Source of the DNA: Clostridia bacterium | Lineage (GTDB): Bacteria > Bacillota > Clostridia > TANB77 > CAG-508 | Length of the DNA: 64,000 bases | Assembly: GCA_017515985.1 (NCBI GenBank) | Contig: JAFWDV010000009.1 | Span: 46,832 to 110,831, forward strand | Reading direction: 5' to 3' | Shown: piece after piece, positions 1 through 64,000 of the stretch | Numbering within the stretch: the first letter of the stretch is position 1 | Layout: each line of letters starts with the position of its first letter | Made by a program: the position numbers and the translations under genes | The notes under the pieces: generated by a model | Database searches by the model: none | Seen by the model: only the letters and a program-made list of their open reading frames with translations | Told to the model about the DNA's origin: nothing

Positions 1-117
1 TGCATTACACTCCCTTCATTTGTCTACATATATAATATATTAAGTACATAACAAATTCAAGAAAAATTTTAAAAGAGATGTACTAATATCAAAATACACC
101 TCTTTAATTAACATTAT

Positions 118-1845
118 TTAATCATTATTTGCCTGAACATTAGAATTTACTGTATTTACAACATTTGTAGAATTGGTTTGCATGTTGTTCGCTGTGTTTG
201 TATTATTTGTTGAATTTCCATCTGACGTTGTATTTCCGTTTTGCTGTGTTTTATTTTCACTACTGCTCTTGCTTTTTTTAGTACTATCACCATACATTGT
301 ATATACATTAAACCTATATGGATCTCCATTAGAAAGTTTAACCTTCATAAAATATTTCTTTTCTTCATTCTCAGAAACAGAATATATCTCATCTGATTCC
401 ATACCAATCTTTTCGCTATTTTTTAAACTTACTATATAGTATTTTATATTTTTTTCGTCATTACTTGTTGTTACTGGTTGATTTGTAACTGGATCTATGT
501 TTTGTATATTATTACCAAATACAACTCCATCTCCAGCAGTTAAATCTGGTAAGTATATTACAGGGTTTCCACTCTCTGCTAAAGCGCAACCTATATAATC
601 ATATTGAGGAACTATAAGCATTCTACCCTCTGAGGAAACAATTCCCCACTTATTATCTCTTTTTATTGGAATATATTTATCATCTATAATAAATTTAGAA
701 TCCATATACTCATACTTAGAATCATCTTCAATTCCAACATATTGATACTCAGGTTTAAGAATAGTTTCAGATTTTATTTCTGAATCTTTTTCTGATATTT
801 TTACGATACCATATCTTTCATTTTCTTTAATAATGTAAAGTGTTCCATCATCACCTAATTGCTGAATACTAGAATATTTAGGCTCTATTACAGTCTTTAC
901 ATTTCCACTTCCATTCAATTCAAATTTTAAAACACCTTGCTTTTCATCATCAGAAGTTGTTACAATAAGGCAACTATAGCTTTCTACAAAGTATATGTCT
1001 GAATATTTACAACTTAAAACATAATTACCTTCTTGATAATTATTGTAATTTGCTATTCCATAATCATCTGCACTGTTTTTAATAAGAACAAAACCATATT
1101 TAAGTAACTTTTTGTTGTTATAACTTAAAGTTTCATCATTGACTGCAGTAGGAACTATGCTTGATGCAGTTTTTTGCAATGCATCCAACGTGTAAATAGA
1201 AACAGCCTTATTCTTTTGATTGTATGAGACAATTACATTAAATCCAAGCTCAATAGCATCCGCACTTGCATATATTTCATTATCTACTAGCCTTACACCG
1301 TCTTCCACTGTGAAGTACTCATAATCGAAATCATTCTTCTCAATATCTTTTGTTTCATCTTTATTATCTTTATTATTGCTACTACTATTACTTTTCTTGC
1401 TGTTTTTATTTTCAGAATTCTCATCATCTTCATCTGCTTTATTATTAATAGTTTTATACATCGTATTTGAGCCCGATATAAATGATGTATATTCATTTTC
1501 AGTTTTTACGTGACATTTTGTTGTATCTTCACCATGAACCTTTTGCTCATCATTATAAAAGCCTACGCCAAGCATACTTGCAAGTTTTTTAACTGAAATA
1601 TAAATTTGACCTTTGTCTGAAACATAAACATTCTTTTTATCTTGCATTAAGAATAAATCTTGCGAAAACTTTGTATCAGCCCCATTAATTGAAAGTGTTA
1701 ATGTATTCTTCTTTTTAACACTTGAATATATAAGAATTATAGCAACTATGCCAATTAAAACTGCTATAGTAATTATGATTATTTTAGTTAATTTTTTTTG
1801 TTTTTCTTCGGATTCTCTCTCAACATTTTCGTCAATTAAATTCAT
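118..1845 (-). CDS. membrane-anchored surface protein: N-terminal TM anchor, copper-amine-oxidase-like N-terminal (stalk) domain, WG-type repeats, N/S/T-rich low-complexity C-terminal tail
   Basis: 575-aa ORF; hydrophobic anchor IIIITIAVLIGIVAIILIY near N-terminus; LSINGADTKF...VYVSVKKLASMLGVGFYND resembles Cu-amine-oxidase N1 fold; repeated KWGIV/RYGIV...LIVPQYDYIG motifs; Asn/Thr/Ser-rich tail. Confidence 0.5.
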   Translation of the reverse strand: MNLIDENVERESEEKQKKLTKIIIITIAVLIGIVAIILIYSSVKKKNTLTLSINGADTKFSQDLFLMQDKKNVYVSDKGQIYISVKKLASMLGVGFYNDEQKVHGEDTTKCHVKTENEYTSFISGSNTMYKTINNKADEDDENSENKNSKKSNSSSNNKDNKDETKDIEKNDFDYEYFTVEDGVRLVDNEIYASADAIELGFNVIVSYNQKNKAVSIYTLDALQKTASSIVPTAVNDETLSYNNKKLLKYGFVLIKNSADDYGIANYNNYQEGNYVLSCKYSDIYFVESYSCLIVTTSDDEKQGVLKFELNGSGNVKTVIEPKYSSIQQLGDDGTLYIIKENERYGIVKISEKDSEIKSETILKPEYQYVGIEDDSKYEYMDSKFIIDDKYIPIKRDNKWGIVSSEGRMLIVPQYDYIGCALAESGNPVIYLPDLTAGDGVVFGNNIQNIDPVTNQPVTTSNDEKNIKYYIVSLKNSEKIGMESDEIYSVSENEEKKYFMKVKLSNGDPYRFNVYTMYGDSTKKSKSSSENKTQQNGNTTSDGNSTNNTNTANNMQTNSTNVVNTVNSNVQANND

Positions 1846-1918
1846 ATCTTAACTCCTTTTCATTAGTAATTCCCAAAAATATTTTATCTAATTGGAATAT
1901 CTTTGTCAAGAAATTTAA

Positions 1919-3148
1919 CTATTTCTTTCTACGTAAAATCCACCCATTTTCGACATTTGTAGGTATTACCATTTTAACACTTTGACCGGCTTTTCCAGGG
2001 TTAACAAATTGAATCTGTTCATCTGTTTCAGTATCCCATAAAGCATCAATTTTAAATACGAATGGCTCTAATTTACCAGGAATTAGAATTTCCATTGTAT
2101 CACCTACAGATAGTTTATTCTTTATTTCAACTATAATCTTTTCAGATGAAGAATCAGTAATCTTACCACCATATTCATAGTTAGGATTATACTGTTTTCC
2201 TTCATATTCTTGAAAATCTTTATTATTTCTGTCATTAAAATAAAATGTTGTTAAACCTCTAGTTTTAACTTTGTCCAATTCATCAAGATATTTTTTATAG
2301 TCATAATGCTCGGGATCCTTCATATAATCATCTAAAGCATTTCTATATGTATTAACTACTGAAGCTAAATAATATTCAGTTTTAAGTCTACCTTCAATCT
2401 TTAAACTGTCGACACCTAGTCCAACTATATCAGGTATCTCCTTTATTAAGCATAAATCTTTTGATGAAAAAATATATGTACCTTTATCATCGTATTCAAC
2501 AGGCATCAAATTACCAGGATTATTGTGCTCTTCTACATACACGTTGTATGCCCATCTGCAACTTTGCGCACAATCACCTAAATTAGCACTTCTTCCAGCC
2601 AAGAAATCACTTAAGAAACATCTTCCAGAATATCCAAAACAAATAGCCCCATGAACAAATATCTCTGTTTCAAGGTCATCTGGTGTAATTCTTATAAGCT
2701 CTCTAATTTGCTCTTTATTTAATTCTCTTGCAAGAATAACACGTTTTGCTCCATTTTTATACCAAAAATTGGCTGTATGGCCACTTACAATATTGGCTTG
2801 TGTACTAATATGTATTTCTACATCCGGAGCCTCTTCTTTAACAACATCTAATACGCCGCCATCTGCTAAAATAATTGCATCAACTTTTAGCTTTTGCAAC
2901 ATTCTTGCTTGTTTCCTTACCTCATCATAACTATCGTCCCACGCATAAATATTTATAGTGGTATATACTTTCTTTCCAATGCTGTGTGCATATTCTATTG
3001 TTTTAGCAAGCAATTCATCATCCATTTCAGCTCTTGTTCTTAAAGATAATGATGATGTTCCTGCATATACAGCATCTGCTCCATATAAAAACGCTGTCTT
3101 TGCTTTCTCAAAAGATCCAACTGGAGCCAATATTTCTGGCTTTTTCAT
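1919..3148 (-). CDS. peptidase U32 family protein (YhbU/RlhA/TrhP-like)
   Basis: 409 aa; N-terminal MKKPEILAPVGSFEKAKTAFLYGADAVYAG and central cysteine-rich region typical of U32 family. Confidence 0.75.
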   Translation of the reverse strand: MKKPEILAPVGSFEKAKTAFLYGADAVYAGTSSLSLRTRAEMDDELLAKTIEYAHSIGKKVYTTINIYAWDDSYDEVRKQARMLQKLKVDAIILADGGVLDVVKEEAPDVEIHISTQANIVSGHTANFWYKNGAKRVILARELNKEQIRELIRITPDDLETEIFVHGAICFGYSGRCFLSDFLAGRSANLGDCAQSCRWAYNVYVEEHNNPGNLMPVEYDDKGTYIFSSKDLCLIKEIPDIVGLGVDSLKIEGRLKTEYYLASVVNTYRNALDDYMKDPEHYDYKKYLDELDKVKTRGLTTFYFNDRNNKDFQEYEGKQYNPNYEYGGKITDSSSEKIIVEIKNKLSVGDTMEILIPGKLEPFVFKIDALWDTETDEQIQFVNPGKAGQSVKMVIPTNVENGWILRRKK

Positions 3149-3296
3149 CTTACTATTCCATCCCTTTCCACATTTAGCATATTATTTATTTCTAAAAATG
3201 CTCTTTTATAACTATCTGTGCCATTATATCATATAATTACCATAATATCTATACTTGTTGCTATAAAATTTTATTGGATTTTTGGTTATTTTCAGC

Positions 3297-3557
3297 TTAA
3301 TTATTTTTCTGCTTACTGTATTTTAACTTAGTAGCCAACCCCCCTCTAATATGCCTTTCTGCTTTATTTTCATCTAATATAGCCCTTACTTCTCCAGCTA
3401 AGATAGGATTAATCTTTAGCAGTCTTTCTGATACATCTTTATGGACTGTAGACTTGCTAACTCCGTATTTAGCAGCTGTTCCTCTTACAGTATCTTTTGA
3501 ATCTATAATATAATGTGCAAGCTGCGTTGCACGCTCTTCTATTGAAATTCCTCTCAT
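3297..3557 (-). CDS. spoIIID: stage III sporulation transcriptional regulator SpoIIID
   Basis: 86 aa; MRGISIEERATQLAHYIIDSKDTVRGTAAKYGVSKSTVHKDV HTH strongly matches SpoIIID. Confidence 0.85.
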   Translation of the reverse strand: MRGISIEERATQLAHYIIDSKDTVRGTAAKYGVSKSTVHKDVSERLLKINPILAGEVRAILDENKAERHIRGGLATKLKYSKQKNN

Positions 3558-3649
3558 GCAAAAACCCCCATACGAATAGTTTTGATTAATTCTATTCGCA
3601 TGAGGATTTTATTAGAACGATAGTTTTTATGAATTTTAATCCAATTGCA

Positions 3650-5974
3650 CTATTTATTTAATACATCATTCCAGGTTATATTATTACCAGCTCCAATCCT
3701 AGCAGAATATACCAAAATAAGAGCAGCATCTGAGGCGTTTATTGTACCATCTTCATTTACATCCGCATATTTTAATTCATCCGTTAATGGAGGTGTAAAC
3801 TCTGCTTTACTTCCTACTGCTGCTGTATACATTAAAATTAATGTTGCATCTGATGCATTTGCCACACCATCACCATTTACATCACCTTTAACACCTCTGG
3901 TAGTATCAAATTTAACTGATTCTATTTGGTATGTTGTATTACCTTTAGCATCCTTTACTGGTTTCTTTGTTAGTACAGCTCCGTATGAAAATTCTTCCTT
4001 CTTCTCTGCATTTTCGTTTTCTGTTGAATTAAAATTATATTGCTTTACAGCTAAGTAATATTTGTTACATAATGTTGCAAATTCTTTAGTATTTACTAAT
4101 TTTTGGAGCATAGCCACTTTTCCATTTGATTTCATTTCTTGTGCATATTGTGATAATTCATCTGACGTAGCACTTCTTTGCAATGTAGCCTTAAATATAG
4201 CATTTACGCAATCATTATCTGACATGTTTTCTTTACTAATTCTATCTTTAAAGTTATCTCCTTCAACATACATCTTTATGAAATCTCCAGCTTTCTTTTC
4301 CCCTGTTACTAATGAAGTTGTATTGCTTTCTACTGCATTTGCATTTTCACCTAATATTGATTTACTTACATTTTGTGCAAATTTACTAGCTAAATCATTT
4401 GTTGTAGTTATTGCTCTTGGACTATAACTTCCAAGAGATAAACCATATTCCTTAGCTAAAATTTGAAAACTCGTATGTCTTAAAAGCTCTTGAACCAATT
4501 CATTACGTGTTGTTCCACTTGACAAGCGTTCAGTATAACTAGATACAGTTTTCTCATCTAAAGTCTTTCCTATAGTTGTTTTTGCCAAAGTATTTACGAA
4601 TTGTGCATCATCCATAGCTTTATTCTTAAATTCACTTGACTCAAATATTGCAGAAACTACCATAGAAGCATTACTTGTTCCATTTACCAATCTCTCAGAT
4701 ATAGCCTTTAATTCTTCATCTGAAGGATTTCTTTCAAGTGCAGCTTGATATTCTTTCTTAATGAAATTATTTGCTTTCTCTTCTGTTGTATTTTGATTAA
4801 ACTTAGTAGCTGTATATGATCCTTTTTCTAATCCATATTTATCACAAATTGCTTTAAACTCATCATTAGAAAGTACTATTGAAATTATATCAGCATATGA
4901 TAAATTTCTATCTGTAATATCTTTTAGCTCTTCTTCTGATATTTCTCTTGCAAGAGCTCTTTTAAAAGCTGATTTTGCAAACTCAGAAACACTTACTGGA
5001 TTGTACATATATACATTTGTAAGCTCTGAAGCTGCAATATCAGAAGCAGTTTTAGTTTTATTTACTAAATCTTTAACAGCTTGATTATATTGATTTGCCT
5101 CATTTATGTTATAAACTTGATTTACAAATGCTATTGCATTTTGAAGTGCTGATCCATTATCTATAGTTTCTGTAGGTTTATCTCCTGGATTTGAATCAAC
5201 AGGTTGATTACCTGGATCTGGTGTTGGATCTGGTGTTGGGTTTGGTGTTGGATCTGGTGTTGGGTTTTGAGAGTCGTCACTTCCCTTTATCTTAAATTTT
5301 ATTGTTACAGGGTAATATGCCCTAACAAATCCTTCCATACTATAATCTGCAACTCTCGAATAAACTTCCTCTCCTACAAGGGATCTGAAATCCTTACTGG
5401 CAGAATATATATTTTTCCATCTACTATACGTTGTAGTTTTTTTATAATATGTAACAGTAACACACCATTTTGCTAATCCTGTATTGTATGACATTACAGG
5501 ATCAGATTCAGTAGTATAGAATTTTCCTCCAACTGATACTTTCTCACTTCTCATCCATGTATTATAAACACTTGTTGCCTGTTCTTTGCTCTTACATTGC
5601 TGTGTTGTTCTTTCAATACTTGTTTTTTCTGATTTAATTTTATACTTATGTCTATACGTATTCTCATATTTGCTAAATTGTACAGAAACTCGCTCTACAT
5701 TGTTTCTGTTAGCAGTACGTGGTACCGCATTACTAGATATATACTTATCAATATTATTTGTAAATCTCGACCATACCATATCATCTAGTGTTTTTGTTTC
5801 TTTAGCATCGTCAAATTCCAAATTCTTATAGATACTACCCCAATAATAACCATGATTAGTTACCGTATATACTTGATCATCTGCAGCTTTGCTTACATTA
5901 AAAATCGACATTACTTGCAAACACATTATTGCTATCAATAAAATTGAAAAAATCCTTTTAATTAAATTTTTCAT
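3650..5974 (-). CDS. secreted modular protein: signal peptide, unknown N-terminal domain, Pro/Thr linker, four DUF4214-like repeats, C-terminal type-I dockerin
   Basis: 774 aa; signal peptide ending VSKA; PTPDPTPNPTPDPTPDPG linker; four ~75-aa repeats; C-terminal duplicated Ca-binding segments DVNGDGVANASDATLILMY and DVNEDGTINASDAALILVY. Confidence 0.7.
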   Translation of the reverse strand: MKNLIKRIFSILLIAIMCLQVMSIFNVSKAADDQVYTVTNHGYYWGSIYKNLEFDDAKETKTLDDMVWSRFTNNIDKYISSNAVPRTANRNNVERVSVQFSKYENTYRHKYKIKSEKTSIERTTQQCKSKEQATSVYNTWMRSEKVSVGGKFYTTESDPVMSYNTGLAKWCVTVTYYKKTTTYSRWKNIYSASKDFRSLVGEEVYSRVADYSMEGFVRAYYPVTIKFKIKGSDDSQNPTPDPTPNPTPDPTPDPGNQPVDSNPGDKPTETIDNGSALQNAIAFVNQVYNINEANQYNQAVKDLVNKTKTASDIAASELTNVYMYNPVSVSEFAKSAFKRALAREISEEELKDITDRNLSYADIISIVLSNDEFKAICDKYGLEKGSYTATKFNQNTTEEKANNFIKKEYQAALERNPSDEELKAISERLVNGTSNASMVVSAIFESSEFKNKAMDDAQFVNTLAKTTIGKTLDEKTVSSYTERLSSGTTRNELVQELLRHTSFQILAKEYGLSLGSYSPRAITTTNDLASKFAQNVSKSILGENANAVESNTTSLVTGEKKAGDFIKMYVEGDNFKDRISKENMSDNDCVNAIFKATLQRSATSDELSQYAQEMKSNGKVAMLQKLVNTKEFATLCNKYYLAVKQYNFNSTENENAEKKEEFSYGAVLTKKPVKDAKGNTTYQIESVKFDTTRGVKGDVNGDGVANASDATLILMYTAAVGSKAEFTPPLTDELKYADVNEDGTINASDAALILVYSARIGAGNNITWNDVLNK

Positions 5975-6016
5975 TTTTGCCTCCTTTAATTTTTATAATT
6001 TCATATTCTAATAAGG

Positions 6017-6049
6017 AACAAGCAATTTCATAAGCTTGCTCCTTATCAA
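6017..6049 (-). terminator. hairpin between the two dockerin-protein paralogs (possible partial terminator/attenuator)
   Basis: aaggaacaagc-loop-gcttgctcctt (1 mismatch) immediately downstream of stop of 6051..8261, followed by RBS of the next gene. Confidence 0.35.
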
Positions 6050-6050
6050 T

Positions 6051-8261
6051 CTACCTATTCAATACCTCATTCCAATCTGTACTACCTGTTGCACCGTAAT
6101 TAGCTGCATATATTAAGATAAGAGCTGCATCTGATGCATTTATTGCACCATCTCCATTTATATCTGCACAATTTAGCTCTTCTTGGGTTGGTTGAACGAA
6201 GTTAACCCCCATAACTGCTGCATACATTAAAACTAAAGAAGCATCTGATGCATTAACAGCTTCATCACCGTTCACATCTCCCTTAATTCCAGTACTTGTA
6301 TCAAACTTAACTGATTGCACAGTCTCAGTTATTTTTCCTGTTGTATCAGTATTCTTAATCTTTATAATAGTAGCACCACCAGCTTTTGCTTCTAGAGTTT
6401 CGCTCTTTGGAGCATTGCTTGAAGATGGAGAATAACTTCTAACTGGCAAATAATACCTATTACAAACCGAAGCAAATTCATTTAAATTAAGCAATTTCGT
6501 TAAAATAGCGCTCTTATCGTTTTGCTTTATATCATTCAAATATTCAGATAGCTCTTCTGATGTTGGGTCTCTTTGTACAGTTGCCTGGAACAAAGCTTTG
6601 ACATAATCATTATCAGTCATATTTTCTTTTTGAATTCTATCTGCAAAATTTGTGCTCTCTACATATAACTTTACAAAATCACCAGCTGAATACTTTCCAG
6701 AAGTTAAATAACCAGATAATGTTTGTATTACATTTGCATTTTCTCCAAGAATTGATTTACTTACTTTTGTATTAAATTTATCAGCGGCTTCAGTTGTCGG
6801 AACAATATCCTTTGGACTATAACTTCCTGTTGATAATCCATAACTCTCACATAGTGAAACAAATGCACTATGTCTTAATAGCTCTTGTATTAACTCATTA
6901 CGTGTAAATCCTGTTGATAATCTTTCCACATATCCAGATTTTTCTTTATCTGTTAAATCTCTACCTATTGTTGCTCTTGCAAGCACATTAGCAAATTGAG
7001 CATCATCTAGACCTTTATTTTTAAATTCACTTGCTTCAAATATTGATGCAATTACAACTGAAGCAGTTATTTTTCCATTTACTAAATTATCTACAATTAC
7101 ATTTAATTCAGTATCTGAAGGCTCTCTTCCCATTATTATTGAAAATTCGCTCTTTACAAACAGAGCAGCTTTTTCTTGTGTAGTATTTTGATTAAACTTA
7201 ACAGGAGTATATGATCCAACTTCTAATTCATATTTTTTGCAAACTTCTTTAAACTCATCGCTTCCAACAACAGTTGATATTACATCTGAAAATGTAAGTT
7301 TATCTTCTTCTACATTGCTTACTTCTTCATCTGTTGCTTCTCTTCCAAGAGCTCTTTTATAAGCTTGTTTTGTAAATTCAGAAATACTCAATGTGTTATA
7401 CGAATTTAGATTTGTAAGTTCAGAAGCAACTATGTCAGTTGCAGTTTTTGTTTTGTTTACTAAATCTTTTACAGCTTGATTATTTTTGTTTGCCTCTTTA
7501 ATATCAAATACTTGATTTACGAAATCAATCGCATTTTTTAATGCTGTACCATTATCTAACGTTTCCGTTTGCTTTTTATCATTTTGATTATCAACAACTA
7601 CTCCACCTTTATCTTGATTGTTTGAAGGTTCCTGTGATGGTTTGTCTGTTGGATTAGTAGAAGGATTTGATTTTTCTCCTTGCGAAGGTGTCACTGAAGG
7701 ATTTGAATCACTTGTGTATACAGTAAATGAACATTTATAACGAGTTTCAGTAACTTTTAATTTTGGTTTGCTAGATGATGTTGCTATAGAGTTAAAGCTA
7801 CTTGTTGTCCATTCTGAAACTCTATTTGTAGTGTATTTTTTAGGTTTATAATATATTACCTTTACTTCAAAATTACTTGTCCAGACAGCGCTTTTGACTT
7901 TATATCCATTATATTTCCCCTCTTTAGTAATCTTCTCAGCCTTTTCTCTTGCAACTCTCATTTCATCCTTTAACTCTTTCATAGGCGTTCTTGGGATTTT
8001 TTCTTCAACTTCCACATATCCTGTCGTTTCCACTGTATAACTATATCTATATTCCTTCACACACGAATTTATCGTGGCCGAAGTAACATTTAATCCCTTT
8101 TTCTTATACAGACTTACTATCTCACTTGCTGATGGTTTGTTTTGAAATGTTAATGTATCATTTATTTGTGCAGCTTTACTTGTATTAAAAAAAGACAAAC
8201 ATGATAGACATATAATTATAACTAAAAACGTTGCTACAACTCTCTTGTATTTTTTTTTCAT
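6051..8261 (-). CDS. secreted modular protein, paralog of 3650..5974: signal peptide, distinct N-terminal domain, S/T/P-rich linker, four DUF4214-like repeats, C-terminal type-I dockerin
   Basis: 736 aa; same repeat architecture as 3650..5974; C-terminal DVNGDEAVNASDASLVLMY / DINGDGAINASDAALILIY dockerin segments. Confidence 0.7.
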   Translation of the reverse strand: MKKKYKRVVATFLVIIICLSCLSFFNTSKAAQINDTLTFQNKPSASEIVSLYKKKGLNVTSATINSCVKEYRYSYTVETTGYVEVEEKIPRTPMKELKDEMRVAREKAEKITKEGKYNGYKVKSAVWTSNFEVKVIYYKPKKYTTNRVSEWTTSSFNSIATSSSKPKLKVTETRYKCSFTVYTSDSNPSVTPSQGEKSNPSTNPTDKPSQEPSNNQDKGGVVVDNQNDKKQTETLDNGTALKNAIDFVNQVFDIKEANKNNQAVKDLVNKTKTATDIVASELTNLNSYNTLSISEFTKQAYKRALGREATDEEVSNVEEDKLTFSDVISTVVGSDEFKEVCKKYELEVGSYTPVKFNQNTTQEKAALFVKSEFSIIMGREPSDTELNVIVDNLVNGKITASVVIASIFEASEFKNKGLDDAQFANVLARATIGRDLTDKEKSGYVERLSTGFTRNELIQELLRHSAFVSLCESYGLSTGSYSPKDIVPTTEAADKFNTKVSKSILGENANVIQTLSGYLTSGKYSAGDFVKLYVESTNFADRIQKENMTDNDYVKALFQATVQRDPTSEELSEYLNDIKQNDKSAILTKLLNLNEFASVCNRYYLPVRSYSPSSSNAPKSETLEAKAGGATIIKIKNTDTTGKITETVQSVKFDTSTGIKGDVNGDEAVNASDASLVLMYAAVMGVNFVQPTQEELNCADINGDGAINASDAALILIYAANYGATGSTDWNEVLNR

Positions 8262-8273
8262 ATTATCACCTCA

Positions 8274-9464
8274 CTAGTATGGTAATGTGAATTCACTAGC
8301 TTTCCAATCATCCCCTGATTTTTTCAAAACAAAACTTTGTTTTAAAGTGTTTGTCTTATTTTCAGCATAGTTACTATACACACTTGATACTTCTGCTTTT
8401 ATCTCATTATCTGAAAATTCTAAAGCTTTTATTGAACTGTTAACATATGATACATCTTTATCTCTACCGATGTTTTCAAGTTTCATATATTGGCTACCAT
8501 TTTTCTCTATAATTCCACAAACTTTTAAGAAGTCACTTTTAAACTCATTAGTTACTGCTTTTTCAACAGACTCACTATAATTTTCTATTTTTGCATAATT
8601 GCTACCATCAAATTCATATATTTTGAAGCCATCTCCGTCTTTTTCAAAGTCTAAATAACTTCCATCAGCAATATTTAGCAATGTTTCATATCTATATTTT
8701 GCTATTATTGATGCTTCATTTTCATCCATTGTAGTTTTTGTACTTATTACAACTTCTTCTTTCACAATTTTATAGCAAGCTATACCTGCAGCAACAGTCA
8801 TTAATAAAAGTATTATTACAATTATTGATTTTTTAGCTCCACTAGTTTTCTTGCTAAAAGCCACTTTTATCATAATAATAAATAACAACAAAGCAGCAGC
8901 TCCAAGTACAATTGCTAAAATTAATGATTTGTTAAATTTACTTGCATTTCCTTTTTTTACCTTAACTTCACCACTTGTTACTGTGTACTTAACTGATGCA
9001 GTTTGAACAGTTGCCAAACTTGTAGCTTCGTCAATAATTAGTACAAAGCTTTTATCATTTTCAACTTCTTCAGGCATTTTAAATTTTATAGAGAACAAAT
9101 CGATGTCTCCATTAACACCTTTAGAACCACTAAAACTTACAGTAACTTTTCCATCATCTTGATTTTGAGCACCTTCAATTGTAAATTTATCGTTTTTATC
9201 CTCTAAACCTACAAATTCAAGACCACCACAATCTATAACTATAGTTCCACTACATAAAGATTCAATGTTTTCGATTTTTACAGGAACCTTTACTTCTTTA
9301 TTATCTTTTATATCCTCTATTTCAACTGTACCAATTGATAAATTAGCAACTTTTTCTTCGCTATCTGTTGTCGTAAGCTCATCAGCATACGATACAATAC
9401 TATACATAAACGTCATTACAACTATTGACAATATTGTTAATAAAACTTTTAATTTACTCTTCAT
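8274..9464 (-). CDS. cohesin-domain protein anchored by a two-helix membrane hairpin, with C-terminal extracytoplasmic domain
   Basis: 396 aa; signal peptide; residues ~40-170 (VKVPVKIENIESLCSGTIVIDCGGLEFVGLED ... DIDLFSIKFKMPEE) fit the cohesin beta-sandwich pattern; two hydrophobic helices separated by SKKTSGAKKS. Confidence 0.55.
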   Translation of the reverse strand: MKSKLKVLLTILSIVVMTFMYSIVSYADELTTTDSEEKVANLSIGTVEIEDIKDNKEVKVPVKIENIESLCSGTIVIDCGGLEFVGLEDKNDKFTIEGAQNQDDGKVTVSFSGSKGVNGDIDLFSIKFKMPEEVENDKSFVLIIDEATSLATVQTASVKYTVTSGEVKVKKGNASKFNKSLILAIVLGAAALLLFIIMIKVAFSKKTSGAKKSIIVIILLLMTVAAGIACYKIVKEEVVISTKTTMDENEASIIAKYRYETLLNIADGSYLDFEKDGDGFKIYEFDGSNYAKIENYSESVEKAVTNEFKSDFLKVCGIIEKNGSQYMKLENIGRDKDVSYVNSSIKALEFSDNEIKAEVSSVYSNYAENKTNTLKQSFVLKKSGDDWKASEFTLPY

Positions 9465-9500
9465 ATCAAAACCTCTTTCGTATTTTATTTTAAATAAAAT

Positions 9501-9965
9501 TTACACCTCATTTAACACTTCATCCCATGTTACTTCACCAGTGGTAGATGCTCCCATTTTTGCAGCATAAATTAAAACTAAAGCTGCATCTGATGCATTG
9601 ATTACACCGTCTTTATTTATATCAGCTACATTAAGCATTTGCTGAGTTGGCGCTTCAAAACGAACTCCCATATTAGCTGCATATATCAATATTCTAGCTG
9701 CATCTGATGCATTTACAGTACCGCTACCATCAACATCACCTAGCATGCCTGTGGCTGTATTAATTTGACTACTTTGGTTTCCAGTAGTTGTATTATTATT
9801 TACGGTATTATTTACAGTATTATTCGAACCTACGCTATTTCCGTTTGTATTAACTTCATTTTGTCCATTCGTTGCTGAAGCAAAATTTGTAATACTAGCT
9901 AGGAAAACAACTATGAAAAATAAAATAAGTATATCTAAAACTAGTTTTCTCCTCAAAAAAAACAC
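9501..9965 (-). CDS. small secreted or membrane-tethered dockerin-only protein
   Basis: 154 aa; N-terminal hydrophobic segment ending FASA; N/T-rich linker; complete dockerin (GDVDGSGTVNASDAARILIY ... DINKDGVINASDAALVLIY) and nothing else. Confidence 0.6.
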   Translation of the reverse strand: MFFLRRKLVLDILILFFIVVFLASITNFASATNGQNEVNTNGNSVGSNNTVNNTVNNNTTTGNQSSQINTATGMLGDVDGSGTVNASDAARILIYAANMGVRFEAPTQQMLNVADINKDGVINASDAALVLIYAAKMGASTTGEVTWDEVLNEV

Positions 9966-9979
9966 CTCCCATCATTTTA

Positions 9980-10777
9980 TTAATGCTCTATTTTTTTAGC
10001 TCTCATGTATACACATACACCAAGACCTATAAACGCAACTATTGAAATAACAACGTTAAATCCATCTCCTGTAGCTGGTAATCCTGATTTTTTACTACTT
10101 TTACTTCCGCTTCCAGATTCTCCATCAACGCTGTATTCATCATCTGATGAGTAATCTGAATCCGAACCATTTCCGCTACCAGATCCTTGGCTGCTTCCAC
10201 CATTTCCATTTATTTCTTCATCAATTATATCAATTACAGATTTATCATTGCTTGAACTTCCACCACCTTGGTTGTTTACATCTGTTCTTGTAACAGCAAC
10301 TGAATCAACCTCAAAATATCCATTACTGTTATAATCCTGCCATTTAATTAGATAATTTCCACCAATTAATCCGGTAACTTTAAATTTTACTTTAATAATT
10401 ATATATTCTCCTGGATCAAACTGGCTATCCTGTGCAATACTATATCCTATTGCTTTCAAATCATCTCTAGCAACTACTTGTCCTTTATTACTATCTTCAT
10501 CTTTGTAAAATATCATACAGTCCTTTGTGCTACCCACTTCAACAAAAGTCAAGTTTGAATCATACGAAATTCTCCCCTGAGTTCCATATATTTTCCCATT
10601 TACTCTTATTCTTAAAGTAAGTTCAACTATATCGTTTGTAGCTACATCCGTTTTGTCTATCTCCATATAATATTCATTGTTGTTTGCATCAGTATATGCA
10701 CAGCTTTTATTTGGTATAGAAAACACTGTAAAAACAACAATCAATAGTAGTATGGATAACATTTTCTTTACTTTCAT
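9980..10777 (-). CDS. sortase-anchored (LPATG) cell-wall protein with a single cohesin-like domain
   Basis: 265 aa; signal peptide; cohesin-like core (GTQGRISYDSNLTFVEVGS ... YIIIKVKFKVTG); G/S-rich linker; LPATG + hydrophobic stretch + RAKKIEH sorting signal; strong RBS AAGGAGGTG. Confidence 0.6.
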   Translation of the reverse strand: MKVKKMLSILLLIVVFTVFSIPNKSCAYTDANNNEYYMEIDKTDVATNDIVELTLRIRVNGKIYGTQGRISYDSNLTFVEVGSTKDCMIFYKDEDSNKGQVVARDDLKAIGYSIAQDSQFDPGEYIIIKVKFKVTGLIGGNYLIKWQDYNSNGYFEVDSVAVTRTDVNNQGGGSSSNDKSVIDIIDEEINGNGGSSQGSGSGNGSDSDYSSDDEYSVDGESGSGSKSSKKSGLPATGDGFNVVISIVAFIGLGVCVYMRAKKIEH

Positions 10778-10853
10778 GAAAAATTACACCTCCTTATGCA
10801 ATTTTATATTTTGTTCAACGTAATTTCAATATCTGAAGTACAAATCATAAAAA

Positions 10854-10882
10854 TGTAATATTTTTGTAATACGTTTGTAATA
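10854..10882. promoter_or_regulatory. three direct TGTAATA repeats at exact 11-bp spacing upstream of the cohesin/dockerin operon
   Basis: TGTAATA at 10854, 10865, 10876; 77-100 nt upstream of start codon of 9980..10777. Confidence 0.3.
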
Positions 10883-10931
10883 TTTAATAAACCTGAAAAA
10901 ACAAACAACAAAGAAATTTTCCACAAAAAAA

Positions 10932-10957
10932 ACTGTTTGAATCATCTTTCAAACAGT
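10932..10957. terminator. bidirectional rho-independent terminator
   Basis: perfect 10-bp stem actgtttgaa / ttcaaacagt flanked by A-tract and T10-tract; just downstream of 10981..11991. Confidence 0.6.
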
Positions 10958-10980
10958 CTTTTTTTTTTTATTATTTAATT

Positions 10981-11991
10981 TTACCAAGTTACTGCAATAT
11001 CTAAACTTCCACCTGGACAGAAATCAACTACATATCCCATTCCAAGTGTTGTAGGAACATAGCTCTTATATGGATATTTACTTAAGTTTGGAGATGCAAC
11101 CATAACATAACCATTATATGTTTTAACTCCATCGCTTCTAACTCCATATCCATCACTTGAAAGACCTAAAAGTCTTAAACATCCACCCATATATAAGTTG
11201 TAATATGTTTCTCTGTATCCTGATGGTGATTCTGATGCCTTTACAACTCCGGCACTTCTTGTAAGTTTTTTACCAGACCATGTATAACCATCTGGATTTT
11301 CTGTTTGTGCAGGCGTATTGTCGTCATCATTAACAGAATCGCTGCTTCTTGAAGTAACTACTGGTTGAACTCTTTTTGTTCTGATTTCTTTAATACAATT
11401 TACAGGCTCTTCTATAACTTTCTCTGCTATTTGTGTTTTTTCTTCTTCATTACCTTCAACTAATTTGATTTTGTAATAAATTTCTTTCTTACCATCTTTA
11501 CCTTTTTGTGTTATAGTTTCAACTTTTTCGCCATCGCCAGTTGATAAATCTTTAACTTCAGTTTCATGTGGTATAGTAACTTCTTCTTTAGCAATTTTTT
11601 CAGATACTGTGTTATATTCAGCTAACACGTCTTCTATATTTTCATTTTGATTCATACTTTGTACATTTGCTTCTTCACCGTTGCTTTTAAATATTCTGAT
11701 TGTTTTATTGTCTGATATTTCATCGTCATATTTAGGTACAACTGTTTCGTCAGATAATAATACAATATGATTTTCATCTAATATTTCTGAAACTTTGCTT
11801 TTTGATGTTATAATATCTAGCTCCATTCCATCTGCATAAATTATTTTTACTTTGTTTAGTTTAGCTCCAGTGGCCATAACACTTATTCCCATAATGAATA
11901 GTAGTGCTATAGTCATCACAATCACCTTTTTCAGCGATATTGTAGCTTTTTCATTTATTCCCATAAAAAAATCCTTTCTGTTTTTCAACAT
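10981..11991 (-). CDS. YabE-like cell-wall protein (DUF348 - G5 - 3D domain architecture)
   Basis: 336 aa; N-terminal TM; DUF348-like KVKIIYADGMELDIITSKSKVSEIL; G5-like EEVTIPHETEV...; C-terminal GYVVDFCPGGSLDIAVTW resembles 3D domain motif. Confidence 0.55.
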   Translation of the reverse strand: MLKNRKDFFMGINEKATISLKKVIVMTIALLFIMGISVMATGAKLNKVKIIYADGMELDIITSKSKVSEILDENHIVLLSDETVVPKYDDEISDNKTIRIFKSNGEEANVQSMNQNENIEDVLAEYNTVSEKIAKEEVTIPHETEVKDLSTGDGEKVETITQKGKDGKKEIYYKIKLVEGNEEEKTQIAEKVIEEPVNCIKEIRTKRVQPVVTSRSSDSVNDDDNTPAQTENPDGYTWSGKKLTRSAGVVKASESPSGYRETYYNLYMGGCLRLLGLSSDGYGVRSDGVKTYNGYVMVASPNLSKYPYKSYVPTTLGMGYVVDFCPGGSLDIAVTW

Positions 11992-12081
11992 AACTATTAT
12001 ATCACTTTTTTAAAATTTGTCAAATTTTCATAAAAATGTTTAATATTTATATTGTAGGGAAATACTGTCTATTACTTATTT

Positions 12082-12909
12082 TTACATCCCTGTAAGGCTT
12101 ATTACATATTCTTCTTTAGTATCTTCCTCTACTGCATTTTTTAGTTTTTTAACTGCTTCTTCTTTTGTATATTGCTCTGTATAAAGTGGTAATTCACTTT
12201 CTTCTATGGATTGTACATTTACACATAATTGATCTTTAAATCCAGCCTCATTATCTTCTTTACTTCTGTTCCAATACTGAACAATATACATCTGCAATTT
12301 TTCTGTATTTAAAAATGTATAATTATACCATCTATTTGAAGACTCATCTTCATTTTCATCTTTTGTTTTGTTTATAAGATAATTATATTCTAGATTGTTT
12401 ACTATATTATCCATTTCCGCTAAGTTTTTTGAAAGAGTTCCATAAATAGCTGTATCATCAATTTTTAGTATTTTATATAATTCATCAAATATTTCATCTT
12501 TTTCATCAACTGAATAAACAGCATAAGCATTATGCATATCAAACTCAATATAATATTTACTTCCTGTAGTTTCCCCAAGTTTATCCTGCACTTTAGAGCT
12601 CATAACAAATTCTTTGAAATTTGGAAAATCGTTAAGATTCATACTATCTTTGCTATATCTAGTATTTCCTTGCTCATCACTCACATTATAATTAAATAAA
12701 CCTTCTTTAGTACTTATGTGTACACTTTCTCTATCAAATCCAATGTGTATAGATTCACACTCTTCATATTTTTCTGGCTTTTTGAAAACCTCTTCTTGGC
12801 CCTCTACGTCACCGTTATTTACAGCATTATTTTCATTATTCTTCTTACATCCTGTTAAACACATTATTCCAACTATCACCATAATCATTAAAGGTATTAT
12901 TTTTTTCAT
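12082..12909 (-). CDS. lipoprotein, function unknown
   Basis: 275 aa; lipobox LTGC after signal peptide. Confidence 0.5.
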   Translation of the reverse strand: MKKIIPLMIMVIVGIMCLTGCKKNNENNAVNNGDVEGQEEVFKKPEKYEECESIHIGFDRESVHISTKEGLFNYNVSDEQGNTRYSKDSMNLNDFPNFKEFVMSSKVQDKLGETTGSKYYIEFDMHNAYAVYSVDEKDEIFDELYKILKIDDTAIYGTLSKNLAEMDNIVNNLEYNYLINKTKDENEDESSNRWYNYTFLNTEKLQMYIVQYWNRSKEDNEAGFKDQLCVNVQSIEESELPLYTEQYTKEEAVKKLKNAVEEDTKEEYVISLTGM

Positions 12910-12966
12910 AAGTAACCCTCCTTATATTTTCATTCATATGTATATTAAAAACACTTCTATATAAAT

Positions 12967-15108
12967 TTAACATCCTTGAGATTTTATTGTGCTATCTATT
13001 TGATTCAAATTATTTATAAATCTCTTAACTGCCTTTGTTGTTTTTATATTACCAATTATAGGTATCACACCAGTATTTTGAAGCTTTAATGAATTTGCTC
13101 TGTTAATTTGTATAACGCGTTTTAATTCATTATTCTTTTCTTGCACCATATTTATTTGTGCTTTACTAAATAGCTTCCTCTTTTCTTTACCTAAAACAAG
13201 TTGTGGTAAATTGCGTTGTTGCTCAATTTTCTCTTTTGTTTTTTTACTTAGCTTTAATTGATCAGTCATACCTTTTATCTGGCTATTTGATTCAAGATTT
13301 CTTAAATACATTTTTACATCTGTTAAGCAACTTTCATCATCTTCTGTTTTAATATATGCGTACATATCTGAAAGTCCATCTTCAATCGTATAATATGAAT
13401 TGCTAGAAAACTGAGACTCAGTTAGTATTAATTGCTCTTTAAGATTAATATTATCAAGCTTGGCTTGTTTTAATTTTGCTTTTCCTATCAATTTACTGAA
13501 AAAAGAGCACTTTTCACTTTCTATTTCTTTTCTCTGTTTATCTAATTTTTTCAATTTAGCATCTGTAATCATTTTCTGAGCATTTTTATTAAAACAAACA
13601 GTATAGATGCTCTTCATTTCCTCGCCATACTCCATTGTAACACTTTTATCATCTGATATTCTTTTTAAATCCTTTAGCAATTCATTTGTATAATTCAAAT
13701 TGTCTATTGCATCAGCACTTTCAACTTTTTTTCTTAGAACAAAAGAGCCCTGTTTTATTGAATTAATATTTGAATTAATAGCATCATCATTAATTCTATC
13801 TATGTTAAGCTCAACATTAGTTCTATTCGATAAATCGATAATATTTGATTCTTCCGTTTTTAACTTATAATATGTCATTTCAATATTATCTGCTATATTT
13901 TTAATCTGAGAGTCAGCTAATTCTTTTGCCTTCTTTATTATTTCGTTTACATCTTCTTCAGCATCTGCCTTATTAGCTTGAACTTTTACTACTTTTTGAG
14001 TACTCGCACTTTGCACTGGTTCCCTAACCGAAGTCTTTTTCTTGCTTTCTTTAATCGGAACCACCTTTGAAACAGATTCATATTGAACTTGTTTTTTAAT
14101 GGTATTTGCTTCCTTTGCGCTAGCCTTTTTCTCAGTTTTATTTGCTTCCAATTCCTTTTGCTTAACTAATTTTATCATTTTTTTCAATATTACATCATAT
14201 GTAACATTTTCTAAATCAATCTTATCCGTGATTTTATCTTCTATACCATATTGACAAATCTTTTTGTAGTATTTAATAAACATTTCATAATTAGGAAATA
14301 TTTTTCCCATTACCAAAAATAAATCAACAGATTCTTCATTTTCTTTATAGCTTAACCCAATTTTTGCCATATTATCCAGTCTTTTCTTTAAACTGTCTTC
14401 ATTTTTATATTCCTTTGGTAAATAGCTATTCTTAATAAAGTTCTCAAGCTCTTTCTTAGAGGTAATTTCAATTTTTTTATCTTCATATTTTAAGATATAA
14501 TTGCTCTCATTATCATTATCAACCTTTTTCATTTTTAATTTAGAGCCATATATCTCAAAAAGCATATTTACGAGGTAAATTATATCTGTATCTTTTGGTA
14601 ATGATCTAACGACAGCCGAATAAGTATACTGTTTATTAATCATAAGCTTTTCTTCTTTTGAATCAGCTCTGGACATTTCTAATAAATATTTTATCATCAC
14701 AAGAGCCAATCTAGCTATACCATCTTTTACAAAAAACTTACCATTATCCTCTAATAACTCGATATTTCCACTATTTTCAGTTTTATTAACCTTTTTTAAG
14801 TCTTTGATATAATAATTTGGATTTTTAAAATATAATCTAACTATCTCATCAGTTTTTTCGCTATCTGAGAATATTTCAATCCATGTTTTATTATCTAGCT
14901 TTAAGTCAATTGTTCCATAAAGATTTTTTAGTCTAAAATACTTTTCTTTTGGAATTGTTAAATCTGGATTATTCAAAAATTTTAAATTTTCTCTAGGTAT
15001 TTTTGTTTGTATGCTATTAGATTTTATCTGCAACTCTGCAGGTAAATTCTCCACATTTAAACCAATACTATTAAAAAAACTTTTTTTCTGTAAAGATATT
15101 TTTTGCAT
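12967..15108 (-). CDS. large Lys-rich coiled-coil protein, possible N-terminal ParB/Srx-like motif; partner of DnaB-like gene
   Basis: 713 aa; ELLEDNGKFFVKDGIARLALV resembles the ParB/Srx DGxxR core; long coiled-coil-like K/E-rich central region; 13-nt gap to upstream gene. Confidence 0.45.
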   Translation of the reverse strand: MQKISLQKKSFFNSIGLNVENLPAELQIKSNSIQTKIPRENLKFLNNPDLTIPKEKYFRLKNLYGTIDLKLDNKTWIEIFSDSEKTDEIVRLYFKNPNYYIKDLKKVNKTENSGNIELLEDNGKFFVKDGIARLALVMIKYLLEMSRADSKEEKLMINKQYTYSAVVRSLPKDTDIIYLVNMLFEIYGSKLKMKKVDNDNESNYILKYEDKKIEITSKKELENFIKNSYLPKEYKNEDSLKKRLDNMAKIGLSYKENEESVDLFLVMGKIFPNYEMFIKYYKKICQYGIEDKITDKIDLENVTYDVILKKMIKLVKQKELEANKTEKKASAKEANTIKKQVQYESVSKVVPIKESKKKTSVREPVQSASTQKVVKVQANKADAEEDVNEIIKKAKELADSQIKNIADNIEMTYYKLKTEESNIIDLSNRTNVELNIDRINDDAINSNINSIKQGSFVLRKKVESADAIDNLNYTNELLKDLKRISDDKSVTMEYGEEMKSIYTVCFNKNAQKMITDAKLKKLDKQRKEIESEKCSFFSKLIGKAKLKQAKLDNINLKEQLILTESQFSSNSYYTIEDGLSDMYAYIKTEDDESCLTDVKMYLRNLESNSQIKGMTDQLKLSKKTKEKIEQQRNLPQLVLGKEKRKLFSKAQINMVQEKNNELKRVIQINRANSLKLQNTGVIPIIGNIKTTKAVKRFINNLNQIDSTIKSQGC

Positions 15109-15121
15109 AAATTCTACGACC

Positions 15122-16663
15122 TCATTTCAACTTTTGTTTCATTCTTAAGTACCCAAGCTCAAACCATTCATTATATGCTAGATTTAATCTAAACAACAAT
15201 CTAGGCTTAGCTCCTGCCCTATTCTTATCAACTACACATGCGTAGTATCTTACATCAGGATCTTCATAAACTTTAATATCCTTATATTGTTTTGCTTCCT
15301 CTATTTCAGAATATTCATAATCTTTAAAAGAATCATTCGTTATTTGCTTAAATAAACATAGCGTGTCCAAAACTTCCTTTACTGTCCTGCTAGCAGACAT
15401 ATCGTTTATCGTAAGATTCAGTGGTGTTGTTGTATTTTCTAGAAGTTGTATCGTTGAACCAATAAATATTTTGTACTTTTGTGCAAGATTAGAAAGTATG
15501 GTTGCTGTTTTCTTTATTTCATCGCCATCACCAATATGATTTATATCATTTTTTAGCGTATCATAAAAAACATATTCTACGCCTTCCTTGTAATAGTAGT
15601 TAATTATTATCTTGTTCAAATCATCGTTGGTATGATCTGCAATATGCATAAAGCAAATTGGATTATTCTTCTGATTTTCAAGCCATTCAGTAGCTTTTAC
15701 TACATTGTTAAAATCTGAAGAATACTTTGCAAGTCTTTTAACAAATTGTTCATGCGTTTCATTTTCTAACTTTAGTATATATCCCTTATCATCAACTTTA
15801 ACGGCTTTTTTATTATCAGGTCTATACTTAAACTCAAGGAGCTCTCCTTCTGAAACTCTAATTTTACAACCTATCTTTTTCTGTATTACAGGATTATTGA
15901 TTATAGTTGTTATCAAACAAAGCTTCATCTTATCTTCAGACATTTCATTTGAAATTATAAGAACTTTTTTATTTTGTACAAATGCCATATGAGCAGCCAT
16001 GTTGATTGTAAATCTACTTTTACCACTATTTGATGGCATTGAAAAAGACATAGTTTCGCCAAGCCTAATACCTTTAAAAACATCTGTTAATATCTTAAAT
16101 GGCAAATCAATTCCGCTTGTTAATGTATTATCTGCTGCTAATAGGAAATCTGTAACATTTGAGTTTAATCTTCCTTCACTAATTCCCCTTTTAACACCAA
16201 CTTCAGAAACTATATTTTCAAGCTCATCAATAGTCATTTCCTTGTATCTTTTGTATGACTTTATTTTCAAAATCTCATCTTGAACTTTCTTAGTTGGAGC
16301 ATTTAAATAGTATTTTTTTAGCAAGAATAACTTTTTTATTTTTACAAATATTGTTTCAATGTTATATTTATTTTCTATTGCTTCCTTCTTAAGTTTTTCC
16401 TTAAATCTATATATTTCATCAGATGTTTTGGGATACGTAAATGCTCTTTTTATTTTTTCTGGTGCAAAAGTTCCACCCTCAGTAAATAAAATACTTTTGT
16501 AAGCATTCAATGCCATCTCATCTGAAAATTGACTATCTTCATATGATAAATAATATTTAGCAATTGATTTTGGACTTTCTAGCAAAAGACCAATATACGC
16601 GTACTCTAATTTAACATTTTTAAGCTCAATTGGATATTTTTCTTCTACTTTTTTTGTACCCAA
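15122..16663 (-). CDS. DnaB-like helicase family protein with atypical Walker A
   Basis: 513 aa; N-terminal DnaB-N-like region (EYAYIGLLLESPKSIAKYY); C-terminal RecA-like core GETMSFSMPSNSGKSRFTINMAAHMA...VLIISNEMS aligns to DnaB H1/Walker A but with Met in place of the first Gly/Ala; EYVFYDTLK as candidate Walker B. Confidence 0.6.
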   Translation of the reverse strand: MGTKKVEEKYPIELKNVKLEYAYIGLLLESPKSIAKYYLSYEDSQFSDEMALNAYKSILFTEGGTFAPEKIKRAFTYPKTSDEIYRFKEKLKKEAIENKYNIETIFVKIKKLFLLKKYYLNAPTKKVQDEILKIKSYKRYKEMTIDELENIVSEVGVKRGISEGRLNSNVTDFLLAADNTLTSGIDLPFKILTDVFKGIRLGETMSFSMPSNSGKSRFTINMAAHMAFVQNKKVLIISNEMSEDKMKLCLITTIINNPVIQKKIGCKIRVSEGELLEFKYRPDNKKAVKVDDKGYILKLENETHEQFVKRLAKYSSDFNNVVKATEWLENQKNNPICFMHIADHTNDDLNKIIINYYYKEGVEYVFYDTLKNDINHIGDGDEIKKTATILSNLAQKYKIFIGSTIQLLENTTTPLNLTINDMSASRTVKEVLDTLCLFKQITNDSFKDYEYSEIEEAKQYKDIKVYEDPDVRYYACVVDKNRAGAKPRLLFRLNLAYNEWFELGYLRMKQKLK

Positions 16664-16683
16664 CTCTTAATTCCTCCTTGGTA

Positions 16684-17400
16684 TTATTTTACAGACCCCC
16701 ATTTGTTTAGTGGCCAAAATCTAAATACTGCTTTACCTTCAATCTTATCTATAGGAATACAACCAAATAATCTGCTATCACCTGATACATCTCTATGGTC
16801 ACCTAAAACATATACATATCCATCAGGTACCACAACATCAGTAAAACATCCATTTTTTGAAGTTGTTATAGTTCCAGGGTCTAAATAATTCTCTTCTAAT
16901 TTTTGACCGTTAACATAGACTGAATTATCCTTTATTTCAACATGATCACCAGGTAGTCCTATAACTCTTTTTATGTAGCTGGTTTCTCCAAATAGTGATA
17001 TTGCTGAAATTAACTTTTCAAAAAATCCTTTTCCATTTTCATTATATATAGCAACCGGATTATTTAAATCTGCATTTACTTTTGTTATTGCTTTTTCGGC
17101 TGGAGCTTCAAAAGTAATAATATCATTTTTCTTAGGGTATTTATTAATTTCAATGCCAATTCTACTTACCCATAGTCTTTGACCATCCTTTAACGTAGAA
17201 TCCATAGAGGCACCACTAACCACTGTTGGAAAGCCTATAAAAGCTTTAATTATAGCAACAATTATTAGAGCTATTAATATACATATTAACCACTCCATTA
17301 ATTCTTTACGTTTCTTTGATTCCATTACAACTCTTCCTTCCGTTTTCATATGCGTTCTATAAATTGAATTCATTATACACTTAAATTTGTTTGTATACAA
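16684..17400 (-). CDS. signal peptidase I (S26 family)
   Basis: 238 aa; GASMDSTL and GDHRDVSGDSR catalytic boxes; true start probably at MESKKRK (about 17325). Confidence 0.8.
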   Translation of the reverse strand: MYTNKFKCIMNSIYRTHMKTEGRVVMESKKRKELMEWLICILIALIIVAIIKAFIGFPTVVSGASMDSTLKDGQRLWVSRIGIEINKYPKKNDIITFEAPAEKAITKVNADLNNPVAIYNENGKGFFEKLISAISLFGETSYIKRVIGLPGDHVEIKDNSVYVNGQKLEENYLDPGTITTSKNGCFTDVVVPDGYVYVLGDHRDVSGDSRLFGCIPIDKIEGKAVFRFWPLNKWGSVK

Positions 17401-17455
17401 TATAAAATTAAACGTTTTTGTTTTATTTTTACTAAAAAAATATTATTAAAATTTT

Positions 17456-17842
17456 CTATCTGTTTAACAGTATTTGTGCTTGATCTATTAACTTAGGTAA
17501 GAATATTATAAGCCCTACAACAGCAACGTTGATAGCCAAAATAAATACTGCTCCTGCTGATATATCTTTTGCTTTTTTTGCTAATTCATTTTTTTCTCTA
17601 GTATATAAATCTACAACAGTTTCAATTCCAGTATTTATAAGCTCCGCAAATAATACTAATGCAATACATAAGATACAAACAATCCATTCTATGCAACTTA
17701 TTCTAAAACAAAAGCCACATATTATTACTAAAATAGCTATTGCAAAATCAATTTTTACATTCTTTTCTGTTTTTAAAGCTGATAAAATTCCTCTAATTGC
17801 ACAAACAAACATATTGCTCTTTTTTTCATTTTCTAATTTCAT
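17456..17842 (-). CDS. dgkA: diacylglycerol/undecaprenol kinase (prokaryotic DagK family)
   Basis: 128 aa, three TM helices, AELINTGIETVVDL motif. Confidence 0.75.
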   Translation of the reverse strand: MKLENEKKSNMFVCAIRGILSALKTEKNVKIDFAIAILVIICGFCFRISCIEWIVCILCIALVLFAELINTGIETVVDLYTREKNELAKKAKDISAGAVFILAINVAVVGLIIFLPKLIDQAQILLNR

Positions 17843-17921
17843 ATTCTACCTCTTTCCCATTAGCATAAAAAAGTGATTCCAAATGATTTTTACATTTAGA
17901 ATCACCATAAATACACATAGA

Positions 17922-19766
17922 TTAAATTTCCTTTTGAATCTCTTTATATCTTTTTATTTTCATAGTAGTAGTCATCTCAAAATCATCCTTTTTAATCTCA
18001 AGTTTTTTAATTGCCTTGTATGATGTAAGATCTTTATTAAGCTCTTTAATAATTGTCCATATAACGTTATAAATCTCATCATCAGACAAATTGTCTTTTC
18101 CAAGTTTTTCCTGTATTTCTGGTATGTTTGGAAGTACTCTTGCAGTAATCACAAGTTCCTTGCTATCATCCTGATTCTTTCCGTATATCATACATTCTTT
18201 TATTTCATTATGTTTTTTAAGTAATCCTTCGATTTCTTCTGGATATATGTTTTTACCATTTTGAGTAACTATTACATTCTTGCTTCTACCTGTTATGTAT
18301 AAGAAACCGTCTTTATCTAGATATCCAACATCACCTGAATTAAACCATCCATCCTCTGATATAACCTCATCTGTTGCTTCTTTATCTTCATAATATCCAA
18401 GCATTAAAGTATCGCTTTTAATTAATACTTCTCCTTCGCCTTTTTCATTTGGATTTTTGATTTTTATCTCTGCACAATTAACTGCTTTTCCAGCAGAGCC
18501 AACTCTTGCATCATAATCTGGCGTTAAAGCTGCAATTGGTGCCGTTTCCGTTAATCCATATCCTTGTAAGAATGTAATACCTATATCTTGAACCCATTTT
18601 CCTACTTTTGGATCGACTGGAGCCGCAGCAGATACTATAATTCTTAGTCTACCACCAAAATTATCAAAAATCTCTTTGAATACCCTCTTCTTTAAGTCAA
18701 TTCCAATGGTTTTAATTGCATTAGTAACATGAATCATAGAGTTAACCATTGACGTTTTACCACTTTTTTCTATAGATTTATTTACATTTTTATGAATGTT
18801 CTCAATTAAAAGAGGAACACATAAAATTGCTGTTGGACGTGCTTCTTTCATATTTGGTAATATATATTTCAATCCTTCACATATAGCAATAGAAGCTCCC
18901 ATTGCAAACGGATACAAGAATCCTATTGTAGATTCGTATGAATGATGTAAAGGTAACACAGAAAATAATCTATCATCTTCTCTTAAATCAACATACGCTG
19001 TACAAGCATTAATATTTGATGCTAAATTCTTGTTGCACAACATTACACCTTTAGATTGTGAAGTTGTTCCAGAAGTAAAGAACAAAACTTTAAATTCTTC
19101 AGGATCAATTTCTATTTTTTCGAAAGAATTATCTCCAGCATCAACTAGTTTTTTTCCTTCATTAAGCACATGATTTAAACCAACGTCTCTACCTTTTACC
19201 TTATCATCGCAATCCATTTTTATAAAGTATTTAACCATTGGAACATTATCTTTAACTTTATCTATTTCATCTTTTCTTTTTTCAGAATAAATAACAGCAG
19301 TTGCTCTAGATCTCTTTATACAATTTTCAATTTCATTTACAGGAAGCTCTTTATCAAGTGGTACAGCAATACCAGCTCCACATAGCACCGCCATATAAGA
19401 TAAATACCATCCATAAGTTGTTTCACTTATTATTACAATTCTTTCATCTTTTAGATTTAAATATTTAGTTAGTCCTGTACCAAAATTTATTACATCTTTA
19501 CAAAAATCTTTATACTTTATTTCAGTATAAGGAGCCTTATGCTCTTTCTTTTCTAGTAAAAGCGTATTTTCTGGGTATTTTTCCATACTTGAAAAGAAAG
19601 TTTCTTTTATTGTCTTGAACTCTGTTGCGTTATATTGCTTTTTATCTTTTTTAAATTTTTCTGTTTTTTCCTTTTCTTTTTCCAAGTTAATATCTTCTAC
19701 ATTTTCCATTTCTTTGAATTTAAATTTTGGAAATTTAAATTTTGGTATTTTAATATCTAATCCCAT
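17922..19766 (-). CDS. AMP-dependent synthetase/ligase (long-chain-fatty-acid--CoA ligase family)
   Basis: 614 aa; FTSGTTSQSKGVML AMP-binding motif and C-terminal ligase motifs; N-terminal FKFPKFKFPKFKF extension suggests start codon is called too early. Confidence 0.75.
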   Translation of the reverse strand: MGLDIKIPKFKFPKFKFKEMENVEDINLEKEKEKTEKFKKDKKQYNATEFKTIKETFFSSMEKYPENTLLLEKKEHKAPYTEIKYKDFCKDVINFGTGLTKYLNLKDERIVIISETTYGWYLSYMAVLCGAGIAVPLDKELPVNEIENCIKRSRATAVIYSEKRKDEIDKVKDNVPMVKYFIKMDCDDKVKGRDVGLNHVLNEGKKLVDAGDNSFEKIEIDPEEFKVLFFTSGTTSQSKGVMLCNKNLASNINACTAYVDLREDDRLFSVLPLHHSYESTIGFLYPFAMGASIAICEGLKYILPNMKEARPTAILCVPLLIENIHKNVNKSIEKSGKTSMVNSMIHVTNAIKTIGIDLKKRVFKEIFDNFGGRLRIIVSAAAPVDPKVGKWVQDIGITFLQGYGLTETAPIAALTPDYDARVGSAGKAVNCAEIKIKNPNEKGEGEVLIKSDTLMLGYYEDKEATDEVISEDGWFNSGDVGYLDKDGFLYITGRSKNVIVTQNGKNIYPEEIEGLLKKHNEIKECMIYGKNQDDSKELVITARVLPNIPEIQEKLGKDNLSDDEIYNVIWTIIKELNKDLTSYKAIKKLEIKKDDFEMTTTMKIKRYKEIQKEI

Positions 19767-19794
19767 TTATATTCTCCTCTTATATATATATTTA

Positions 19795-20760
19795 CTAATT
19801 TAATTCTAAACTATCTCCAGCCATTTTCTTTTTTGCTTTTTTATATAGCTCTCCATCTTTTTTTGATAATTTAATTTTTTCAATTTCATTTTCAGTGCAG
19901 ATTGTATACTCTGAATATCCTTTATTAATTATTGGATGTCTTAGAATTCTATTTTGAGCCCTGTTAACGCTTTGTTTTGAAAAGGCTATATATGAAAATT
20001 TTTCATCTTCATACGGCGCTACTCCATCTTTTAACATCTTATGAACTTTACTTCTTTGTATTCTACATGAAAACTGGCACCAATCATTATCTTCTAACTT
20101 GCATTCATTTTCATGTGGACAAGGTGCGATTATATGTGCATTTTTACTAAGCAAATACGTCCTTATTGTTTTAATATTTGAAAATTCCTTTGGTGTACCT
20201 GGTTCAACTATAATCAAAATCTGTTTTGTTGCATTCCATATTTGGTCTAATACGCCTTCAATACTTTCTTTGGGAAGTTCATTTATCATATATGAAGAAA
20301 TAACCAAATCATATTGATTCGCAACACCGTCTGCTATTATATCAAATTTCTTCCACTTTGTACAACTAGATAATTCAGATTCTTCCATTAATTCTGAACC
20401 AATCTTAATCATCTCGTCTTCGCGCTCTAAACATGTATAATCTTTGCAACCTATATTATCATGCACAGCCCACGTCGCAGCACCTGTTCCAGCACCAACA
20501 TCTAACACTGTGTCAATATTAAAACTGTTTGTTGCAGTAACATGCTTAAAAACACTTGAAACAGATTCATATGTAGCTGGCATTCTAGAAAGAGCATACG
20601 CTATTGCTTCATTTTGCTTAGTTACAAGCCTCTTGCCATCATTGTCATTGGCTCTATATTTTAGGCTAATACCTTTTGCATTTTTATCTATTTCTTTAAT
20701 ACCAGATCCTTTCGCTAACAGCTTCTCTAGATTACTTGTTAATGTATTTGAAAACACCAT
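19795..20760 (-). CDS. SAM-dependent methyltransferase (Rsm22/COG5459-like) with C-terminal Cys cluster
   Basis: 321 aa; VLDVGAGTGAATWA motif I; CPHENECKLEDNDWCQFSC cluster. Confidence 0.5.
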   Translation of the reverse strand: MVFSNTLTSNLEKLLAKGSGIKEIDKNAKGISLKYRANDNDGKRLVTKQNEAIAYALSRMPATYESVSSVFKHVTATNSFNIDTVLDVGAGTGAATWAVHDNIGCKDYTCLEREDEMIKIGSELMEESELSSCTKWKKFDIIADGVANQYDLVISSYMINELPKESIEGVLDQIWNATKQILIIVEPGTPKEFSNIKTIRTYLLSKNAHIIAPCPHENECKLEDNDWCQFSCRIQRSKVHKMLKDGVAPYEDEKFSYIAFSKQSVNRAQNRILRHPIINKGYSEYTICTENEIEKIKLSKKDGELYKKAKKKMAGDSLELN

Positions 20761-20929
20761 CCAATTCTCCTTTTCGATTTTATCACATCTATTACATTTA
20801 AATCAATTTTTTTGTAACATAAACTATATAATATTTTACCATAAAGTCATATTTTATAGTATAAAAAATACTTAAAATATTAATTTCTTAATATTTTAAG
20901 TATTTTTCTTTTATGAAATTCTCTCAAAC

Positions 20930-21217
20930 TTAAATTTTATACCAGTCTGGAACCATAAATAGGTCTGTTCCTATAACACCTAATACTATGTATAAAACTA
21001 ATGTTATTAATATGCTTATGATACCTGTTATTAAACCTGCAACTCCAAGTTTATTTTTCTTTTCAAATATTACGCTTAGAATACCAAATAAGATTGATAA
21101 TAAGCCAAAAATAACAGATATTATTATAAAGCACATTGTTGTTATTGACAAAATTCCTAATACTAAAGAAGTAATTCCTAAAGCAACTCTATTATTGCTT
21201 GGTACATTATTTTCCAT
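20930..21217 (-). CDS. small polytopic membrane protein (DUF4190-like)
   Basis: 95 aa, three hydrophobic helices. Confidence 0.4.
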   Translation of the reverse strand: MENNVPSNNRVALGITSLVLGILSITTMCFIIISVIFGLLSILFGILSVIFEKKNKLGVAGLITGIISILITLVLYIVLGVIGTDLFMVPDWYKI

Positions 21218-21296
21218 AATAAAATCCTCCTTTTCTTTAAGTATCTGACCATATTATACTAAATTTTGGGATGAACTGTCAAATTGTTACAAATTT

Positions 21297-22238
21297 CTAT
21301 GCATTTACAGCAAGTTTTGCAAGCTTTATTGCATCTTCCTCAGTCTCTGCAACACATATAAACCCTGCATTATGACAAAATGTAGCTGTTTTAACACCTG
21401 TCACTTCTTGGAGTTCTTCATTTCTTAAGCCTGCCCAGGCTTCTGGCAATTTTTTTCTATTTTCAAAGCTTCCTAAAACCTTTGGGATTGCCCTTACATT
21501 GTAACCATTTCTATTTGACTTAAATACAGCATAAAGTATAGTTTGAGCTTTTGGATTTTTTGACTCAAGCACAAACTCCTGATATGGCATGTATCTATCC
21601 AATATTAAAATTCCGTTTTCAGACTTTTCAATTGCCTGCTCTACTAAGTCTTTTGCACTGCATTTTGCAATTACAGATTCTATTTTATTATTAAATACTG
21701 CTTTTGCAATACTTATGGCCTCCATAAATTTTATGTCTGAATCAATATCTTCGTTCCATCTAGGATTAAAGCCTTCAATAACATCCGACAAAGTTTCTAT
21801 TTTTATACTAATATTTTCAAAAGGAATCTGACCATTATCTCCAGCATCAATGAATTGTACAAAATTCTTATCAAACATATCGTAGCAATCTTCAATGTTT
21901 TCAGCATTTATCTTTTTTAGATATTCCATACCATATTCTTTCCATAAAAGGCCAAACGCCGCATACCTTATTCCTGATGCTCTTTCGCCATTACCACCTA
22001 TTTGATGGTGATCAAATTTTCCACCACCTATATCGAAAACAACTTTACCTTCAAGGTTATAACCATCTACTTCAGGTAACCTAATAATATCAACATCTTC
22101 AAATATTTTTTCCAATAAAATAGCTCCAAAAATTTCATCTGCATGAAATTTTCCTCCATGTGTAACAAATTTAGCTTTATCAAAATCTTTTACGACATTT
22201 ATCATAATAAAACCCTTCCCTTTCCTACTTTGCCTCAA
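21297..22238 (-). CDS. MYG1/UPF0160 family metal-dependent hydrolase
   Basis: 313 aa; THGGKFHADEIFGAILL and DIGGGKFDHHQ motifs. Confidence 0.7.
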   Translation of the reverse strand: MRQSRKGKGFIMINVVKDFDKAKFVTHGGKFHADEIFGAILLEKIFEDVDIIRLPEVDGYNLEGKVVFDIGGGKFDHHQIGGNGERASGIRYAAFGLLWKEYGMEYLKKINAENIEDCYDMFDKNFVQFIDAGDNGQIPFENISIKIETLSDVIEGFNPRWNEDIDSDIKFMEAISIAKAVFNNKIESVIAKCSAKDLVEQAIEKSENGILILDRYMPYQEFVLESKNPKAQTILYAVFKSNRNGYNVRAIPKVLGSFENRKKLPEAWAGLRNEELQEVTGVKTATFCHNAGFICVAETEEDAIKLAKLAVNA

Positions 22239-22284
22239 TAATAACGTATATAAAAAAAAGTGTCAATCCTTGTAAAAATAATCG

Positions 22285-22313
22285 TTGACTTATTCAAATT
22301 CATAAATTATAAT
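22285..22313 (+). promoter_or_regulatory. sigma-A-type promoter (TTGACT-17-TATAAT)
   Basis: consensus-like -35/-10 with 17-nt spacer about 25 nt upstream of RBS AAAGGAGG of 22339..23604. Confidence 0.4.
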
Positions 22314-22338
22314 CGCATTATACAAAGGAGGTGTTGCT

Positions 22339-23604
22339 ATGGCAAACGAAGACGTAGAAAACACAAAGCAAATAAATAAGAAAAAAGTAATATTATTTGC
22401 ACTAATCCTACTACTATTAATATTTTTAGTATCAAGGCTATTTTCAAAGTCAGTAAAAATTGCACTTGAAGGCTCTGATACGATGGATGTTGAATATGGT
22501 ACAACTTTTTCAGACCCTTCAGTGAAAGCTACATATGGGAAAAAGGATATATCTGATACAGTAGAAGTATCTGGAAACGTTGATACATCAAAGGTAGGAA
22601 CTTATACGTTAACATATACAGCAAAACATAAGAAAAAAACACAATCTGTCACAAGAACTATAAATGTAACAGATTCAGTTCCGCCAGAAATAAAATTAAA
22701 CGGCGACGAAGAGATAAATATTGCTCAAGGTTCAAAATATCAAGAGCTAGGGTGTATAGCAACTGATAAGTACGATGGAGATATTACTACAAAAATTAGT
22801 ATTGAAAATCCCGTTAAAACATCAGAAAAAGGCTCTTACACAGTAAAATATACAGTAAAAGATTCATCAGGAAATACTGCAACAGCACAAAGAAAAGTTA
22901 ATGTTGTTGAGTCTGGATCAAAAAATATTTCAACAGCAAAGGCTGCAGGACTACCTGTACTTATGTACCATTTCTTTTATGATAAAACAACTGGTGATAC
23001 AGGAAAAGATGGAAATTGCATGGAAATACATGATTTCGAGGATCAGCTAAAATATTTAACAGAAAACAAATATTATTTCCCAACTTGGGAAGAAGTTGAA
23101 AACTATGTGAAAGGAACTTCATGCCTACCAGAGCACAGCGTAGTAATAACTGTAGACGACGGAAATGAGACATTTTTTGACTTGGCTGTTCCTGTAATTA
23201 ATAAATATGATGTTAAAGTTACATCATTTGTTGTTACTTCATGGATTGAGAATAAAGAATATTTAAATAAATTTGATAGGAACAAAATTATTTTTCAGTC
23301 ACATTCAAACGATATGCATAAATCAGGTTCAAATGGAAAAGGTACATTCTTAACAATGTCTGAGGAAGATGCTTTAGCAGATTTAAAAGCATCTAAAGAA
23401 TTCATTGGAAATGCAACAGTATTTTGTTATCCATTCGGAGATCAAAATGAAAACTGTCAAAAAACATTAGAAAAAGCCGGTTACAATATGGCATTTACAA
23501 CGGCATATGGTAGAGTTAGACCAGGTGATAATCCATACGCACTTAGCAGAATTAGAATGACAAAAGGAGATTCTTTGACATCATTTACAAAAAGAGTTAG
23601 TTAA
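22339..23604 (+). CDS. membrane-anchored polysaccharide (peptidoglycan) deacetylase with two Ig-like domains
   Basis: 421 aa; N-terminal TM; Ig-like repeats (TYTLTYTAKH..., SYTVKYTVKDSSGNTA...); NodB-homology region PVLMYHFF ... VVITVDDGNETFFD ... QSHSNDMH. Confidence 0.7.
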   Translation: MANEDVENTKQINKKKVILFALILLLLIFLVSRLFSKSVKIALEGSDTMDVEYGTTFSDPSVKATYGKKDISDTVEVSGNVDTSKVGTYTLTYTAKHKKKTQSVTRTINVTDSVPPEIKLNGDEEINIAQGSKYQELGCIATDKYDGDITTKISIENPVKTSEKGSYTVKYTVKDSSGNTATAQRKVNVVESGSKNISTAKAAGLPVLMYHFFYDKTTGDTGKDGNCMEIHDFEDQLKYLTENKYYFPTWEEVENYVKGTSCLPEHSVVITVDDGNETFFDLAVPVINKYDVKVTSFVVTSWIENKEYLNKFDRNKIIFQSHSNDMHKSGSNGKGTFLTMSEEDALADLKASKEFIGNATVFCYPFGDQNENCQKTLEKAGYNMAFTTAYGRVRPGDNPYALSRIRMTKGDSLTSFTKRVS

Positions 23605-23619
23605 AATAAGAACAAAAAA

Positions 23620-23639
23620 AATCACGCTAAACAGCGTGA
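23620..23639. terminator. bidirectional terminator between deacetylase gene (+) and rny (-)
   Basis: tcacgct-aaac-agcgtga hairpin flanked by A8 and T-tract. Confidence 0.55.
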
Positions 23640-23680
23640 TTTTTTATTTTTTCGGTTTGGATTTTTTTCCTCCGTCCCCA

Positions 23681-25225
23681 TTATTTTGCATAATCTATTG
23701 CTCTAGACTCTCTTATTACATTTACCTTAATTTGTCCTGGATATTCCATTTCGTCTTCAATACGTTTTGCAATATCTCTAGACATAACGATCATTTGATC
23801 ATCAGATACTTTTTCTGGTTTTACTAAAACTCTTATTTCTCTACCTGCTTGAATAGCAAATGATTTTTCTACACCTTCGAAAGAATCTGCAATTCCTTCT
23901 AGGTTTTGTAGACGTTTAATGTAATTTTCCAAAGTTTCTCTTCTAGCACCAGGTCTTGATGCTGAAATTGCATCTGCAGCCTGAACTAAAATAGCTTCAA
24001 TACTTTGTGGTTCGACATCCCCATGATGTGCTTCAACTGCGTTAATTACTACTGGAGTTTCTTTATACTTCTTAAGAACTTCCACACCTATTTCAACGTG
24101 TGTTCCTTCCATATCATGATCTAAAGCCTTTCCAATATCATGTAATAATCCTGCTCTTCTTGCTACTTTTGTATCTAAACCTAGTTCATCAGCCATAATT
24201 CTTGCTAAATTTGAAACCTCTATAGAGTGATTTAAAACATTTTGTCCGTAGCTTGTTCTATACTTTAATTTTCCTAATAATTTGACTAAATCAGGATGGA
24301 GACCGATAACTCCAGCTTCCATAACAGCTCTCTCACCTTCTTCTTTGATGATTGCTGATACTTCTTCTTTTGCCTTTTCAACCATTTCCTCAATTTTGGC
24401 AGGATGGATTCTACCATCATCAAGTAATTTTTCTAAGGCTATTTTTGCCACTTCACGTCTTAGTGGATCGAAACCTGAAATAACAACTGCTTCTGGAGTG
24501 TCATCTATTATTAGATCAATTCCAGTAAGTGTTTCCAAAGTTTTAATGTTTCTACCCTCTCTACCAATGATTCTACCTTTCATATCATCATTTGGTAATG
24601 ATACTATCGATACTGTTGTTTCAGAAGTATGATCTGCAGCACATTTTTGTATTGCATAACCAATAACTTCTTGTGCATTTTTCTGAGCTTTTTCTCTAGC
24701 TTCCTCATCTAATTTTCTGATGATATCAGCTTTCTCAGTTACGATAGATTTTTCAACTTCTGCAAGTAAATATTGCTTAGCTTCATCTACAGATAATCTT
24801 GAAATTCTTTGCAATTCCTCTGTTTGTTTTGCAATAATATCTTCAATTTCAGTACGTTTTGCTTCAACTTCACTATCTTTTTTCTGTAAATTTTGCTCTC
24901 TTTGCTCTAATTGCTCTAGTTTATTTTCTAAATTTTCTTCTTTTTGCAAGATTCTTCTTTCTTGCAATTGTACTTCGCTTCTTCTTTCTTTAATCTCATC
25001 ATCTAACTCTTTTCTTGAATTCATTATTTCTTCTTTAGCTTTAAAAATTTCTTCTTTTTTCTTCGTTTCAGCTTCTTTTTTAGCAGATTCTAATATTCTC
25101 TTAGCTTCTGCTTCAGCGCCTTCTAGTTTAGATTCAGCAATTTTTTTTCTTACTACAAATCCAATAAAGAAAAAGACAACTGCAGAGATTAGAAAGATAG
25201 CGATATCGATTATTATACTTGGCAC
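23681..25225 (-). CDS. rny: ribonuclease Y
   Basis: 514 aa; N-terminal TM, coiled coil, KH domain ([11 protein letters not shown]), HD domain (GLLHDIGK). Confidence 0.9.
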
Positions 25226-25394
25226 AATCTAACACCTCTTTCTATTAATTTTTCAATGTACAGTTTAAATATATAATCTATTATTTCTAATTTTAAATAT
25301 ATTTCTACTAACAACCATATTGTATATTTATAACTGTAAACTGTCAAGGGATTTTTTATTTAAATTTGGAGAATAAAATTTTTTTACATAAATA

Positions 25395-25424
25395 GCGGGA
25401 GCAACACATCTGTGTTGCTCCCGC
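25395..25424 (-). terminator. GC-rich hairpin terminator of the GC-rich mini-gene
   Basis: perfect 12-bp stem gcgggagcaaca / tgttgctcccgc, 6-nt loop; U-rich downstream on minus strand. Confidence 0.5.
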
Positions 25425-25431
25425 ATGTGCC

Positions 25432-25683
25432 CTATTTGAAATAGACAACGTACTGCCATATTTGCATAGAAGCACATCCCCTGTTTATGAGTGCAACCTC
25501 AAACCCTCTACCAAGCAGTTCTTCAACAAGAGCAGGTTCAATATTCCAAAAGTATACACCGCCCTGATTGTTTTTCATAGCCTGGTTGATTTTCCGGTTG
25601 ATCCACCATAAACGGAGTTTCTGCATCAGAGAAAGACGATGCTCGCGATAATTTGCTTTTTCCATTTTTTCCCTTTCTGCCAT
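25432..25683 (-). CDS. small hypothetical protein encoded in a GC-rich islet (likely starts at second ATG, 25665)
   Basis: 83 aa (77 from second ATG, which has RBS AAAGGGA); about 43% GC with CGC/CGT/CTG codons atypical for the host; own promoter and terminator. Confidence 0.45.
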   Translation of the reverse strand: MAEREKMEKANYREHRLSLMQKLRLWWINRKINQAMKNNQGGVYFWNIEPALVEELLGRGFEVALINRGCASMQIWQYVVYFK

Positions 25684-25717
25684 TTTGGCGAGCTAAAGTG
25701 TTTAGACTTACATTTAC

Positions 25718-25746
25718 ATTATACCATGTTTGACATAATTTTTCAA
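25718..25746 (-). promoter_or_regulatory. sigma-A promoter with extended -10 (TTGAAA-17-TGgTATAAT) for 25432..25683
   Basis: read on minus strand: TTGAAAaattatgtcaaacaTGGTATAAT. Confidence 0.45.
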
Positions 25747-25784
25747 ATTTAACTAATCCCTTATTTAAACGACAGAAAAGGAGC

Positions 25785-25811
25785 AGTATTACTGCCCCTT
25801 TTCTGTTGCCA
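25785..25811 (-). terminator. hairpin terminator after the 42-aa basic mini-gene
   Basis: minus-strand GGGGCAG-uaaua-CUGCUCC followed by UUUUCUG. Confidence 0.4.
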
Positions 25812-25940
25812 TTAGCCCTTGGATTTCTTTTTTCCACCCTTGGACTTCGGCTGCCCAGCATTTGTCTTTCTGGCTGCCTTTCTGGCTGCATCCCGTTCCT
25901 CCGCCTTCCGGCGGGCTTCAGTCCGCTTGTCCTTACGCAT
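25812..25940 (-). CDS. 42-aa highly basic mini-protein (MRKDKRTEARRKAEERDAARKAARKTNAGQPKSKGGKKKSKG)
   Basis: not in ORF track (<60 aa); RBS AAAGGAGGAG 6 nt upstream; upstream TTGACG-17-TATTAT promoter (about 25975-26005); own terminator; about 57% GC with CGG/CGC/AAG codons. Confidence 0.4.
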   Translation of the reverse strand: MRKDKRTEARRKAEERDAARKAARKTNAGQPKSKGGKKKSKG

Positions 25941-26062
25941 AGGAACTCCTCCTTTAATTAAGATGAAACTATAATACCATGCTTAGTTCTATGCGTCAAT
26001 AAATTATGATAAGTTTTAACGTTAATTTTTTTATAAAGTTATCTTTTAAAATAAAACAAAAA

Positions 26063-26150
26063 TGGCGCAGTCTAGAGGATTCGAACCCCCGAAGGTGTTA
26101 CCCTTACTTGTTTTCGAAACAAGCGCATTCAACCACTCTGCCAAGACTGC
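26063..26150 (-). tRNA. tRNA-Ser (anticodon CGA)
   Basis: 88 nt; acceptor GCAGUCU/AGACUGC, long variable arm, anticodon loop UUCGAAA, T-loop UUCGAAU, encoded CCA. Confidence 0.8.
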
Positions 26151-26288
26151 GTTTTTATATAAGTCAGATTTTACACTTTATTTTTTATTTTTTCAAGAGA
26201 AATTTTGGGGACGGAGGAAAAATTTTCCGATAAGGATTTTCTCCGTTTTTCGTTTGCAGAATTTTTTTCTCCGTCTCTAAAATTTCTT

Positions 26289-27272
26289 CTACAATAGCTC
26301 TTTCCTTAGCTCTTCACCGCTCTTTTTTGATAAATATGCAGGAGGAACATCTAAAACTGTTTTAGCACCGTATTTTCCTTCTTCATTTAATCTATAAGTT
26401 GCTCTTGCTAAAGCAATCAAAACGGAAGCAGTAAATTCAGGGTTTGAGTCTAGCTTTAAAGAATATTCTATAACATCCTTATTTCCATTACCAGTTTCTC
26501 CACTATGAATTACAAAACCTCCATGTGCCATCTTAGAGTGATTAGCTCTTAGCTCTTCTTCACTTATAAAATGCACCGTAGTATCATAATCACTAAAATA
26601 ATTAGGCATTGTTTTTATCTTCGTTTCAATTTCTTTTTTATCGTATCCATCTTCTGCCACAACAAAGCACTCTCTTAAATGTTTTTGTGCTGTAGTTAAT
26701 ACTGGATTTTCTCCAGCTCTTACTTTATTCATTGCTTCTTCAATAGGAATAGTATATTGTTTTGCGTCCTTAACGCCTTCGATTCTTCTTATTGCATCTG
26801 AATGGCCTTGGCTAACGCCTTTTCCCCAAAAAGTATATGTTTTACCTTGAGATAATATGCTATCCGCATATACCCTCATTATAGAAAACATACCAGGATC
26901 CCATCCTCCAGATATAAGAGCTGTTTTATTTGCCGAAATTGCACTTTCATCAACACTGCTATAATACTCCGGTATCTTTGCATGCGTATCAAAACTATCA
27001 ACCGTATTAAACATTTTTGCAGTTGCTGGAACTTGAACAGGTAAATCTGTTGCAGATCCTCCACACATAATAACTACATCTATTTTATCTTTCCAATTTT
27101 CCATCTCATTCATACTAACAACAGGCACATTTGACACTGTTTCCAATGTTTCTGGATTTCTTCTAGTAAATATTGCTACAAGTTCCATGTCCTCGGACTT
27201 AGGAATTTCAGATTCTACGCCCTTTCCAAGATTACCATATCCACAAATTCCTACTCTAATTTTTTTACTCAT
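26289..27272 (-). CDS. ddh: meso-diaminopimelate D-dehydrogenase
   Basis: near-collinear similarity to C. glutamicum Ddh (IRVGICGYGNLGKGVE, ISGGWDPGMFSIMRVYA, FWGKGVSQGHSDAIRRI, HGGFVIHSGETG); start at MSKKIRVG. Confidence 0.85.
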   Translation of the reverse strand: MSKKIRVGICGYGNLGKGVESEIPKSEDMELVAIFTRRNPETLETVSNVPVVSMNEMENWKDKIDVVIMCGGSATDLPVQVPATAKMFNTVDSFDTHAKIPEYYSSVDESAISANKTALISGGWDPGMFSIMRVYADSILSQGKTYTFWGKGVSQGHSDAIRRIEGVKDAKQYTIPIEEAMNKVRAGENPVLTTAQKHLRECFVVAEDGYDKKEIETKIKTMPNYFSDYDTTVHFISEEELRANHSKMAHGGFVIHSGETGNGNKDVIEYSLKLDSNPEFTASVLIALARATYRLNEEGKYGAKTVLDVPPAYLSKKSGEELRKELL

Positions 27273-27412
27273 AATGCTCAAACCTCCTTCATTATGCTTA
27301 TTAATCATTCGTTATATGATTAGTTCTGAATTTATCATATATTTTTTTATATTTCAATACATATGAAAAAGATATCTAAACATTCCATCTAGATATCTTC
27401 CCATTATATTTA

Positions 27413-27856
27413 TTATTCATCACATGAATTGCATGTTTTGTCAATAATACATGATATTAAACATATTAAAGCTGTAATCATCATTACAAAGAAAAATGCA
27501 GCTAATGCTACAAATATTGTCGCCGGTATTGTAAACACAGTAACTCCAATTATCGCTGATATCGTCGTTGATAAAAATGTTCCTATAGAGCCAGCTAATA
27601 ATAGTTTTGCATATTTACAAGCACATTTATAAAAAGCATTATTACCTTTTACAACATTGGCCGTAAATAGTGAAAATATCAGTATTCCAATTGTAACTAC
27701 AGAAAATACCAATGCAATCGTTATAAAGTTTAAAGCAATCGGTATAAACCCAAAAGCAAATAAAATTCCAACAGCTACACCTGCAACTAAACTCAAAATC
27801 ACGCCAATAAATTCACACGCCGTTAAATTACTTTTTTTACATCCACAATTTTCCAT
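27413..27856 (-). CDS. polytopic membrane protein with Cys-rich termini
   Basis: 147 aa; four hydrophobic helices; CGCKK / CNSCDE ends. Confidence 0.4.
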   Translation of the reverse strand: MENCGCKKSNLTACEFIGVILSLVAGVAVGILFAFGFIPIALNFITIALVFSVVTIGILIFSLFTANVVKGNNAFYKCACKYAKLLLAGSIGTFLSTTISAIIGVTVFTIPATIFVALAAFFFVMMITALICLISCIIDKTCNSCDE

Positions 27857-27876
27857 ATAAATCCTCCTTTATCCAG

Positions 27877-27907
27877 TATATAAATGACTAAAATCGTCAT
27901 TTATATA
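27877..27907. promoter_or_regulatory. perfect 12-bp inverted repeat TATATAAATGAC-n7-GTCATTTATATA (candidate operator)
   Basis: lies 20-50 nt upstream of start of 27413..27856, between it and the macro-domain gene. Confidence 0.3.
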
Positions 27908-28013
27908 TTATACTTTTAAATTAATATAAAGGTTACTACAGAAAAAATTATATATAGAAAAGAAGCCGGATATGGATATGCCACCCATTACCGACTTCAT
28001 TTCTTTCAGCGTG

Positions 28014-28418
28014 TTAGAGGTAGAGAACTATCTCTTTTTGGGAAGCTTCCATACCTTCCTTAATCTGGTCAAAATCTGCTCCACTGAGCACACCTATAAG
28101 ACCTGTACCAATTGCAATGGAAGCTACCGGTTCTTCTCCAGGAATAGAATCAAAGCATTTCTTGATAACCGCTGCCTGATTGACCCATCCCTTTCCAATA
28201 AGAGAATGGCAGCAAAGTGCAAAGAATTCAACCTCGCCAACCTTCTTGGAAAGAACTGTGCACAGCTCGGTTTTGCCGATGTGTGCAAGCTCCGGCCAGT
28301 ATTCGCTGGAAACTAGACCCGCAAAACCACAATCGTTTGCACCTTCTGTGTTCACAGCAAAGGCTATCCGCTTCTCCTTTCCCTGAAGAATATTGCCTGA
28401 CTTTTTAGCGATAATCAT
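28014..28418 (-). CDS. small macro-domain (ADP-ribose binding/processing) protein in a GC-rich islet
   Basis: 134 aa; IAFAVNTEGANDCGFAG (NAAN-GG box), FFALCCHSLIGKG, SIAIGTGLIGVLSGAD (SIAFPAISTG-like); about 48% GC vs about 27% flanks. Confidence 0.55.
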   Translation of the reverse strand: MIIAKKSGNILQGKEKRIAFAVNTEGANDCGFAGLVSSEYWPELAHIGKTELCTVLSKKVGEVEFFALCCHSLIGKGWVNQAAVIKKCFDSIPGEEPVASIAIGTGLIGVLSGADFDQIKEGMEASQKEIVLYL

Positions 28419-28522
28419 AGCATAACCTCCCTACTGAAATATTTTACGGTATATCGCTATGAGAACCATTTTACCATAAACTCTGTCAATTCGCAACTTA
28501 TTTTAAATCAAACGAAAAAAAG

Positions 28523-28548
28523 ACTCCAAAGAGCCTTTTTCATTTTTT
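28523..28548 (-). terminator. terminator downstream of lipoprotein gene
   Basis: minus-strand AGGCUC-uuug-GAGUCU (one G.U) followed by U7. Confidence 0.4.
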
Positions 28549-28560
28549 TATTTAGATAAT

Positions 28561-29271
28561 TTATTTTAACGCAAATGTTTGAACCATTGCATCCATTATA
28601 TGACCTAGACCCTCTAAATATTCAGTGGTATCTAAACAAGATGTAGTAATCATATAAGTAGAATCTTTTCCAGTATTTACATAGTATGTAGTTTCATATT
28701 GACCTTCAGCTCTTCTTGTAGTATATACAGCTTCATAGCCATTTACCGTTGTCTTTTTGTAGTTTGATATGCTAGATATTTTTTTGCTATATGAAACATT
28801 TTCTTTTTCAACTACAACGCAATCTATACCAACGCTGGTTTCAAACCAATCCTTATCATCATGGTGTGAAGCTTTAAAATTATCCGTAGCGTATCTAATA
28901 GTATACCCTAAAGAGCTAGAATACTCCTTAGATGGTACATTTTCTGACATTCCTTCTCTGTTTACAGTTAATTCTTTACTTGTTGTAGCCTTTTTATTTT
29001 CTGATGAACTACTGCTTGCATTATTATTAGTTGTATTATTTGCCGTAGTATTGCTACCACTTGTTTCATTTTTTGTTGTGTTTTTCGTTGTATTTTCTGT
29101 TTGTTTTGTAGTGTTTTCACTCACATTTTGAACCTGATTCTGTGTGGCATTTTCTGCTGTTTTTGTATTATCTTTTTTGCTCTCACATCCTGTTAAAACA
29201 AGCATTGCAATAACTAAGATTCCTCCTACCTTAAATACTTTTTTGTTTCTCAAAAATTCTTTAATTTTCAT
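28561..29271 (-). CDS. lipoprotein with T/N-rich linker
   Basis: start at MKIKEF; lipobox LTGC. Confidence 0.5.
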   Translation of the reverse strand: MKIKEFLRNKKVFKVGGILVIAMLVLTGCESKKDNTKTAENATQNQVQNVSENTTKQTENTTKNTTKNETSGSNTTANNTTNNNASSSSSENKKATTSKELTVNREGMSENVPSKEYSSSLGYTIRYATDNFKASHHDDKDWFETSVGIDCVVVEKENVSYSKKISSISNYKKTTVNGYEAVYTTRRAEGQYETTYYVNTGKDSTYMITTSCLDTTEYLEGLGHIMDAMVQTFALK

Positions 29272-29314
29272 ATATATCTCCATTACTTTACATTTCTATA
29301 TTAGTTTTAAATTC

Positions 29315-29764
29315 TTAGTTTTTTCTAAACAGTTTCTTTATCTTATTTATTAATCTATCATACCATTTAAATTCTTTATATTCAACAAGAGCCACATTGT
29401 TAACTCCATCATCTAATGTTTTAACTCTATTTTTAAATAAATTTTCTGTACTATATTTTCTTCTTAACTCTTCTTGGTATTTAACTTCATTTTCGCTTAG
29501 TTTAGACAAAACTTTCTGCTTTTGCTCCTTGCTATCACATATATAATTAATATAAATCATACCAATAAGAGCTTTCGTTTCATCCTTTAAATTAAGCTCT
29601 TTTAATGGCTTATTATAATCAAAGTCACAAACATAATCCTTAGTAGCATTTTCCTTAAAATAGTTCATTAGTCTTGTAGGAATTCTTTTTATTTCACTTT
29701 CATCTATTCCGTTAAAATAATACAACATCTCTGCCATTGCATCGCAGTATTTTCCACTATTCAT
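29315..29764 (-). CDS. hypothetical protein
   Basis: 149-aa ORF, 20-nt gap to upstream gene. Confidence 0.4.
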   Translation of the reverse strand: MNSGKYCDAMAEMLYYFNGIDESEIKRIPTRLMNYFKENATKDYVCDFDYNKPLKELNLKDETKALIGMIYINYICDSKEQKQKVLSKLSENEVKYQEELRRKYSTENLFKNRVKTLDDGVNNVALVEYKEFKWYDRLINKIKKLFRKN

Positions 29765-29784
29765 ACTCTACCTCTTTTGTATAA

Positions 29785-31164
29785 TTATTCTATATCATGC
29801 TTATTTTCATTTAATGCCTTTTCTTCTCTATCTAAATCAGACTTAATAGCTCTTATAGTTTCGTCTATTGAACCTAATCTATATGACAAATCAGTACTTT
29901 CTTCAATTGCCTCTTGATAACTATCTGATAAACTCTTTTTTCTTAATTCTATGGAATCCATATATTTCATTAGCTCTTCATCGTTTATGCCTACACTTCC
30001 GTCTAAAACCATATCTCCTATTTTAACTTTACAACCCATCCTAAAATACTCATTTATTAATGCAATGACTGATTGTCTATCACTTACAGCCATTCCACCA
30101 ACTATTCCAGTATACGTGGATGTTGCTTTTCCACTATCGTCAATTAAATATGGTTGAATTTTAAATCTTTTACTTTCTTGTATACTATTAGTATATTCAA
30201 GTATATTTTTTTCACTTTCTTTACTACTATACCTGAAAGTTATAAAAAAACTAGGTGGCATGTCATCATAACGTTTCTTTGCAGACAAAATATACCCATC
30301 AGTATCGTCCAACTCTCTTACATCAAACATATTACCATATCCAAGCTCTACAGTACACCAATTTTTCTGTCTACTATCTTTTTTGCTGTGATTCGTCAAT
30401 ATTTCTTTAATAGTACCTTCCGGCACTTCCATATGCGTTTCTTTTTCATATCTCATTTTCTGTGTTAACATTCTATCTTCGTATGAATCATAATCTAATT
30501 CACGTGCAGCATAGTGTTTATTTGCCTCCTCAAGTGAAAAAGGAATTTCTATTAATCTATCCAATACTTTTTTTACATCCCAAAATATCCCATCACTATA
30601 TGGTTCATGTTCATGCATTTTATCTTCTAATTCTCTTTTAATTCTTCTAAAAAAAGCCTGTCTTTCTTCTTTACCCATACCCGAATAATGTTTTGGATTT
30701 AAATGATACTCTCTATTATAATTCTCTTCAGCAACATTAGTAGCTAAAATAAATTCAACTGGTATATACCCTAAGGCATCACATAATTTTGTCATTAAAC
30801 ACTCATAATCCTTTTGATCCTTTGGATAACCGCTCCACGTTTTTTCACTATAACCACAAAATATTTTTTCCCCGTACTCATTTTCTAACTCAATTGGAAA
30901 TGCACATATGTAAGCAACAGGTGCTCCGCCATACGTATACTCCAATGCATCATCCACATACTCATTTGCTCTTCCATTTGACGTTAGTGTTCCATTACAT
31001 CCACTATGATAGTTTCCTCCTGTACGTAAACTAAGTCCATTACTCATAATAGAATTGATAACATTTTTTCCACCGAATGAACCATGTTCACCTAAAAAAA
31101 ATTCTTTTCCTAAATATCTTTCGATAAATTCTTTTAATTCTTTTTTCTTCATATGTTTCCTCAC
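29785..31164 (-). CDS. hypothetical 459-aa cytoplasmic protein (no recognisable domain)
   Basis: long ORF, no signal peptide; likely start MKKKELKEF. Confidence 0.45.
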   Translation of the reverse strand: MRKHMKKKELKEFIERYLGKEFFLGEHGSFGGKNVINSIMSNGLSLRTGGNYHSGCNGTLTSNGRANEYVDDALEYTYGGAPVAYICAFPIELENEYGEKIFCGYSEKTWSGYPKDQKDYECLMTKLCDALGYIPVEFILATNVAEENYNREYHLNPKHYSGMGKEERQAFFRRIKRELEDKMHEHEPYSDGIFWDVKKVLDRLIEIPFSLEEANKHYAARELDYDSYEDRMLTQKMRYEKETHMEVPEGTIKEILTNHSKKDSRQKNWCTVELGYGNMFDVRELDDTDGYILSAKKRYDDMPPSFFITFRYSSKESEKNILEYTNSIQESKRFKIQPYLIDDSGKATSTYTGIVGGMAVSDRQSVIALINEYFRMGCKVKIGDMVLDGSVGINDEELMKYMDSIELRKKSLSDSYQEAIEESTDLSYRLGSIDETIRAIKSDLDREEKALNENKHDIE

Positions 31165-31308
31165 TTAAATATCTGTCATATTTAATATTTTACGTATTAA
31201 AATCTTATATTTACACTAATTTTAGCATATAAAAATTTTTATTACAACAAAAAATAACAGTCGTTAATATTTATGTTAGGATACATCTTATAAGCATTAG
31301 TTACAATA

Positions 31309-32517
31309 TTATTTATTTTTAATCTTTATTATCATGCAAATCAAAAGTATTATAGCAACTATTTCGGCAAATATTAAAATCTTTGATTCACCAGTTTTAG
31401 CTAATTCTTTATCTGCTACTGTATCATCTACTTTTTTATCATTTTCTTTTTCTGCACCATTTACAATAATTGGTATCTTAATTTCTTCAGTTTTATTTTC
31501 AGATACTTTTATCTTTGCAATTAACATTGTATTTCCTGATTTTAATCCTTGTATAGTAGATTTTCCTACAGTTTGAGTTATACCATGGATATTGTTTTCT
31601 ATACCTGTTTCTGGTATACATTTAGCAATTGTTTCATCTTCTATTTTCCACTCTACATCCCAATAATCCTTCACCAACTCGTATTGAGCTATTCCTAATA
31701 AACCGTCTTTCATTTCTGCAGTTATTTCTATTTTATCACTTGATCCTACATTTATTTCCATTTTATCTTTATTTGAAAAGAAATTATAAGTATCATCCGC
31801 AATATTTGTTGGTGGTTCAATATCAGACTCCTTACCATATATTATCGCTTCATTTTCTACTCCCATTTCTGCATAATCTTCTTGGATATATGGAGATTCT
31901 TGTATCCATCTAACCTTAATTTTATAATCTTTATTATTATCTATTTCATATGTGTAGGTTTTATTAAGAGCACCAGCAAACTGACCTCTACCAAGTCTTA
32001 TCCAATCGGATTCGCTATTGTCTTCTAATGAAATAACTTTAAGCTCTACGGATTGATAATCCGTATCTAAAAACCATGCCGCACACTTATTTTGAATAGA
32101 TATAACCATTTTATCAGCATTTTTATCCCAAGTAATTGTAATTGGATTAATTACCTTTACTCTACATTGTGCTTCATAGTTGGTTCCATCTATCCAGGCT
32201 CTTACGGTTGTTTCTCCTTCCAATTTCGAAATCATAGCAATGGCATAATCATCTTCAGGCTGATAATCTTCAAATATTGCTGCATAATTTTGTACCTGGA
32301 CAATATCATCATCATCAACCTCAAACTTTAGATCCGCCAAAGAATATCCTGTTGGAACAGTCATATTCAAGAAAGTATCTTCTTTAAATTCATCAAACAT
32401 AAATACATCTTTCTCAAAGGCTAAAACTTCATCCGCGCATGTAATATGTACGTTTGCACTAAACAATATCAAAAAAATACATAATGTAATTTCAAAAAAC
32501 TTCAAAATATTTTTCAT
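31309..32517 (-). CDS. cell-wall surface protein with LAKTG-type sorting signal
   Basis: 402 aa; signal peptide; Ig-like beta-rich domains; C-terminal LAKTG + hydrophobic + KIKNK. Confidence 0.5.
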   Translation of the reverse strand: MKNILKFFEITLCIFLILFSANVHITCADEVLAFEKDVFMFDEFKEDTFLNMTVPTGYSLADLKFEVDDDDIVQVQNYAAIFEDYQPEDDYAIAMISKLEGETTVRAWIDGTNYEAQCRVKVINPITITWDKNADKMVISIQNKCAAWFLDTDYQSVELKVISLEDNSESDWIRLGRGQFAGALNKTYTYEIDNNKDYKIKVRWIQESPYIQEDYAEMGVENEAIIYGKESDIEPPTNIADDTYNFFSNKDKMEINVGSSDKIEITAEMKDGLLGIAQYELVKDYWDVEWKIEDETIAKCIPETGIENNIHGITQTVGKSTIQGLKSGNTMLIAKIKVSENKTEEIKIPIIVNGAEKENDKKVDDTVADKELAKTGESKILIFAEIVAIILLICMIIKIKNK

Positions 32518-32655
32518 AAAAATCCCCTTTCGCTATATTATTACTCTTTAGATGCTTTTCAAATCTTATTTTGTTGGTATTTTTATGAAAATTTAAATTT
32601 TATTGTTCTTTCTTTTCTTTCGAAAAAGCAGCTAGCCTATTAGCTAACTGCGACG

Positions 32656-32729
<74 letters not shown>

Positions 32730-32835
32730 GACTATACATAGTATATTATAAAACCAGGATTATATCAACTAAAAAAATAGATATCCCCTGGTTTTATCTA
32801 TAAAGCAATCTTATTTAATTCATCCTCTTATTCTA

Positions 32836-33744
32836 TTATTTCCTAACACCATATGCCTCTACTTTAAGTTCATAATCACTTCCTATGAACCTGTTGTTGC
32901 TTTTAATTCTAAATTTGTCTCTAAAAGCCATATAGTTATCTTCTAATTCAACATTTTCGTAATATTTCTCTTTCACTCCTAGGAATTTTCCATTGTTTTT
33001 ATCATATATCGTACATATAATTTTAACAACTTTATACTCTTTTGTAACACCTTTTTCAAAGTGACCTATACTTACGTCTACATTTATTTCTCCAGATTTT
33101 TCACCTGAACTATACATAGGTACTATTTTTTCCCAACTTTCGTCCTTATATTTTTCTGCTATAGTAGCATTTTCTGCGTCTAAAATTTTTTCACTATCTG
33201 GAACTAGAAATACTCCACAACTAAAAACTATCAAACCAATCAATAATATTACCAAATATAGCATATTATGTGATGATTCCCCTAATACTTTTTGATTTAG
33301 TCTATTTTTGCAGACTAACATCAATGCTATATATCGGATAGTATTTGCCACACCGGTTATTACTATGTTAATAAGTACTGCACTAAAATCTATTTGTTTC
33401 AATTTAAATGCCACAGTATTTAAAAAAATTGTTAATCCAACATTGATTACAATTAGTACTAAAAAAAATATATATATCCTTTTTAGTACTGCCTTTATGT
33501 TGTTGGAGTCAATTTTAGCCTCCAAAAGGCTCATATCTATACTAGTTACACCAACCTTCCAAAGTACAACTGCTGATAGTATAAAATTAATTACACTTAT
33601 TATTTTTTCAGGCAAAAACATTGAAAAAACAGCAACAAGGACTTCTGAAACTATACCTATCAAAATTACACTTACAATGTAATTAATAATAAACTTTTTT
33701 GTGAACTTTCCAAGTATATTTTCATTGTTTTCATAATTATCCAT
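32836..33744 (-). CDS. membrane protein (N-terminal polytopic region + C-terminal soluble domain)
   Basis: 302-aa ORF flanked by tRNA-Gly and its decayed copy. Confidence 0.45.
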   Translation of the reverse strand: MDNYENNENILGKFTKKFIINYIVSVILIGIVSEVLVAVFSMFLPEKIISVINFILSAVVLWKVGVTSIDMSLLEAKIDSNNIKAVLKRIYIFFLVLIVINVGLTIFLNTVAFKLKQIDFSAVLINIVITGVANTIRYIALMLVCKNRLNQKVLGESSHNMLYLVILLIGLIVFSCGVFLVPDSEKILDAENATIAEKYKDESWEKIVPMYSSGEKSGEINVDVSIGHFEKGVTKEYKVVKIICTIYDKNNGKFLGVKEKYYENVELEDNYMAFRDKFRIKSNNRFIGSDYELKVEAYGVRK

Positions 33745-33788
33745 CTTAATCCTCCTTTGTTTTTTTATATAACTTTCTTTCGTAAATT

Positions 33789-33863
33789 TGGAGCACTTAG
33801 CACGAAGTCAAGCTCTCGCTATCAGGCCGGAAGCATGATATTCTGCCGCTAAATTACGCCCGC
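33789..33863 (-). pseudogene. decayed tRNA-Gly(UCC) copy (broken acceptor stem and T-arm)
   Basis: about 75% identical to 32656..32729 over full length; retains D-arm and anticodon arm with the same U.C mismatch, but 3' acceptor strand and T-loop (CUUGACU) no longer pair. Confidence 0.5.
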
Positions 33864-33961
33864 AACTTGTATCATTATATTATAAATCAATGTATTCGTC
33901 AACATACCGTTTCACAATTCTAACTAAAGTATACAGCTAAAAAAAAGGGTAGTTTTTGTAA

Positions 33962-34405
33962 CTACTCTTTATTGCTTATCTTATATAACTCTTTTAATTT
34001 TGCATCAAAATCAGGATGTACTTTTCTTAAGTTTAAAGGTCTTCCATCACTATTTGTAAAACAATGCATTGACTTTCCTATTAGCGCTACATTTCCATTT
34101 TTCTTATTTGTCATAACATAGCTAATCCCCAGTTTAACACCAGTGTATTCCGCTACTTCAACCTCAATTTCCACCTTGTCATCAAATGTTGTTGAATTTT
34201 TGTAACTACATTCAATTCCAATTACAGGAGAGCTTATTCCTTCCGCTTCTAATCTAGCATATCCGAAACCTATTTTATCTAAAAAATCAACTCTAGCCTC
34301 TTCCATCCATCTTATATAATTTGAATGATGAGTAATTCCCATTTTATCCGTCTCATAATATTGAACTTTGTGTATATACTTTTCCATATTTCTATCTATA
34401 ATCAA
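33962..34405 (-). CDS. acyl-CoA thioesterase (4HBT/YbgC hotdog fold)
   Basis: 147 aa; YETDKMGITHHSNYIRWMEEAR motif. Confidence 0.7.
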   Translation of the reverse strand: MIIDRNMEKYIHKVQYYETDKMGITHHSNYIRWMEEARVDFLDKIGFGYARLEAEGISSPVIGIECSYKNSTTFDDKVEIEVEVAEYTGVKLGISYVMTNKKNGNVALIGKSMHCFTNSDGRPLNLRKVHPDFDAKLKELYKISNKE

Positions 34406-34428
34406 TTTACAGCTAGCTACCTAATTAA

Positions 34429-35229
34429 TTATATCTCCTCTCCTAATACTATTTTCTTTGCTATATTAAAATTTGCATCTTCATCTGTCAAAACTACATC
34501 AAAATTTTGCTTAAACACATCTAAGTTTTGATCTACTCTTTCATCTAAGAAACCTACAGATACAGTATTATTCCATTCTGCTTTTGGAACCATATTTTTA
34601 TCTTCTATAAAATCACCTAGTAAAAATCTATTTGATTTTCCCTGGATCTTGCTTGCCAAATTTTCTGTTAAATGACCTTCCATAGTTTTATTTAAAGTGT
34701 GTATAAGTGTTCCGTTAAACTCTTTTATAGAGCCATCTTCATTAAATGGTATAAAATTGCTTATTATTTCTATATTATCAAAATAACAATTATTTTTTTT
34801 CAGAAAATCTACAATTACATTACCTATTCCAGCAGATAATATTACAACAGGAATATTATTTGAATGCATTTCTTCCAAAAATTCCTTTGCACCAGCTCTA
34901 AATATAAACATACCTGTCTTTACAGATTTTTCTATCATATCTTCCGTAAGGCTATATTCATAGTATAATCTGAAATTTTTATAAAACCACTCTTCTATCG
35001 CTCTATTTTTTTCATCAAAACTTATTGTATAATCATGCTCTATAGGTGAATACCTATCATACATTTCTTTACTTTTTTGTTTAAATTCATCACCCAAAAA
35101 CAATCCACCAATATCCCATGTACCGTTACTTTTTCTTGCAGTTATTGTCCTATCAAAATCAACTGCAACATAGAAATTGGACTTATCAAACTTAATTTTA
35201 TCTAATTTGCTTTTGTTAACGTATTGCAT
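34429..35229 (-). CDS. HAD-superfamily pyrimidine 5'-nucleotidase (cN-III/UMPH-1-like)
   Basis: 266 aa; DFDRTIT (DxDxT) motif I; ILSAGIGNVI. Confidence 0.6.
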   Translation of the reverse strand: MQYVNKSKLDKIKFDKSNFYVAVDFDRTITARKSNGTWDIGGLFLGDEFKQKSKEMYDRYSPIEHDYTISFDEKNRAIEEWFYKNFRLYYEYSLTEDMIEKSVKTGMFIFRAGAKEFLEEMHSNNIPVVILSAGIGNVIVDFLKKNNCYFDNIEIISNFIPFNEDGSIKEFNGTLIHTLNKTMEGHLTENLASKIQGKSNRFLLGDFIEDKNMVPKAEWNNTVSVGFLDERVDQNLDVFKQNFDVVLTDEDANFNIAKKIVLGEEI

Positions 35230-35350
35230 TTTATCCTCTTTTCTTTTAATTTATTTTATATAAATTATTTACTTTAGTATAATAAAATACCATTTTATAC
35301 AAAAATTATTTTAAGTATATAGAATTTTCATTTAGAAGGCTATAAAAAAA

Positions 35351-35377
35351 ACTTACGAAACATGATAGCTCGTAAGT
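35351..35377 (-). terminator. terminator of the tandem tRNA-Gly transcription unit
   Basis: acttacg-n13-cgtaagt hairpin with A8 upstream and T4 downstream. Confidence 0.5.
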
Positions 35378-35382
35378 TTTAA

Positions 35383-35456
<74 letters not shown>

Positions 35457-35480
35457 ATTTTGCTCTAATTAGAATAACCG

Positions 35481-35554
<74 letters not shown>

Positions 35555-35684
35555 ATTTGTTACTCTATTTAGAACAATTGTTATTTTAATATATAGTTAC
35601 TTAAAAGTCAACACTTTTTTTAACTTTTTTACATTTGATTTCTGAGCTATCTATCACTATAAGTATAAAAACATTTATAATCAG

Positions 35685-36263
35685 TTAAAACTCAGTTTTC
35701 TCTGTTTTTAATTCACTATTAATTATCTCGGTAATAACATTAATCGTTTTCTCTAGATTGTTATTCTTTATAACGTAGTCATACATATCTATTCTAGAGT
35801 TTTCATAGTCATATCTATTTAGTCTTAATGTTATTTCTTTGTAATCTGGATTATCTCCCATTCTAGCTAGAAGTCGTTTTTCTAAGACATCTTTTGGAAC
35901 TTTCAAAAATATAGTTACTACTCTCGTATCATTTCCTAAAAGTTTAACTAAATTCTCGGTTCCGTTTACATCAATATCTTTAACAATTACTTTCCCAGCT
36001 TTTATTTTTTCGTTCATAAGAACTCTTGAAGTACCGTAATAATTTTCATGATGTACATTATACTCATAAAATTCATTATTAGATATCATTTCTTCAAATT
36101 GCTCTTTAGAAACAAAATTATATATTTCACCAGGAACTTCACCTTCTCTTGGAGCCCTTGAAGTATATGAAGGCAAGCTTTCAACGTTATCTAGCCTCTC
36201 TATTAAGGCTCTTTTAATAGTATCTTTTCCAGATCCAGATACACCAGATAATATAACTAACAT
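35685..36263 (-). CDS. gmk: guanylate kinase-family protein (atypical P-loop GVSGSGKDT)
   Basis: 192 aa; YTSRAPREGEVPGEIYNFVSKEQFEEMI ... YYGTS fits guanylate kinase; residue after Walker Lys is Asp. Confidence 0.65.
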   Translation of the reverse strand: MLVILSGVSGSGKDTIKRALIERLDNVESLPSYTSRAPREGEVPGEIYNFVSKEQFEEMISNNEFYEYNVHHENYYGTSRVLMNEKIKAGKVIVKDIDVNGTENLVKLLGNDTRVVTIFLKVPKDVLEKRLLARMGDNPDYKEITLRLNRYDYENSRIDMYDYVIKNNNLEKTINVITEIINSELKTEKTEF

Positions 36264-36445
36264 ATTTTCACCTTTCCTTCTGCAATTTCTTCTGCAGCGA
36301 TAGTTACAGGAGCTTCCTCTCTTGTATTAACTAGAACTTCACTTCCTTGTGCAATTTTTCTAGCTCTTTTTGATGTAGCTATTACAAGCTCAAATCTGTT
36401 TTTAGATTTTTTTAATAATTCAGCAACACTTGGTTTTACTATCAT
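36257..36445 (-). CDS. rpoZ: DNA-directed RNA polymerase omega subunit
   Basis: 62 aa; PSVAELLKKSKNRFELVIATSKRARKI aligns to Firmicute RpoZ. Confidence 0.7.
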   Translation of the reverse strand: MIVKPSVAELLKKSKNRFELVIATSKRARKIAQGSEVLVNTREEAPVTIAAEEIAEGKVKIC

Positions 36446-36481
36446 AAAACATACCTCTTTCCTAATTTAATTCTTAAAATA

Positions 36482-37369
36482 CTATTCAATATTTTGAATT
36501 TGCTCTCTAATATCTTCTAGCTCTGTTTTTATTTCAATTACTAAGTTAGTAATTTCTAATTTAACAGATTTAGAAGCTATAGTATTTGCTTCCCTATTCA
36601 TTTCTTGAATAATAAAATCTAACTTCTTACCTATTGCATTTTCATCATTTAATAGTTTATCAAATTGCTCTATATGGCTTGATAATCTTGTTAGCTCTTC
36701 TTGTATAGAAGATTTATCAGCAAATATAACAATCTCTTGTGCTAATCTTGTTTCATCTACTACGTCAGTTTTAAGTATTTCTTTTATTCTGTCCCCTAAT
36801 TTTACTACATATTCTTCAATAAGTCCAGTAGTATTTTGGGAAATTTTGTTAACCATAGTTCTGATTTTATTAAGTCTATTGCTTAAATCCTCTTTGATTT
36901 TTCCACCTTCTGTAGCTCTCATTGATACAAAATTATCTGTTGCTTCATTTGTGCATTGCATAAGCTCTTTTAAAATAACATCATTTTCGCCTTCATCATT
37001 TTTTAATTGCAACACATCTGGCATTTTAGTTATTTCAGTAACATTTATTCTATCGTTTAAATTCTCTTCTTCAGCAAGGGCTTTAAGCTCTTTGATATAT
37101 ATTTTTGCTAAGTCTTTATTTATTACAACATCTTTTCCTTCATTTGTATAGTTGTTATACTCAACAAATACATCAACTTTTCCTCTAGCAACCTTGCTAG
37201 AAATAGCTTTTTTTATATCGTTTTCATAAAAACTTAAGCTTCGTGGTAATCTAACGCTGATATCACAATACCTATAATTTACACTTTTTATTTCAACGCT
37301 ATAACTTCTACCTTCAATTTCTAATTTACTTTTTCCATATCCAGTCATGCTTTTCATATAAGCACTCAC
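36482..37369 (-). CDS. yicC: YicC-family stress-induced endoribonuclease
   Basis: 295 aa; MTGYGKS N-terminus and coiled-coil C-terminal region characteristic of YicC/YloC. Confidence 0.8.
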   Translation of the reverse strand: MSAYMKSMTGYGKSKLEIEGRSYSVEIKSVNYRYCDISVRLPRSLSFYENDIKKAISSKVARGKVDVFVEYNNYTNEGKDVVINKDLAKIYIKELKALAEEENLNDRINVTEITKMPDVLQLKNDEGENDVILKELMQCTNEATDNFVSMRATEGGKIKEDLSNRLNKIRTMVNKISQNTTGLIEEYVVKLGDRIKEILKTDVVDETRLAQEIVIFADKSSIQEELTRLSSHIEQFDKLLNDENAIGKKLDFIIQEMNREANTIASKSVKLEITNLVIEIKTELEDIREQIQNIE

Positions 37370-37373
37370 TCCT

Positions 37374-38726
37374 TTAATCGTCTATATCGTCATCATCTTC
37401 CTCTAAATCAGAATCATCACTTTCTTTTTCCTTTGAAACATCATCCTTGGCTCTTATAAATTTGCTTCTATTCATAAAAAATACTGTAATAGATTTTACT
37501 ATGTAATACACACCTATAACAATTCCTGCTATAATTAATGATTTAACAAATTCGCCTGTATAAATTTGCAATATGTATGGTAAGAATAATGTGAAAACTC
37601 CCATCACAAGTATTTCAACACCATTTACACCTTTTGTCATCTTTTGCTCTCTATATGCCATTTCAATAAAAATTATAGACCATGCTAAAAATACAAAAGA
37701 GAAAATATTAATATTCTTAATCATAGTAGTCTTTTCAACGTTGTAAAAGAAATAATTACAAAGTACTAAGAATAAAATAAATACCACAGCATATATTAAA
37801 TTATAAAATGAATTTTTTATAATTGATTTTTTATCATCTTTTGATATGAATTTTTTATTTTTAATTTCTTCGTCTAATTTATCTATATCAAATTTTTCTT
37901 CAAGCTCTTCCTCAACAAAATTAATATCAACATCTTTTTCGTATTCGTCTTGAACCTTAGAATCCTTCTTAGCAACTGATTTCTTTTTTACGCTCTCTTT
38001 TTCTTTGCTTCCGTCATCTTTACTATCAACCTTTTTGTCAGTGCTTTGTTTGTTTTTAAACTTTATTTGTCCAGCTTTTTCACTAGAAACTCTTCCAACT
38101 TCTTTTGAAATTTTTTCTTTAACACTTCCAGATTTTCCAGATGATTTCTTTTCAACATCAGTAGCCTTTTTCTTTGAACCCGCATTAGAATTAGCTTTTG
38201 CTTTTTTTACAGAATCAGATACTTTTTCATCTTTCTTTTTTTCTGCAGATACAACCTTTGATGTCTGCTTTTTTTCTACATCATCAGCTTTTTTATTAGT
38301 GCTACTTTTGGCAGTTTTACTTGCAACATCCTTTTTAGGTGTCTTATTTGAAACGGCAGTTTCCTTCTTCTTTTCTTTATCTGATGCTTCTTTAACCTTT
38401 TCCTTCATTTCTTTAAAACTGCTCTCAAAAATATTATTTAATTCATCATCACTTTTTTTGCCCTTCTTAGCCAATTTATCAGACATACTTGTAACTTTTT
38501 TTGTGTTCTCTTTTTTCTCAGAAGAAGCTACTTTTTTAGTATCGCTCTCATTTTTTTGTACACTCTTTTTAGCACTTACTTTTTTTTCAATAGGAGCTGT
38601 TTTTTTAGTATCACTGTTGCTCTTTTGCACTGCTTTCTTTGCAGTCGTTGCATTTTTAGCAGTTTTGCTCTCAACTTTTTCAACTATTTTCTTTGTTTTC
38701 TTTTTTTCTACATTTTCTTTTTCCAA
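37374..38726 (-). CDS. membrane protein with long K/E/S-rich low-complexity N-terminal region and acidic tail
   Basis: 450 aa; four C-terminal TM helices. Confidence 0.45.
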   Translation of the reverse strand: MEKENVEKKKTKKIVEKVESKTAKNATTAKKAVQKSNSDTKKTAPIEKKVSAKKSVQKNESDTKKVASSEKKENTKKVTSMSDKLAKKGKKSDDELNNIFESSFKEMKEKVKEASDKEKKKETAVSNKTPKKDVASKTAKSSTNKKADDVEKKQTSKVVSAEKKKDEKVSDSVKKAKANSNAGSKKKATDVEKKSSGKSGSVKEKISKEVGRVSSEKAGQIKFKNKQSTDKKVDSKDDGSKEKESVKKKSVAKKDSKVQDEYEKDVDINFVEEELEEKFDIDKLDEEIKNKKFISKDDKKSIIKNSFYNLIYAVVFILFLVLCNYFFYNVEKTTMIKNINIFSFVFLAWSIIFIEMAYREQKMTKGVNGVEILVMGVFTLFLPYILQIYTGEFVKSLIIAGIVIGVYYIVKSITVFFMNRSKFIRAKDDVSKEKESDDSDLEEDDDDIDD

Positions 38727-39482
38727 TTATATACTACCTCCAAGTTCATACATAATAACACTTGACATTGCTAATGCAACAGTTTCTGTTCTTAAAATTC
38801 TTTTACCAAGTGTAACGATTTTTGCTCCAACTTCCTGTAATAAATTAATTTCTGAAGGCTCGAATCCACCCTCAGGACCAATTACTATGCCAATTTTTAA
38901 ATCTGCTTTTTTTAATGCCTTTATTTCTTCAATTGCATTTTTAAAAGAAACATCTTCTGCCTTCTCATATGGAACTATTATCATGTCAAAATCTTTTATT
39001 AATTCACATATTTCCTTTATCTTAACCACATTTTTTATTTTTGGAATAATATCTCTTCCAGATTGCTTTGCTGCTACCTCAGATATTTTTTGCCATCTTT
39101 CGATTTTTTTTATTTCATCTTTTCCGCTTATTTTTGAAACACATCTTTCCATAGCAACAGGAATTATTTCCTTAACCCCAAGTTCCGTTGATTTTTGAAT
39201 TATTAATTCCATCTTATCTGATTTTGGAATTCCCTGGAATATTGTAAGATTAATATCTGATTCCGCTTCTGATTTTATTTTTTTACATATGCTACACATT
39301 ATTTTGTCTTTCCCAATTTCAGAAATATTTGCAACATAATTATCACTAGTATCTATATCGCAAATTTGAAGTTCATCGTCAATCTTCATTCTTAGTACAT
39401 TTGCTATGTGATTTACATCTTCTCCAGAAATAACTATTCTATTATCATTTATTTGTTCATTTTTTATAAAAAATTTTGGCAT
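38727..39482 (-). CDS. rsmE: 16S rRNA (uracil1498-N3)-methyltransferase
   Basis: MPKFFIKNEQ...RIVISGEDVNHIANVLRMK and C-terminal SPOUT motifs; start moved to MPKFF to avoid overlap with tkt. Confidence 0.75.
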   Translation of the reverse strand: MPKFFIKNEQINDNRIVISGEDVNHIANVLRMKIDDELQICDIDTSDNYVANISEIGKDKIMCSICKKIKSEAESDINLTIFQGIPKSDKMELIIQKSTELGVKEIIPVAMERCVSKISGKDEIKKIERWQKISEVAAKQSGRDIIPKIKNVVKIKEICELIKDFDMIIVPYEKAEDVSFKNAIEEIKALKKADLKIGIVIGPEGGFEPSEINLLQEVGAKIVTLGKRILRTETVALAMSSVIMYELGGSI

Positions 39483-39510
39483 AAACACTCTTCCTTCGGG
39501 CAATATTTTA

Positions 39511-40449
39511 TCACAAATTAAAACATTTAACAATTGTTTCAACATCAATTCCAAAATATTTTATCAATTCATCAGCCTTTCCTGATTTTCCAAATGTATC
39601 TTTCACACCTAATCTAGTTAATTTTGCAGGTTGATTTTCAGTAAGTACCTCCGCTATAGCACTTCCGAATCCACCAATTATACTATGATTTTCAACAGAG
39701 ATAAGTTTTTCTGTCTCTTTTGCACATTTTACAATCATTTCTTCATCTATTGGCTTTATTGTATGGATATCTACAACTCTTACAAATTTACCATTTTTTT
39801 CTAATATATCTTTTGCTTTAATTGCTTCTGCAACCATATCTCCTGTTGCAAATATAGTACCATCTGTACCTTTTCCAATCTGCACAGCTTTACCAATTTT
39901 AAACTTTTGGTTTGGTTCATAAATCACTGGTGTTGCATACCTTGAAAGTCTAACATACACAGGACCATTAAATTTAGAAATTTCCTTTATGATCCACTTT
40001 GTTTCTGTATCATCACATGGGCAAACCACAGTCATATTTGGCACTGCTCTCATCATTCCAATATCTTCAAGCATTTGATGCGTAGCACCATCTTCTCCCA
40101 CAGTAATTCCTGCATGAGTTGCGCATATTTTTACGTTTAAGTTTGGATATGCTACAGAATTACGTACTTGATCATATGCTCTACCAGCTGCAAAAACAGC
40201 AAAAGTACTTGCATATGGAATTTTTCCGCATGTTGCAAAACCAGCAGCAGTACCGATCATATCTTGCTCTGCAATCCCCATGTCAAAAAATCTATTTGGA
40301 AATTCTTTTGCAAATAAATTAGTTTTTGTAGCAGACGATAAATCTGCATCTAAAACAACAATATCTTTATTTTCTTTTCCAAGCTCAAGTAAAGCTTCTC
40401 CATAACTTTGCCTTGTAGCAATTTTTTTATCCATATCCATAATTATCAC
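39511..40449 (-). CDS. transketolase, C-terminal (pyrimidine-binding) subunit
   Basis: 312 aa; split-transketolase C-half; start may be MDMDKK. Confidence 0.85.
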   Translation of the reverse strand: MIIMDMDKKIATRQSYGEALLELGKENKDIVVLDADLSSATKTNLFAKEFPNRFFDMGIAEQDMIGTAAGFATCGKIPYASTFAVFAAGRAYDQVRNSVAYPNLNVKICATHAGITVGEDGATHQMLEDIGMMRAVPNMTVVCPCDDTETKWIIKEISKFNGPVYVRLSRYATPVIYEPNQKFKIGKAVQIGKGTDGTIFATGDMVAEAIKAKDILEKNGKFVRVVDIHTIKPIDEEMIVKCAKETEKLISVENHSIIGGFGSAIAEVLTENQPAKLTRLGVKDTFGKSGKADELIKYFGIDVETIVKCFNL

Positions 40450-40474
40450 CCTAACTTTATCCTTCTCAATTAAT

Positions 40475-41293
40475 CTATTTAAGCTCTTCCATCGCTATTT
40501 TAAATTGCTCTTCTGATGGAGCTTTTCCATGCCATTCTGCCTTATTTTCCATAAATGATACGCCTTTTCCCTTTGTTGTAATAGCAACTATTGCTGTTGG
40601 TTTTCCTTTTACAGTTTTTGCTTTATCGAAGGCTTTAATTAAATCTGGAATTTTATTACCATTTACCGTAATAACATTAAATCCAAATTTTTCAAATTTT
40701 CCTTCTATATCATCTAGATTTTTTACATCTTTAATATCACCATCAATTTGTAAACCATTATTATCTACAATAACGCACAAATTATCTAATTTATATTTAC
40801 TTGAAGTCATAGCAGCTTCCCAAACCTGCCCTTCTTCAAGCTCTCCATCACCCAAAAGGCAATAAACTCTATAACCCATTTTTCCCATTTTTGAGCTAAG
40901 AGCCATTCCATTTGCTACAGATAATCCCTGACCTAATGAACCTGAAGACATGTCCACCCCAGGAATCTTATTCATATCAGGATGTCCTTGTAAAATTCCA
41001 TCAATTTTTCTAAATTCATTTAATTTCTTTTCACTAAAATATCCTTTTTGTGCAAGAGTTGCATATAAAGCTGGTGAGCAATGGCCTTTTGACAAAACAA
41101 ATCTGTCTCTCCCCTCATCATTTGGCTTTTTCGGATTTATATTCATTTGATTAAAATATAAAACCGTTAAAATATCCGCACATGATAAAGATCCTCCAGG
41201 ATGCCCAGACTGTGCACCATAAACCTCTTCAATTATTTCCCTTCTAACATCTTTTGCAATTTTTTCTAATGCTTCACAGCTTACAATTTTCAT
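40475..41293 (-). CDS. transketolase, N-terminal (TPP-binding) subunit
   Basis: 272 aa; GHPGGSLS, GDGELEEG motifs. Confidence 0.85.
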   Translation of the reverse strand: MKIVSCEALEKIAKDVRREIIEEVYGAQSGHPGGSLSCADILTVLYFNQMNINPKKPNDEGRDRFVLSKGHCSPALYATLAQKGYFSEKKLNEFRKIDGILQGHPDMNKIPGVDMSSGSLGQGLSVANGMALSSKMGKMGYRVYCLLGDGELEEGQVWEAAMTSSKYKLDNLCVIVDNNGLQIDGDIKDVKNLDDIEGKFEKFGFNVITVNGNKIPDLIKAFDKAKTVKGKPTAIVAITTKGKGVSFMENKAEWHGKAPSEEQFKIAMEELK

Positions 41294-41311
41294 AAGTACT
41301 CCTCCTTCGAT

Positions 41312-41761
41312 TTATGTATTATTAATAAGACAGCTCTTGTAAAATTCTACCTTAGTTTTATCAATATTTCCTATTTTTAGCAATATATTTTTGGTAAATA
41401 TTTTATAAATTACATCCGTTTTTATAATGCTATCTTTTTGTAATTTATTTATATAATCTTTTTTTATCAACTTATTAGATTTGTACGTAATTTTTTGTAT
41501 CTGAGAAGATAATATCATGCCATAATAAATAATTCTGTTGTATGTTTTAATCAAGTCAACTATTAAAAATATATGATTATTTCCTTTTTTACCATTTTTG
41601 TATTTATATCTACCAACAAATACGAGATCACCTATACAAAATTCATTATACTTCGTTGTATTTTCCAGTAAAAAACTATATTCTTCGATTTCAAATTCAT
41701 CATTTAAACTATATAAATTTTTTACTTTCTTATTTTTCTTAGCAAATTCTATAAATTCCAT
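41312..41761 (-). CDS. hypothetical protein (weak Kid/PemK-like GDLVFV motif)
   Basis: 149 aa ORF. Confidence 0.35.
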   Translation of the reverse strand: MEFIEFAKKNKKVKNLYSLNDEFEIEEYSFLLENTTKYNEFCIGDLVFVGRYKYKNGKKGNNHIFLIVDLIKTYNRIIYYGMILSSQIQKITYKSNKLIKKDYINKLQKDSIIKTDVIYKIFTKNILLKIGNIDKTKVEFYKSCLINNT

Positions 41762-41834
41762 TAATGTTTATAGCACACTACTATTTAGCTATGCCTCTCC
41801 TTTCAGTGTTGTTATTTGATAAATTATAGAAGAA

Positions 41835-41859
41835 GTCCGCAAGGAAAAACCTTACGGAC
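41835..41859 (-). terminator. hairpin terminator overlapping stop codon of 41852..42340
   Basis: GUCCGUAAGG-UUUUU-CCUUGCGGAC then U-rich tract. Confidence 0.5.
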
Positions 41860-42340
41860 CATACTTGGACTGCAAATACCGCCACATCACTTTGCAATAT
41901 GTGCTGCATCCGGGAATTTTCAATTTTCTTCCTGCAAATGCTTCCACCATTAGCTCATATGCCTTGTAGATAAGACGGTCATCTTGCAATGCCAATTCAC
42001 AAATATAATACTCTCCAGACGGAAACTTCCTAAGATGAATATAACCAAATATTCTCTTTTTGCCTGCTATACACTTCTTTGTCTCAAACACCCATAGTTC
42101 TTCTTTATGATATCTTAATATTTCCCTGTAATCCTCGTAAGAAAATTCTTCATATTCTGCTTTTGCACATGCATTAACAAAATCGAAGTCAACAGGAAAT
42201 TCCAGCTCCTCCTCCTTGGTTAGCCCATTAGGATAATCAGGATTCCTTGATTTGTAGAACCATTGTTTATGTGTGTCCGCGTACAGAGGTTTTATTCTCT
42301 TGAAGTCTTCCTTATCTGGGTTTGCCTTCCGTATGATCAT
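41852..42340 (-). CDS. hypothetical protein, GC-elevated (about 40%) gene
   Basis: 162 aa; composition and codon use differ from neighbours. Confidence 0.45.
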   Translation of the reverse strand: MIIRKANPDKEDFKRIKPLYADTHKQWFYKSRNPDYPNGLTKEEELEFPVDFDFVNACAKAEYEEFSYEDYREILRYHKEELWVFETKKCIAGKKRIFGYIHLRKFPSGEYYICELALQDDRLIYKAYELMVEAFAGRKLKIPGCSTYCKVMWRYLQSKYGP

Positions 42341-42424
42341 ACGGAATCACCTCCATTTGGATTTTTGTGATAGCTCGCATTATATCATATTTTTTCATTT
42401 TTTTCAATTATGTAATCTAAATCT

Positions 42425-42453
42425 ATTGATAAATAATTTTAAAACTGCTATAA
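42425..42453 (+). promoter_or_regulatory. sigma-A promoter TTGATA-17-TATAAT for recQ-family gene
   Basis: consensus-like hexamers 30 nt upstream of RBS AAGAGGT. Confidence 0.4.
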
Positions 42454-42484
42454 TCCCATTTACAAAATAAAAAAGAGGTACATT

Positions 42485-43804
42485 ATGACAAAAGAGCAAG
42501 AGCTTCTAAAAAAATACTATGGCTATGAAAATTTTAGACCTGGCCAGGAAAAAATTATTTCTAATATTTTATCTGGTAAAGATGTACTTGGAATTATGCC
42601 AACAGGAGCCGGAAAATCCGTATGTTATCAAATTCCATCATTAATATTACCAGGGATTACAATAGTTATTTCACCACTTATTTCTCTTATGAAAGACCAA
42701 GTTGATTATTTAAATAAAATTGGTATTCCATCAGCATATGTTAATAGTTCGTTATCAAAAAATTTATTATCACGTGTTTTAGAAAATATCTCGAAAAATT
42801 CTTATAAAATTATTTATATTTCTCCAGAAAGACTTGAATTATCTGAGTTTATCCACTTCTTACAAAAATTAAACATTTCCATGATTACTGTAGATGAAGC
42901 TCACTGCATTTCGCAATGGGGTCACGACTTCAGGAAAAGCTACTTAAAAATCTCATCTGCTATAAAGAAGCTACCTTCTAGACCTATTGTTTCTGCATTT
43001 ACTGCAACAGCAACCGAAATTGTAAAAAACGATATTATCAAATTATTAGATTTGCATAACCCATATATACTAACCACAGGATTTGACAGAGAAAATTTAA
43101 GATTCTATACATGTACACCTAACAACAAGCTTCAATTTATTTTGGAATATATCAGAGCTAAACTTGGCCTTTCAGGAATCATTTACTGTTCAACTAGAAA
43201 AAATGTAAACTCAATTTTCCAAAAACTTTCATTTATGGGATTTTCTGTTTCAAAATACCACGGAGGTATGAATGAAAAGGAAAGAGCAACCAATCAAAAT
43301 GAATTCATACTAAATAAAACAAATATTATGGTAGCCACAAATGCTTTTGGAATGGGCATAAATAAGCCAAACATCAGGTACGTTATTCACTATAATATGC
43401 CAAAAGATTTAGAAAACTATTATCAAGAAGCCGGAAGAGCTGGACGTGATGGAAAAAATTCAGAATGCATATTGCTTTTTTCTGAAGAAGATATCAAATT
43501 AAATAAATACTTAATTAAAAGTTCAACTTCTTTATCAAACTGCAAATTAGAATTAGACAAACTAAACTCAATGATTAAATATTGCAACATGGATACGTGC
43601 CTACGAAAGTTTATATTAGAGTATTTTGGTGAGAAACCATCATTTAACAGATGTAATAACTGCAGTAACTGTTTAAATTATACTTTTCCGTATGAATTTG
43701 CAAGCAAAAAGAATAAAAAAACCGGAATATTTGATGGATTAGATGAAAAATCTAATCTATTCGAAATATTTCAGTTTCTTATAAAAAAAATTTTTAATTT
43801 GTGA
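42485..43804 (+). CDS. RecQ-family ATP-dependent DNA helicase (short form, no HRDC)
   Basis: 439 aa; GIMPTGAGKS Walker A, DEAH box (VDEAHC), C-terminal Cys cluster (CNNCSNC). Confidence 0.8.
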   Translation: MTKEQELLKKYYGYENFRPGQEKIISNILSGKDVLGIMPTGAGKSVCYQIPSLILPGITIVISPLISLMKDQVDYLNKIGIPSAYVNSSLSKNLLSRVLENISKNSYKIIYISPERLELSEFIHFLQKLNISMITVDEAHCISQWGHDFRKSYLKISSAIKKLPSRPIVSAFTATATEIVKNDIIKLLDLHNPYILTTGFDRENLRFYTCTPNNKLQFILEYIRAKLGLSGIIYCSTRKNVNSIFQKLSFMGFSVSKYHGGMNEKERATNQNEFILNKTNIMVATNAFGMGINKPNIRYVIHYNMPKDLENYYQEAGRAGRDGKNSECILLFSEEDIKLNKYLIKSSTSLSNCKLELDKLNSMIKYCNMDTCLRKFILEYFGEKPSFNRCNNCSNCLNYTFPYEFASKKNKKTGIFDGLDEKSNLFEIFQFLIKKIFNL

Positions 43805-43818
43805 TAAAATATTTTGTT

Positions 43819-44177
43819 TGGTGGAGCTGAGGAGAATCGAACTCCTGTCCAATAACCTTTCCATATAGACTTCTCCGAGTGCAGTTTGTTATCAAAATTT
43901 CCAACACAAACTAGTTAGCAAACAAACTTATTTGCATTGTAGCTATTTAAAGTACCCACTATTCCCATAGCATGAAATAGCTTCGTTTCCCACTAAATCA
44001 ACGCCTTATTCTACAACGTGGGCATTATAGGTAAGACGCGCCGCAAAAATTAAGCAGCGTAAGCTAATTCTTCGTTATTAGCGTTTATATTTATTTTGCT
44101 TTTTTATAGTGGCCAAAGCAACCATCCACTACTCGCTATCTATACTTCTAGATTACTGTCGAAACCGTTACAGCCCC
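43819..44177 (-). ncRNA. ssrA: tmRNA (SsrA)
   Basis: 5' GGGGCUGUAACGGUUUCGACAG and 3' GGACAGGAGUUCGAUUCUCCUCAGCUCCACCA tRNA-Ala-like ends with G3.U70; internal tag ORF ...GCUAAUAACGAAGAAUUAGCUUACGCUGCUUAA (ANNEELAYAA-stop); TTGCAA-17-TATAAT promoter upstream. Confidence 0.85.
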
Positions 44178-44303
44178 ATATTTGATACATTTTTTATTAT
44201 ACTCTAATCTGCGTTTTTTTGCAATTGTTTTTAGTAAGAACATCTCTTAATGTTCCTATAACATAGAAAGAGCCATACCGAAATGCTTCAGTATGGCCAG
44301 ATT

Positions 44304-44693
44304 TTAAACATCAACACTATAATATTCATGCCGAATTTTTCCCGCTTTGTCGTATCCACAGTGCAGATGAACCATAACCGTATCTCCAACATTTACCTTG
44401 TCGAAAAATTCTTTTCCGTCAAAGCAAAGTCTTTCACAGTTGTACGTCACATACACATGGAATTCGTCAAGCGCGCAAAGTGGAAAATTGTTGTTTTCTG
44501 TGTGCTGCAGCCAAATGGGTCTGTTCCATCTTTTTTTAGTAACAGTACCTTGACCCTGAATAACCGTTTTATACTGCAAAGATGTACGCCGGTAAATTAT
44601 CTGAATAATTTTGACCGTAATATGCAGTATATACAGCACACAACCGATGATTAGAAGTATAGCTACGATAAAAAGAATATCTGCCAACCCCAT
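44304..44693 (-). CDS. hypothetical membrane-anchored protein
   Basis: 129 aa; single N-terminal TM; hairpin terminator downstream (44268-44295). Confidence 0.4.
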   Translation of the reverse strand: MGLADILFIVAILLIIGCVLYILHITVKIIQIIYRRTSLQYKTVIQGQGTVTKKRWNRPIWLQHTENNNFPLCALDEFHVYVTYNCERLCFDGKEFFDKVNVGDTVMVHLHCGYDKAGKIRHEYYSVDV

Positions 44694-44818
44694 TTCATCC
44701 CATCCTTTCTACGAATGAATTTTGTGTTTTTCAACACACTGGATTATAGCATTTCTACCCAAAAAAGTAAAGAGAGATTTCTTCGAATCTCCCTTTTTAT
44801 ATTGTATAATGGTATCTT

Positions 44819-45349
44819 TTATTCTGGCTCTACAATTCCAAAATTAACTCCATCTTTTAATTTAAATATTACATTAACCTTTTCTGTATCAGCATTTACA
44901 AATGTTAAGAACATATTATTTGAATCTTGTAATTTTAATTTAGCATCTTCAACTGCCATTGGTCTTACTTCATAATATGTTGTTTTTAAAACTTCTTTTT
45001 CAACCTCACGGCTATTTTCGTTAAAACTAATGTCTTCTTGAGCTCTTATTGAGCCAGATGTCATTTGTTTTTCCTTTTTAGTTTTAGTTTTTCTGATTTG
45101 ACCTTCAATTATATCAATATCTTTGTCAATAGATGCATATAAATCGCCCTTCTCTGTTACTGCTCTATAAAAGTTTCCATTTATATTTGCAGAAAGTTCA
45201 GCAACTTGATTTTTTCCTTCTGTCTTTATTGTTGCTCTTACATCTATTTCTTCTTCTGTATATTTTTGTAGTCTTACACACTTTTTCTCAATATACTCTT
45301 TAATTGCTTCTGTTGCTTTAAGCTCTTTTCCTGTTATTTTTATGTTCAT
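44819..45349 (-). CDS. hpf: ribosome hibernation promoting factor (long form)
   Basis: MNIKITGKELKATEAIKEYIEKK N-terminal domain + C-terminal dimerisation domain. Confidence 0.8.
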   Translation of the reverse strand: MNIKITGKELKATEAIKEYIEKKCVRLQKYTEEEIDVRATIKTEGKNQVAELSANINGNFYRAVTEKGDLYASIDKDIDIIEGQIRKTKTKKEKQMTSGSIRAQEDISFNENSREVEKEVLKTTYYEVRPMAVEDAKLKLQDSNNMFLTFVNADTEKVNVIFKLKDGVNFGIVEPE

Positions 45350-45522
45350 AAAAACCACTCCTTCCTAGTATCTTTTGTTTTGTAATTGCTGTAACCTCAT
45401 TATATATGCTATTATATTTTTTTTCAAGTAGTTTCATATTTTATTTTTTTGTAGATTTTTATATTTATATTTACTAATCCATTCATTATATGATATAATA
45501 TGTAAACTAGAAGGAGGTTTAT

Positions 45523-45879
45523 ATGAATAAACAACTTTTTATTATAAATAATTCAAGCAATATGCTTTCAAAAAAATATATCAATAATTTAATTATGGAA
45601 ATTAACAAAATAGATATAAGTAAACACATGAAAGAGCTTATATTAATTGCTTCAACAAATCTATTTTCTCCAACAAAAACTTCAAAAGGTATAATATATC
45701 AACTTGAACTATTCAAAAAACAAGCAAAAGTTGTACCTGAAAAAACGAGAAGCAAATATTTAAATAATTTAATTGCAGACTTAAATTCATTATCAACGCA
45801 TGATTTAATAGAGAATATCGATATGCTTACCAAATATCTACAACAGAACGAAATAAGTATTACTGTAAAAACAAATTAA
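45523..45879 (+). CDS. hypothetical protein
   Basis: 118-aa ORF with RBS GGAGG. Confidence 0.35.
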   Translation: MNKQLFIINNSSNMLSKKYINNLIMEINKIDISKHMKELILIASTNLFSPTKTSKGIIYQLELFKKQAKVVPEKTRSKYLNNLIADLNSLSTHDLIENIDMLTKYLQQNEISITVKTN

Positions 45880-45880
45880 A

Positions 45881-45913
45881 AATAGAGACGGAAAAAATGA
45901 GTCCGTCCCTATT
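45881..45913. terminator. bidirectional terminator with GGGACGGA-type GC clamp
   Basis: aatagagacgga-loop-tccgtccctatt between convergent genes. Confidence 0.5.
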
Positions 45914-46775
45914 TTTCAATTTTACAACATTTTAGTATTTTATTTTTGTTCTCCATTATTGCATCGTAACCTAAACTTATGCATTTTTCAATATTATCCG
46001 ACGACAATAGCGAAGTTCCTTTTGCATCAATTTCAATTGCAATACTGGCTTCGCTTTGTGCCGATTTCAATTGCTTTTGTGAAAAAATGTCAACTGTTCT
46101 TAATAAAACGCCAAATACATTTTCGCTTTCTATATCATATTCATCCATCTTAAAACTTAAACCTAATGTTACATCAGCTCCCATATCTTTTAGCGCTCTG
46201 ACCGGCAAATTGTCCTTAGTTCCTCCATCTATGAAATTATACTGTTTATATCTACTTGTCGTAAAAATTCCTGGAAATGCCATACTTGATCTAACAGCTT
46301 TACCAAGAGGAATATCATAAATATAGTCCATATTGCTATTTTTTAAATTAAAGTTTTTTGACATAAAAATACATTCTTTCATAGATATCGTATCCACTGA
46401 TGAAACAGCAATCGGAATATTAATATCAGAAATATTACTACAGCTCTTTTTTTCAACGACTTTTTGAACTAAATCCTCTAATCGCTCTCCTGGAATTAAA
46501 CCACTAATTTTTAATTTTTTTGATGTTAAATATGAACCTATCGTTGATATAATTGGCCTTCTCTCTATTTTCGTTAAATCCTTGTATGATTTTAAAATAA
46601 TATCCTTTATCTCATTGCAGCTATATCCAACAGCATATAAAACAGCTGCAAAACTGCCAGAGCTAGTTCCTGATATACAATCAATTTTTATTCCAAGCTC
46701 CTCTAATGCTTTGATAGCTCCTATATAAGCAACTCCCTTAAGACCACCTCCGGCTAAAGCCAATCCAAACTTCAT
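45909..46775 (-). CDS. patatin-like phospholipase
   Basis: 288 aa; GGGLKG oxyanion motif and GTSSG (GxSxG) nucleophile elbow. Confidence 0.75.
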   Translation of the reverse strand: MKFGLALAGGGLKGVAYIGAIKALEELGIKIDCISGTSSGSFAAVLYAVGYSCNEIKDIILKSYKDLTKIERRPIISTIGSYLTSKKLKISGLIPGERLEDLVQKVVEKKSCSNISDINIPIAVSSVDTISMKECIFMSKNFNLKNSNMDYIYDIPLGKAVRSSMAFPGIFTTSRYKQYNFIDGGTKDNLPVRALKDMGADVTLGLSFKMDEYDIESENVFGVLLRTVDIFSQKQLKSAQSEASIAIEIDAKGTSLLSSDNIEKCISLGYDAIMENKNKILKCCKIEK

Positions 46776-46830
46776 AGCATGCCTCCAAATTTAATCGGAG
46801 CTAGTGCTTACTACACTAGCTCCTTATGTT

Positions 46831-47268
46831 TTATAAATATTTCTTCAAAGTTTCTACACTATCTTCTTGCATTGCGACAAAGTCATTTAATATTTGTCTA
46901 ACATTTTGATTTAAGTCGCTGTCTTTATTTTGATTTTGTAACCTAACACCTTCTATTATTCCCATATTAGTTCCTTGAATAAGTAGCTCTGATAATTTTT
47001 GATTACTTTGATCTTTAACCGTTTTCATTTGAATTCCATACCACGTCATTGCCTTTTCCATAGGATTTGGCGAATGCGGATCTTTTATTGAGTGTTTTTC
47101 GTACTCTTCACTTATTCTTTGTGCAATTTCCTTATACTTTCTATATTCACCATCTAAAACCTTTTTGAATGTTTGATCTCCAACCTTATCATAAACATAT
47201 TGAATTGCGTCCATTCCCATTGTAGCACCTTTGTTGATTTCATCTAAAACATTTATGTTATTTTGCAT
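46831..47268 (-). CDS. hypothetical protein (helical, possibly ferritin-like)
   Basis: 145-aa ORF. Confidence 0.4.
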   Translation of the reverse strand: MQNNINVLDEINKGATMGMDAIQYVYDKVGDQTFKKVLDGEYRKYKEIAQRISEEYEKHSIKDPHSPNPMEKAMTWYGIQMKTVKDQSNQKLSELLIQGTNMGIIEGVRLQNQNKDSDLNQNVRQILNDFVAMQEDSVETLKKYL

Positions 47269-47363
47269 ACAAAACCTCCTAATCTTTTTTCGTAGTTAGT
47301 ATGCACAAATAACATATTTTAATGCTATTATTTTTAAATTAAATGAATTATTTAAGCTAAAAT

Positions 47364-48107
47364 TTAGTATTCTACTTTAAGCAAAAATAAACCGCTTGGA
47401 GATAAAGTTTTTCCTGCATTTGCTCTTTCACCTTTCTCAATAATATCTTTCACATCTTCAGCTTTTATTTTTCCCATGCCAACATCCACAAGTGTGCCCG
47501 CAATAATTCTAACCATATTATACAAAAAACCATTTCCGGTTAGCTCTATATGTATTCTTCCATTTTCAGCAGGTTTAACTTCTGCCAAATAAATAGTTCT
47601 TACACTACTTTTACTACTTGTACCGCTCGCTTTGAATGCTTTAAAATCATGCTCCCCTTCGAAATATTTAACAGCTTTTTGCATTGCTTTAATATCAAGC
47701 TTAACAGGCATATGATATTCAAAATTTCTATATATAGCGCTTTCACATTCATTATTATTTATTACATATCTATATGTTTTCTTTTTGCATGTATATCTGC
47801 TATGGAATCTCTCATCAACTTCTTCGGCTTTAATAACTCTAATAGATCGTTTAAGCTTCGTATTCAATGCTAATGCAAATTTTTCAATCGGAATACTTTC
47901 GTTGTTTGTTTTAAAATTTGCTACCTGCCCTAAAGCATGAACGCCTGCATCTGTTCTTCCTGATGCAATTAAATCAATTTTTTCTTCTCCTGTTAGAATC
48001 TCAATTGCTCTTTCTATTTCACCCTGTATATTAAGTTTATTTGGTTGTTTTTGCCAACCATTAAAATCTTTTCCATCATATTCTATTGTAAGACGTATAT
48101 TTCTCAT
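47364..48107 (-). CDS. truA: tRNA pseudouridine(38-40) synthase
   Basis: 247 aa; IEYDGKDFNGWQKQ and ASGRTDAGVHALGQVANF motifs. Confidence 0.85.
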   Translation of the reverse strand: MRNIRLTIEYDGKDFNGWQKQPNKLNIQGEIERAIEILTGEEKIDLIASGRTDAGVHALGQVANFKTNNESIPIEKFALALNTKLKRSIRVIKAEEVDERFHSRYTCKKKTYRYVINNNECESAIYRNFEYHMPVKLDIKAMQKAVKYFEGEHDFKAFKASGTSSKSSVRTIYLAEVKPAENGRIHIELTGNGFLYNMVRIIAGTLVDVGMGKIKAEDVKDIIEKGERANAGKTLSPSGLFLLKVEY

Positions 48108-48248
48108 ACGATACTCTCCTCATAAAAATTTGCTTACATTTTATCATACTAATGCATTCTTTTCAATACTTATGTAAATTGCTTAAAACTCTATAAAAAA
48201 TAGATATGTACCAATTGGCACATATCTATCATTTATTTAATTCATATT

Positions 48249-49941
48249 TTATTTTTTGATATTTTTAACTTTGTAAAATCTGCTTACCGCAAATATTGCA
48301 ACTGCTAATATAACACCAACTATAGTCATACTTTGACCAGCTTTAGCATGTTTTTTAGGTCTTGCCTTTACTGTTACATGTGTTGTATTTGGAACTCCTG
48401 TACCATTTTGCTTAACTGTAACATCTTCGTCATAGTTTTCGTCTACTCCAAAAGTTCTTGTTATTTTGTGAATTGTCTTTCCATCTTCATCATAGATAGG
48501 AGCCCATCCATCAGGTATACTATCTGGATCTACTGGTAAATTATATGTAATGGTTACTGTTACTGATCCATCTTCATTTTCCTTTTGCTCTTTTATTTTT
48601 CTTCTAAATGTCCATTGAATTGAAGGTGTTTCAGATGACTCACCACATTCGTCACCTTTTAAAGCAACAGTTTCCTTAACAATACCATTGTAATCTGTAT
48701 TATCATATTTATCAAATGGGTAATCTTTTGCAATTACTTTTTTATCAGTAACATCTGGATAATACCAACCTTCAGAATTTGGATTACCTTTAACATTTTC
48801 CTCAGTTAAAGCAACACCATCATTTGTTGAAATAATATTTTCTTCAGTTTTTGATTTTATATATGCTGTAGCATCAGCATCTTTTTTATTATTGTCATCA
48901 TCATAATATGGTGGTAAATATGTAGTGCCATCTTCACTCATTTTACCTTCAACTTCACTGCCATCTGCAAATGACTTATAGCTTAACTCAGTTTCCCATG
49001 CTGAAACCCCATCAGCAACTTTTTCCAAATACCAGTTTTTATCTTGACCAATTACCAAACTATACGTAGTTCCATCAGGTAATATTGCATCTCCTCTAAC
49101 AGATGTATAGTCATGTCTTTCCGACATATATCTTTTTGCAAAATACTCAACTAACTCACTTCTTTGCTCTGCTGAAAGTGCCTTCCACTCTTCCTTTAAT
49201 TCATCTCTCCAATTTTCACTTTCGATATCTCCAGTCTCTATACTATTTGTTAGTACATTAGTAGCTCCTTGATATGCTGTACTCCATTCATTATTAAGAT
49301 CTCCACCCTTTCCACGGAATGCTTGATCGTATGTCTCAGGTAAAGTTGTAAATCTTCCACTGGTATAACAATCTTGATTATAATCATACGCATCATCCAC
49401 ATTCTGCTTCAATACTGATAAATCTTGAATTAATTTACCATTTACTATATTGTATCTATAATTTTTATGCATATCGGAAAATTCAAACTTAATAACTAAT
49501 TCTACCTTATCCTTACTTGATAATTGGAAAACCCTCTTTAAATCTTCACGAATTCCAAAAGCTTCTGGGTCACAATCTCGCAATCGAAGTACATTTGTTG
49601 CGTCTGATGCATTATATTTGCCATCACACATATCTGAAATCGAAGTTAAAGCAATTAATTCCTTGGATGCTAACTTTTCTTCAGTTACTTGAGTTACAAT
49701 AAATGGCCAATCTTCCGAGCTTGTATCGTCATCTGAATCATCGTCTGCAGCTCCAATTTTAGCAGCCCATACTAAAACATCTTTAGCATTGAAGTCATAC
49801 TTTGTAGCATTACCTCCGAAGTACTATACTTTTAGTATGTTGCTCACCTTCAGCATACACTTTGTTATTAAACAAAGTACAAACTGATAAAATCATTGAA
49901 AAAATCAATATCATTACTATACTTTTTCTTGTGTTTTTCAT
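48249..49941 (-). pseudogene. surface protein with signal peptide and C-terminal membrane anchor, interrupted by a +1 frameshift near 49826-49836
   Basis: 43-aa signal-peptide ORF (MKNTRKSIVMILIFSMILSVCTLFNNKVYAEGEQ...) ends at TAA; the downstream frame continues without a stop into the 460-aa ORF of the track. Confidence 0.5.
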
Positions 49942-50009
49942 CTTAAATTCCTCTCTTTCGTTCTCTTATATTTCAAGTGTACAATAACAATTATTTAATG
50001 TCAATATTA

Positions 50010-52502
50010 TTATTCAATAATTTCTGGATTGTCATTTTTTATCATATTTACCAAATTTTCTCCGCTAAAATTAAACTTAGTAATATAACCATCCAAATAG
50101 CTTGCCTTCTCTTTTAAAGCTTCAACATCATCGTTTATATATATTTTTGATTTTCCTTTTCCGTTTTTAGCTTCTTGCACTAAATTTGAAACAGGTGAAT
50201 TACCATCAAATGCCAAAACAATAGATGGTCTACGTTCAAAAATCTCATAATTAAAGCTTTTATAGATTCCAAGTTCTTCTTGCTCTGTTGAAATACAAAC
50301 ACCACTTAAATTATCGCTTAATAGTTCCTTTGCCAAGTCTTTGTCAATTTTCTTTGGAACTATAGCATCGATTTCAAAGTTTTTACCTAATTCTTTGCTA
50401 ATCTCCAAAATTGCCTTTTCATAACCCTGCATCTTGTGACCAATAACAAAATATGCTTTTTTATCATCTAAATTTCTAACTAATTCTGTTAAAACTTTCT
50501 TTGCTTTATTATCTAGAATTGTTTCTCTTCCTAATGTGTTAAAGCTACCACCTGCAATAATTATTGGGATTTTATCCATTGGAAGTTTTACAATTTTTTC
50601 TTTAAATATATCATCCGAGTTTACATCTGTATCTTTTCCAATTTTAAAAGCTCTATTTTTATTTTTTTCAATTTCAAGCTCTTGCTCTTCTAATATAGCA
50701 TCTTTGATATTTCTGCCATTAAGCCACTCCTCAAATTTCTTAGCTTTTTCTTTAAAATATTTTTCGTTTTCTGCAAGTAACTTATTTTCAACAGCTTTCA
50801 TCTTTTCTAAATCTTCACTGCTTAGGTCAAGTAAGTTTGTAAGAGCCATTTGCTCTTCCATACAATCTGTACCATAAAATCCACAACCATCTGACCCTTG
50901 AACGCAGCTAACATCATTAGCAAGATATTTTTTTATTGGATGTAAACTTACTTCCGTTAGATTATTCAAACGAACATTAGAAGTTAATTGGAATTCAAGT
51001 ATAATTCCATTTTTCTTCATGGTATTTATAAGATTTTTTCCTTTTTCAGATTCAACATCAATACCGTATAACCCATGACCTAATCTGCAACGAGGCATCC
51101 TTTTTCCTTTTGGAACAGATTCCATTATACACTCAACAGATTTTTCGACATTAGCTCTCAAACAATCATTTTCTCCAGCATGAATTTTTACAGTAAATCC
51201 ATTATCTTGCTCTACAGCATATTCTACAAGCTCCTTTATCACAGGCTTAAATTTATAAATCTCATTAACTTCCTCACCGATTATATCACTACCAACAATA
51301 TATGGGCTCTTTGCAGCTACTTTAAATGCATCAAGTCCTTCCTTTAATTGTTGCTCCGACATAAGAGTTCTACTAAATGCACCTAGAAATCTTAATTTTA
51401 CTCCAGTTTCAGCCTCAATTTTTGGAAGAATTTCGTGAAGCTCCTGCATTATCTTTGCTCCTTCTTCACCCTTCCTTACAATCCATGTAACTGAAATTTC
51501 TGCATAATTTATACCCTGCTTTTTGTATTCTCTAGCAACCCAAAGAATCTTATCTTGTAATAAAGAATTATCTTTATAATTCTCGCTTTTTGAGTCCTCC
51601 ATCATTTTTAATAAATTTGCTTTAACATCTTTATCTGTAATCTGCTCTATCTTTTGCTTAGTAATCTCAATTTTGTCTTCACTTGATTTTCCCTTCAAAA
51701 AAGCATATCTATATAAATAAAGCTTTTCAAGATTTGTAAAAACTGCTTGCCCATCTTTTATTAAAACAAGACTATTTCTTATCTTTGCAATATTTTCTTC
51801 AACATCGTTTGGGTTATTTAAAATCAAATCAGCAAAATTAATATACGTCTCATCATCAATTTTTCTAATTAGTTTTTTTCCTGGTAAATCCTCATACATA
51901 TATTTTCTTTCGACTTCACATCTTTGTCTAAAAAGCTTATTTGCCTGTTTATCTGATAATTTCAAACCAAGCTTTTTGATATAATACATAGAATATTTTA
52001 TTTGATGTTTTATTCCAAGAGCAATTATGTCATCCGAATTTAAGTTTGCAAAGATATGCGTATGCAAATCTGTTCTGAACTTTTCCTTTTTAGCAATATA
52101 TGTTTTGATGATAGTCTTCTCAACAGGAATTTTATATTCTTTGGTTTGTGACATTAACGTCTTATTGATAGCTGGAATTTTCGCTTTAATAAAAACTTTT
52201 CCATCAGTATATATGTTAGCAATTTTGATTCCACCTAATCTAAAAATATAAACTTCCTCATTATCGGCATTAATAGCAGCAGGAATTACTCCTTTAATCA
52301 CCTTCATATCATTTTCATTTTTCTCAGTTTCCAATCCACAAATTCTTGCAAGATTTGTAATCAAATTACCAGTTTTATGATTTGGAGTTTCTATTATATA
52401 CGTTAATTCATCTTCATTTTCTCTATACAAATTAACAATTATATCTTTCTCTTTATCTAAATAAATCCTATCAAAAAATTCCACTTTAAAATCTCCTCTC
52501 AA
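50010..52502 (-). CDS. adenosine/AMP-deaminase-fold protein with N-terminal extension and C-terminal Rossmann-like (SLOG/LOG-like?) domain
   Basis: 830 aa; metal-ligand motifs in order DLHTH, KIHAGEN, RLGHGL, VQGSDGCG (TDD-like with second Asp replaced); C-terminal PIIIAGGSFNTLG ... AYFVIGHK block. Confidence 0.55.
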   Translation of the reverse strand: MRGDFKVEFFDRIYLDKEKDIIVNLYRENEDELTYIIETPNHKTGNLITNLARICGLETEKNENDMKVIKGVIPAAINADNEEVYIFRLGGIKIANIYTDGKVFIKAKIPAINKTLMSQTKEYKIPVEKTIIKTYIAKKEKFRTDLHTHIFANLNSDDIIALGIKHQIKYSMYYIKKLGLKLSDKQANKLFRQRCEVERKYMYEDLPGKKLIRKIDDETYINFADLILNNPNDVEENIAKIRNSLVLIKDGQAVFTNLEKLYLYRYAFLKGKSSEDKIEITKQKIEQITDKDVKANLLKMMEDSKSENYKDNSLLQDKILWVAREYKKQGINYAEISVTWIVRKGEEGAKIMQELHEILPKIEAETGVKLRFLGAFSRTLMSEQQLKEGLDAFKVAAKSPYIVGSDIIGEEVNEIYKFKPVIKELVEYAVEQDNGFTVKIHAGENDCLRANVEKSVECIMESVPKGKRMPRCRLGHGLYGIDVESEKGKNLINTMKKNGIILEFQLTSNVRLNNLTEVSLHPIKKYLANDVSCVQGSDGCGFYGTDCMEEQMALTNLLDLSSEDLEKMKAVENKLLAENEKYFKEKAKKFEEWLNGRNIKDAILEEQELEIEKNKNRAFKIGKDTDVNSDDIFKEKIVKLPMDKIPIIIAGGSFNTLGRETILDNKAKKVLTELVRNLDDKKAYFVIGHKMQGYEKAILEISKELGKNFEIDAIVPKKIDKDLAKELLSDNLSGVCISTEQEELGIYKSFNYEIFERRPSIVLAFDGNSPVSNLVQEAKNGKGKSKIYINDDVEALKEKASYLDGYITKFNFSGENLVNMIKNDNPEIIE

Positions 52503-52587
52503 TAAGATTATGTAAATTTAATTGTATCATAACTTTGCATTAAATTCAATTAAAATTTAAGGGATGAAGCAAAAAAAATTCAAAACT

Positions 52588-52626
52588 GGGACGGACTCAT
52601 TTTTATACAAAAAATGAGTCCGTCCC
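52588..52626 (-). terminator. strong terminator (17-bp perfect stem gggacggactcattttt)
   Basis: perfect inverted repeat with 5-nt loop, 14 nt downstream of MscS gene stop, U-rich flank on minus strand. Confidence 0.6.
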
Positions 52627-52639
52627 CTTTTCCATTCCA

Positions 52640-53425
52640 TTATTTATTGTGAATATCAATTTGCATGTAAGGAACTGCTATTCCATTCTTCTCCATAACC
52701 TCTAAAATGCTTCTATAGGCATCTCTTCTAACCTGCCTTTTTTTGATTTGATCACATTGTATTTCTAGCAAATATTCAATACATGAACTTGCTAAATCTT
52801 TAACGCTTATATATCTACAATCAGATACACCATCGTTTTCTTTAATTCTTTCTGCAATGCTAAGCACAACATTTTCGGCCTTTTTTAAATTTACCTCATA
52901 TGGCATTGGCACACTTACATATACTAAATTCGAAACTTTTTCAATTTGCTCTATATTTCTATTGGCTACTGATAAAATGTTGCACGTAGCTAAATCCTGT
53001 ATCTTCGTGGTTTTTAACCCCATTTCAATAACCTTGCCCTCTATGTCTCCAAATTTAACTACATCACCAACCGTAAAATAAGAATCTGATAAAATAGTAC
53101 TACCTCTAATGATATCCTTAAGCCAATCTTGGACAGCTAGTCCAATAATAGCTCCGGCTATTCCAACTCCGGCAAGTAATGAGCTCACATCAACTCCATT
53201 TGCTTGTAGTAATATTAATACTGTAATTATTATAAAAAAGTATCTAACAGTACTTCTCATTACTTTTATGTACGTTTTACTTTTCTTATTTTTTACATTC
53301 TTTTCACTTTTATTAAATATATATGTACAAAATTTATAAACAATTATGCTTGCTATTACAATTATTAATGAATTTATAATATTTACATATTTTATACTAT
53401 TAATCAATTCTTGAAGATTATTCAT
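52640..53425 (-). CDS. MscS-family small-conductance mechanosensitive channel
   Basis: 261 aa; TM helices followed by GDVVKFGDIEGKVIEMGLKTTKIQDL beta-domain. Confidence 0.7.
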   Translation of the reverse strand: MNNLQELINSIKYVNIINSLIIVIASIIVYKFCTYIFNKSEKNVKNKKSKTYIKVMRSTVRYFFIIITVLILLQANGVDVSSLLAGVGIAGAIIGLAVQDWLKDIIRGSTILSDSYFTVGDVVKFGDIEGKVIEMGLKTTKIQDLATCNILSVANRNIEQIEKVSNLVYVSVPMPYEVNLKKAENVVLSIAERIKENDGVSDCRYISVKDLASSCIEYLLEIQCDQIKKRQVRRDAYRSILEVMEKNGIAVPYMQIDIHNK

Positions 53426-53593
53426 ATAAATTCTATCCTTTCTTTTATTATATACTTTTACATGTTATATTTTATTTGTTATGCATAATTTTATTATATT
53501 TGCTCTTGTTTTTTTATGTATACTATGTTATAATCAGAATATTCGATGGCTACAAGAGAATCTTGCTTCCTATGTTAAAGGAGGTCTTGTATT

Positions 53594-53863
53594 ATGAAAA
53601 CAATACAACCTATAGAAAATTATATTCCAGTAAAAGGAAGAGTCATTGAGCTTTCTGAGAGCTCCAATGGTAGTTTCGTGCTTACTAATTACTACGAAAA
53701 CGAGTTCGGTAACTACGAAGGCACTGTAGAGAATGAGTTAACTCCAGGAGAAATGGTTACAGTGTTTGGATGCAAAACATTTGAAGAAAGGCTGCGGCGT
53801 TTGCACTACTATTTTAAAAAGGCAGATTACATCTCTGAAAGTGCAATAGAAGCGATTCGTTGA
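53594..53863 (+). CDS. hypothetical protein
   Basis: 89-aa ORF with RBS AAGGAGG. Confidence 0.4.
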   Translation: MKTIQPIENYIPVKGRVIELSESSNGSFVLTNYYENEFGNYEGTVENELTPGEMVTVFGCKTFEERLRRLHYYFKKADYISESAIEAIR

Positions 53864-53918
53864 ATGGTTGAATGATGTTTATTTAGCAAGTAGCCCCGCC
53901 CACAAGATTCTCGGAGAA

Positions 53919-53960
53919 AAGACCTACAATCATATTGATGATATATGATTGTTAGGTCTT
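53919..53960 (+). terminator. long hairpin terminator
   Basis: aagacctacaatcatat / atatgattgttaggtctt stem followed by tttctttt. Confidence 0.5.
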
Positions 53961-54025
53961 TTTCTTTTATTTTACAATATTCATGTAATTAACATTTTGA
54001 AATAATTCCTAAAAATTATTCATAT

Positions 54026-55337
54026 TTAATCCAACCTTTCGTTCATTATTATATTCGCTGCAACTTCATATCCCATTTTTATTGCATAATTCATTCCCCT
54101 ATCTTCAGGGTATATTTGCGCCATATTAGCCATAAAAATCCCATTTTCTTTCATTTGTATATCTAAAATATTATGAGAGTAATTCGTAGTAATAACTGGT
54201 TGAGCACAATCTTCCTCAAAACATTTTAACTCAATTATATCACCATCATCAAAACCATTTCCAATCTCTTTCAAATATTTATTATACTCTTCAAAAAGTT
54301 GTTTTTCATCTAATGCATACAGTCTATCATTTTTATCCATATAATTTGAAACATATATTAGATGAGCACCACCATATTCATTGCAATCTATCATATTGGT
54401 ATGTTCAATAATTCCTCCAAATGGTATATAATCACAGCCTATATTAATCCAATAAAATGGAGAAAATGATTTCTTTGAAAATATCAATAATGTCTTTGCA
54501 CACGTATATTTTAAATTATTCATTTTATTAATCTCTTCACTACTTAATACATCCTTAAGTATTTTTTTCGAAATATCATAAGAAACTGTGCTAACAACAT
54601 AATCAAATTCTTTAGACTCATTACTTGTTTCTACAACATACTTTCTTCCGTCTTTACTTACACTTTTAACTTCCTCGCTAGTTTTTATTTTGCAATTATT
54701 TTTTAAAAGATACTTCTCAATTTTTTGAGTTAACCTTTCATAACTACCATTTAAGTAGCCAAGTCTTTCTCCGTCAGCCTCTGACGAAGAGCCTCTGAGT
54801 TTTATCTTTCCCCATAGCCATGCCATAGAAATCTTATCTTTGTTATTTCCAAACTTAGAAAATAATAGTGGCTCCCATGTTTTCTTGTAAACATTTTCTC
54901 CACAATTTTTTATCACCCATTGCTCTGCAGTGTATCTTTCGATTTTTTTATAATCATTAATCAGTTTTATTTTTATCACACTAAAACCAAACCTGATTTT
55001 TTCTATAAATGATAATGGTTTATACTTTAGTAAAGACGTCGGCGTACCAAATTCATATAGCCCATCTTTTGAATAATACGCCATTTTAGTTTTATTCCAC
55101 AGCATTTCATCCAATAAATCAAATTCTTTTAGTAGTTCAATTACATATTTATCGCTTTTAAAAATATGTCTATAATGCTTTTCAATTTTGGTTCCATTAT
55201 AGCTTATGCACTTTGCCATTCCACCGAATTTTATCCGTTTTTTCATATATTGTAACTTCAAAATTATTTTCTAAGAGTTTCTTCGCACAGCATAAACCAG
55301 TATATCCGCCACCAATGATTGCAATTTTTTGTTTCAC
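54026..55337 (-). pseudogene. FAD-dependent amine-oxidase/protoporphyrinogen-oxidase-like oxidoreductase, interrupted by a +1 frameshift at about 55221-55232 (or sequencing error)
   Basis: GTG start overlapping upstream stop (TAGTG) with RBS GGAGGA; frame A encodes VKQKIAIIGGGYTGLCCAKKLLENNFEVTIYEKTDKI then stops; frame B continues GGMAKCISYNG... (track ORF 54026..55261). Confidence 0.55.
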
Positions 55338-56812
55338 TAATCTTCCTCCTCTAAGTCTTTTCTTACGTATATATAACCGCTCTTTGCCGTATATTTATCA
55401 AATAAAATATTTTTTATTTGTTGTTCATAATAATTAGCTTTTTTACTTCCAATAAAATGCATAGCATTCACGATAAATTTAGGAGAGCTCCTATTTATAT
55501 CTTCAATTACCTCGTCTGCTATTTCTTCATCCTCATAAGCAACTGGTATTTGAAAAAGATATTTTCCAGAATACTGTCTATCTGTCATTAAATATATATA
55601 AGCTCTATTACCTAATATTAAAACATCATCTTCTGGTCTAGTAACATAACATATTTGTTTTAAATCATTTAAATAATCATTCATATTTTTATAAAGCTCT
55701 TTTTTCTCAATCTGTATATTAATGTATCCTATAATAAATACAACACACGTAAAAAACGTTATACAACTTATTGCCTTTTTTGATTCAACATATTTTAAAA
55801 TGATTCCAAGTGGAATAATAAATGTTGGTATCATTGAAATTAAATAGTGGTTATACGCTCTACGTGGCATGATAACCAGGATAAATGCTATAACAAAATA
55901 TAATATGCCGAATTTGGCTAATTTCATTTCATTTTTATTTATTCTTTTTCTAAGTATGAATATGACCAAATATAGGGCAGCAATCAAAACAAGAATAAAA
56001 TTCGTTTCCAAAACAAAATACATTATCACATCTATTATAGCCTTTTTCTCACCGCCTAAGTACTTTAAATTAAATAGTATATAGCATTTGAAGAAATCGT
56101 ACAAAGCATTATTCGCTATAAAATAAATGATTACTGGCAAAAATACTACAAAAACTCCAAGAGCACTAAATAATATCATTTTTAATAACTCTTTTATTTT
56201 CTTTGCTCTAATCTGTTTTATAAGCATATAAACATAAAACAATACCCAAAGAATTGTTAAATTCGGTCTTAAAAGTAAAACAACAGAAAAACAGGTAGAA
56301 GTTACAACCGCTTCTTTGTTTCTAAATGAATTACCATCCATCAAATATTTAATTATATAATATAGTGCTATAAGCGTAAACGGTAAAGCTATACTTTCTG
56401 TGCATGGATTCTCATTAGCGATCCTAATCATGAAAAACAAACAAGTTAGTATAACGATTAAGATTTTCCACTTATCTTTAACAATTAGTTTTGCTATTAA
56501 GTAAATCATATATATTGATATAATATTACATACAAGGTCTAGTATAAATAATCCAGGCTGTCCTGCAGTTAAATATCCTATACTATAGAACAGATATAGT
56601 ATAGGTCCTTTGTGATCAAAAACATCCCTATATATAATTTTTCCCTGTCCAATTGCTTTTGAAATATTTGTCCATACAGCAACATCGATGCTTAAAAAGC
56701 CATTTTTCTTTAAGTGTACATAGTTACAAAATGTTACTAGTATCGCTATTATAATGATTGAAATATATACTGCCGGAGTTCTTTTTAAATTTTTAAATTT
56801 TTTAAACATCAT
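55337..56812 (-). CDS. GT-C fold membrane glycosyltransferase (ArnT/PMT, GT39/83-like)
   Basis: 491 aa, about 11 TM helices; first extracytoplasmic loop RDVFDHKGPILY resembles ArnT/PMT DE-type motif. Confidence 0.55.
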   Translation of the reverse strand: MMFKKFKNLKRTPAVYISIIIIAILVTFCNYVHLKKNGFLSIDVAVWTNISKAIGQGKIIYRDVFDHKGPILYLFYSIGYLTAGQPGLFILDLVCNIISIYMIYLIAKLIVKDKWKILIVILTCLFFMIRIANENPCTESIALPFTLIALYYIIKYLMDGNSFRNKEAVVTSTCFSVVLLLRPNLTILWVLFYVYMLIKQIRAKKIKELLKMILFSALGVFVVFLPVIIYFIANNALYDFFKCYILFNLKYLGGEKKAIIDVIMYFVLETNFILVLIAALYLVIFILRKRINKNEMKLAKFGILYFVIAFILVIMPRRAYNHYLISMIPTFIIPLGIILKYVESKKAISCITFFTCVVFIIGYINIQIEKKELYKNMNDYLNDLKQICYVTRPEDDVLILGNRAYIYLMTDRQYSGKYLFQIPVAYEDEEIADEVIEDINRSSPKFIVNAMHFIGSKKANYYEQQIKNILFDKYTAKSGYIYVRKDLEEED

Positions 56813-56901
56813 TTGTGCAAAATCTCCTATTTCTTATGTTTTATCATCTTTTCTTTTAAGTGGTTTCGATAAAATGTGGTTATAATATAACTTTCTTACA
56901 G

Positions 56902-57195
56902 TTAACTATTATATTTCCTATATTCTTTTATGTTTACTATAAAATTATCATAAAACTCTTTTACACAACTTGATAATTCTATATATATTTTTTCTTCTTC
57001 TGGGAAAGAGTGAATTGCAAAATGGCTTTCCGCAAGTAAAAACAGTCCAGTATATCCTATTGGCTCAAAATAATGTTCTGTTTTTTTCAAAATTTTAAAG
57101 CCACTTTGAACTAGCATTTTTTCACATTTTTTTACAAATTCTTTTTCGTCTTCATATTTAATCCAATCATAGTAATTATACATTTTAGCTTTCAA
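56902..57195 (-). CDS. speH: S-adenosylmethionine decarboxylase proenzyme, SpeH type (class 1b), short form
   Basis: 97 aa; LLAESHFAIHSFPEE self-cleavage/pyruvoyl site and ELSSC motif. Confidence 0.7.
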   Translation of the reverse strand: MKAKMYNYYDWIKYEDEKEFVKKCEKMLVQSGFKILKKTEHYFEPIGYTGLFLLAESHFAIHSFPEEEKIYIELSSCVKEFYDNFIVNIKEYRKYNS

Positions 57196-57205
57196 TTTTT
57201 ATTAC

Positions 57206-58729
57206 CTACCAATCTATAACGTCTTTATTATAATATTCAATTAATTTAGGCTTAAAGATATCATTGATTTCTAATTTATCCATTTCTACCATCTCGTCTT
57301 TTCCAAAATTAAACATTAAACCAATATTTTCATTATTTAGATATTTAGTATCTACTTGTAATTCTTTTATATTTGTTTCTCCATTATATGCTAAGTTAAA
57401 ACCCCATTCGCCAAAACTAGGGACTTGCAAATGATATGGTTTTACATTTTCAAATTGTGTAGCAATCGTTTTATTAATACACCAATATGAATTTTTAGCA
57501 TAATAAGGACTAGTTGATTGACATACCATAACTCCATCTTCATTCATTATACTTTTTATATAATTGTAGAAAACATTTGTATATAATTTATTTAATGCCT
57601 CAGAATTAGGATCTGGTAGATCTATTATTACAACATCATATTTTTTATTTGTATTTTGTACAAATATATATGCATCTTCATTTATTATACTTAACTTATC
57701 ATTATCAAGTGAATGATTATTTAATGTTGAAATTAATTTATTATTTCTACATAAATCTGTCATTTGTTCATCAATATCTACAAGAGTAATATTTTTTATA
57801 TCCTTATATTTTAGTAATTCTCTTACTGCTAGTCCATCTCCTCCACCAAGTATAAGTATTTCATCATGTTTATTAGCATAAAGCATTGGTATATGTACTA
57901 ATGCTTCATGATATCTATATTCATCTTTACTACAAAATTGAAGATTTCCATCTATAAAAAGTCTTATATCGTCTTTGTGCCTTGTCATAATAATCTTTTG
58001 ATAATTTGTTTGCTTAGACAATATTATTGAATCCCTATATAGTCCATTTTCAATGTGATCTGCAAGAAATCTACCTGTGCATAGAATAATAATAAATATT
58101 CCTAAAACAATAATAACCAAATTTCTAATTATTGAATATTTTATAATAAATGATTTATATTTTACTACTATCAATAATGCTACAAAAATATTTATTGTTC
58201 CCATTAGCAATGTAGTTGTAATATATCCTAAGTTTGGTAATAAAATTAAAGGAAAAATTAACGAACCAATTAATCCACCCAAATAGTCGAAAGAAAATAT
58301 ATTAGCTAAATTATTTCTAACATCACTTTTGTTTTCTTCAATTATTCTGGTTAATATTGGAATCTCTAGCCCAACTAGTATTCCAATCATTATAATCAGT
58401 ATGTACATTATTAGATGATATATAGATGTGTAAATGTTAGAAAAGAACAATATCAAACTAGATAATCCTCCAAATATTCCAACAAATAATTCTATATATA
58501 CAAATCTATTAAATAATTTACTTTTTATTTTTTTAGATAAGTATGAGCCTATTCCCATTGCAAACATATATAGTCCAATTGTAATTGAAAATTGAGTAAT
58601 ACTATCTCCTAAAAGATACGAACTTATACTACTAATAATTAATTCATATATAATTGAACAAATGGATATTAAGAATGTTGTCATCAGTATTAATCTATAG
58701 TCAAAGTCTTTTCTTTCTTTATCGCTCAT
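57206..58729 (-). CDS. polyamine aminopropyltransferase (spermidine-synthase-like) fused to an N-terminal ~200-aa polytopic membrane domain
   Basis: 507 aa; 6-7 N-terminal TM helices; C-terminal fold with ILILGGGDGLAVREL (GGGDG) and VIIDLPDP motifs. Confidence 0.7.
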   Translation of the reverse strand: MSDKERKDFDYRLILMTTFLISICSIIYELIISSISSYLLGDSITQFSITIGLYMFAMGIGSYLSKKIKSKLFNRFVYIELFVGIFGGLSSLILFFSNIYTSIYHLIMYILIIMIGILVGLEIPILTRIIEENKSDVRNNLANIFSFDYLGGLIGSLIFPLILLPNLGYITTTLLMGTINIFVALLIVVKYKSFIIKYSIIRNLVIIVLGIFIIILCTGRFLADHIENGLYRDSIILSKQTNYQKIIMTRHKDDIRLFIDGNLQFCSKDEYRYHEALVHIPMLYANKHDEILILGGGDGLAVRELLKYKDIKNITLVDIDEQMTDLCRNNKLISTLNNHSLDNDKLSIINEDAYIFVQNTNKKYDVVIIDLPDPNSEALNKLYTNVFYNYIKSIMNEDGVMVCQSTSPYYAKNSYWCINKTIATQFENVKPYHLQVPSFGEWGFNLAYNGETNIKELQVDTKYLNNENIGLMFNFGKDEMVEMDKLEINDIFKPKLIEYYNKDVIDW

Positions 58730-58730
58730 T

Positions 58731-58937
58731 TTATAAAACCCCTGTCATTATTATTCCAATTGCTATAAATAATCCAAATAACATAACTCCTACAGCTTTA
58801 TTATGATTATCTATTTCCTCTGATAAATTAAAATGTTTTTTATACATTTTTTCTAATATTTTATACCCTATTAGGCAAAAAATAAGCCCTATAGCAACAT
58901 ATATTATCATTTCTAAAATCTTAACCATTATATCCAT
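58731..58937 (-). CDS. DUF350-like two-TM mini membrane protein
   Basis: 68 aa; paralog of 58947..59153. Confidence 0.5.
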   Translation of the reverse strand: MDIMVKILEMIIYVAIGLIFCLIGYKILEKMYKKHFNLSEEIDNHNKAVGVMLFGLFIAIGIIMTGVL

Positions 58938-58946
58938 AATTTCCTC

Positions 58947-59153
58947 CTATTTTATTACTGTGCTGACTATTAATGCAACAGAAATATAAATTCCAGCCAT
59001 AATAAATCCAGCACCAACATTTTTTTCTTTTAATTCTTTATTAAAATCATATGGAACAGCTAAATCAAATAAAAAAGTAGTAATAAACATTAATGCCAAA
59101 CCTATAGTTCCATATATTATAGTATTTAAAATTTCTATCCAATTTATATTCAT
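58947..59153 (-). CDS. DUF350-like two-TM mini membrane protein
   Basis: 68 aa; GTIGLALMFITTFLFDLAVPYDFNKELKEKNVGAGFIMAG pattern. Confidence 0.5.
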   Translation of the reverse strand: MNINWIEILNTIIYGTIGLALMFITTFLFDLAVPYDFNKELKEKNVGAGFIMAGIYISVALIVSTVIK

Positions 59154-59164
59154 ATTTTTTCCTC

Positions 59165-60226
59165 CTATTTTCCACTTGATGTTCCACCACCAGAGTAACT
59201 TCTACTATTAATACTTGACTGTCTTGCAGAACTAGCATAATTATAATATGATGTACTTCTAAATCTTCTTCTATAACTTCTATGATAATATGTATTATGT
59301 GATGAATGGTATGTTGTCCCCGAATCGTTTACATATTCTTTATTTGATATTTGTATATATATCTTTCCATCTTCATGCATATAAATATATGCATATTCAT
59401 TTTTGGTTTCTAAGGCATATCCATCTTTTTCCGTATTATTATCATCATCTATAACTTCCGTAATGCCTTCAGGTACTCCATCAATTATGTCTTTTACTGT
59501 TTCGTCTAAAGTATTTAATCTTGCCATATATATTTTAGCCTTTTTATTATTTGAATTGTTTGTAACTGAAGTTACATATGTATATTTACTCGTATTTTTA
59601 CTTAAATACTTATCCATTGATTTATTTACAAATATTCCTCCCAGTAAACTTCCTATAAAAGGAAAAAAGAATATTATTATAAAAAACAAAACCATAAAGA
59701 TACTAAATTTCGAAGAATTTGTTGTATTTTTTTTCAAATATTCTTTATCAATTTCATCTTTTATTTGGATTTGATAATCATTTATTTTTTTTCCTATAGT
59801 ATATTCTGTTTCATCACTCCATATTTCAATAGATATAATTTCATCTTTACTTTCTGAAATATAATCATAATATTTACATTTTTCATATGGATCTACGTCT
59901 GTTGAGCCAAAATAAGATTTTACTGTTGCAACTCCACTTTCAAATAATTCGTATTTTTTTCCGTTATCTTCAAATTCTATATTGTTAACATTAACACTTT
60001 TATTGTATCTAGAATATAAGTAAAATTCATTTTTGTTGTATTCGTCTTGTTCTATAGTTAGCCAGTATTTTTGATAATGATAACCATCTCCATTTGAATA
60101 TTTTTGTACCTCATACTCTTGCCATATCCATGAATCTTCTTTAAACTCAATCATATTATTAACAACATATTTTTGGCTATCAATCATAATAATTTGTCCA
60201 CGTCGTAATTTTTCCATCTTTTTCAC
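59165..60226 (-). CDS. DUF4178-like protein with TM segment and extracytoplasmic C-terminal domain ending in an S/Y/R-rich tail
   Basis: 353 aa; N-terminal ~150 aa paralogous to 60239..60679 (WQEYEV, GVATVKSYFG, IISIEIWSDE); TM FSIFMVLFFIIIFFFPFIGSLLGGIF. Confidence 0.5.
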   Translation of the reverse strand: MKKMEKLRRGQIIMIDSQKYVVNNMIEFKEDSWIWQEYEVQKYSNGDGYHYQKYWLTIEQDEYNKNEFYLYSRYNKSVNVNNIEFEDNGKKYELFESGVATVKSYFGSTDVDPYEKCKYYDYISESKDEIISIEIWSDETEYTIGKKINDYQIQIKDEIDKEYLKKNTTNSSKFSIFMVLFFIIIFFFPFIGSLLGGIFVNKSMDKYLSKNTSKYTYVTSVTNNSNNKKAKIYMARLNTLDETVKDIIDGVPEGITEVIDDDNNTEKDGYALETKNEYAYIYMHEDGKIYIQISNKEYVNDSGTTYHSSHNTYYHRSYRRRFRSTSYYNYASSARQSSINSRSYSGGGTSSGK

Positions 60227-60238
60227 CCCCTCGCTTAT

Positions 60239-60679
60239 CTAAGTGATACTTGATATGTCTACTTTATGACCTATACTTATTTCTTCATGTTGTCTCCATT
60301 TTTCTATAGATATAATTTCATTTTCATCAGTATCACACAAATATTCATAATACCTAACCTCTTCATTCATTGCTAAATCGCATGTTCCAAAACAAATTTT
60401 AACATTACCTCTACCTGTTTCAAACAAAGAATAAGTTTTATTTCTGAAGTTAATTTTTGTTGTATTTGTTTCCATATTTTCATTCAATTCTATATATAAT
60501 ATTGCTTTGTTTGATAATTCTACATTTAAATGATATTCTTCTTTAGTATCTTTTTTTGCTATCTTATACTCATACCAAAAAGAACTTTTTTCATTATATT
60601 TAACTTTATTTATTACTAAAAATATTTGATCATTAATCTTAATTTCTTGATATTGCTTTGAATCTAATAAATCTACCAT
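60239..60679 (-). CDS. DUF4178-like protein
   Basis: 146 aa; FWYEYKI, GRGNVKICFG, IISIEKWRQHE shared with N-domain of 59165..60226. Confidence 0.5.
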   Translation of the reverse strand: MVDLLDSKQYQEIKINDQIFLVINKVKYNEKSSFWYEYKIAKKDTKEEYHLNVELSNKAILYIELNENMETNTTKINFRNKTYSLFETGRGNVKICFGTCDLAMNEEVRYYEYLCDTDENEIISIEKWRQHEEISIGHKVDISSIT

Positions 60680-60836
60680 TTTCCACTTCTCTCATTTCAT
60701 TAAATTTTTTGAATAGTAATATATATCAATACATTGTAAATCTCCATCCCATATATCTTCGTCATAATTATCTACCAAGAAATTCTTTGTTGTTTTTTCA
60801 TATTTATCAAAACCTTGCTTAACATAGAATGGAATA

Positions 60837-61415
60837 TTATTTTCGCCATTCAAATCCGTCTGGCAAATTTAATGCATCTTTTTTCTTTCTTACATATCTA
60901 TCCTCTTCGCTAAACACGCATCCGCAATATTTTTGCATATATAACCCTTCTTCTTTTGCTTTATCATGGCCTGTCCAAAAACCATATCTAAAATCTCTAT
61001 ATAAGAATTCAACCCCATATTCTTTGCTATATTGTTCCATCAAATTTTTTATAAAATCATGTTTTTGATATATGCTATATAGCAAAGTTGAAGTAACATG
61101 TGTATAACCGTGCTCCTTAGCATATTCAAATGTCTTTCTAAGTCGTTTTGGATAGCAATAGTTCACACATCTTGCCTCAATATTATCAGACACATTTTTA
61201 CAAAATTCATCTAATCCATATTCATCCTCAAATATTGCTTCGATGTTTACCTTTTCACTATACATCTTTAGACAATCTCTTCTAGCTTCATATTCTTTAT
61301 ATGGATGAATATTTGGATTATACCAATATAGTGTTGGCTCAATTTCTTCAGCTCTTAGCTCTGAAATGCAATATACACTGCATGGAGCACAACATGTATG
61401 CATAAGTAATTTCAT
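60837..61415 (-). CDS. queH: epoxyqueuosine reductase QueH
   Basis: 192 aa; LLMHTCCAPCS N-terminus and Cys pattern of DUF208/QueH. Confidence 0.8.
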   Translation of the reverse strand: MKLLMHTCCAPCSVYCISELRAEEIEPTLYWYNPNIHPYKEYEARRDCLKMYSEKVNIEAIFEDEYGLDEFCKNVSDNIEARCVNYCYPKRLRKTFEYAKEHGYTHVTSTLLYSIYQKHDFIKNLMEQYSKEYGVEFLYRDFRYGFWTGHDKAKEEGLYMQKYCGCVFSEEDRYVRKKKDALNLPDGFEWRK

Positions 61416-61458
61416 AATTTCTTGTAAACTCTTCCTTTCTAATTATTTACCATATTCA

Positions 61459-62982
61459 TTAATTGCTATCTTCTGTTTTTTCCTCCGTCCCCAAAATTTC
61501 TTTGTTTTTATATACATCAAACGGCTCTTTACTTTCTACTAATTCCATGTTTTCTTTTATATATTTTCTAACTTCATTTGGATTTTGCCAATTAAGATAT
61601 CCCTCATACTTCAAAATTAAATATAAAGCATCTTCATTCTTTATTCTTTCAATTATCTTTTGCTCTCCGCTTCCTCCAAAATTTCCCTTACAAAACATAT
61701 CAAAATCTTTGTTATATCTGTCAATTGGTATCATATACATTGCAGCAGACGAATCCAAAATATACACTTTCTTTTCAGATTTTTTAATATAATCGTCAAT
61801 TTCACTAATCATTTTGTCGACATCGTTATCAATATATACATAATCAAAATGATTTTGAAATTTAAATTTAGTTATCCTGCCCAAAAACTCATTATGATTA
61901 TATTCTATCCATAATGTTAGAGCAATTGTAGAAAGCATTGTAAATATATTAATAAATTCTATAAAATACTTAAAGTTAAATTTTTCACCATTCTTAAATA
62001 ATAGGCTTAAAAGATAACCACTTAATATCCAAGATGGAATCATAGCAGTAAAAAAATGTTCCTTGTCGCTTATAGGAAAAACGATTGAAAACATCGCAAT
62101 ACTATAAGCCGTTAAAATATATAATATGCAGTCATCTTTTCTTTTAAATTTATTGACAATACTTATAATTACCGCTGTTATTAGTACTACAGGTACCATT
62201 ATCGCAAGTATTCTAATAATATAAGTTTTGTTTGTTAACAATTTTAAATATGGGATTTTATTAGAAAATGTTTTAACACCAAATACTGAATAATCCAAAA
62301 AGTCATCATAAGCATTTACTACATTCAAATAAATCAAAAAAGCTAAAATTGGTATTGCCATACCTAGTAATCTAAATAATATTTTTTTAAAACAATTCCT
62401 TATATTTCTTTTGTTTTTTATACAACATATTGGACAAATAACAACAAAAAAACAAATTATTAATCCAACAGACTGCTTACTGCACACAGATAATCCAGCA
62501 AGAATACCAATAAAGAAATCAACTATCCCCTTATTGCACTTGAGTATTTTTTGCTGTTTTACCTCAAGTAAGATAATTGCAAGTAGGAAAATCAAAACAA
62601 GTAAATTATAATTTAATGCTAAAAAATCATATATACATACAAACAAAAGTAATAATATTAGTCTTGATATTTCATTTTTTATTTCAAGTTTGTTAAAAAT
62701 CTTTGAGGCAAGTACAAAAACAATTACAGACATTATAATTGCAGATATTCTTGAAATAATAAGCTGTGATCCAAATATTTTTAATGGAATAGCCAATAAG
62801 AAACCTAAAAGCGGCGTTGAAACCATGCTTATATCTTTATATGGAATAAGTCCATCTGCTATACATCTAGACACATTGAAATTCCACATTTCATCTAAAT
62901 TTCCTAATGGTTTAATTATTATCACTATAGTAATTGATAGAATTAAACATAGCCAAAAGACTATTTTTTCCAACTTATTCAT
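61459..62982 (-). CDS. GT-C fold membrane glycosyltransferase (PMT_2/ArnT-like), paralog-type of 55337..56812
   Basis: 507 aa, about 12 TM helices; loop-1 LGNLDEMWNFNVSRCIADGLIPYKD DE-motif; soluble C-terminal domain. Confidence 0.5.
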   Translation of the reverse strand: MNKLEKIVFWLCLILSITIVIIIKPLGNLDEMWNFNVSRCIADGLIPYKDISMVSTPLLGFLLAIPLKIFGSQLIISRISAIIMSVIVFVLASKIFNKLEIKNEISRLILLLLFVCIYDFLALNYNLLVLIFLLAIILLEVKQQKILKCNKGIVDFFIGILAGLSVCSKQSVGLIICFFVVICPICCIKNKRNIRNCFKKILFRLLGMAIPILAFLIYLNVVNAYDDFLDYSVFGVKTFSNKIPYLKLLTNKTYIIRILAIMVPVVLITAVIISIVNKFKRKDDCILYILTAYSIAMFSIVFPISDKEHFFTAMIPSWILSGYLLSLLFKNGEKFNFKYFIEFINIFTMLSTIALTLWIEYNHNEFLGRITKFKFQNHFDYVYIDNDVDKMISEIDDYIKKSEKKVYILDSSAAMYMIPIDRYNKDFDMFCKGNFGGSGEQKIIERIKNEDALYLILKYEGYLNWQNPNEVRKYIKENMELVESKEPFDVYKNKEILGTEEKTEDSN

Positions 62983-63003
62983 AAATACATTCCTTCCAAT
63001 AAT

Positions 63004-63990
63004 TTATGCTTTCAATTCATACCCCATATGACTATATGCTGCAGGTAACGGGATTCTTCCCCTAGTTGTTCTTGAAATAAAACCAATTTGTATCAAATAC
63101 GGTTCATATACATCTTCAATTGTATCAACCTCTTCACCAACGGTTGTTGCCAAAGCATCAATTCCAACTGGTCTTCCACCATATTTTTCTATCATAGTCT
63201 CTAAAATTTTTCTATCTATTTCATCCAATCCAAGTTCATCTATTTCTAGTCTATTAAGTGCAATCTTTGTTAACTTTATATCAATATCATTATCTGAGAA
63301 AACAATTGCATAATCTCTAACTCTTTTTAATAATCGGTTAGCGATTCTTGGAGTACCTCTAGATCTTCTTGCGATCTCTTCTGCTGATTTATCATCAATA
63401 TTTACATCCAAGATTTTTGCTGTTCTCTTTACAATTGATTTTAAATCGTTATTATCATATAGCTCTAGTCTATTTACAATACCAAATCTATCTCTAAGAG
63501 GTGTTGATAATGCCCCTGCCTTTGTTGTTGCGCCAATTAAAGTAAATTTCGGTAAATCAATTCTTATAGACTTCGCAGTTGGACCCTTTCCAATAACGAT
63601 ATCCAAAGTAAAATCTTCAAGTGCCGGATATAATATTTCTTCAACGCTCTTGTTTAGTCTATGAATTTCATCAATAAAAACAACATCATTTTCTTTAAGA
63701 TTTGTTAACAAAGCAGCTAAGTCTCCAGCTTTTTCTATAGCTGGACCTGATGTAACCTTAATGTCAGCATTCATTTCATTTGCTATTATATTAGCAAGCG
63801 TAGTTTTTCCCAAACCTGGAGGTCCATAAAGTAAAACATGATCTAATTGCTCTCCACGTTTTTTTGCCGCTTCGATATAAATTTTCATATTCTCTTTAAC
63901 TTTGGTTTGTCCAATATATTCTTCTAATAATTTCGGTCTGATAGAAGTTTCTAAACTTTCTTCAACCCCATCTTCTAATTCAGGATTCAT
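63004..63990 (-). CDS. ruvB: Holliday junction branch migration ATPase RuvB
   Basis: 328 aa; [11 protein letters not shown] Walker A, DEIHRL, sensor/arginine-finger region. Confidence 0.9.
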
Positions 63991-64000
63991 TAATTGATTA

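Follow-up and report, generated by a model that had tools for sequence, protein, structure and literature searches.

Five co-oriented genes (g1–g5) on the minus strand of DNA from an uncultured gut Clostridia bacterium, at positions 3650–10777 of the window (the whole analysed stretch of 64 kb), code for two cohesins and three dockerins and for no CAZymes. On balance, we favor the view that they specify a cell-envelope docking system that is made of cohesin–dockerin pairs and has descended from an inhibitor-restrained peptidoglycan-remodelling or lytic module. In such a system, the cohesin–dockerin “plug and socket” would hold envelope proteins on the bacterium's own surface and would not serve plant-fibre digestion. 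A cellulosome was considered as a candidate and rejected: each anchor has a single cohesin, and the five proteins contain no GH, CE, PL or CBM. An earlier note on this DNA had described a non-cellulosomal cohesin–dockerin gene set, free of glycoside hydrolases and CBMs and with one sortase-type and one membrane anchor. Pfam searches of g1–g5 and the evidence on cohesins, dockerins and anchors presented below uphold this description.

The list of open reading frames contains the five consecutive minus-strand genes that had been reported, all of them intact and preceded by good ribosome-binding sites (RBSs). The gaps between them, previously put at 10–35 nt, measure 23 (14 if g2 starts at the GTG at position 9965), 36, 12 and 76 nt. 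The promoter-like site ahead of g1 (Table 1) is followed by an AAGGAGG RBS. Since the upstream G5 gene ends in a terminator hairpin with a T-run (10932–10957), the cluster has its own start and forms its own transcription unit. The hairpin in the spacer between g4 and g5 lacks a strong T-run and, judging from its sequence, may function in transcription attenuation or mRNA stabilisation. The identical operon is present on 12 contigs from independent samples, which rules out an assembly artefact. When profiles of the locus's own families were run against the whole 64 kb, no further members were found.

Table 1. Features of the g1–g5 gene set (window coordinates; residue numbers refer to the encoded protein).
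Feature	Residues	Position (nt)	Strand	Content or basis
Promoter-like site TTGAAA-17-TAAAAT		10801..10829	−	Consensus match only; ahead of g1
g1	265 aa	9980–10777	−	Signal peptide, cohesin, linker, LPATG, hydrophobic tail, RAKKIEH
g1 cohesin	about 33–165	10283–10681	−	Homologue and profile comparison
g1 LPATG (putative sortase signal)	233–237	10067–10081	−	Read from sequence
g2 (probable TTG start)	151 aa	9501..9956	−	Signal peptide, Asn-rich linker, dockerin, TWDEVLN tail
g2 dockerin		9576–9743	−	Pfam Dockerin_1
g3 (fusion)	396 aa	8274–9464	−	Signal peptide, cohesin, TM1, basic loop, TM2, IseA-like domain
g3 cohesin	40–172	8949–9347	−	Homologues, profile, AlphaFold model
g3 TM1	180–202	8859–8927	−	Read from sequence
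g3 TM2	213–233	8766–8828	−	Read from sequence
g3 IseA-like domain (~150 aa)	244–396	8277–8735	−	Predicted structure
g4	736 aa	6051–8261	−	Signal peptide, N-terminal domain, Ser/Thr/Pro linker, four DUF4214, dockerin and tail
g4 N-terminal domain	31–186	7704–8171	−	Sequence
g4 four DUF4214 units	293–610	6432–7385	−	Pfam and self-built HMM
g4 dockerin and tail		6054–6284	−	Pfam
Hairpin AAGGAGCAAGC...GCTTGTTCCTT		6013..6044	−	Read from sequence; in the 76-nt g4–g5 spacer
g5	774 aa	3650–5974	−	Signal peptide, N-terminal domain, Pro/Thr linker, four DUF4214, dockerin and tail
g5 N-terminal domain (diverged, same family as that of g4)	31–232	5279–5884	−	Sequence
g5 four DUF4214 units	330–646	4037–4987	−	Pfam and self-built HMM
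g5 dockerin and tail		3653–3889	−	Pfam

Neither g1 nor g3 matches the Pfam Cohesin family (PF00963) directly, even at E 0.1. Two g1 homologues that are 38–39% identical over the full length, P0003 and P0005, score 30.7 and 35.3 bits (cutoff 24.1), and the cutoff is also passed by g3 family members P0017 and P0023 and by a double-cohesin protein, P0022. The PDB matches of the two cohesin family profiles are cohesins only; that of the g1 family retrieves 5g5d (2e-4). Comparison of the g1 family with the g3 cohesin family by hhalign gave 96.8% (E 2.8e-10). The cohesin-like domain that had been noticed on the LPATG protein thus finds support in its PF00963-matching homologues and in the link to the g3 family, and these profile comparisons argue that it is real. 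For g3, an all-beta AlphaFold model (pLDDT 88) was compared with the PDB by Foldseek, and the top 47 matches were all cohesins, with TM scores of 0.7–0.8. The best match by both sequence and structure is 2xdh (Foldseek 2e-8, TM 0.74–0.80). As the model superposes on solved cohesins, it displays the sandwich that a cohesin should have, and it points to a real cohesin beside the two-helix membrane hairpin, where homologues and profile place it as well.

The g1 cohesin is separated from the LPATG motif by a 65-aa Gly/Ser/Asp linker, and the protein ends in LPATG-DGFNVVISIVAFIGLGVCVYM-RAKKIEH, where DGFNVVISIVAFIGLGVCVYM is hydrophobic. The motif is kept as LPQTG or LPHTG in homologues; the score against Pfam Gram_pos_anchor is 13.4 bits (cutoff 20). 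The ORFs that were scanned, which cover part of the window, include no sortase gene.

The g3 protein is a fusion, since HMMER splits it into two separate protein families: residues 1–205 match proteins of ~200–240 aa that consist of a signal peptide, a cohesin and a TM segment, and residues 211–396 match ~185-aa TM-domain proteins. The 10-residue basic loop between its helices (SKKTSGAKKS) matches the ends of the proteins that occur separately, KKK being the tail of the cohesin-TM proteins and MKK the head of the TM-IseA-like ones. While the earlier description of a cohesin on a two-helix hairpin protein stands, it omitted the extracellular domain of ~150 aa that follows. The model of this domain (pLDDT 92) has the three IseA structures 2rsx (1.8e-7), 8wt4 (2.4e-7) and 8i2e (1.7e-6) as its top Foldseek matches; the next match is at 4e-3, so that only IseA lies below 1e-3. 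Superposition covers about 156 columns with TM scores of 0.58–0.62 and 12–13% identity. In the predicted structure the domain has the IseA fold, a likeness at the level of fold only: it has no Pfam or NCBIfam match, and a six-member family profile found no IseA in the PDB, only NTF2-related proteins (E 0.075). Bacillus IseA is an inhibitor of peptidoglycan endopeptidases, and its family is a versatile inhibitor scaffold whose members act as inhibitors of, or immunity proteins against, enzymes that cut or modify peptidoglycan (PMC12700454). Inhibition of a wall enzyme is therefore a candidate role of the g3 domain, suggested by its fold and by the gene context of its relatives.

Matches to Pfam Dockerin_1 (PF00404, gathering cutoff 22.9 bits) were obtained with g4 (5e-12, 46.4 bits), g5 (1e-11, 45.1 bits) and g2 (1.7e-11, 44.6 bits). 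The three dockerins are near-identical; each has two Ca-loop/helix segments of the pattern D-x-N-x-D-G-x-x-N-A-S-D-A-x-x-I/V-L-x-Y-A/T/S-A, and all share the tail TW(N/D)(E/D)VLN. C-terminal dockerins with two Ca-binding segments on g4 and g5 are thus confirmed, with both loops visible, and no further dockerins were found within the 64 kb. An arrangement of two anchors and two cargo proteins, as first proposed, does not agree with the count of three dockerins for two cohesins. The third belongs to g2, a dockerin-only protein with nothing else beyond a signal peptide, a linker and the tail. Its listed ORF spans 9501–9965, starting from GTG, and the start codon is probably the TTG at 9956, judged by the GGGAGG RBS upstream.

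As had been suggested, g4 and g5 are paralogous secreted proteins; their N-terminal domains are diverged members of one family. They are 43% identical overall; the identity is 20% in the N-terminal domain, 58% in the DUF4214 region and 59% in the dockerin. Pfam DUF4214 (PF13946, gathering cutoff 23.2 bits) matches three stretches in each protein (5e-21 and 72.9 bits for g4, 2e-20 and 75.0 bits for g5), and a self-built HMM finds four units per protein, those of g5 with E-values of 1e-15 to 1e-19. The number of repeats given previously is therefore right, but their length is 50–63 aa, not ~75 aa. Surface proteins of segmented filamentous bacteria (SFB) have four C-terminal DUF4214 regions, which are implicated in surface anchoring (PMC3371716, PMC12780176), and the RTX-DUF4214 protein Psh of P. 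putida binds O-antigen (bioRxiv 10.64898/2026.09.02.748959). Because published work treats DUF4214 as likely surface-anchoring or glycan-binding, its designation as “cargo” is doubtful and was not borne out; by analogy, DUF4214 is probably such a module itself. In the literature searched, we found no mention of DUF4214 together with a dockerin. The N-terminal domain family has no relatives in Pfam, PDB sequences or databases, and in its alignment, which is poor, none of the Cys, His, Asp and Glu residues is invariant. Pfam detects no recognisable catalytic domain in g2, g4 or g5.

Related loci are few and rare and come from metagenomes of uncultured bacteria. There, separate genes make up the module: one for an LPXTG-cohesin, one for an IseA-like protein with a TM anchor, one for a large protein with DUF4214 and a dockerin, one for another dockerin protein and one for a cohesin-TM protein. 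The order LPXTG-cohesin, TM-IseA-like, large DUF4214-dockerin is found in L006, L007, L011 and L012, and a dockerin-C39_2 gene followed by a cohesin-TM gene in L006, L014 and L015; at all related loci, the IseA-like protein adjoins the large one. L012 and L014 have tandem copies of the N-terminal domain. Dockerin proteins of the relatives score 44.9 and 30.7 bits against Peptidase_C39_2 (cutoff 24), the lower score being that of an intact 330-aa protein of L014 with a signal peptide and a dockerin. This protein has Ala at the position of a Cys in its L006 orthologue, and the catalytic competence of the C39-like domains is uncertain. One dockerin protein matches Lipase_GDSL_2 with 30.7 bits and Glucosaminidase with 27 bits, both just under the cutoffs; its GDSL region matches SGNH hydrolases of the PDB (E about 2e-4). 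The Peptidase_C39_2 matches and the weaker SGNH and GH73-like ones point to cell-wall biology. From its sequence, g2 is the counterpart of the relatives' SP-dockerin-Peptidase_C39_2 proteins minus the peptidase part; it is 34% identical to the L006 protein over signal peptide and dockerin.

The IseA fold and the enzyme-type domains encoded in the same gene set of the relatives make descent from a wall-remodelling or lytic module with its inhibitor most likely. The operon provides two single-cohesin anchors, the putative LPATG sorting signal of g1, which follows a long flexible linker, and the membrane helical hairpin of g3. We propose that the dockerin proteins would be exported by the Sec pathway and would then plug into the g1 and g3 cohesins in a Ca-dependent manner. 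The four DUF4214 units would lie along a glycopolymer of the cell surface, helping to keep the proteins in place or to orient them, and the variable N-terminal domain would be the working end. Next to the g3 cohesin, the membrane-proximal IseA-like domain would neutralise a wall-active partner near the membrane (“dock and inhibit”), and the wall-linked g1 cohesin would display proteins farther out. Since no catalytic domain can be recognised in g2, g4 or g5, the putative inhibitor lacks an evident target inside the operon, and the present activity would be either a binding role or that of an enzyme, whether hidden in the N-terminal domain or supplied by another part of the genome.

A purely adhesive function of g4 and g5, whose fast-diverging N-terminal heads would bind host, food-particle or microbial ligands while DUF4214 and dockerin only fix them to the cell, agrees with the weak conservation of these heads compared with the 58–59% identity elsewhere in the paralogues, with their tandem duplication in L012 and L014 and with their lack of conserved catalytic-type residues; attachment to the cell of this kind has been proposed for SFB DUF4214 surface proteins (PMC3371716, PMC12780176). 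On this reading, the IseA-like domain would be vestigial or have another role. We consider this unlikely, since no fold or repeat of known adhesins turned up, and neither the IseA-like gene that accompanies the large protein at all related loci nor the peptidase, esterase and glucosaminidase-like modules of the relatives would be explained. A member of the IseA family serves as an immunity protein (PMC12700454), and the cluster could be imagined as an interbacterial weapon that displays lytic dockerin effectors against neighbours, with the membrane-tethered IseA-like protein conferring immunity in the way that Tai3 does against the T6SS effector Tae3. In L006 and L014, the inhibitor gene lies beside that of a multi-domain protein of lytic type, an arrangement that does resemble an effector–immunity pair. 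However, IseA of B. subtilis acts on the autolysins of its own cell, so that housekeeping control fits the same pairing; with no recognised lytic domain in the proteins of the window and no secretion or delivery system in the cluster, we regard a weapon as decidedly unlikely.

Very little weight is given to a decaying, functionless relic, in which truncation would have cost g2 its peptidase and g4 and g5 their C-terminal enzymes. It is true that g2 ends directly after its dockerin, where the L014 and L006 counterparts go on into Peptidase_C39_2, that g4 and g5 stop a few residues past theirs whereas the large proteins of L006 and L014 continue for another 400–580 aa, and that the L006 cohesin-TM gene has an in-frame stop. 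Yet decay is hard to reconcile with intact ORFs, good RBSs, high-confidence folds of the g3 domains, an operon identical in 12 contigs from different samples, and duplication of the large protein into paralogues still well conserved in the anchoring part. Least of all do we credit the reading of the earlier note, in which a minimal system would display DUF4214 cargo at some stage of sporulation, as the gene downstream had hinted. That gene is indeed spoIIID (3297–3557; Pfam 6e-37, NCBIfam above cutoff), and engulfment in B. anthracis requires IpdA, a protein with the IseA fold (PMC12700454). The hint fails because spoIIID is preceded by a 92-nt intergenic region of its own, which contains a hairpin and an RBS, and because no related locus is next to spoIIID; the related clusters adjoin other, unrelated genes (AhpC and PGM; acetate kinase; nucleoside deoxyribosyltransferase). 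The match to a sigma-70-like promoter at the cluster also speaks against it, as weak evidence.

Cohesin–dockerin pairing also serves purposes other than cellulose degradation in Archaeoglobus fulgidus (cohesin 2xdh), in C. perfringens (cohesin-like module 2jh2) and in the amylosome of R. bromii, and the envelope docking system that we favor has this in common with them. According to the earlier note, cohesin–dockerin pairs build toxin/glycosidase complexes in C. perfringens; the dockerin-borne cargo of the amylosome consists of amylases. Unlike this locus, these three systems have cohesins without an IseA-like domain or DUF4214 arrays. With B. subtilis IseA (YoeB) and its family (Tai3, IpdA), the g3 domain has in common its fold, its extracytoplasmic place and, in the relatives, a gene that adjoins papain-fold or other wall-enzyme-type domains; IseA is soluble and secreted, whereas the domain described here is TM-tethered, in the window also fused to a cohesin, and without detectable sequence similarity to it.

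The closest parallel for g1 with its putative sortase signal is ScaE, a single cohesin fixed to the wall via an LPXTG signal in Ruminococcus flavefaciens, which likewise inhabits the rumen or gut; this organism also has dockerins on proteins that are not carbohydrate enzymes, papain-fold modules included, such as RflaF_05439 with two NlpC/P60-like modules and an X-dockerin (PMC3573020). Its ScaE and autonomous ScaG structures (2zf9, 4n2o) are among the Foldseek matches of the g3 cohesin, the best of which are type-I-like and non-cellulosomal, as opposed to type III in R. flavefaciens. The locus also differs from R. flavefaciens in being a self-contained five-gene operon without a multi-cohesin scaffoldin, CBM or CAZyme, in the membrane anchorage of its second cohesin and the fusion of the latter to an inhibitor-fold domain, and in the DUF4214 arrays on its dockerin proteins. 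Like SFB DUF4214 proteins and P. putida Psh, for which no dockerin is reported, g4 and g5 are secreted and combine a variable N-terminal part with an array of about four DUF4214 units, which are helical and lie close to the C-terminus; here, however, the array is followed by a dockerin, with matching cohesins in the same operon.

With five genes, the operon supplies two sockets (the cohesins of g1 and g3) and three plugs (the dockerins of g2, g4 and g5). All five genes lie on the minus strand, across 3650-10777, with spacers of 23, 36, 12 and 76 nt and a good RBS at every gene. The mechanical ORF of g2 begins at GTG 9965 (-), which falls within the RBS GGGAGGTG; TTG 9956, which gives a protein of 151 aa and was also picked by the gene callers, is the likely start. 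The unusually long g4-g5 spacer contains a hairpin with an 11-bp stem that might set differing levels of the two paralogues. The gene upstream of the operon has its own terminator and a promoter match, and its product may be YabE/RpfB-like and wall-associated. G+C content is ~30% over the whole window. The operon is present on 12 contigs (one bears a METAG scaffold label), with 99.98-100% identity among the contigs aligned. Its proteins have the accessions MBR2744223-MBR2744227.

Coordinates of features in the window and in related loci
Feature	Sequence	Position	Strand	Remark
DUF348/G5 gene promoter	window	12023-11996		strong match, 12/12 positions
DUF348/G5-domain gene	window	10981-11991	-	directly upstream of operon; separate transcription unit
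Intrinsic terminator of the G5-domain gene	window	10932-10957		hairpin plus T-run; closes the gene before g1
Promoter-like site	window	10829-10801		ahead of g1, with RBS AAGGAGG
g1	window	9980-10777	-	LPATG-cohesin
g2	window	9501-9956	-	dockerin only
g3	window	8274-9464	-	cohesin, TM hairpin, IseA-like domain
g4	window	6051-8261	-	N-terminal domain, linker, DUF4214 units, dockerin
g4-g5 spacer hairpin	window	6013-6044	-	
g5	window	3650-5974	-	as g4
Two large genes	window	12967-16663	-	between lipoprotein-like and signal peptidase genes
Polysaccharide deacetylase protein	window	22339-23604	+	Bact_surface_Ig-like, Big_3, PF01522; no dockerin
Seven consecutive ORFs	window	27413-33744	-	147, 134, 240, 149, 459, 402, 302 aa
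402-aa secreted protein	window	31309-32517	-	
Dockerin-Peptidase_C39_2 protein	L006	9346-10101		DGCGITT
Dockerin-Peptidase_C39_2 protein	L014	4786-5778		DGAGITT
g3-type cohesin-TM gene	L006	10422-11126		single in-frame stop at 10809-10811
RVT_1 fragment, Y1 transposase gene	L006	2592-3044, 13707-13972		cluster flanks

A Pfam scan detected Dockerin_1 in g2, g4 and g5 (E ~1e-11) and DUF4214 in g4 and g5 (E ~1e-20), in agreement with the earlier note; NCBI labels g2 as "dockerin type I repeat-containing" and g4/g5 as "DUF4214 domain-containing". Each dockerin comprises two calcium-loop plus helix segments with a common NASDA...YAA-type pattern, and the tail TW(N/D)(E/D)VLN is common to all three. 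No further dockerins were found by a motif scan of the 64-kb window. A repeat HMM counted four DUF4214 units in g4 and four in g5. The two proteins, which are paralogues, are 20% identical in their N-terminal domains, 58% in the DUF4214 region and 59% in the dockerin.

That DUF4214 is borne on dockerin proteins is thus confirmed by Pfam; its description as cargo fits the literature less well. A family of SFB secreted proteins is marked by four C-terminal DUF4214 regions, which are held to be likely surface-anchoring (PMC3371716, PMC12780176), and Psh, an RTX-DUF4214 protein of P. putida, binds LPS O-antigen (bioRxiv 10.64898/2026.09.02.748959). By analogy with these proteins, we infer that the array may be a holding or spacing module rather than cargo.

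Since direct Pfam and NCBIfam scans gave no Cohesin match for g1 or g3, the cohesins were tested indirectly. BLASTP of g1 against g3 found nothing, and a word-based homologue search with g3 returned only g3 itself. Four full-length homologues of g1 (37-39% identity) all carry an LPxTG signal; of these, two exceed the Pfam Cohesin cutoff, and the family profile matches the solved cohesin 5g5d at 2e-4. With g3 as the query, a full HMMER search across 1.8 billion representatives retrieved only 18 proteins, which divide g3 into two halves. Residues 1-205 match about ten proteins of ~200-240 aa consisting of a signal peptide, a domain and a C-terminal TM helix. Three relatives lie above the Pfam Cohesin threshold, one of them a bona fide double-cohesin-dockerin protein, and in the PDB the g3 cohesin family profile matched nothing but cohesins. 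In a profile-profile comparison, the g1 family and the g3 cohesin family were joined at 96.8% (E 2.8e-10). Residues 27-175 of g3 were modelled with AlphaFold from an 11-sequence MSA from which the double-cohesin protein P0022 was left out. The model had a pLDDT of 88; its first 47 Foldseek matches were solved cohesins throughout, the best being the non-cellulosomal A. fulgidus cohesin 2xdh (E 2e-8, TM 0.74-0.80). The cohesin fold proposed earlier is therefore borne out, for g3 by the model and Foldseek and for g1 by homology, and we regard the cohesin-dockerin part as solid. The locus shows again that divergent cohesins slip past Pfam; NCBI calls both proteins hypothetical.

The other half of g3, residues 211-396, matches another family, whose ~185-aa members have their TM helix at the N-terminus. 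Because the two halves match separate protein families, g3 is a fusion of two proteins found apart in relatives; an assembly artefact was rejected, as the identical gene is present on 12 contigs. The basic loop SKKTSGAKKS between the g3 helices has its counterparts in the KKK with which one of the separate proteins ends and the MKK with which the other starts, which places both soluble domains outside the cell. The C-terminal domain was modelled separately from the cohesin (residues 244-396, pLDDT 92). Below 1e-3, Foldseek against the PDB returned three entries, all IseA: 2rsx (1.8e-7), 8wt4 with CwlO (2.4e-7) and 8i2e with LytE (1.7e-6); the next matches were generic NTF2/SnoaL folds at 4e-3. 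A family profile searched against the PDB found no sequence match to IseA, and the predicted resemblance, obtained with one method and one library, is at the fold level only. Among the cases we could find, g3 is the first in which a cohesin and an inhibitor-fold domain are fused.

IseA inhibits NlpC/P60 DL-endopeptidases, and members of its fold include the T6SS immunity protein Tai3 and IpdA, an inhibitor of polysaccharide deacetylase; it has been proposed that the fold readily evolves inhibition of enzymes on extracytoplasmic glycopolymers (PMC12700454). The window itself encodes a deacetylase of the kind that IpdA inhibits in B. anthracis (PMC12700454), and it is conceivable, by analogy, that this protein is the target of the g3 C-terminal domain.

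The related loci are short metagenome contigs from uncultured bacteria that bear g1 homologues and g3-type cohesins. The gene order LPXTG-cohesin, TM-IseA-like protein, large protein is seen in L006, L007, L011 and L012, and the subsequent order SP-dockerin-Peptidase_C39_2 protein, cohesin-TM protein in L006, L014 and L015. All large proteins share an N-terminal domain without known class (duplicated in tandem in L012 and L014), and those sufficiently complete have four DUF4214 units and a dockerin in common as well. The earlier note had asked whether this domain in g4 and g5 matches an enzyme fold; at the sequence level none emerged, as its profile had no match among PDB sequences and six members searched against Pfam at E 10 had no family in common. 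A word-based search with the domain alignment also found nothing.

Beyond its dockerin, the L014 large protein continues with ~440 aa of unknown sequence and then Peptidase_C39_2 (44.9 bits, cutoff 24); its C-terminal 577 aa had no match among PDB sequences. The L006 large protein has a GDSL/SGNH region, just under the Pfam cutoff, for which SGNH hydrolases were matched in the PDB at about 2e-4. It also has a region resembling GH73, below the cutoff; a candidate SH3b-like stretch was read by eye. The alignment of g2 with the dockerin-C39_2 protein covers the signal peptide and dockerin of the latter, and g2 ends where the peptidase would start. The window operon is therefore an enzyme-less version, through loss here or gain in relatives, of a module in which wall-hydrolase-type domains stand beside an inhibitor-fold protein.

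The dockerin-C39_2 proteins of L006 and L014 differ at one motif position (Table); if the Cys found in L006 is the nucleophile, the L014 protein would be a pseudo-peptidase. In the large L014 protein, the Cys is shifted (DGDAPTCIA). The L006 cohesin-TM gene is interrupted by an in-frame stop, and mobile-element genes flank that cluster. The system is very rare in sequence databases: besides the 18 matches to g3, no relative turned up in 185,579 GTDB species genomes with either of two patterns, one from the alignment of the paralogues and one from the g1 family, and a JGI metagenome scan yielded only L019, an unrelated DUF4214 protein.

Elsewhere in the window, the 402-aa secreted protein (no Pfam match at 1e-4) has LAKTGE near its C-terminus, followed by a hydrophobic segment and a final KIKNK, apparently the window's second sortase-type sorting signal, with a motif unlike the LPATG of g1. 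None of the seven consecutive ORFs has a Pfam family at E 1e-4, and several resemble membrane or lipoprotein-like proteins. The two large genes encode a 713-aa protein with no Pfam match and a 513-aa protein with sub-threshold DnaB_C only (23.8 bits, cutoff 27).

What is demonstrated of the mechanism is the parts list and the topology signals. The operon proteins would be exported by Sec; sortase would attach g1, whose cohesin would extend outwards on a flexible linker of 65 residues, and g3 would sit in the membrane, its cohesin and IseA-like domain next to each other and shortly tethered. The near-identical, internally symmetric dockerins of g2, g4 and g5 would bind the cohesin of g1, that of g3 or both, with the DUF4214 arrays resting on wall glycopolymer. 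Near the membrane, a wall-active partner would be neutralised by the IseA-like domain. A cellulosome is rejected: no CAZyme or CBM was found in the five proteins, as the non-cellulosomal description had held, and the defining features of a cellulosome are lacking. A link to sporulation had been suggested from the adjacent spoIIID, a real gene according to Pfam and NCBIfam, and one protein with the IseA fold has a part in engulfment in B. anthracis (PMC12700454). We reject this link because the adjacency is not conserved, no spoIIID being found near the related clusters; the 92-nt spacer, moreover, has its own hairpin and RBS.

A bolder reading, which we think improbable, is a "murosome", a cohesin-dockerin complex for peptidoglycan in which the membrane cohesin, beside an IseA-type inhibitor, would capture wall-cutting enzymes, which would then pass to the wall cohesin and become active there. 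The N-terminal domain could then be a new wall-binding or wall-cutting module and, in the enzyme-less window version, the inhibitor's target. If true, autolysins, or the contact-dependent lysis of neighbours, would be switched on and off through the position of the enzymes. The functional interpretation of the system as a whole relies on similarity of fold and on gene context.

Cohesin-dockerin pairs are widespread beyond cellulolytic bacteria, and we know of almost no non-cellulolytic system with an assigned role. Here, the relatives tie the pairing to peptidoglycan-type enzymes and an IseA-family inhibitor, turning a vague "non-cellulosomal cohesin" into a testable hypothesis, and DUF4214, a common domain of unknown function, gains from the locus a defined gene context associated with the envelope. 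In the literature searched, we found neither DUF4214 named together with dockerin nor any operon that combines cohesins and dockerins with DUF4214 arrays and an IseA-like domain. The closest systems are the non-cellulosomal cohesins (such as A. fulgidus 2xdh), the IseA-family inhibitors and the SFB DUF4214 surface proteins. R. flavefaciens belongs with them, having sortase-anchored and autonomous single cohesins and non-CAZyme dockerin proteins, among them RflaF_05439 with its NlpC/P60-like modules (PMC3573020).

Follow-up and report, generated by a model that had tools for sequence, protein, structure and literature searches.

The locus raises the question of whether eleven genes that follow one another on the minus strand, from ruvB to an amine-oxidase-like flavoprotein gene, form one pathway, or whether separate systems lie next to each other in the window (the whole 64,000-nucleotide stretch of Clostridia DNA that was analyzed). 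We consider it probable that two separate modules lie side by side here, an aminopropyl-transfer cassette (Module A, 56902-60679) and a group of envelope-glycopolymer genes (Module B).

Gene order and domain content of the locus

The positions of the open reading frames confirmed the gene order and shared strand described in an earlier note on this DNA (Table 1). The cassette comprises six genes: two for DUF4178 proteins, the second of which has a TM helix; two for half-DUF350 proteins; one for a fusion of a half-MFS domain with an aminopropyltransferase; and one for an AdoMet decarboxylase (AdoMetDC) homologue. The tight packing that had been noted holds inside the cassette, where gaps are 1 to 12 nt, but not at its edges, where the sole large intergenic gaps are found (157 nt between queH and the first DUF4178 gene, 89 nt between the AdoMetDC gene and GT-C#2). 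No structure comparable to the terminator hairpin (-22 kcal/mol, z = -7.5, followed by UUUUCU) was found in these two gaps, and in this genome neither an intrinsic terminator nor an obvious promoter was found between the cassette and the GT-C#2 and flavoprotein genes. The TAGTG stop/start overlap at 55337 is real, but the frame that opens there has only 46 codons and the flavoprotein gene is frameshifted.

Table 1. Positions of the genes and other features within the window.
Feature	Positions	Strand	Remarks
ruvB	63004-63990	minus	
GT-C#1	61459-62982	minus	507 aa, polytopic membrane protein
queH (epoxyqueuosine reductase), housekeeping	60837-61415	minus	Pfam QueH 183 bits
Cassette gene 1, small soluble DUF4178 protein	60239-60679	minus	146 aa
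Cassette gene 2, DUF4178 + one TM helix + C-domain	59165-60226	minus	353 aa
Cassette gene 3, N-terminal half-DUF350	58947-59153	minus	68 aa, two TM
Cassette gene 4, C-terminal half-DUF350	58731-58937	minus	68 aa, two TM
Cassette gene 5, TM-aminopropyltransferase fusion	57206-58729	minus	507 aa
Cassette gene 6, AdoMetDC homologue	56902-57195	minus	97 aa
GT-C#2, polytopic glycosyltransferase-like protein	55337-56812	minus	491 aa
Flavoprotein (amine-oxidase-like) gene, 0-frame part	55227-55337	minus	GTG start + 37 codons
Flavoprotein gene, shift site, 0-frame CGG codon	55224-55226	minus	
Flavoprotein gene, +1-frame part	54026-55225	minus	remaining ~399 residues
Intrinsic terminator hairpin, closes the gene string	53915-53962	minus	

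Profile searches, which the earlier note had proposed as a check, supported its DUF350, DUF4178, spermidine-synthase, and AdoMetDC assignments, and all of the motifs it had named were found: GGGDG (295-299) and DLPDP (370-374) in the fusion protein, LLAESHF, and DVFDHKGP. The DUF4178 pair scored 55 and 63 bits in Pfam (54.9 for the 146-aa protein). This small protein is 34% identical to residues 11-149 of the 353-aa protein (E 5e-20) and, judging from the alignment, is a paralogue of its N-domain; a separate small copy lies upstream in about 30/80 related loci. The 353-aa protein continues after its DUF4178 domain with a single TM helix and a conserved alpha/beta C-domain, and its tail, which ends in GGGTSSGK, is invariant. 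Gene 3 (54 bits, positions 6-65 of 133) and gene 4 (46 bits, positions 70-132 of 133) match separate halves of the Pfam DUF350 profile, so that each corresponds to half of a normal DUF350, and the two products are 28% identical.

In the fusion protein, a half-MFS bundle and one further helix give seven TM helices in all, which precede a canonical dcAdoMet-type aminopropyltransferase domain that retains all catalytic residues of true spermidine synthases. The protein scored 151 bits with Spermine_synth and passed the equivalog cut-off of NCBIfam NF002956/PRK03612 (608 bits versus 472). The 97-aa protein passed the Pfam AdoMet_dc cut-off (50.6 bits), and its E56-S57, H62, and C77 align with E62-S63, H68, and C83 of the Thermotoga maritima enzyme (1tlu), by which it is a short class-1 pyruvoyl AdoMetDC homologue. 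Its role as an AdoMetDC must be tempered, since it falls below the TIGR03330 equivalog cut-off (42 versus 76) and some AdoMetDC homologues have become ornithine or arginine decarboxylases (PMC10407285). The analysis supports the proposal of a dedicated membrane-bound aminopropyltransferase with its own supply of dcAdoMet.

For Module B, the PMT_2 profile matched GT-C#2 marginally (26.7 versus 26.1) and GT-C#1 below threshold (17.4 bits); GT-C#2 also has a weak LA3751_2_3 family match and a precomputed assignment to PF27757 (Ccs4_N). GT-C#1 is a distant paralogue of GT-C#2 (23% identity over 418 aa, E 5e-9); its neighbors place it with the ruvB/queH-linked envelope locus, outside the cassette. 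The "amine oxidase" label of the earlier note is right as to the fold (PF01593, 64 bits for the +1-frame part), but it is a fold label only. By its match to NF005560/PRK07233 (410 bits versus a cut-off of 252, beginning at profile position 33), the flavoprotein is a PRK07233-family FAD oxidoreductase, with weaker NCBIfam matches to protoporphyrinogen oxidase and squalene/carotene desaturases.

Genomic association of the cassette with the GT-C and flavoprotein genes

In the model drawn from the earlier note, all eleven genes belong to a single operon-encoded pathway: the GT-C enzymes would glycosylate a lipid, glycan, or wall polymer, the fusion protein would add aminopropyl groups to it, and the oxidase would trim or oxidize it. 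We surveyed cassette loci from 80 Clostridia species, scoring co-occurrence by tblastn with the window's own proteins, and 90 loci with oxidase homologues; both surveys covered Clostridia-type relatives. DUF350 and DUF4178 accompanied the fusion gene in 77/80 and 76/80 loci, bearing out the claim that they are constant partners, and an AdoMetDC gene adjoined it, upstream or downstream, in 64/80. The neighborhood conservation that the note had anticipated does not extend to the remaining genes: GT-C#2 and the amine-oxidase-like gene were detected in 0/80 cassette loci, although highly divergent GT-C genes beside distant cassettes may escape tblastn, and the cassette was found in 0/90 oxidase loci. 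GT-C#1 accompanied the cassette in two of the 80, each time along with ruvB and queH, and was found in 11 oxidase loci that have no cassette.

In its 90 loci the oxidase usually had a GT-C-type membrane protein as its neighbor, in many cases with ruvB and queH as well, and queH is syntenic with ruvB and the GT-C genes in relatives. Where the oxidase is at least 50% identical, most Clostridia loci have a GT-C#2 homologue directly upstream of it (20 loci with a tblastn hit); in others, DUF2298 lies downstream or a different polytopic ORF is close by. A protein with at least seven TM helices adjoins the oxidase in 50 of the 72 loci with enough flank. Two loci (L089 and L175) preserve the order ruvB-GT-C-queH-...-GT-C-oxidase without the cassette. 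Conversely, the closest relative of the cassette (88% identity) is a five-gene cassette only, flanked by an integrase and a GH30 gene, and Acetivibrio cellulolyticus has a four-gene core.

From these two surveys, we read the window as a cassette set inside a ruvB-linked envelope-glycosylation locus. The eleven-gene pathway is thereby largely refuted as a conserved system, and we regard it as very improbable. It would account for the single strand and for a first detectable terminator that lies past the oxidase gene; GT-C enzymes act at the outer face, where the aminopropyltransferase domain is also predicted to lie; and Ravi 2024 mentions other cluster variants with a polyamine oxidase (PMC11237479). 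Against it, besides the two zero counts, stand the occurrence of the GT-C/oxidase/ruvB/queH context without the cassette, the unrelated setting of the closest cassette, and the oxidase itself, whose constant partner is a GT-C-type protein and whose more remote matches are to families with isoprenoid and tetrapyrrole substrates. As the DNA between the cassette and the GT-C#2 and oxidase genes contains neither an intrinsic terminator nor an obvious promoter, the three may be co-transcribed in this genome, and a lineage-specific functional link may exist. Under the two-module reading, GT-C#1, GT-C#2, and the PRK07233-type flavoprotein would form an envelope-glycopolymer module in a ruvB/queH/LtaS neighborhood, with the cassette placed in its midst in this lineage. 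The substrate of the flavoprotein would probably be the polyprenyl-linked donor of its GT-C partner, or else the product of that partner, rather than a polyamine.

The aminopropyltransferase cassette and its acceptor

Gene clusters that combine an MFS-like/SpdSyn-like fusion with a class 1b AdoMetDC and DUF350 were reportedly described by Li, Kurihara, Kim, Liang & Michael in 2019 (Biochem J 476:2579). A 7TM-spermine-synthase/YjfL(DUF350)/DUF4178 operon, with variants that include AdoMetDC, appears in Ravi et al. 2024 (PMC11237479), which refers to Li et al. 2019 on "aminopropylation of other substrates". According to citing papers, experiments showed that the bacterial fusion proteins have no part in making spermidine or spermine, a result that may or may not extend to the Clostridia clade. 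The cassette type and the idea of a non-putrescine acceptor are thus already published (Li et al. 2019; Ravi et al. 2024). The Clostridia cassette shares with those clusters the fusion architecture, the partner families DUF350, DUF4178, and AdoMetDC, and an acceptor thought to be other than putrescine. It differs in that DUF350 is split into two half-size genes, in its additional small DUF4178 paralogue, and in lacking a PspA/CesT-Tir dyad, a Ctha_1186 lipoprotein, and an ATP-grasp ligase.

Compared with the canonical soluble SpeE/SpeH of Bacillus subtilis and T. maritima and with the Thermus thermophilus polyamine aminopropyltransferase, the fusion protein adds an N-terminal half-MFS domain; the cassette has obligate membrane partners, and its decarboxylase is short, below the equivalog cut-off. 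An architectural parallel is fungal NHMT (AN4663; PMC10349129), an N-terminal histidine methyltransferase that resides in the membrane and acts on amino groups of secreted proteins. In NHMT, too, seven TM helices, spanning about residues 1-215, precede a domain with the spermidine-synthase fold. NHMT probably belongs to the fungal membrane/APT-like fusion family, whose only outside homologues are said to be these bacterial proteins. The acidic position of the GxG(D/E)G motif is an Ile in NHMT, and AdoMet is its methyl donor, whereas the fusion protein keeps GGGDG; because of this and its AdoMetDC partner, it should transfer aminopropyl groups. The SpeE2 of the Pseudomonas ISS locus is also a TM-fused SpeE-like protein within a multi-gene membrane locus, but it is about 848 aa long and its catalytic Asp residues are replaced by T, E, and P (PMC7298707). 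Since the window protein keeps the canonical residues, we place it in a different family.

The orientation of the catalytic domain is an addition of the present analysis and a prediction. Seven TM helices are present in the AF2 model, and in 62 fusion homologues the K+R counts are 2.8-3.5 for the N-terminus and even-numbered loops and 0-0.8 for odd loops. The secreted proteins modified by NHMT, with its like arrangement of domains, fit an outer-face position. From this helix number and positive-inside pattern, we infer that the catalytic domain probably lies on the outer face of the cell. An outward-facing domain is at odds with the cytoplasmic origin of dcAdoMet.

We hypothesize that the 97-aa pyruvoyl enzyme would produce decarboxylated AdoMet in the cytoplasm and that the fusion enzyme would transfer its aminopropyl group to an amine acceptor at the membrane, which, going by the published experiments on homologues, would be other than putrescine. 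The two 68-aa proteins jointly correspond to one four-helix DUF350 protein, and this pair and the two DUF4178 proteins would probably be subunits or substrate-handling factors. If the catalytic domain is outside, carrying dcAdoMet or the acceptor across the membrane could fall to the half-MFS domain, which would probably act as a dimer, to DUF350, or to both. The cassette could instead be the organism's ordinary route to spermidine or longer polyamines, with an enzyme that is merely membrane-anchored and with DUF350 and DUF4178 as unrelated or regulatory passengers. The intact catalytic residues would fit this, as would the NCBIfam name "polyamine aminopropyltransferase", the naming of TM-fused Rv2601 as a spermidine synthase in Mycobacterium tuberculosis papers, and the nearest solved structures, which are broad-specificity polyamine aminopropyltransferases. 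We nevertheless judge it improbable, given the experiments on bacterial fusions that citing papers relate, a near-obligate DUF350 and DUF4178 linkage that would be unexpected of a housekeeping enzyme, and the predicted outward-facing domain.

The split flavoprotein gene

The flavoprotein gene starts at a GTG preceded, 7 nt upstream, by the Shine-Dalgarno sequence AGGAGGA. Its 0-frame part encodes the FAD-binding beta-alpha-beta unit (IAIIGGGYTGL...VTIYEKTDKI), and the rest lies in the +1 frame. A single extra C (55226) makes a 0-frame CGG, and skipping it (ATT C GGT GGA) restores exact colinearity with unsplit homologues. Three independent metagenome assemblies of this species carry the identical frameshift, and in seven diverged sequences the insertion is at exactly the same position and creates CGG every time. 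In the window, CGG accounts for 0.16 of every 1000 codons; in related loci its rate is 0-0.9 per 1000, mostly 0-0.2.

This pattern makes the gene a candidate for programmed +1 frameshifting at a rare CGG, in which case the full-length flavoprotein would require a +1 ribosomal shift at a nearly unused codon. The P-site codon varies (AUU, GUU, CUU, GUA), which favors out-of-frame pairing in the A site over slippage. That the gene is instead a dead pseudogene, or yields two separately translated polypeptides, is possible but the less probable reading. Gene callers do annotate two ORFs, a +1-frame ATG or TTG lies a few codons ahead of the junction, and no stimulatory RNA element was found. Yet these start codons are a by-product of Tyr/Phe-Glu codons, are also present in an unsplit homologue (L091), and lack a Shine-Dalgarno sequence, whereas that of the upstream ORF is strong; a 37-residue Rossmann fragment would be unlikely to fold alone. 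The recurrent insertion and the substitution rates also weigh against decay: at a dS of 0.7-1.7, the main part has a dN/dS of 0.13-0.35 and no further disabling mutations, and the 33-codon N-fragment of split lineages has a dN/dS of mostly 0.12-0.38, so both pieces are under purifying selection.

Shifts to the +1 frame at rare or hungry codons are described for Ty3 of yeast, prfB of bacteria, and mitochondrial genes of glass sponges, in the last of which an added T or C on the 5' side of GGA yields a rare UGG or CGG (reviewed in PMC5009743). Unlike prfB, the oxidase gene has neither a stop codon nor a Shine-Dalgarno-like stimulator at the site. It resembles the glass-sponge cases in the extra nucleotide directly 5' of a Gly codon, in the very rare 0-frame CGG that results, and in a product colinear with unshifted homologues, and differs from them in that it encodes a flavoprotein and lies on the chromosome of free-living or gut Clostridia.

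The cassette and the genes around it

Pfam and NCBIfam profiles bore out the minus-strand gene string described in the earlier note, with agreeing ORF coordinates, and confirmed QueH, two DUF4178 and two DUF350 proteins, a spermidine-synthase domain, AdoMet_dc, and an amine-oxidase fold; the four motifs quoted there were all found. The spermidine-synthase domain stands behind a polytopic N-terminus (the fusion enzyme). The tight packing ascribed to the string is confined to the block that begins with the small DUF4178 gene and ends with the decarboxylase gene, where the gaps are 1 to 12 nt; gaps of 157 nt and 89 nt bound this block. An ORF does start at the TAGTG overlap at 55337, but it ends after 46 codons, and the rest of the flavoprotein lies in the +1 frame.

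Coordinates of the features discussed, in window positions
Feature	Position	Strand	Remark
tRNA-Gly(UCC) genes (three)	32656-32729, 35383-35456, 35481-35554	-	
tmRNA gene	43819-44177	-	tag ANNEELAYAA
A_deaminase protein	50010-52502	-	830 aa
Flavoprotein (oxidase) gene	54026-55337	-	PRK07233-type FAD oxidoreductase; split, shift site 55224-55226
GT-C#2	55337-56812	-	
Cassette	56902-60679	-	six genes
AdoMetDC homologue	56902-57195	-	97 aa
Fusion enzyme	57206-58729	-	507 aa
Tail of large DUF4178 protein	59165-59200	-	353-aa protein
GT-C#1	61459-62982	-	

Each of 80 species-representative cassette loci was searched by tblastn with every window protein. Matches were found to the DUF350 C-half query in 77 of the 80 loci, to the large DUF4178 protein in 76, to AdoMetDC in 64 (on the downstream side in the near clade and on the upstream side in a Lachnospiraceae clade), and to a separate small DUF4178 protein in about 30. 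GT-C#1 was matched in two loci, both with ruvB and queH, and neither GT-C#2 nor the oxidase was matched in any of the 80. A reverse survey with the oxidase as query yielded no cassette genes in any of 90 loci. Among Clostridia relatives with at least 50% identity, the oxidase usually follows a GT-C#2 homologue immediately or stands immediately ahead of a DUF2298 membrane protein, often with ruvB (13 loci), GT-C#1 (11), or queH (10) nearby, and two comparison loci from other genomes (L089, L175) carry ruvB, GT-C, queH, GT-C, and oxidase without the cassette. Across the whole oxidase family, 72 loci had sufficient flanking sequence, and in 50 of them a protein with at least seven TM helices is encoded within 2.5 kb on the same strand. 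In the source contig, the region immediately upstream holds LtaS and Alg13/14-like genes.

Taken together, the two surveys place the window's cassette within a conserved ruvB-linked envelope-glycosylation neighborhood. The proposal that the GT-C enzymes, the oxidase, and aminopropylation form one integrated pathway is thus not supported, with GT-C#2 and the oxidase absent from all 80 cassette loci and the cassette absent from all 90 oxidase loci. The name "amine oxidase" also fails in its functional sense: it describes the fold family only (PF01593; PRK07233, a "hypothetical protein"), GT-C-type neighbors dominate, and no cassette occurs in the 90 loci. With the GT-C and oxidase genes set aside as bystanders, a false lead is closed off and the genes that need joint study come down to six.

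The two GT-C proteins are distant paralogues and both polytopic; a conserved Y-[KR]-D loop motif, identified from the sequence, is common to them. Both match Pfam PMT_2 (gathering threshold 26.1) weakly, with 26.7 bits for GT-C#2 and 17.4 bits, below the threshold, for GT-C#1. Folding and inspection by eye located a strong terminator behind the oxidase gene (-22 kcal/mol, z = -7.5), and folding gave none in the 157-nt or 89-nt gap; cotranscription of the cassette with the neighboring genes is possible in the window genome but would not in itself point to a shared pathway. A terminator consensus scan returned nothing on the minus strand and failed to pick up the one behind the oxidase gene; the corresponding promoter scan carried no information in DNA this rich in AT (90 promoter-like sites versus 87 expected). 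Farther along the strand, the A_deaminase protein (Pfam adenosine/AMP-deaminase domain in the source contig annotation) is extended by a long stretch at its N-terminus, and about 250 aa at its C-terminus form a domain without assignment.

The window's own species has the same gene order in several gut/rumen-type metagenome assemblies. In the closest other species, at 88% identity, the block comprises only five genes (DUF4178, DUF350, DUF350, fusion enzyme, and AdoMetDC) and is flanked by an integrase and a glycoside hydrolase; Acetivibrio cellulolyticus has only the first four cassette genes. In the closest relative, a goat omasum MAG (RGIG2630, loci L001/L009, locus coordinates 7277-15212), a tyrosine recombinase gene lies upstream of the five-gene cassette, and a phage-type integrase and prophage-like genes lie downstream, which hints that the cassette is mobile between chromosomal sites. 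In the Lachnospiraceae-type loci (L051-L086), the AdoMetDC homologue precedes the DUF4178 gene rather than following the fusion gene, and a single DUF350-like tblastn match was obtained, so gene order, and possibly the DUF350 arrangement, differs between clades. The fusion enzyme family exceeds 8000 database proteins at E <1e-10, and its best named matches are "polyamine aminopropyltransferase" from uncultured Clostridia.

In the 2019 study of Li et al., thousands of class 1b AdoMetDC genes are said to co-occur with an MFS/SpdSyn fusion, and DUF350 reportedly clusters with them. The fusion enzyme, DUF350, and DUF4178 are co-located across genomes, as in the published cluster (Li 2019; Ravi 2024). 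Ravi et al. 2024 (PMC11237479) describe operons of a 7TM-fused spermine/spermidine-synthase-like protein with YjfL/DUF350 and DUF4178, and papers citing Li et al. 2019 report that homologues of the fusion enzyme do not make spermidine. No PspA or CesT domain, as in the proteobacterial archetype, was found by Pfam in the ten window proteins scanned; variants without the PspA-CesT/Tir dyad are also described by Ravi et al. 2024 (PMC11237479). The central inference of the earlier note, a membrane-localized aminopropylation pathway with its own supply of decarboxylated AdoMet (dcAdoMet), had therefore already been published (Li 2019; Ravi 2024). Its observations were largely correct and its core interpretation was correct but already known, and the novelty claimed for an integrated pathway did not hold. 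The cassette belongs to a known, functionally unsolved type and is a well-defined problem in a large family; of what is new here, the most interesting are a catalytic domain predicted to face outward and, conserved in the neighboring flavoprotein gene, a candidate +1 frameshift.

The split flavoprotein gene

The flavoprotein matches PRK07233 (NCBIfam) with 410 bits. Read in the 0-frame from GTG 55337, the gene encodes an FAD-binding unit (IAIIGGGYTGL...VTIYEKTDKI) followed by CGG TGG and, nine codons on, a stop. When the C at 55226 is skipped, the reading becomes GGT GGA ATG GCA and is exactly colinear with unsplit homologues (...EKTDSLGGIAKC...), and the predicted junction peptide of the shifted product is ...YEKTDKIGGMAK.... 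A sequencing error was ruled out because three independent assemblies of the window species agree in the split sequence and six further diverged sequences are split at this site too. Transcriptional slippage was rejected because there is no homopolymer at the site.

Split forms were found in seven diverged sequences, namely the window and six comparison loci (L089, L107, L175, L176, L177, and L178), with 59 to 69% protein identity for these six. All seven have a hydrophobic codon (ATT, GTT, CTT, or GTA), the extra C, and GGN GGN, which always makes a 0-frame CGG, and the extra C is absent from eleven unsplit homologues. The truncated form is seen in at least 24 of the 120 top-scoring database clusters; there GG is preceded by F, Y, or C, the residues that xTT-C, xTA-C, and xTG-C would give. 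In a neighbor-joining tree, one clade consists mostly of split forms interspersed with full-length genes, and split forms also occur elsewhere, which suggests that the split was repeatedly gained or lost.

Could the split gene simply be decaying? Among the split lineages dS is 0.7 to 1.7, and dN/dS is 0.13 to 0.35 in the main part and mostly 0.12 to 0.38 in the 33-codon N-fragment, indicating that both pieces are under purifying selection; a pseudogene is unlikely. Two separately made polypeptides are possible. A strong Shine-Dalgarno sequence precedes the upstream ORF; the ATG/TTG in the +1 frame has none and is a by-product of Tyr/Phe-Glu codons. In the long ORFs of the window, 3 of 18,269 codons are CGG, which accounts for 0 to 0.9 (mostly 0 to 0.2) per 1000 codons in related loci. 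The site thus combines what is expected of a +1 frameshift: conservation in position and sequence, a slow 0-frame codon, and purifying selection on both segments. From sequence, the gene is best read as a candidate for ribosomal frameshifting into +1 where CGG leaves the ribosome at a hungry codon. For the full proposal, that the gene is decoded by programmed +1 ribosomal frameshifting at a codon all but abandoned by Clostridia of about 25 to 30% GC, and that this is conserved and possibly gained more than once, we consider the chances about even.

A close precedent for the CGG shift site is found in glass-sponge mitochondria, where a T or C inserted 5' of GGA creates rare UGG or CGG codons (PMC5009743), and the recoding proposed here would resemble the mechanism of Ty3 and of these mitochondria. 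A mechanism of this type was not reported for bacterial chromosomal genes in the 2016 review (PMC5009743). If confirmed, the frameshift would be a rare test case, showing +1 recoding at a hungry codon as it occurs naturally in bacteria, and would offer a handle on the use of near-unassigned codons in low-GC genomes. An Rfam search of 53400-64000 (E <=1) returned no frameshift element and no riboswitch. The window contains three tRNA-Gly(UCC) genes and a tmRNA gene, and no tRNA-Arg gene within its 64 kb; abundant tRNA-Gly could favor out-of-frame pairing at the GGN of the shift site.

PRK07233-family flavoproteins elsewhere (L091/L092/L178 and many of L109-L170) are very often preceded or followed by large polytopic proteins, among them DUF2298 (about 770 to 800 aa, 14 predicted TM segments) and GT-C-like proteins (480 to 700 aa). 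This pairing looks widespread.

The fusion enzyme and its partners

The fusion enzyme matches NF002956/PRK03612 over residues 6 to 504 with 607.6 bits (equivalog cut-off 472). GGGDG (295-299), D370/D373, and Y273-H-E are invariant across 62 homologues and align to solved aminopropyltransferases, so that the acidic residue of GxG(D/E)G, the D-x-x-D-P catalytic pair, and the YHE tyrosine are all retained. The Asp of GGGDG is the residue that selects decarboxylated AdoMet. Aminopropyl transfer to a putative acceptor is the predicted activity of the enzyme. A PADLOC match to "mad2" of the MADS defense system (residues 280 to 439, E 6e-18) was rejected because there is no defense context; it most likely reflects the shared methyltransferase fold, and no other cassette protein matches a PADLOC defense model.

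The N-terminus is an MFS-like polytopic domain with seven TM helices in the AF2 model (pLDDT 86.5). K+R is 2.8 to 3.5 per loop in the N-terminus and loops 2-3, 4-5, and 6-7 and 0 to 0.8 in loops 1-2, 3-4, and 5-6, a pattern that fits the usual MFS orientation with the N-terminus inside and, with seven helices, predicts the catalytic domain to be outside the membrane. We infer from this topology that the catalytic domain is on the outer side. A further novel reading, weaker than that of the frameshift, is that the aminopropyltransferase domain would work outside the cytoplasmic membrane, with the half-MFS domain delivering dcAdoMet.

The fungal NHMT, which methylates the N-terminal histidine of secreted LPMOs, likewise has seven TM helices and a spermidine-synthase fold (PMC10349129). 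It has Ile in GxGxG, whereas the fusion enzyme has the dcAdoMet-selecting Asp (PMC10349129), and the fusion enzyme is outside the NHMT family. As a mechanistic analogue, NHMT supports an extracytoplasmic amine as the putative target. Together with the predicted outward-facing domain, it leads us to hypothesize an extracytoplasmic target amine, for example the N-terminus of a protein, the head group of a lipid, or a polymer of the wall. Pseudomonas SpeE2 of the ISS locus, considered as closest relative, was rejected on catalytic residues as a different family: it has T, E, and P at three Asp positions, whereas the fusion enzyme keeps the canonical Asp (PMC7298707).

The 97-aa decarboxylase scores 50.6 bits against Pfam AdoMet_dc (gathering threshold 25) but 42.4 bits against TIGR03330, the Bacillus subtilis type (cut-off 75.65), and because it is below this cut-off we term it an AdoMetDC homologue and not a proven SpeH. 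Its E56-S57, H62, and C77 are in register with the self-processing and catalytic residues E62-S63, H68, and C83 of Thermotoga maritima AdoMetDC. Neofunctionalized AdoMetDC homologues use ornithine or arginine instead (PMC10407285); the aminopropyltransferase linkage in 64 of the 80 loci favors AdoMet as the probable substrate. The two 68-aa proteins match DUF350 profile positions 6 to 65 and 70 to 132, one half each, and together they therefore correspond to one normal four-helix DUF350 protein. The large DUF4178 protein has a disordered C-terminal tail. Its last residues, ...GGGTSSGK, do not vary among 55 homologues, and neither do Y327, Y330, and S333-A334-x-Q336; as the protein constantly accompanies an enzyme that modifies amines, this free and conserved tail could serve as carrier or substrate.
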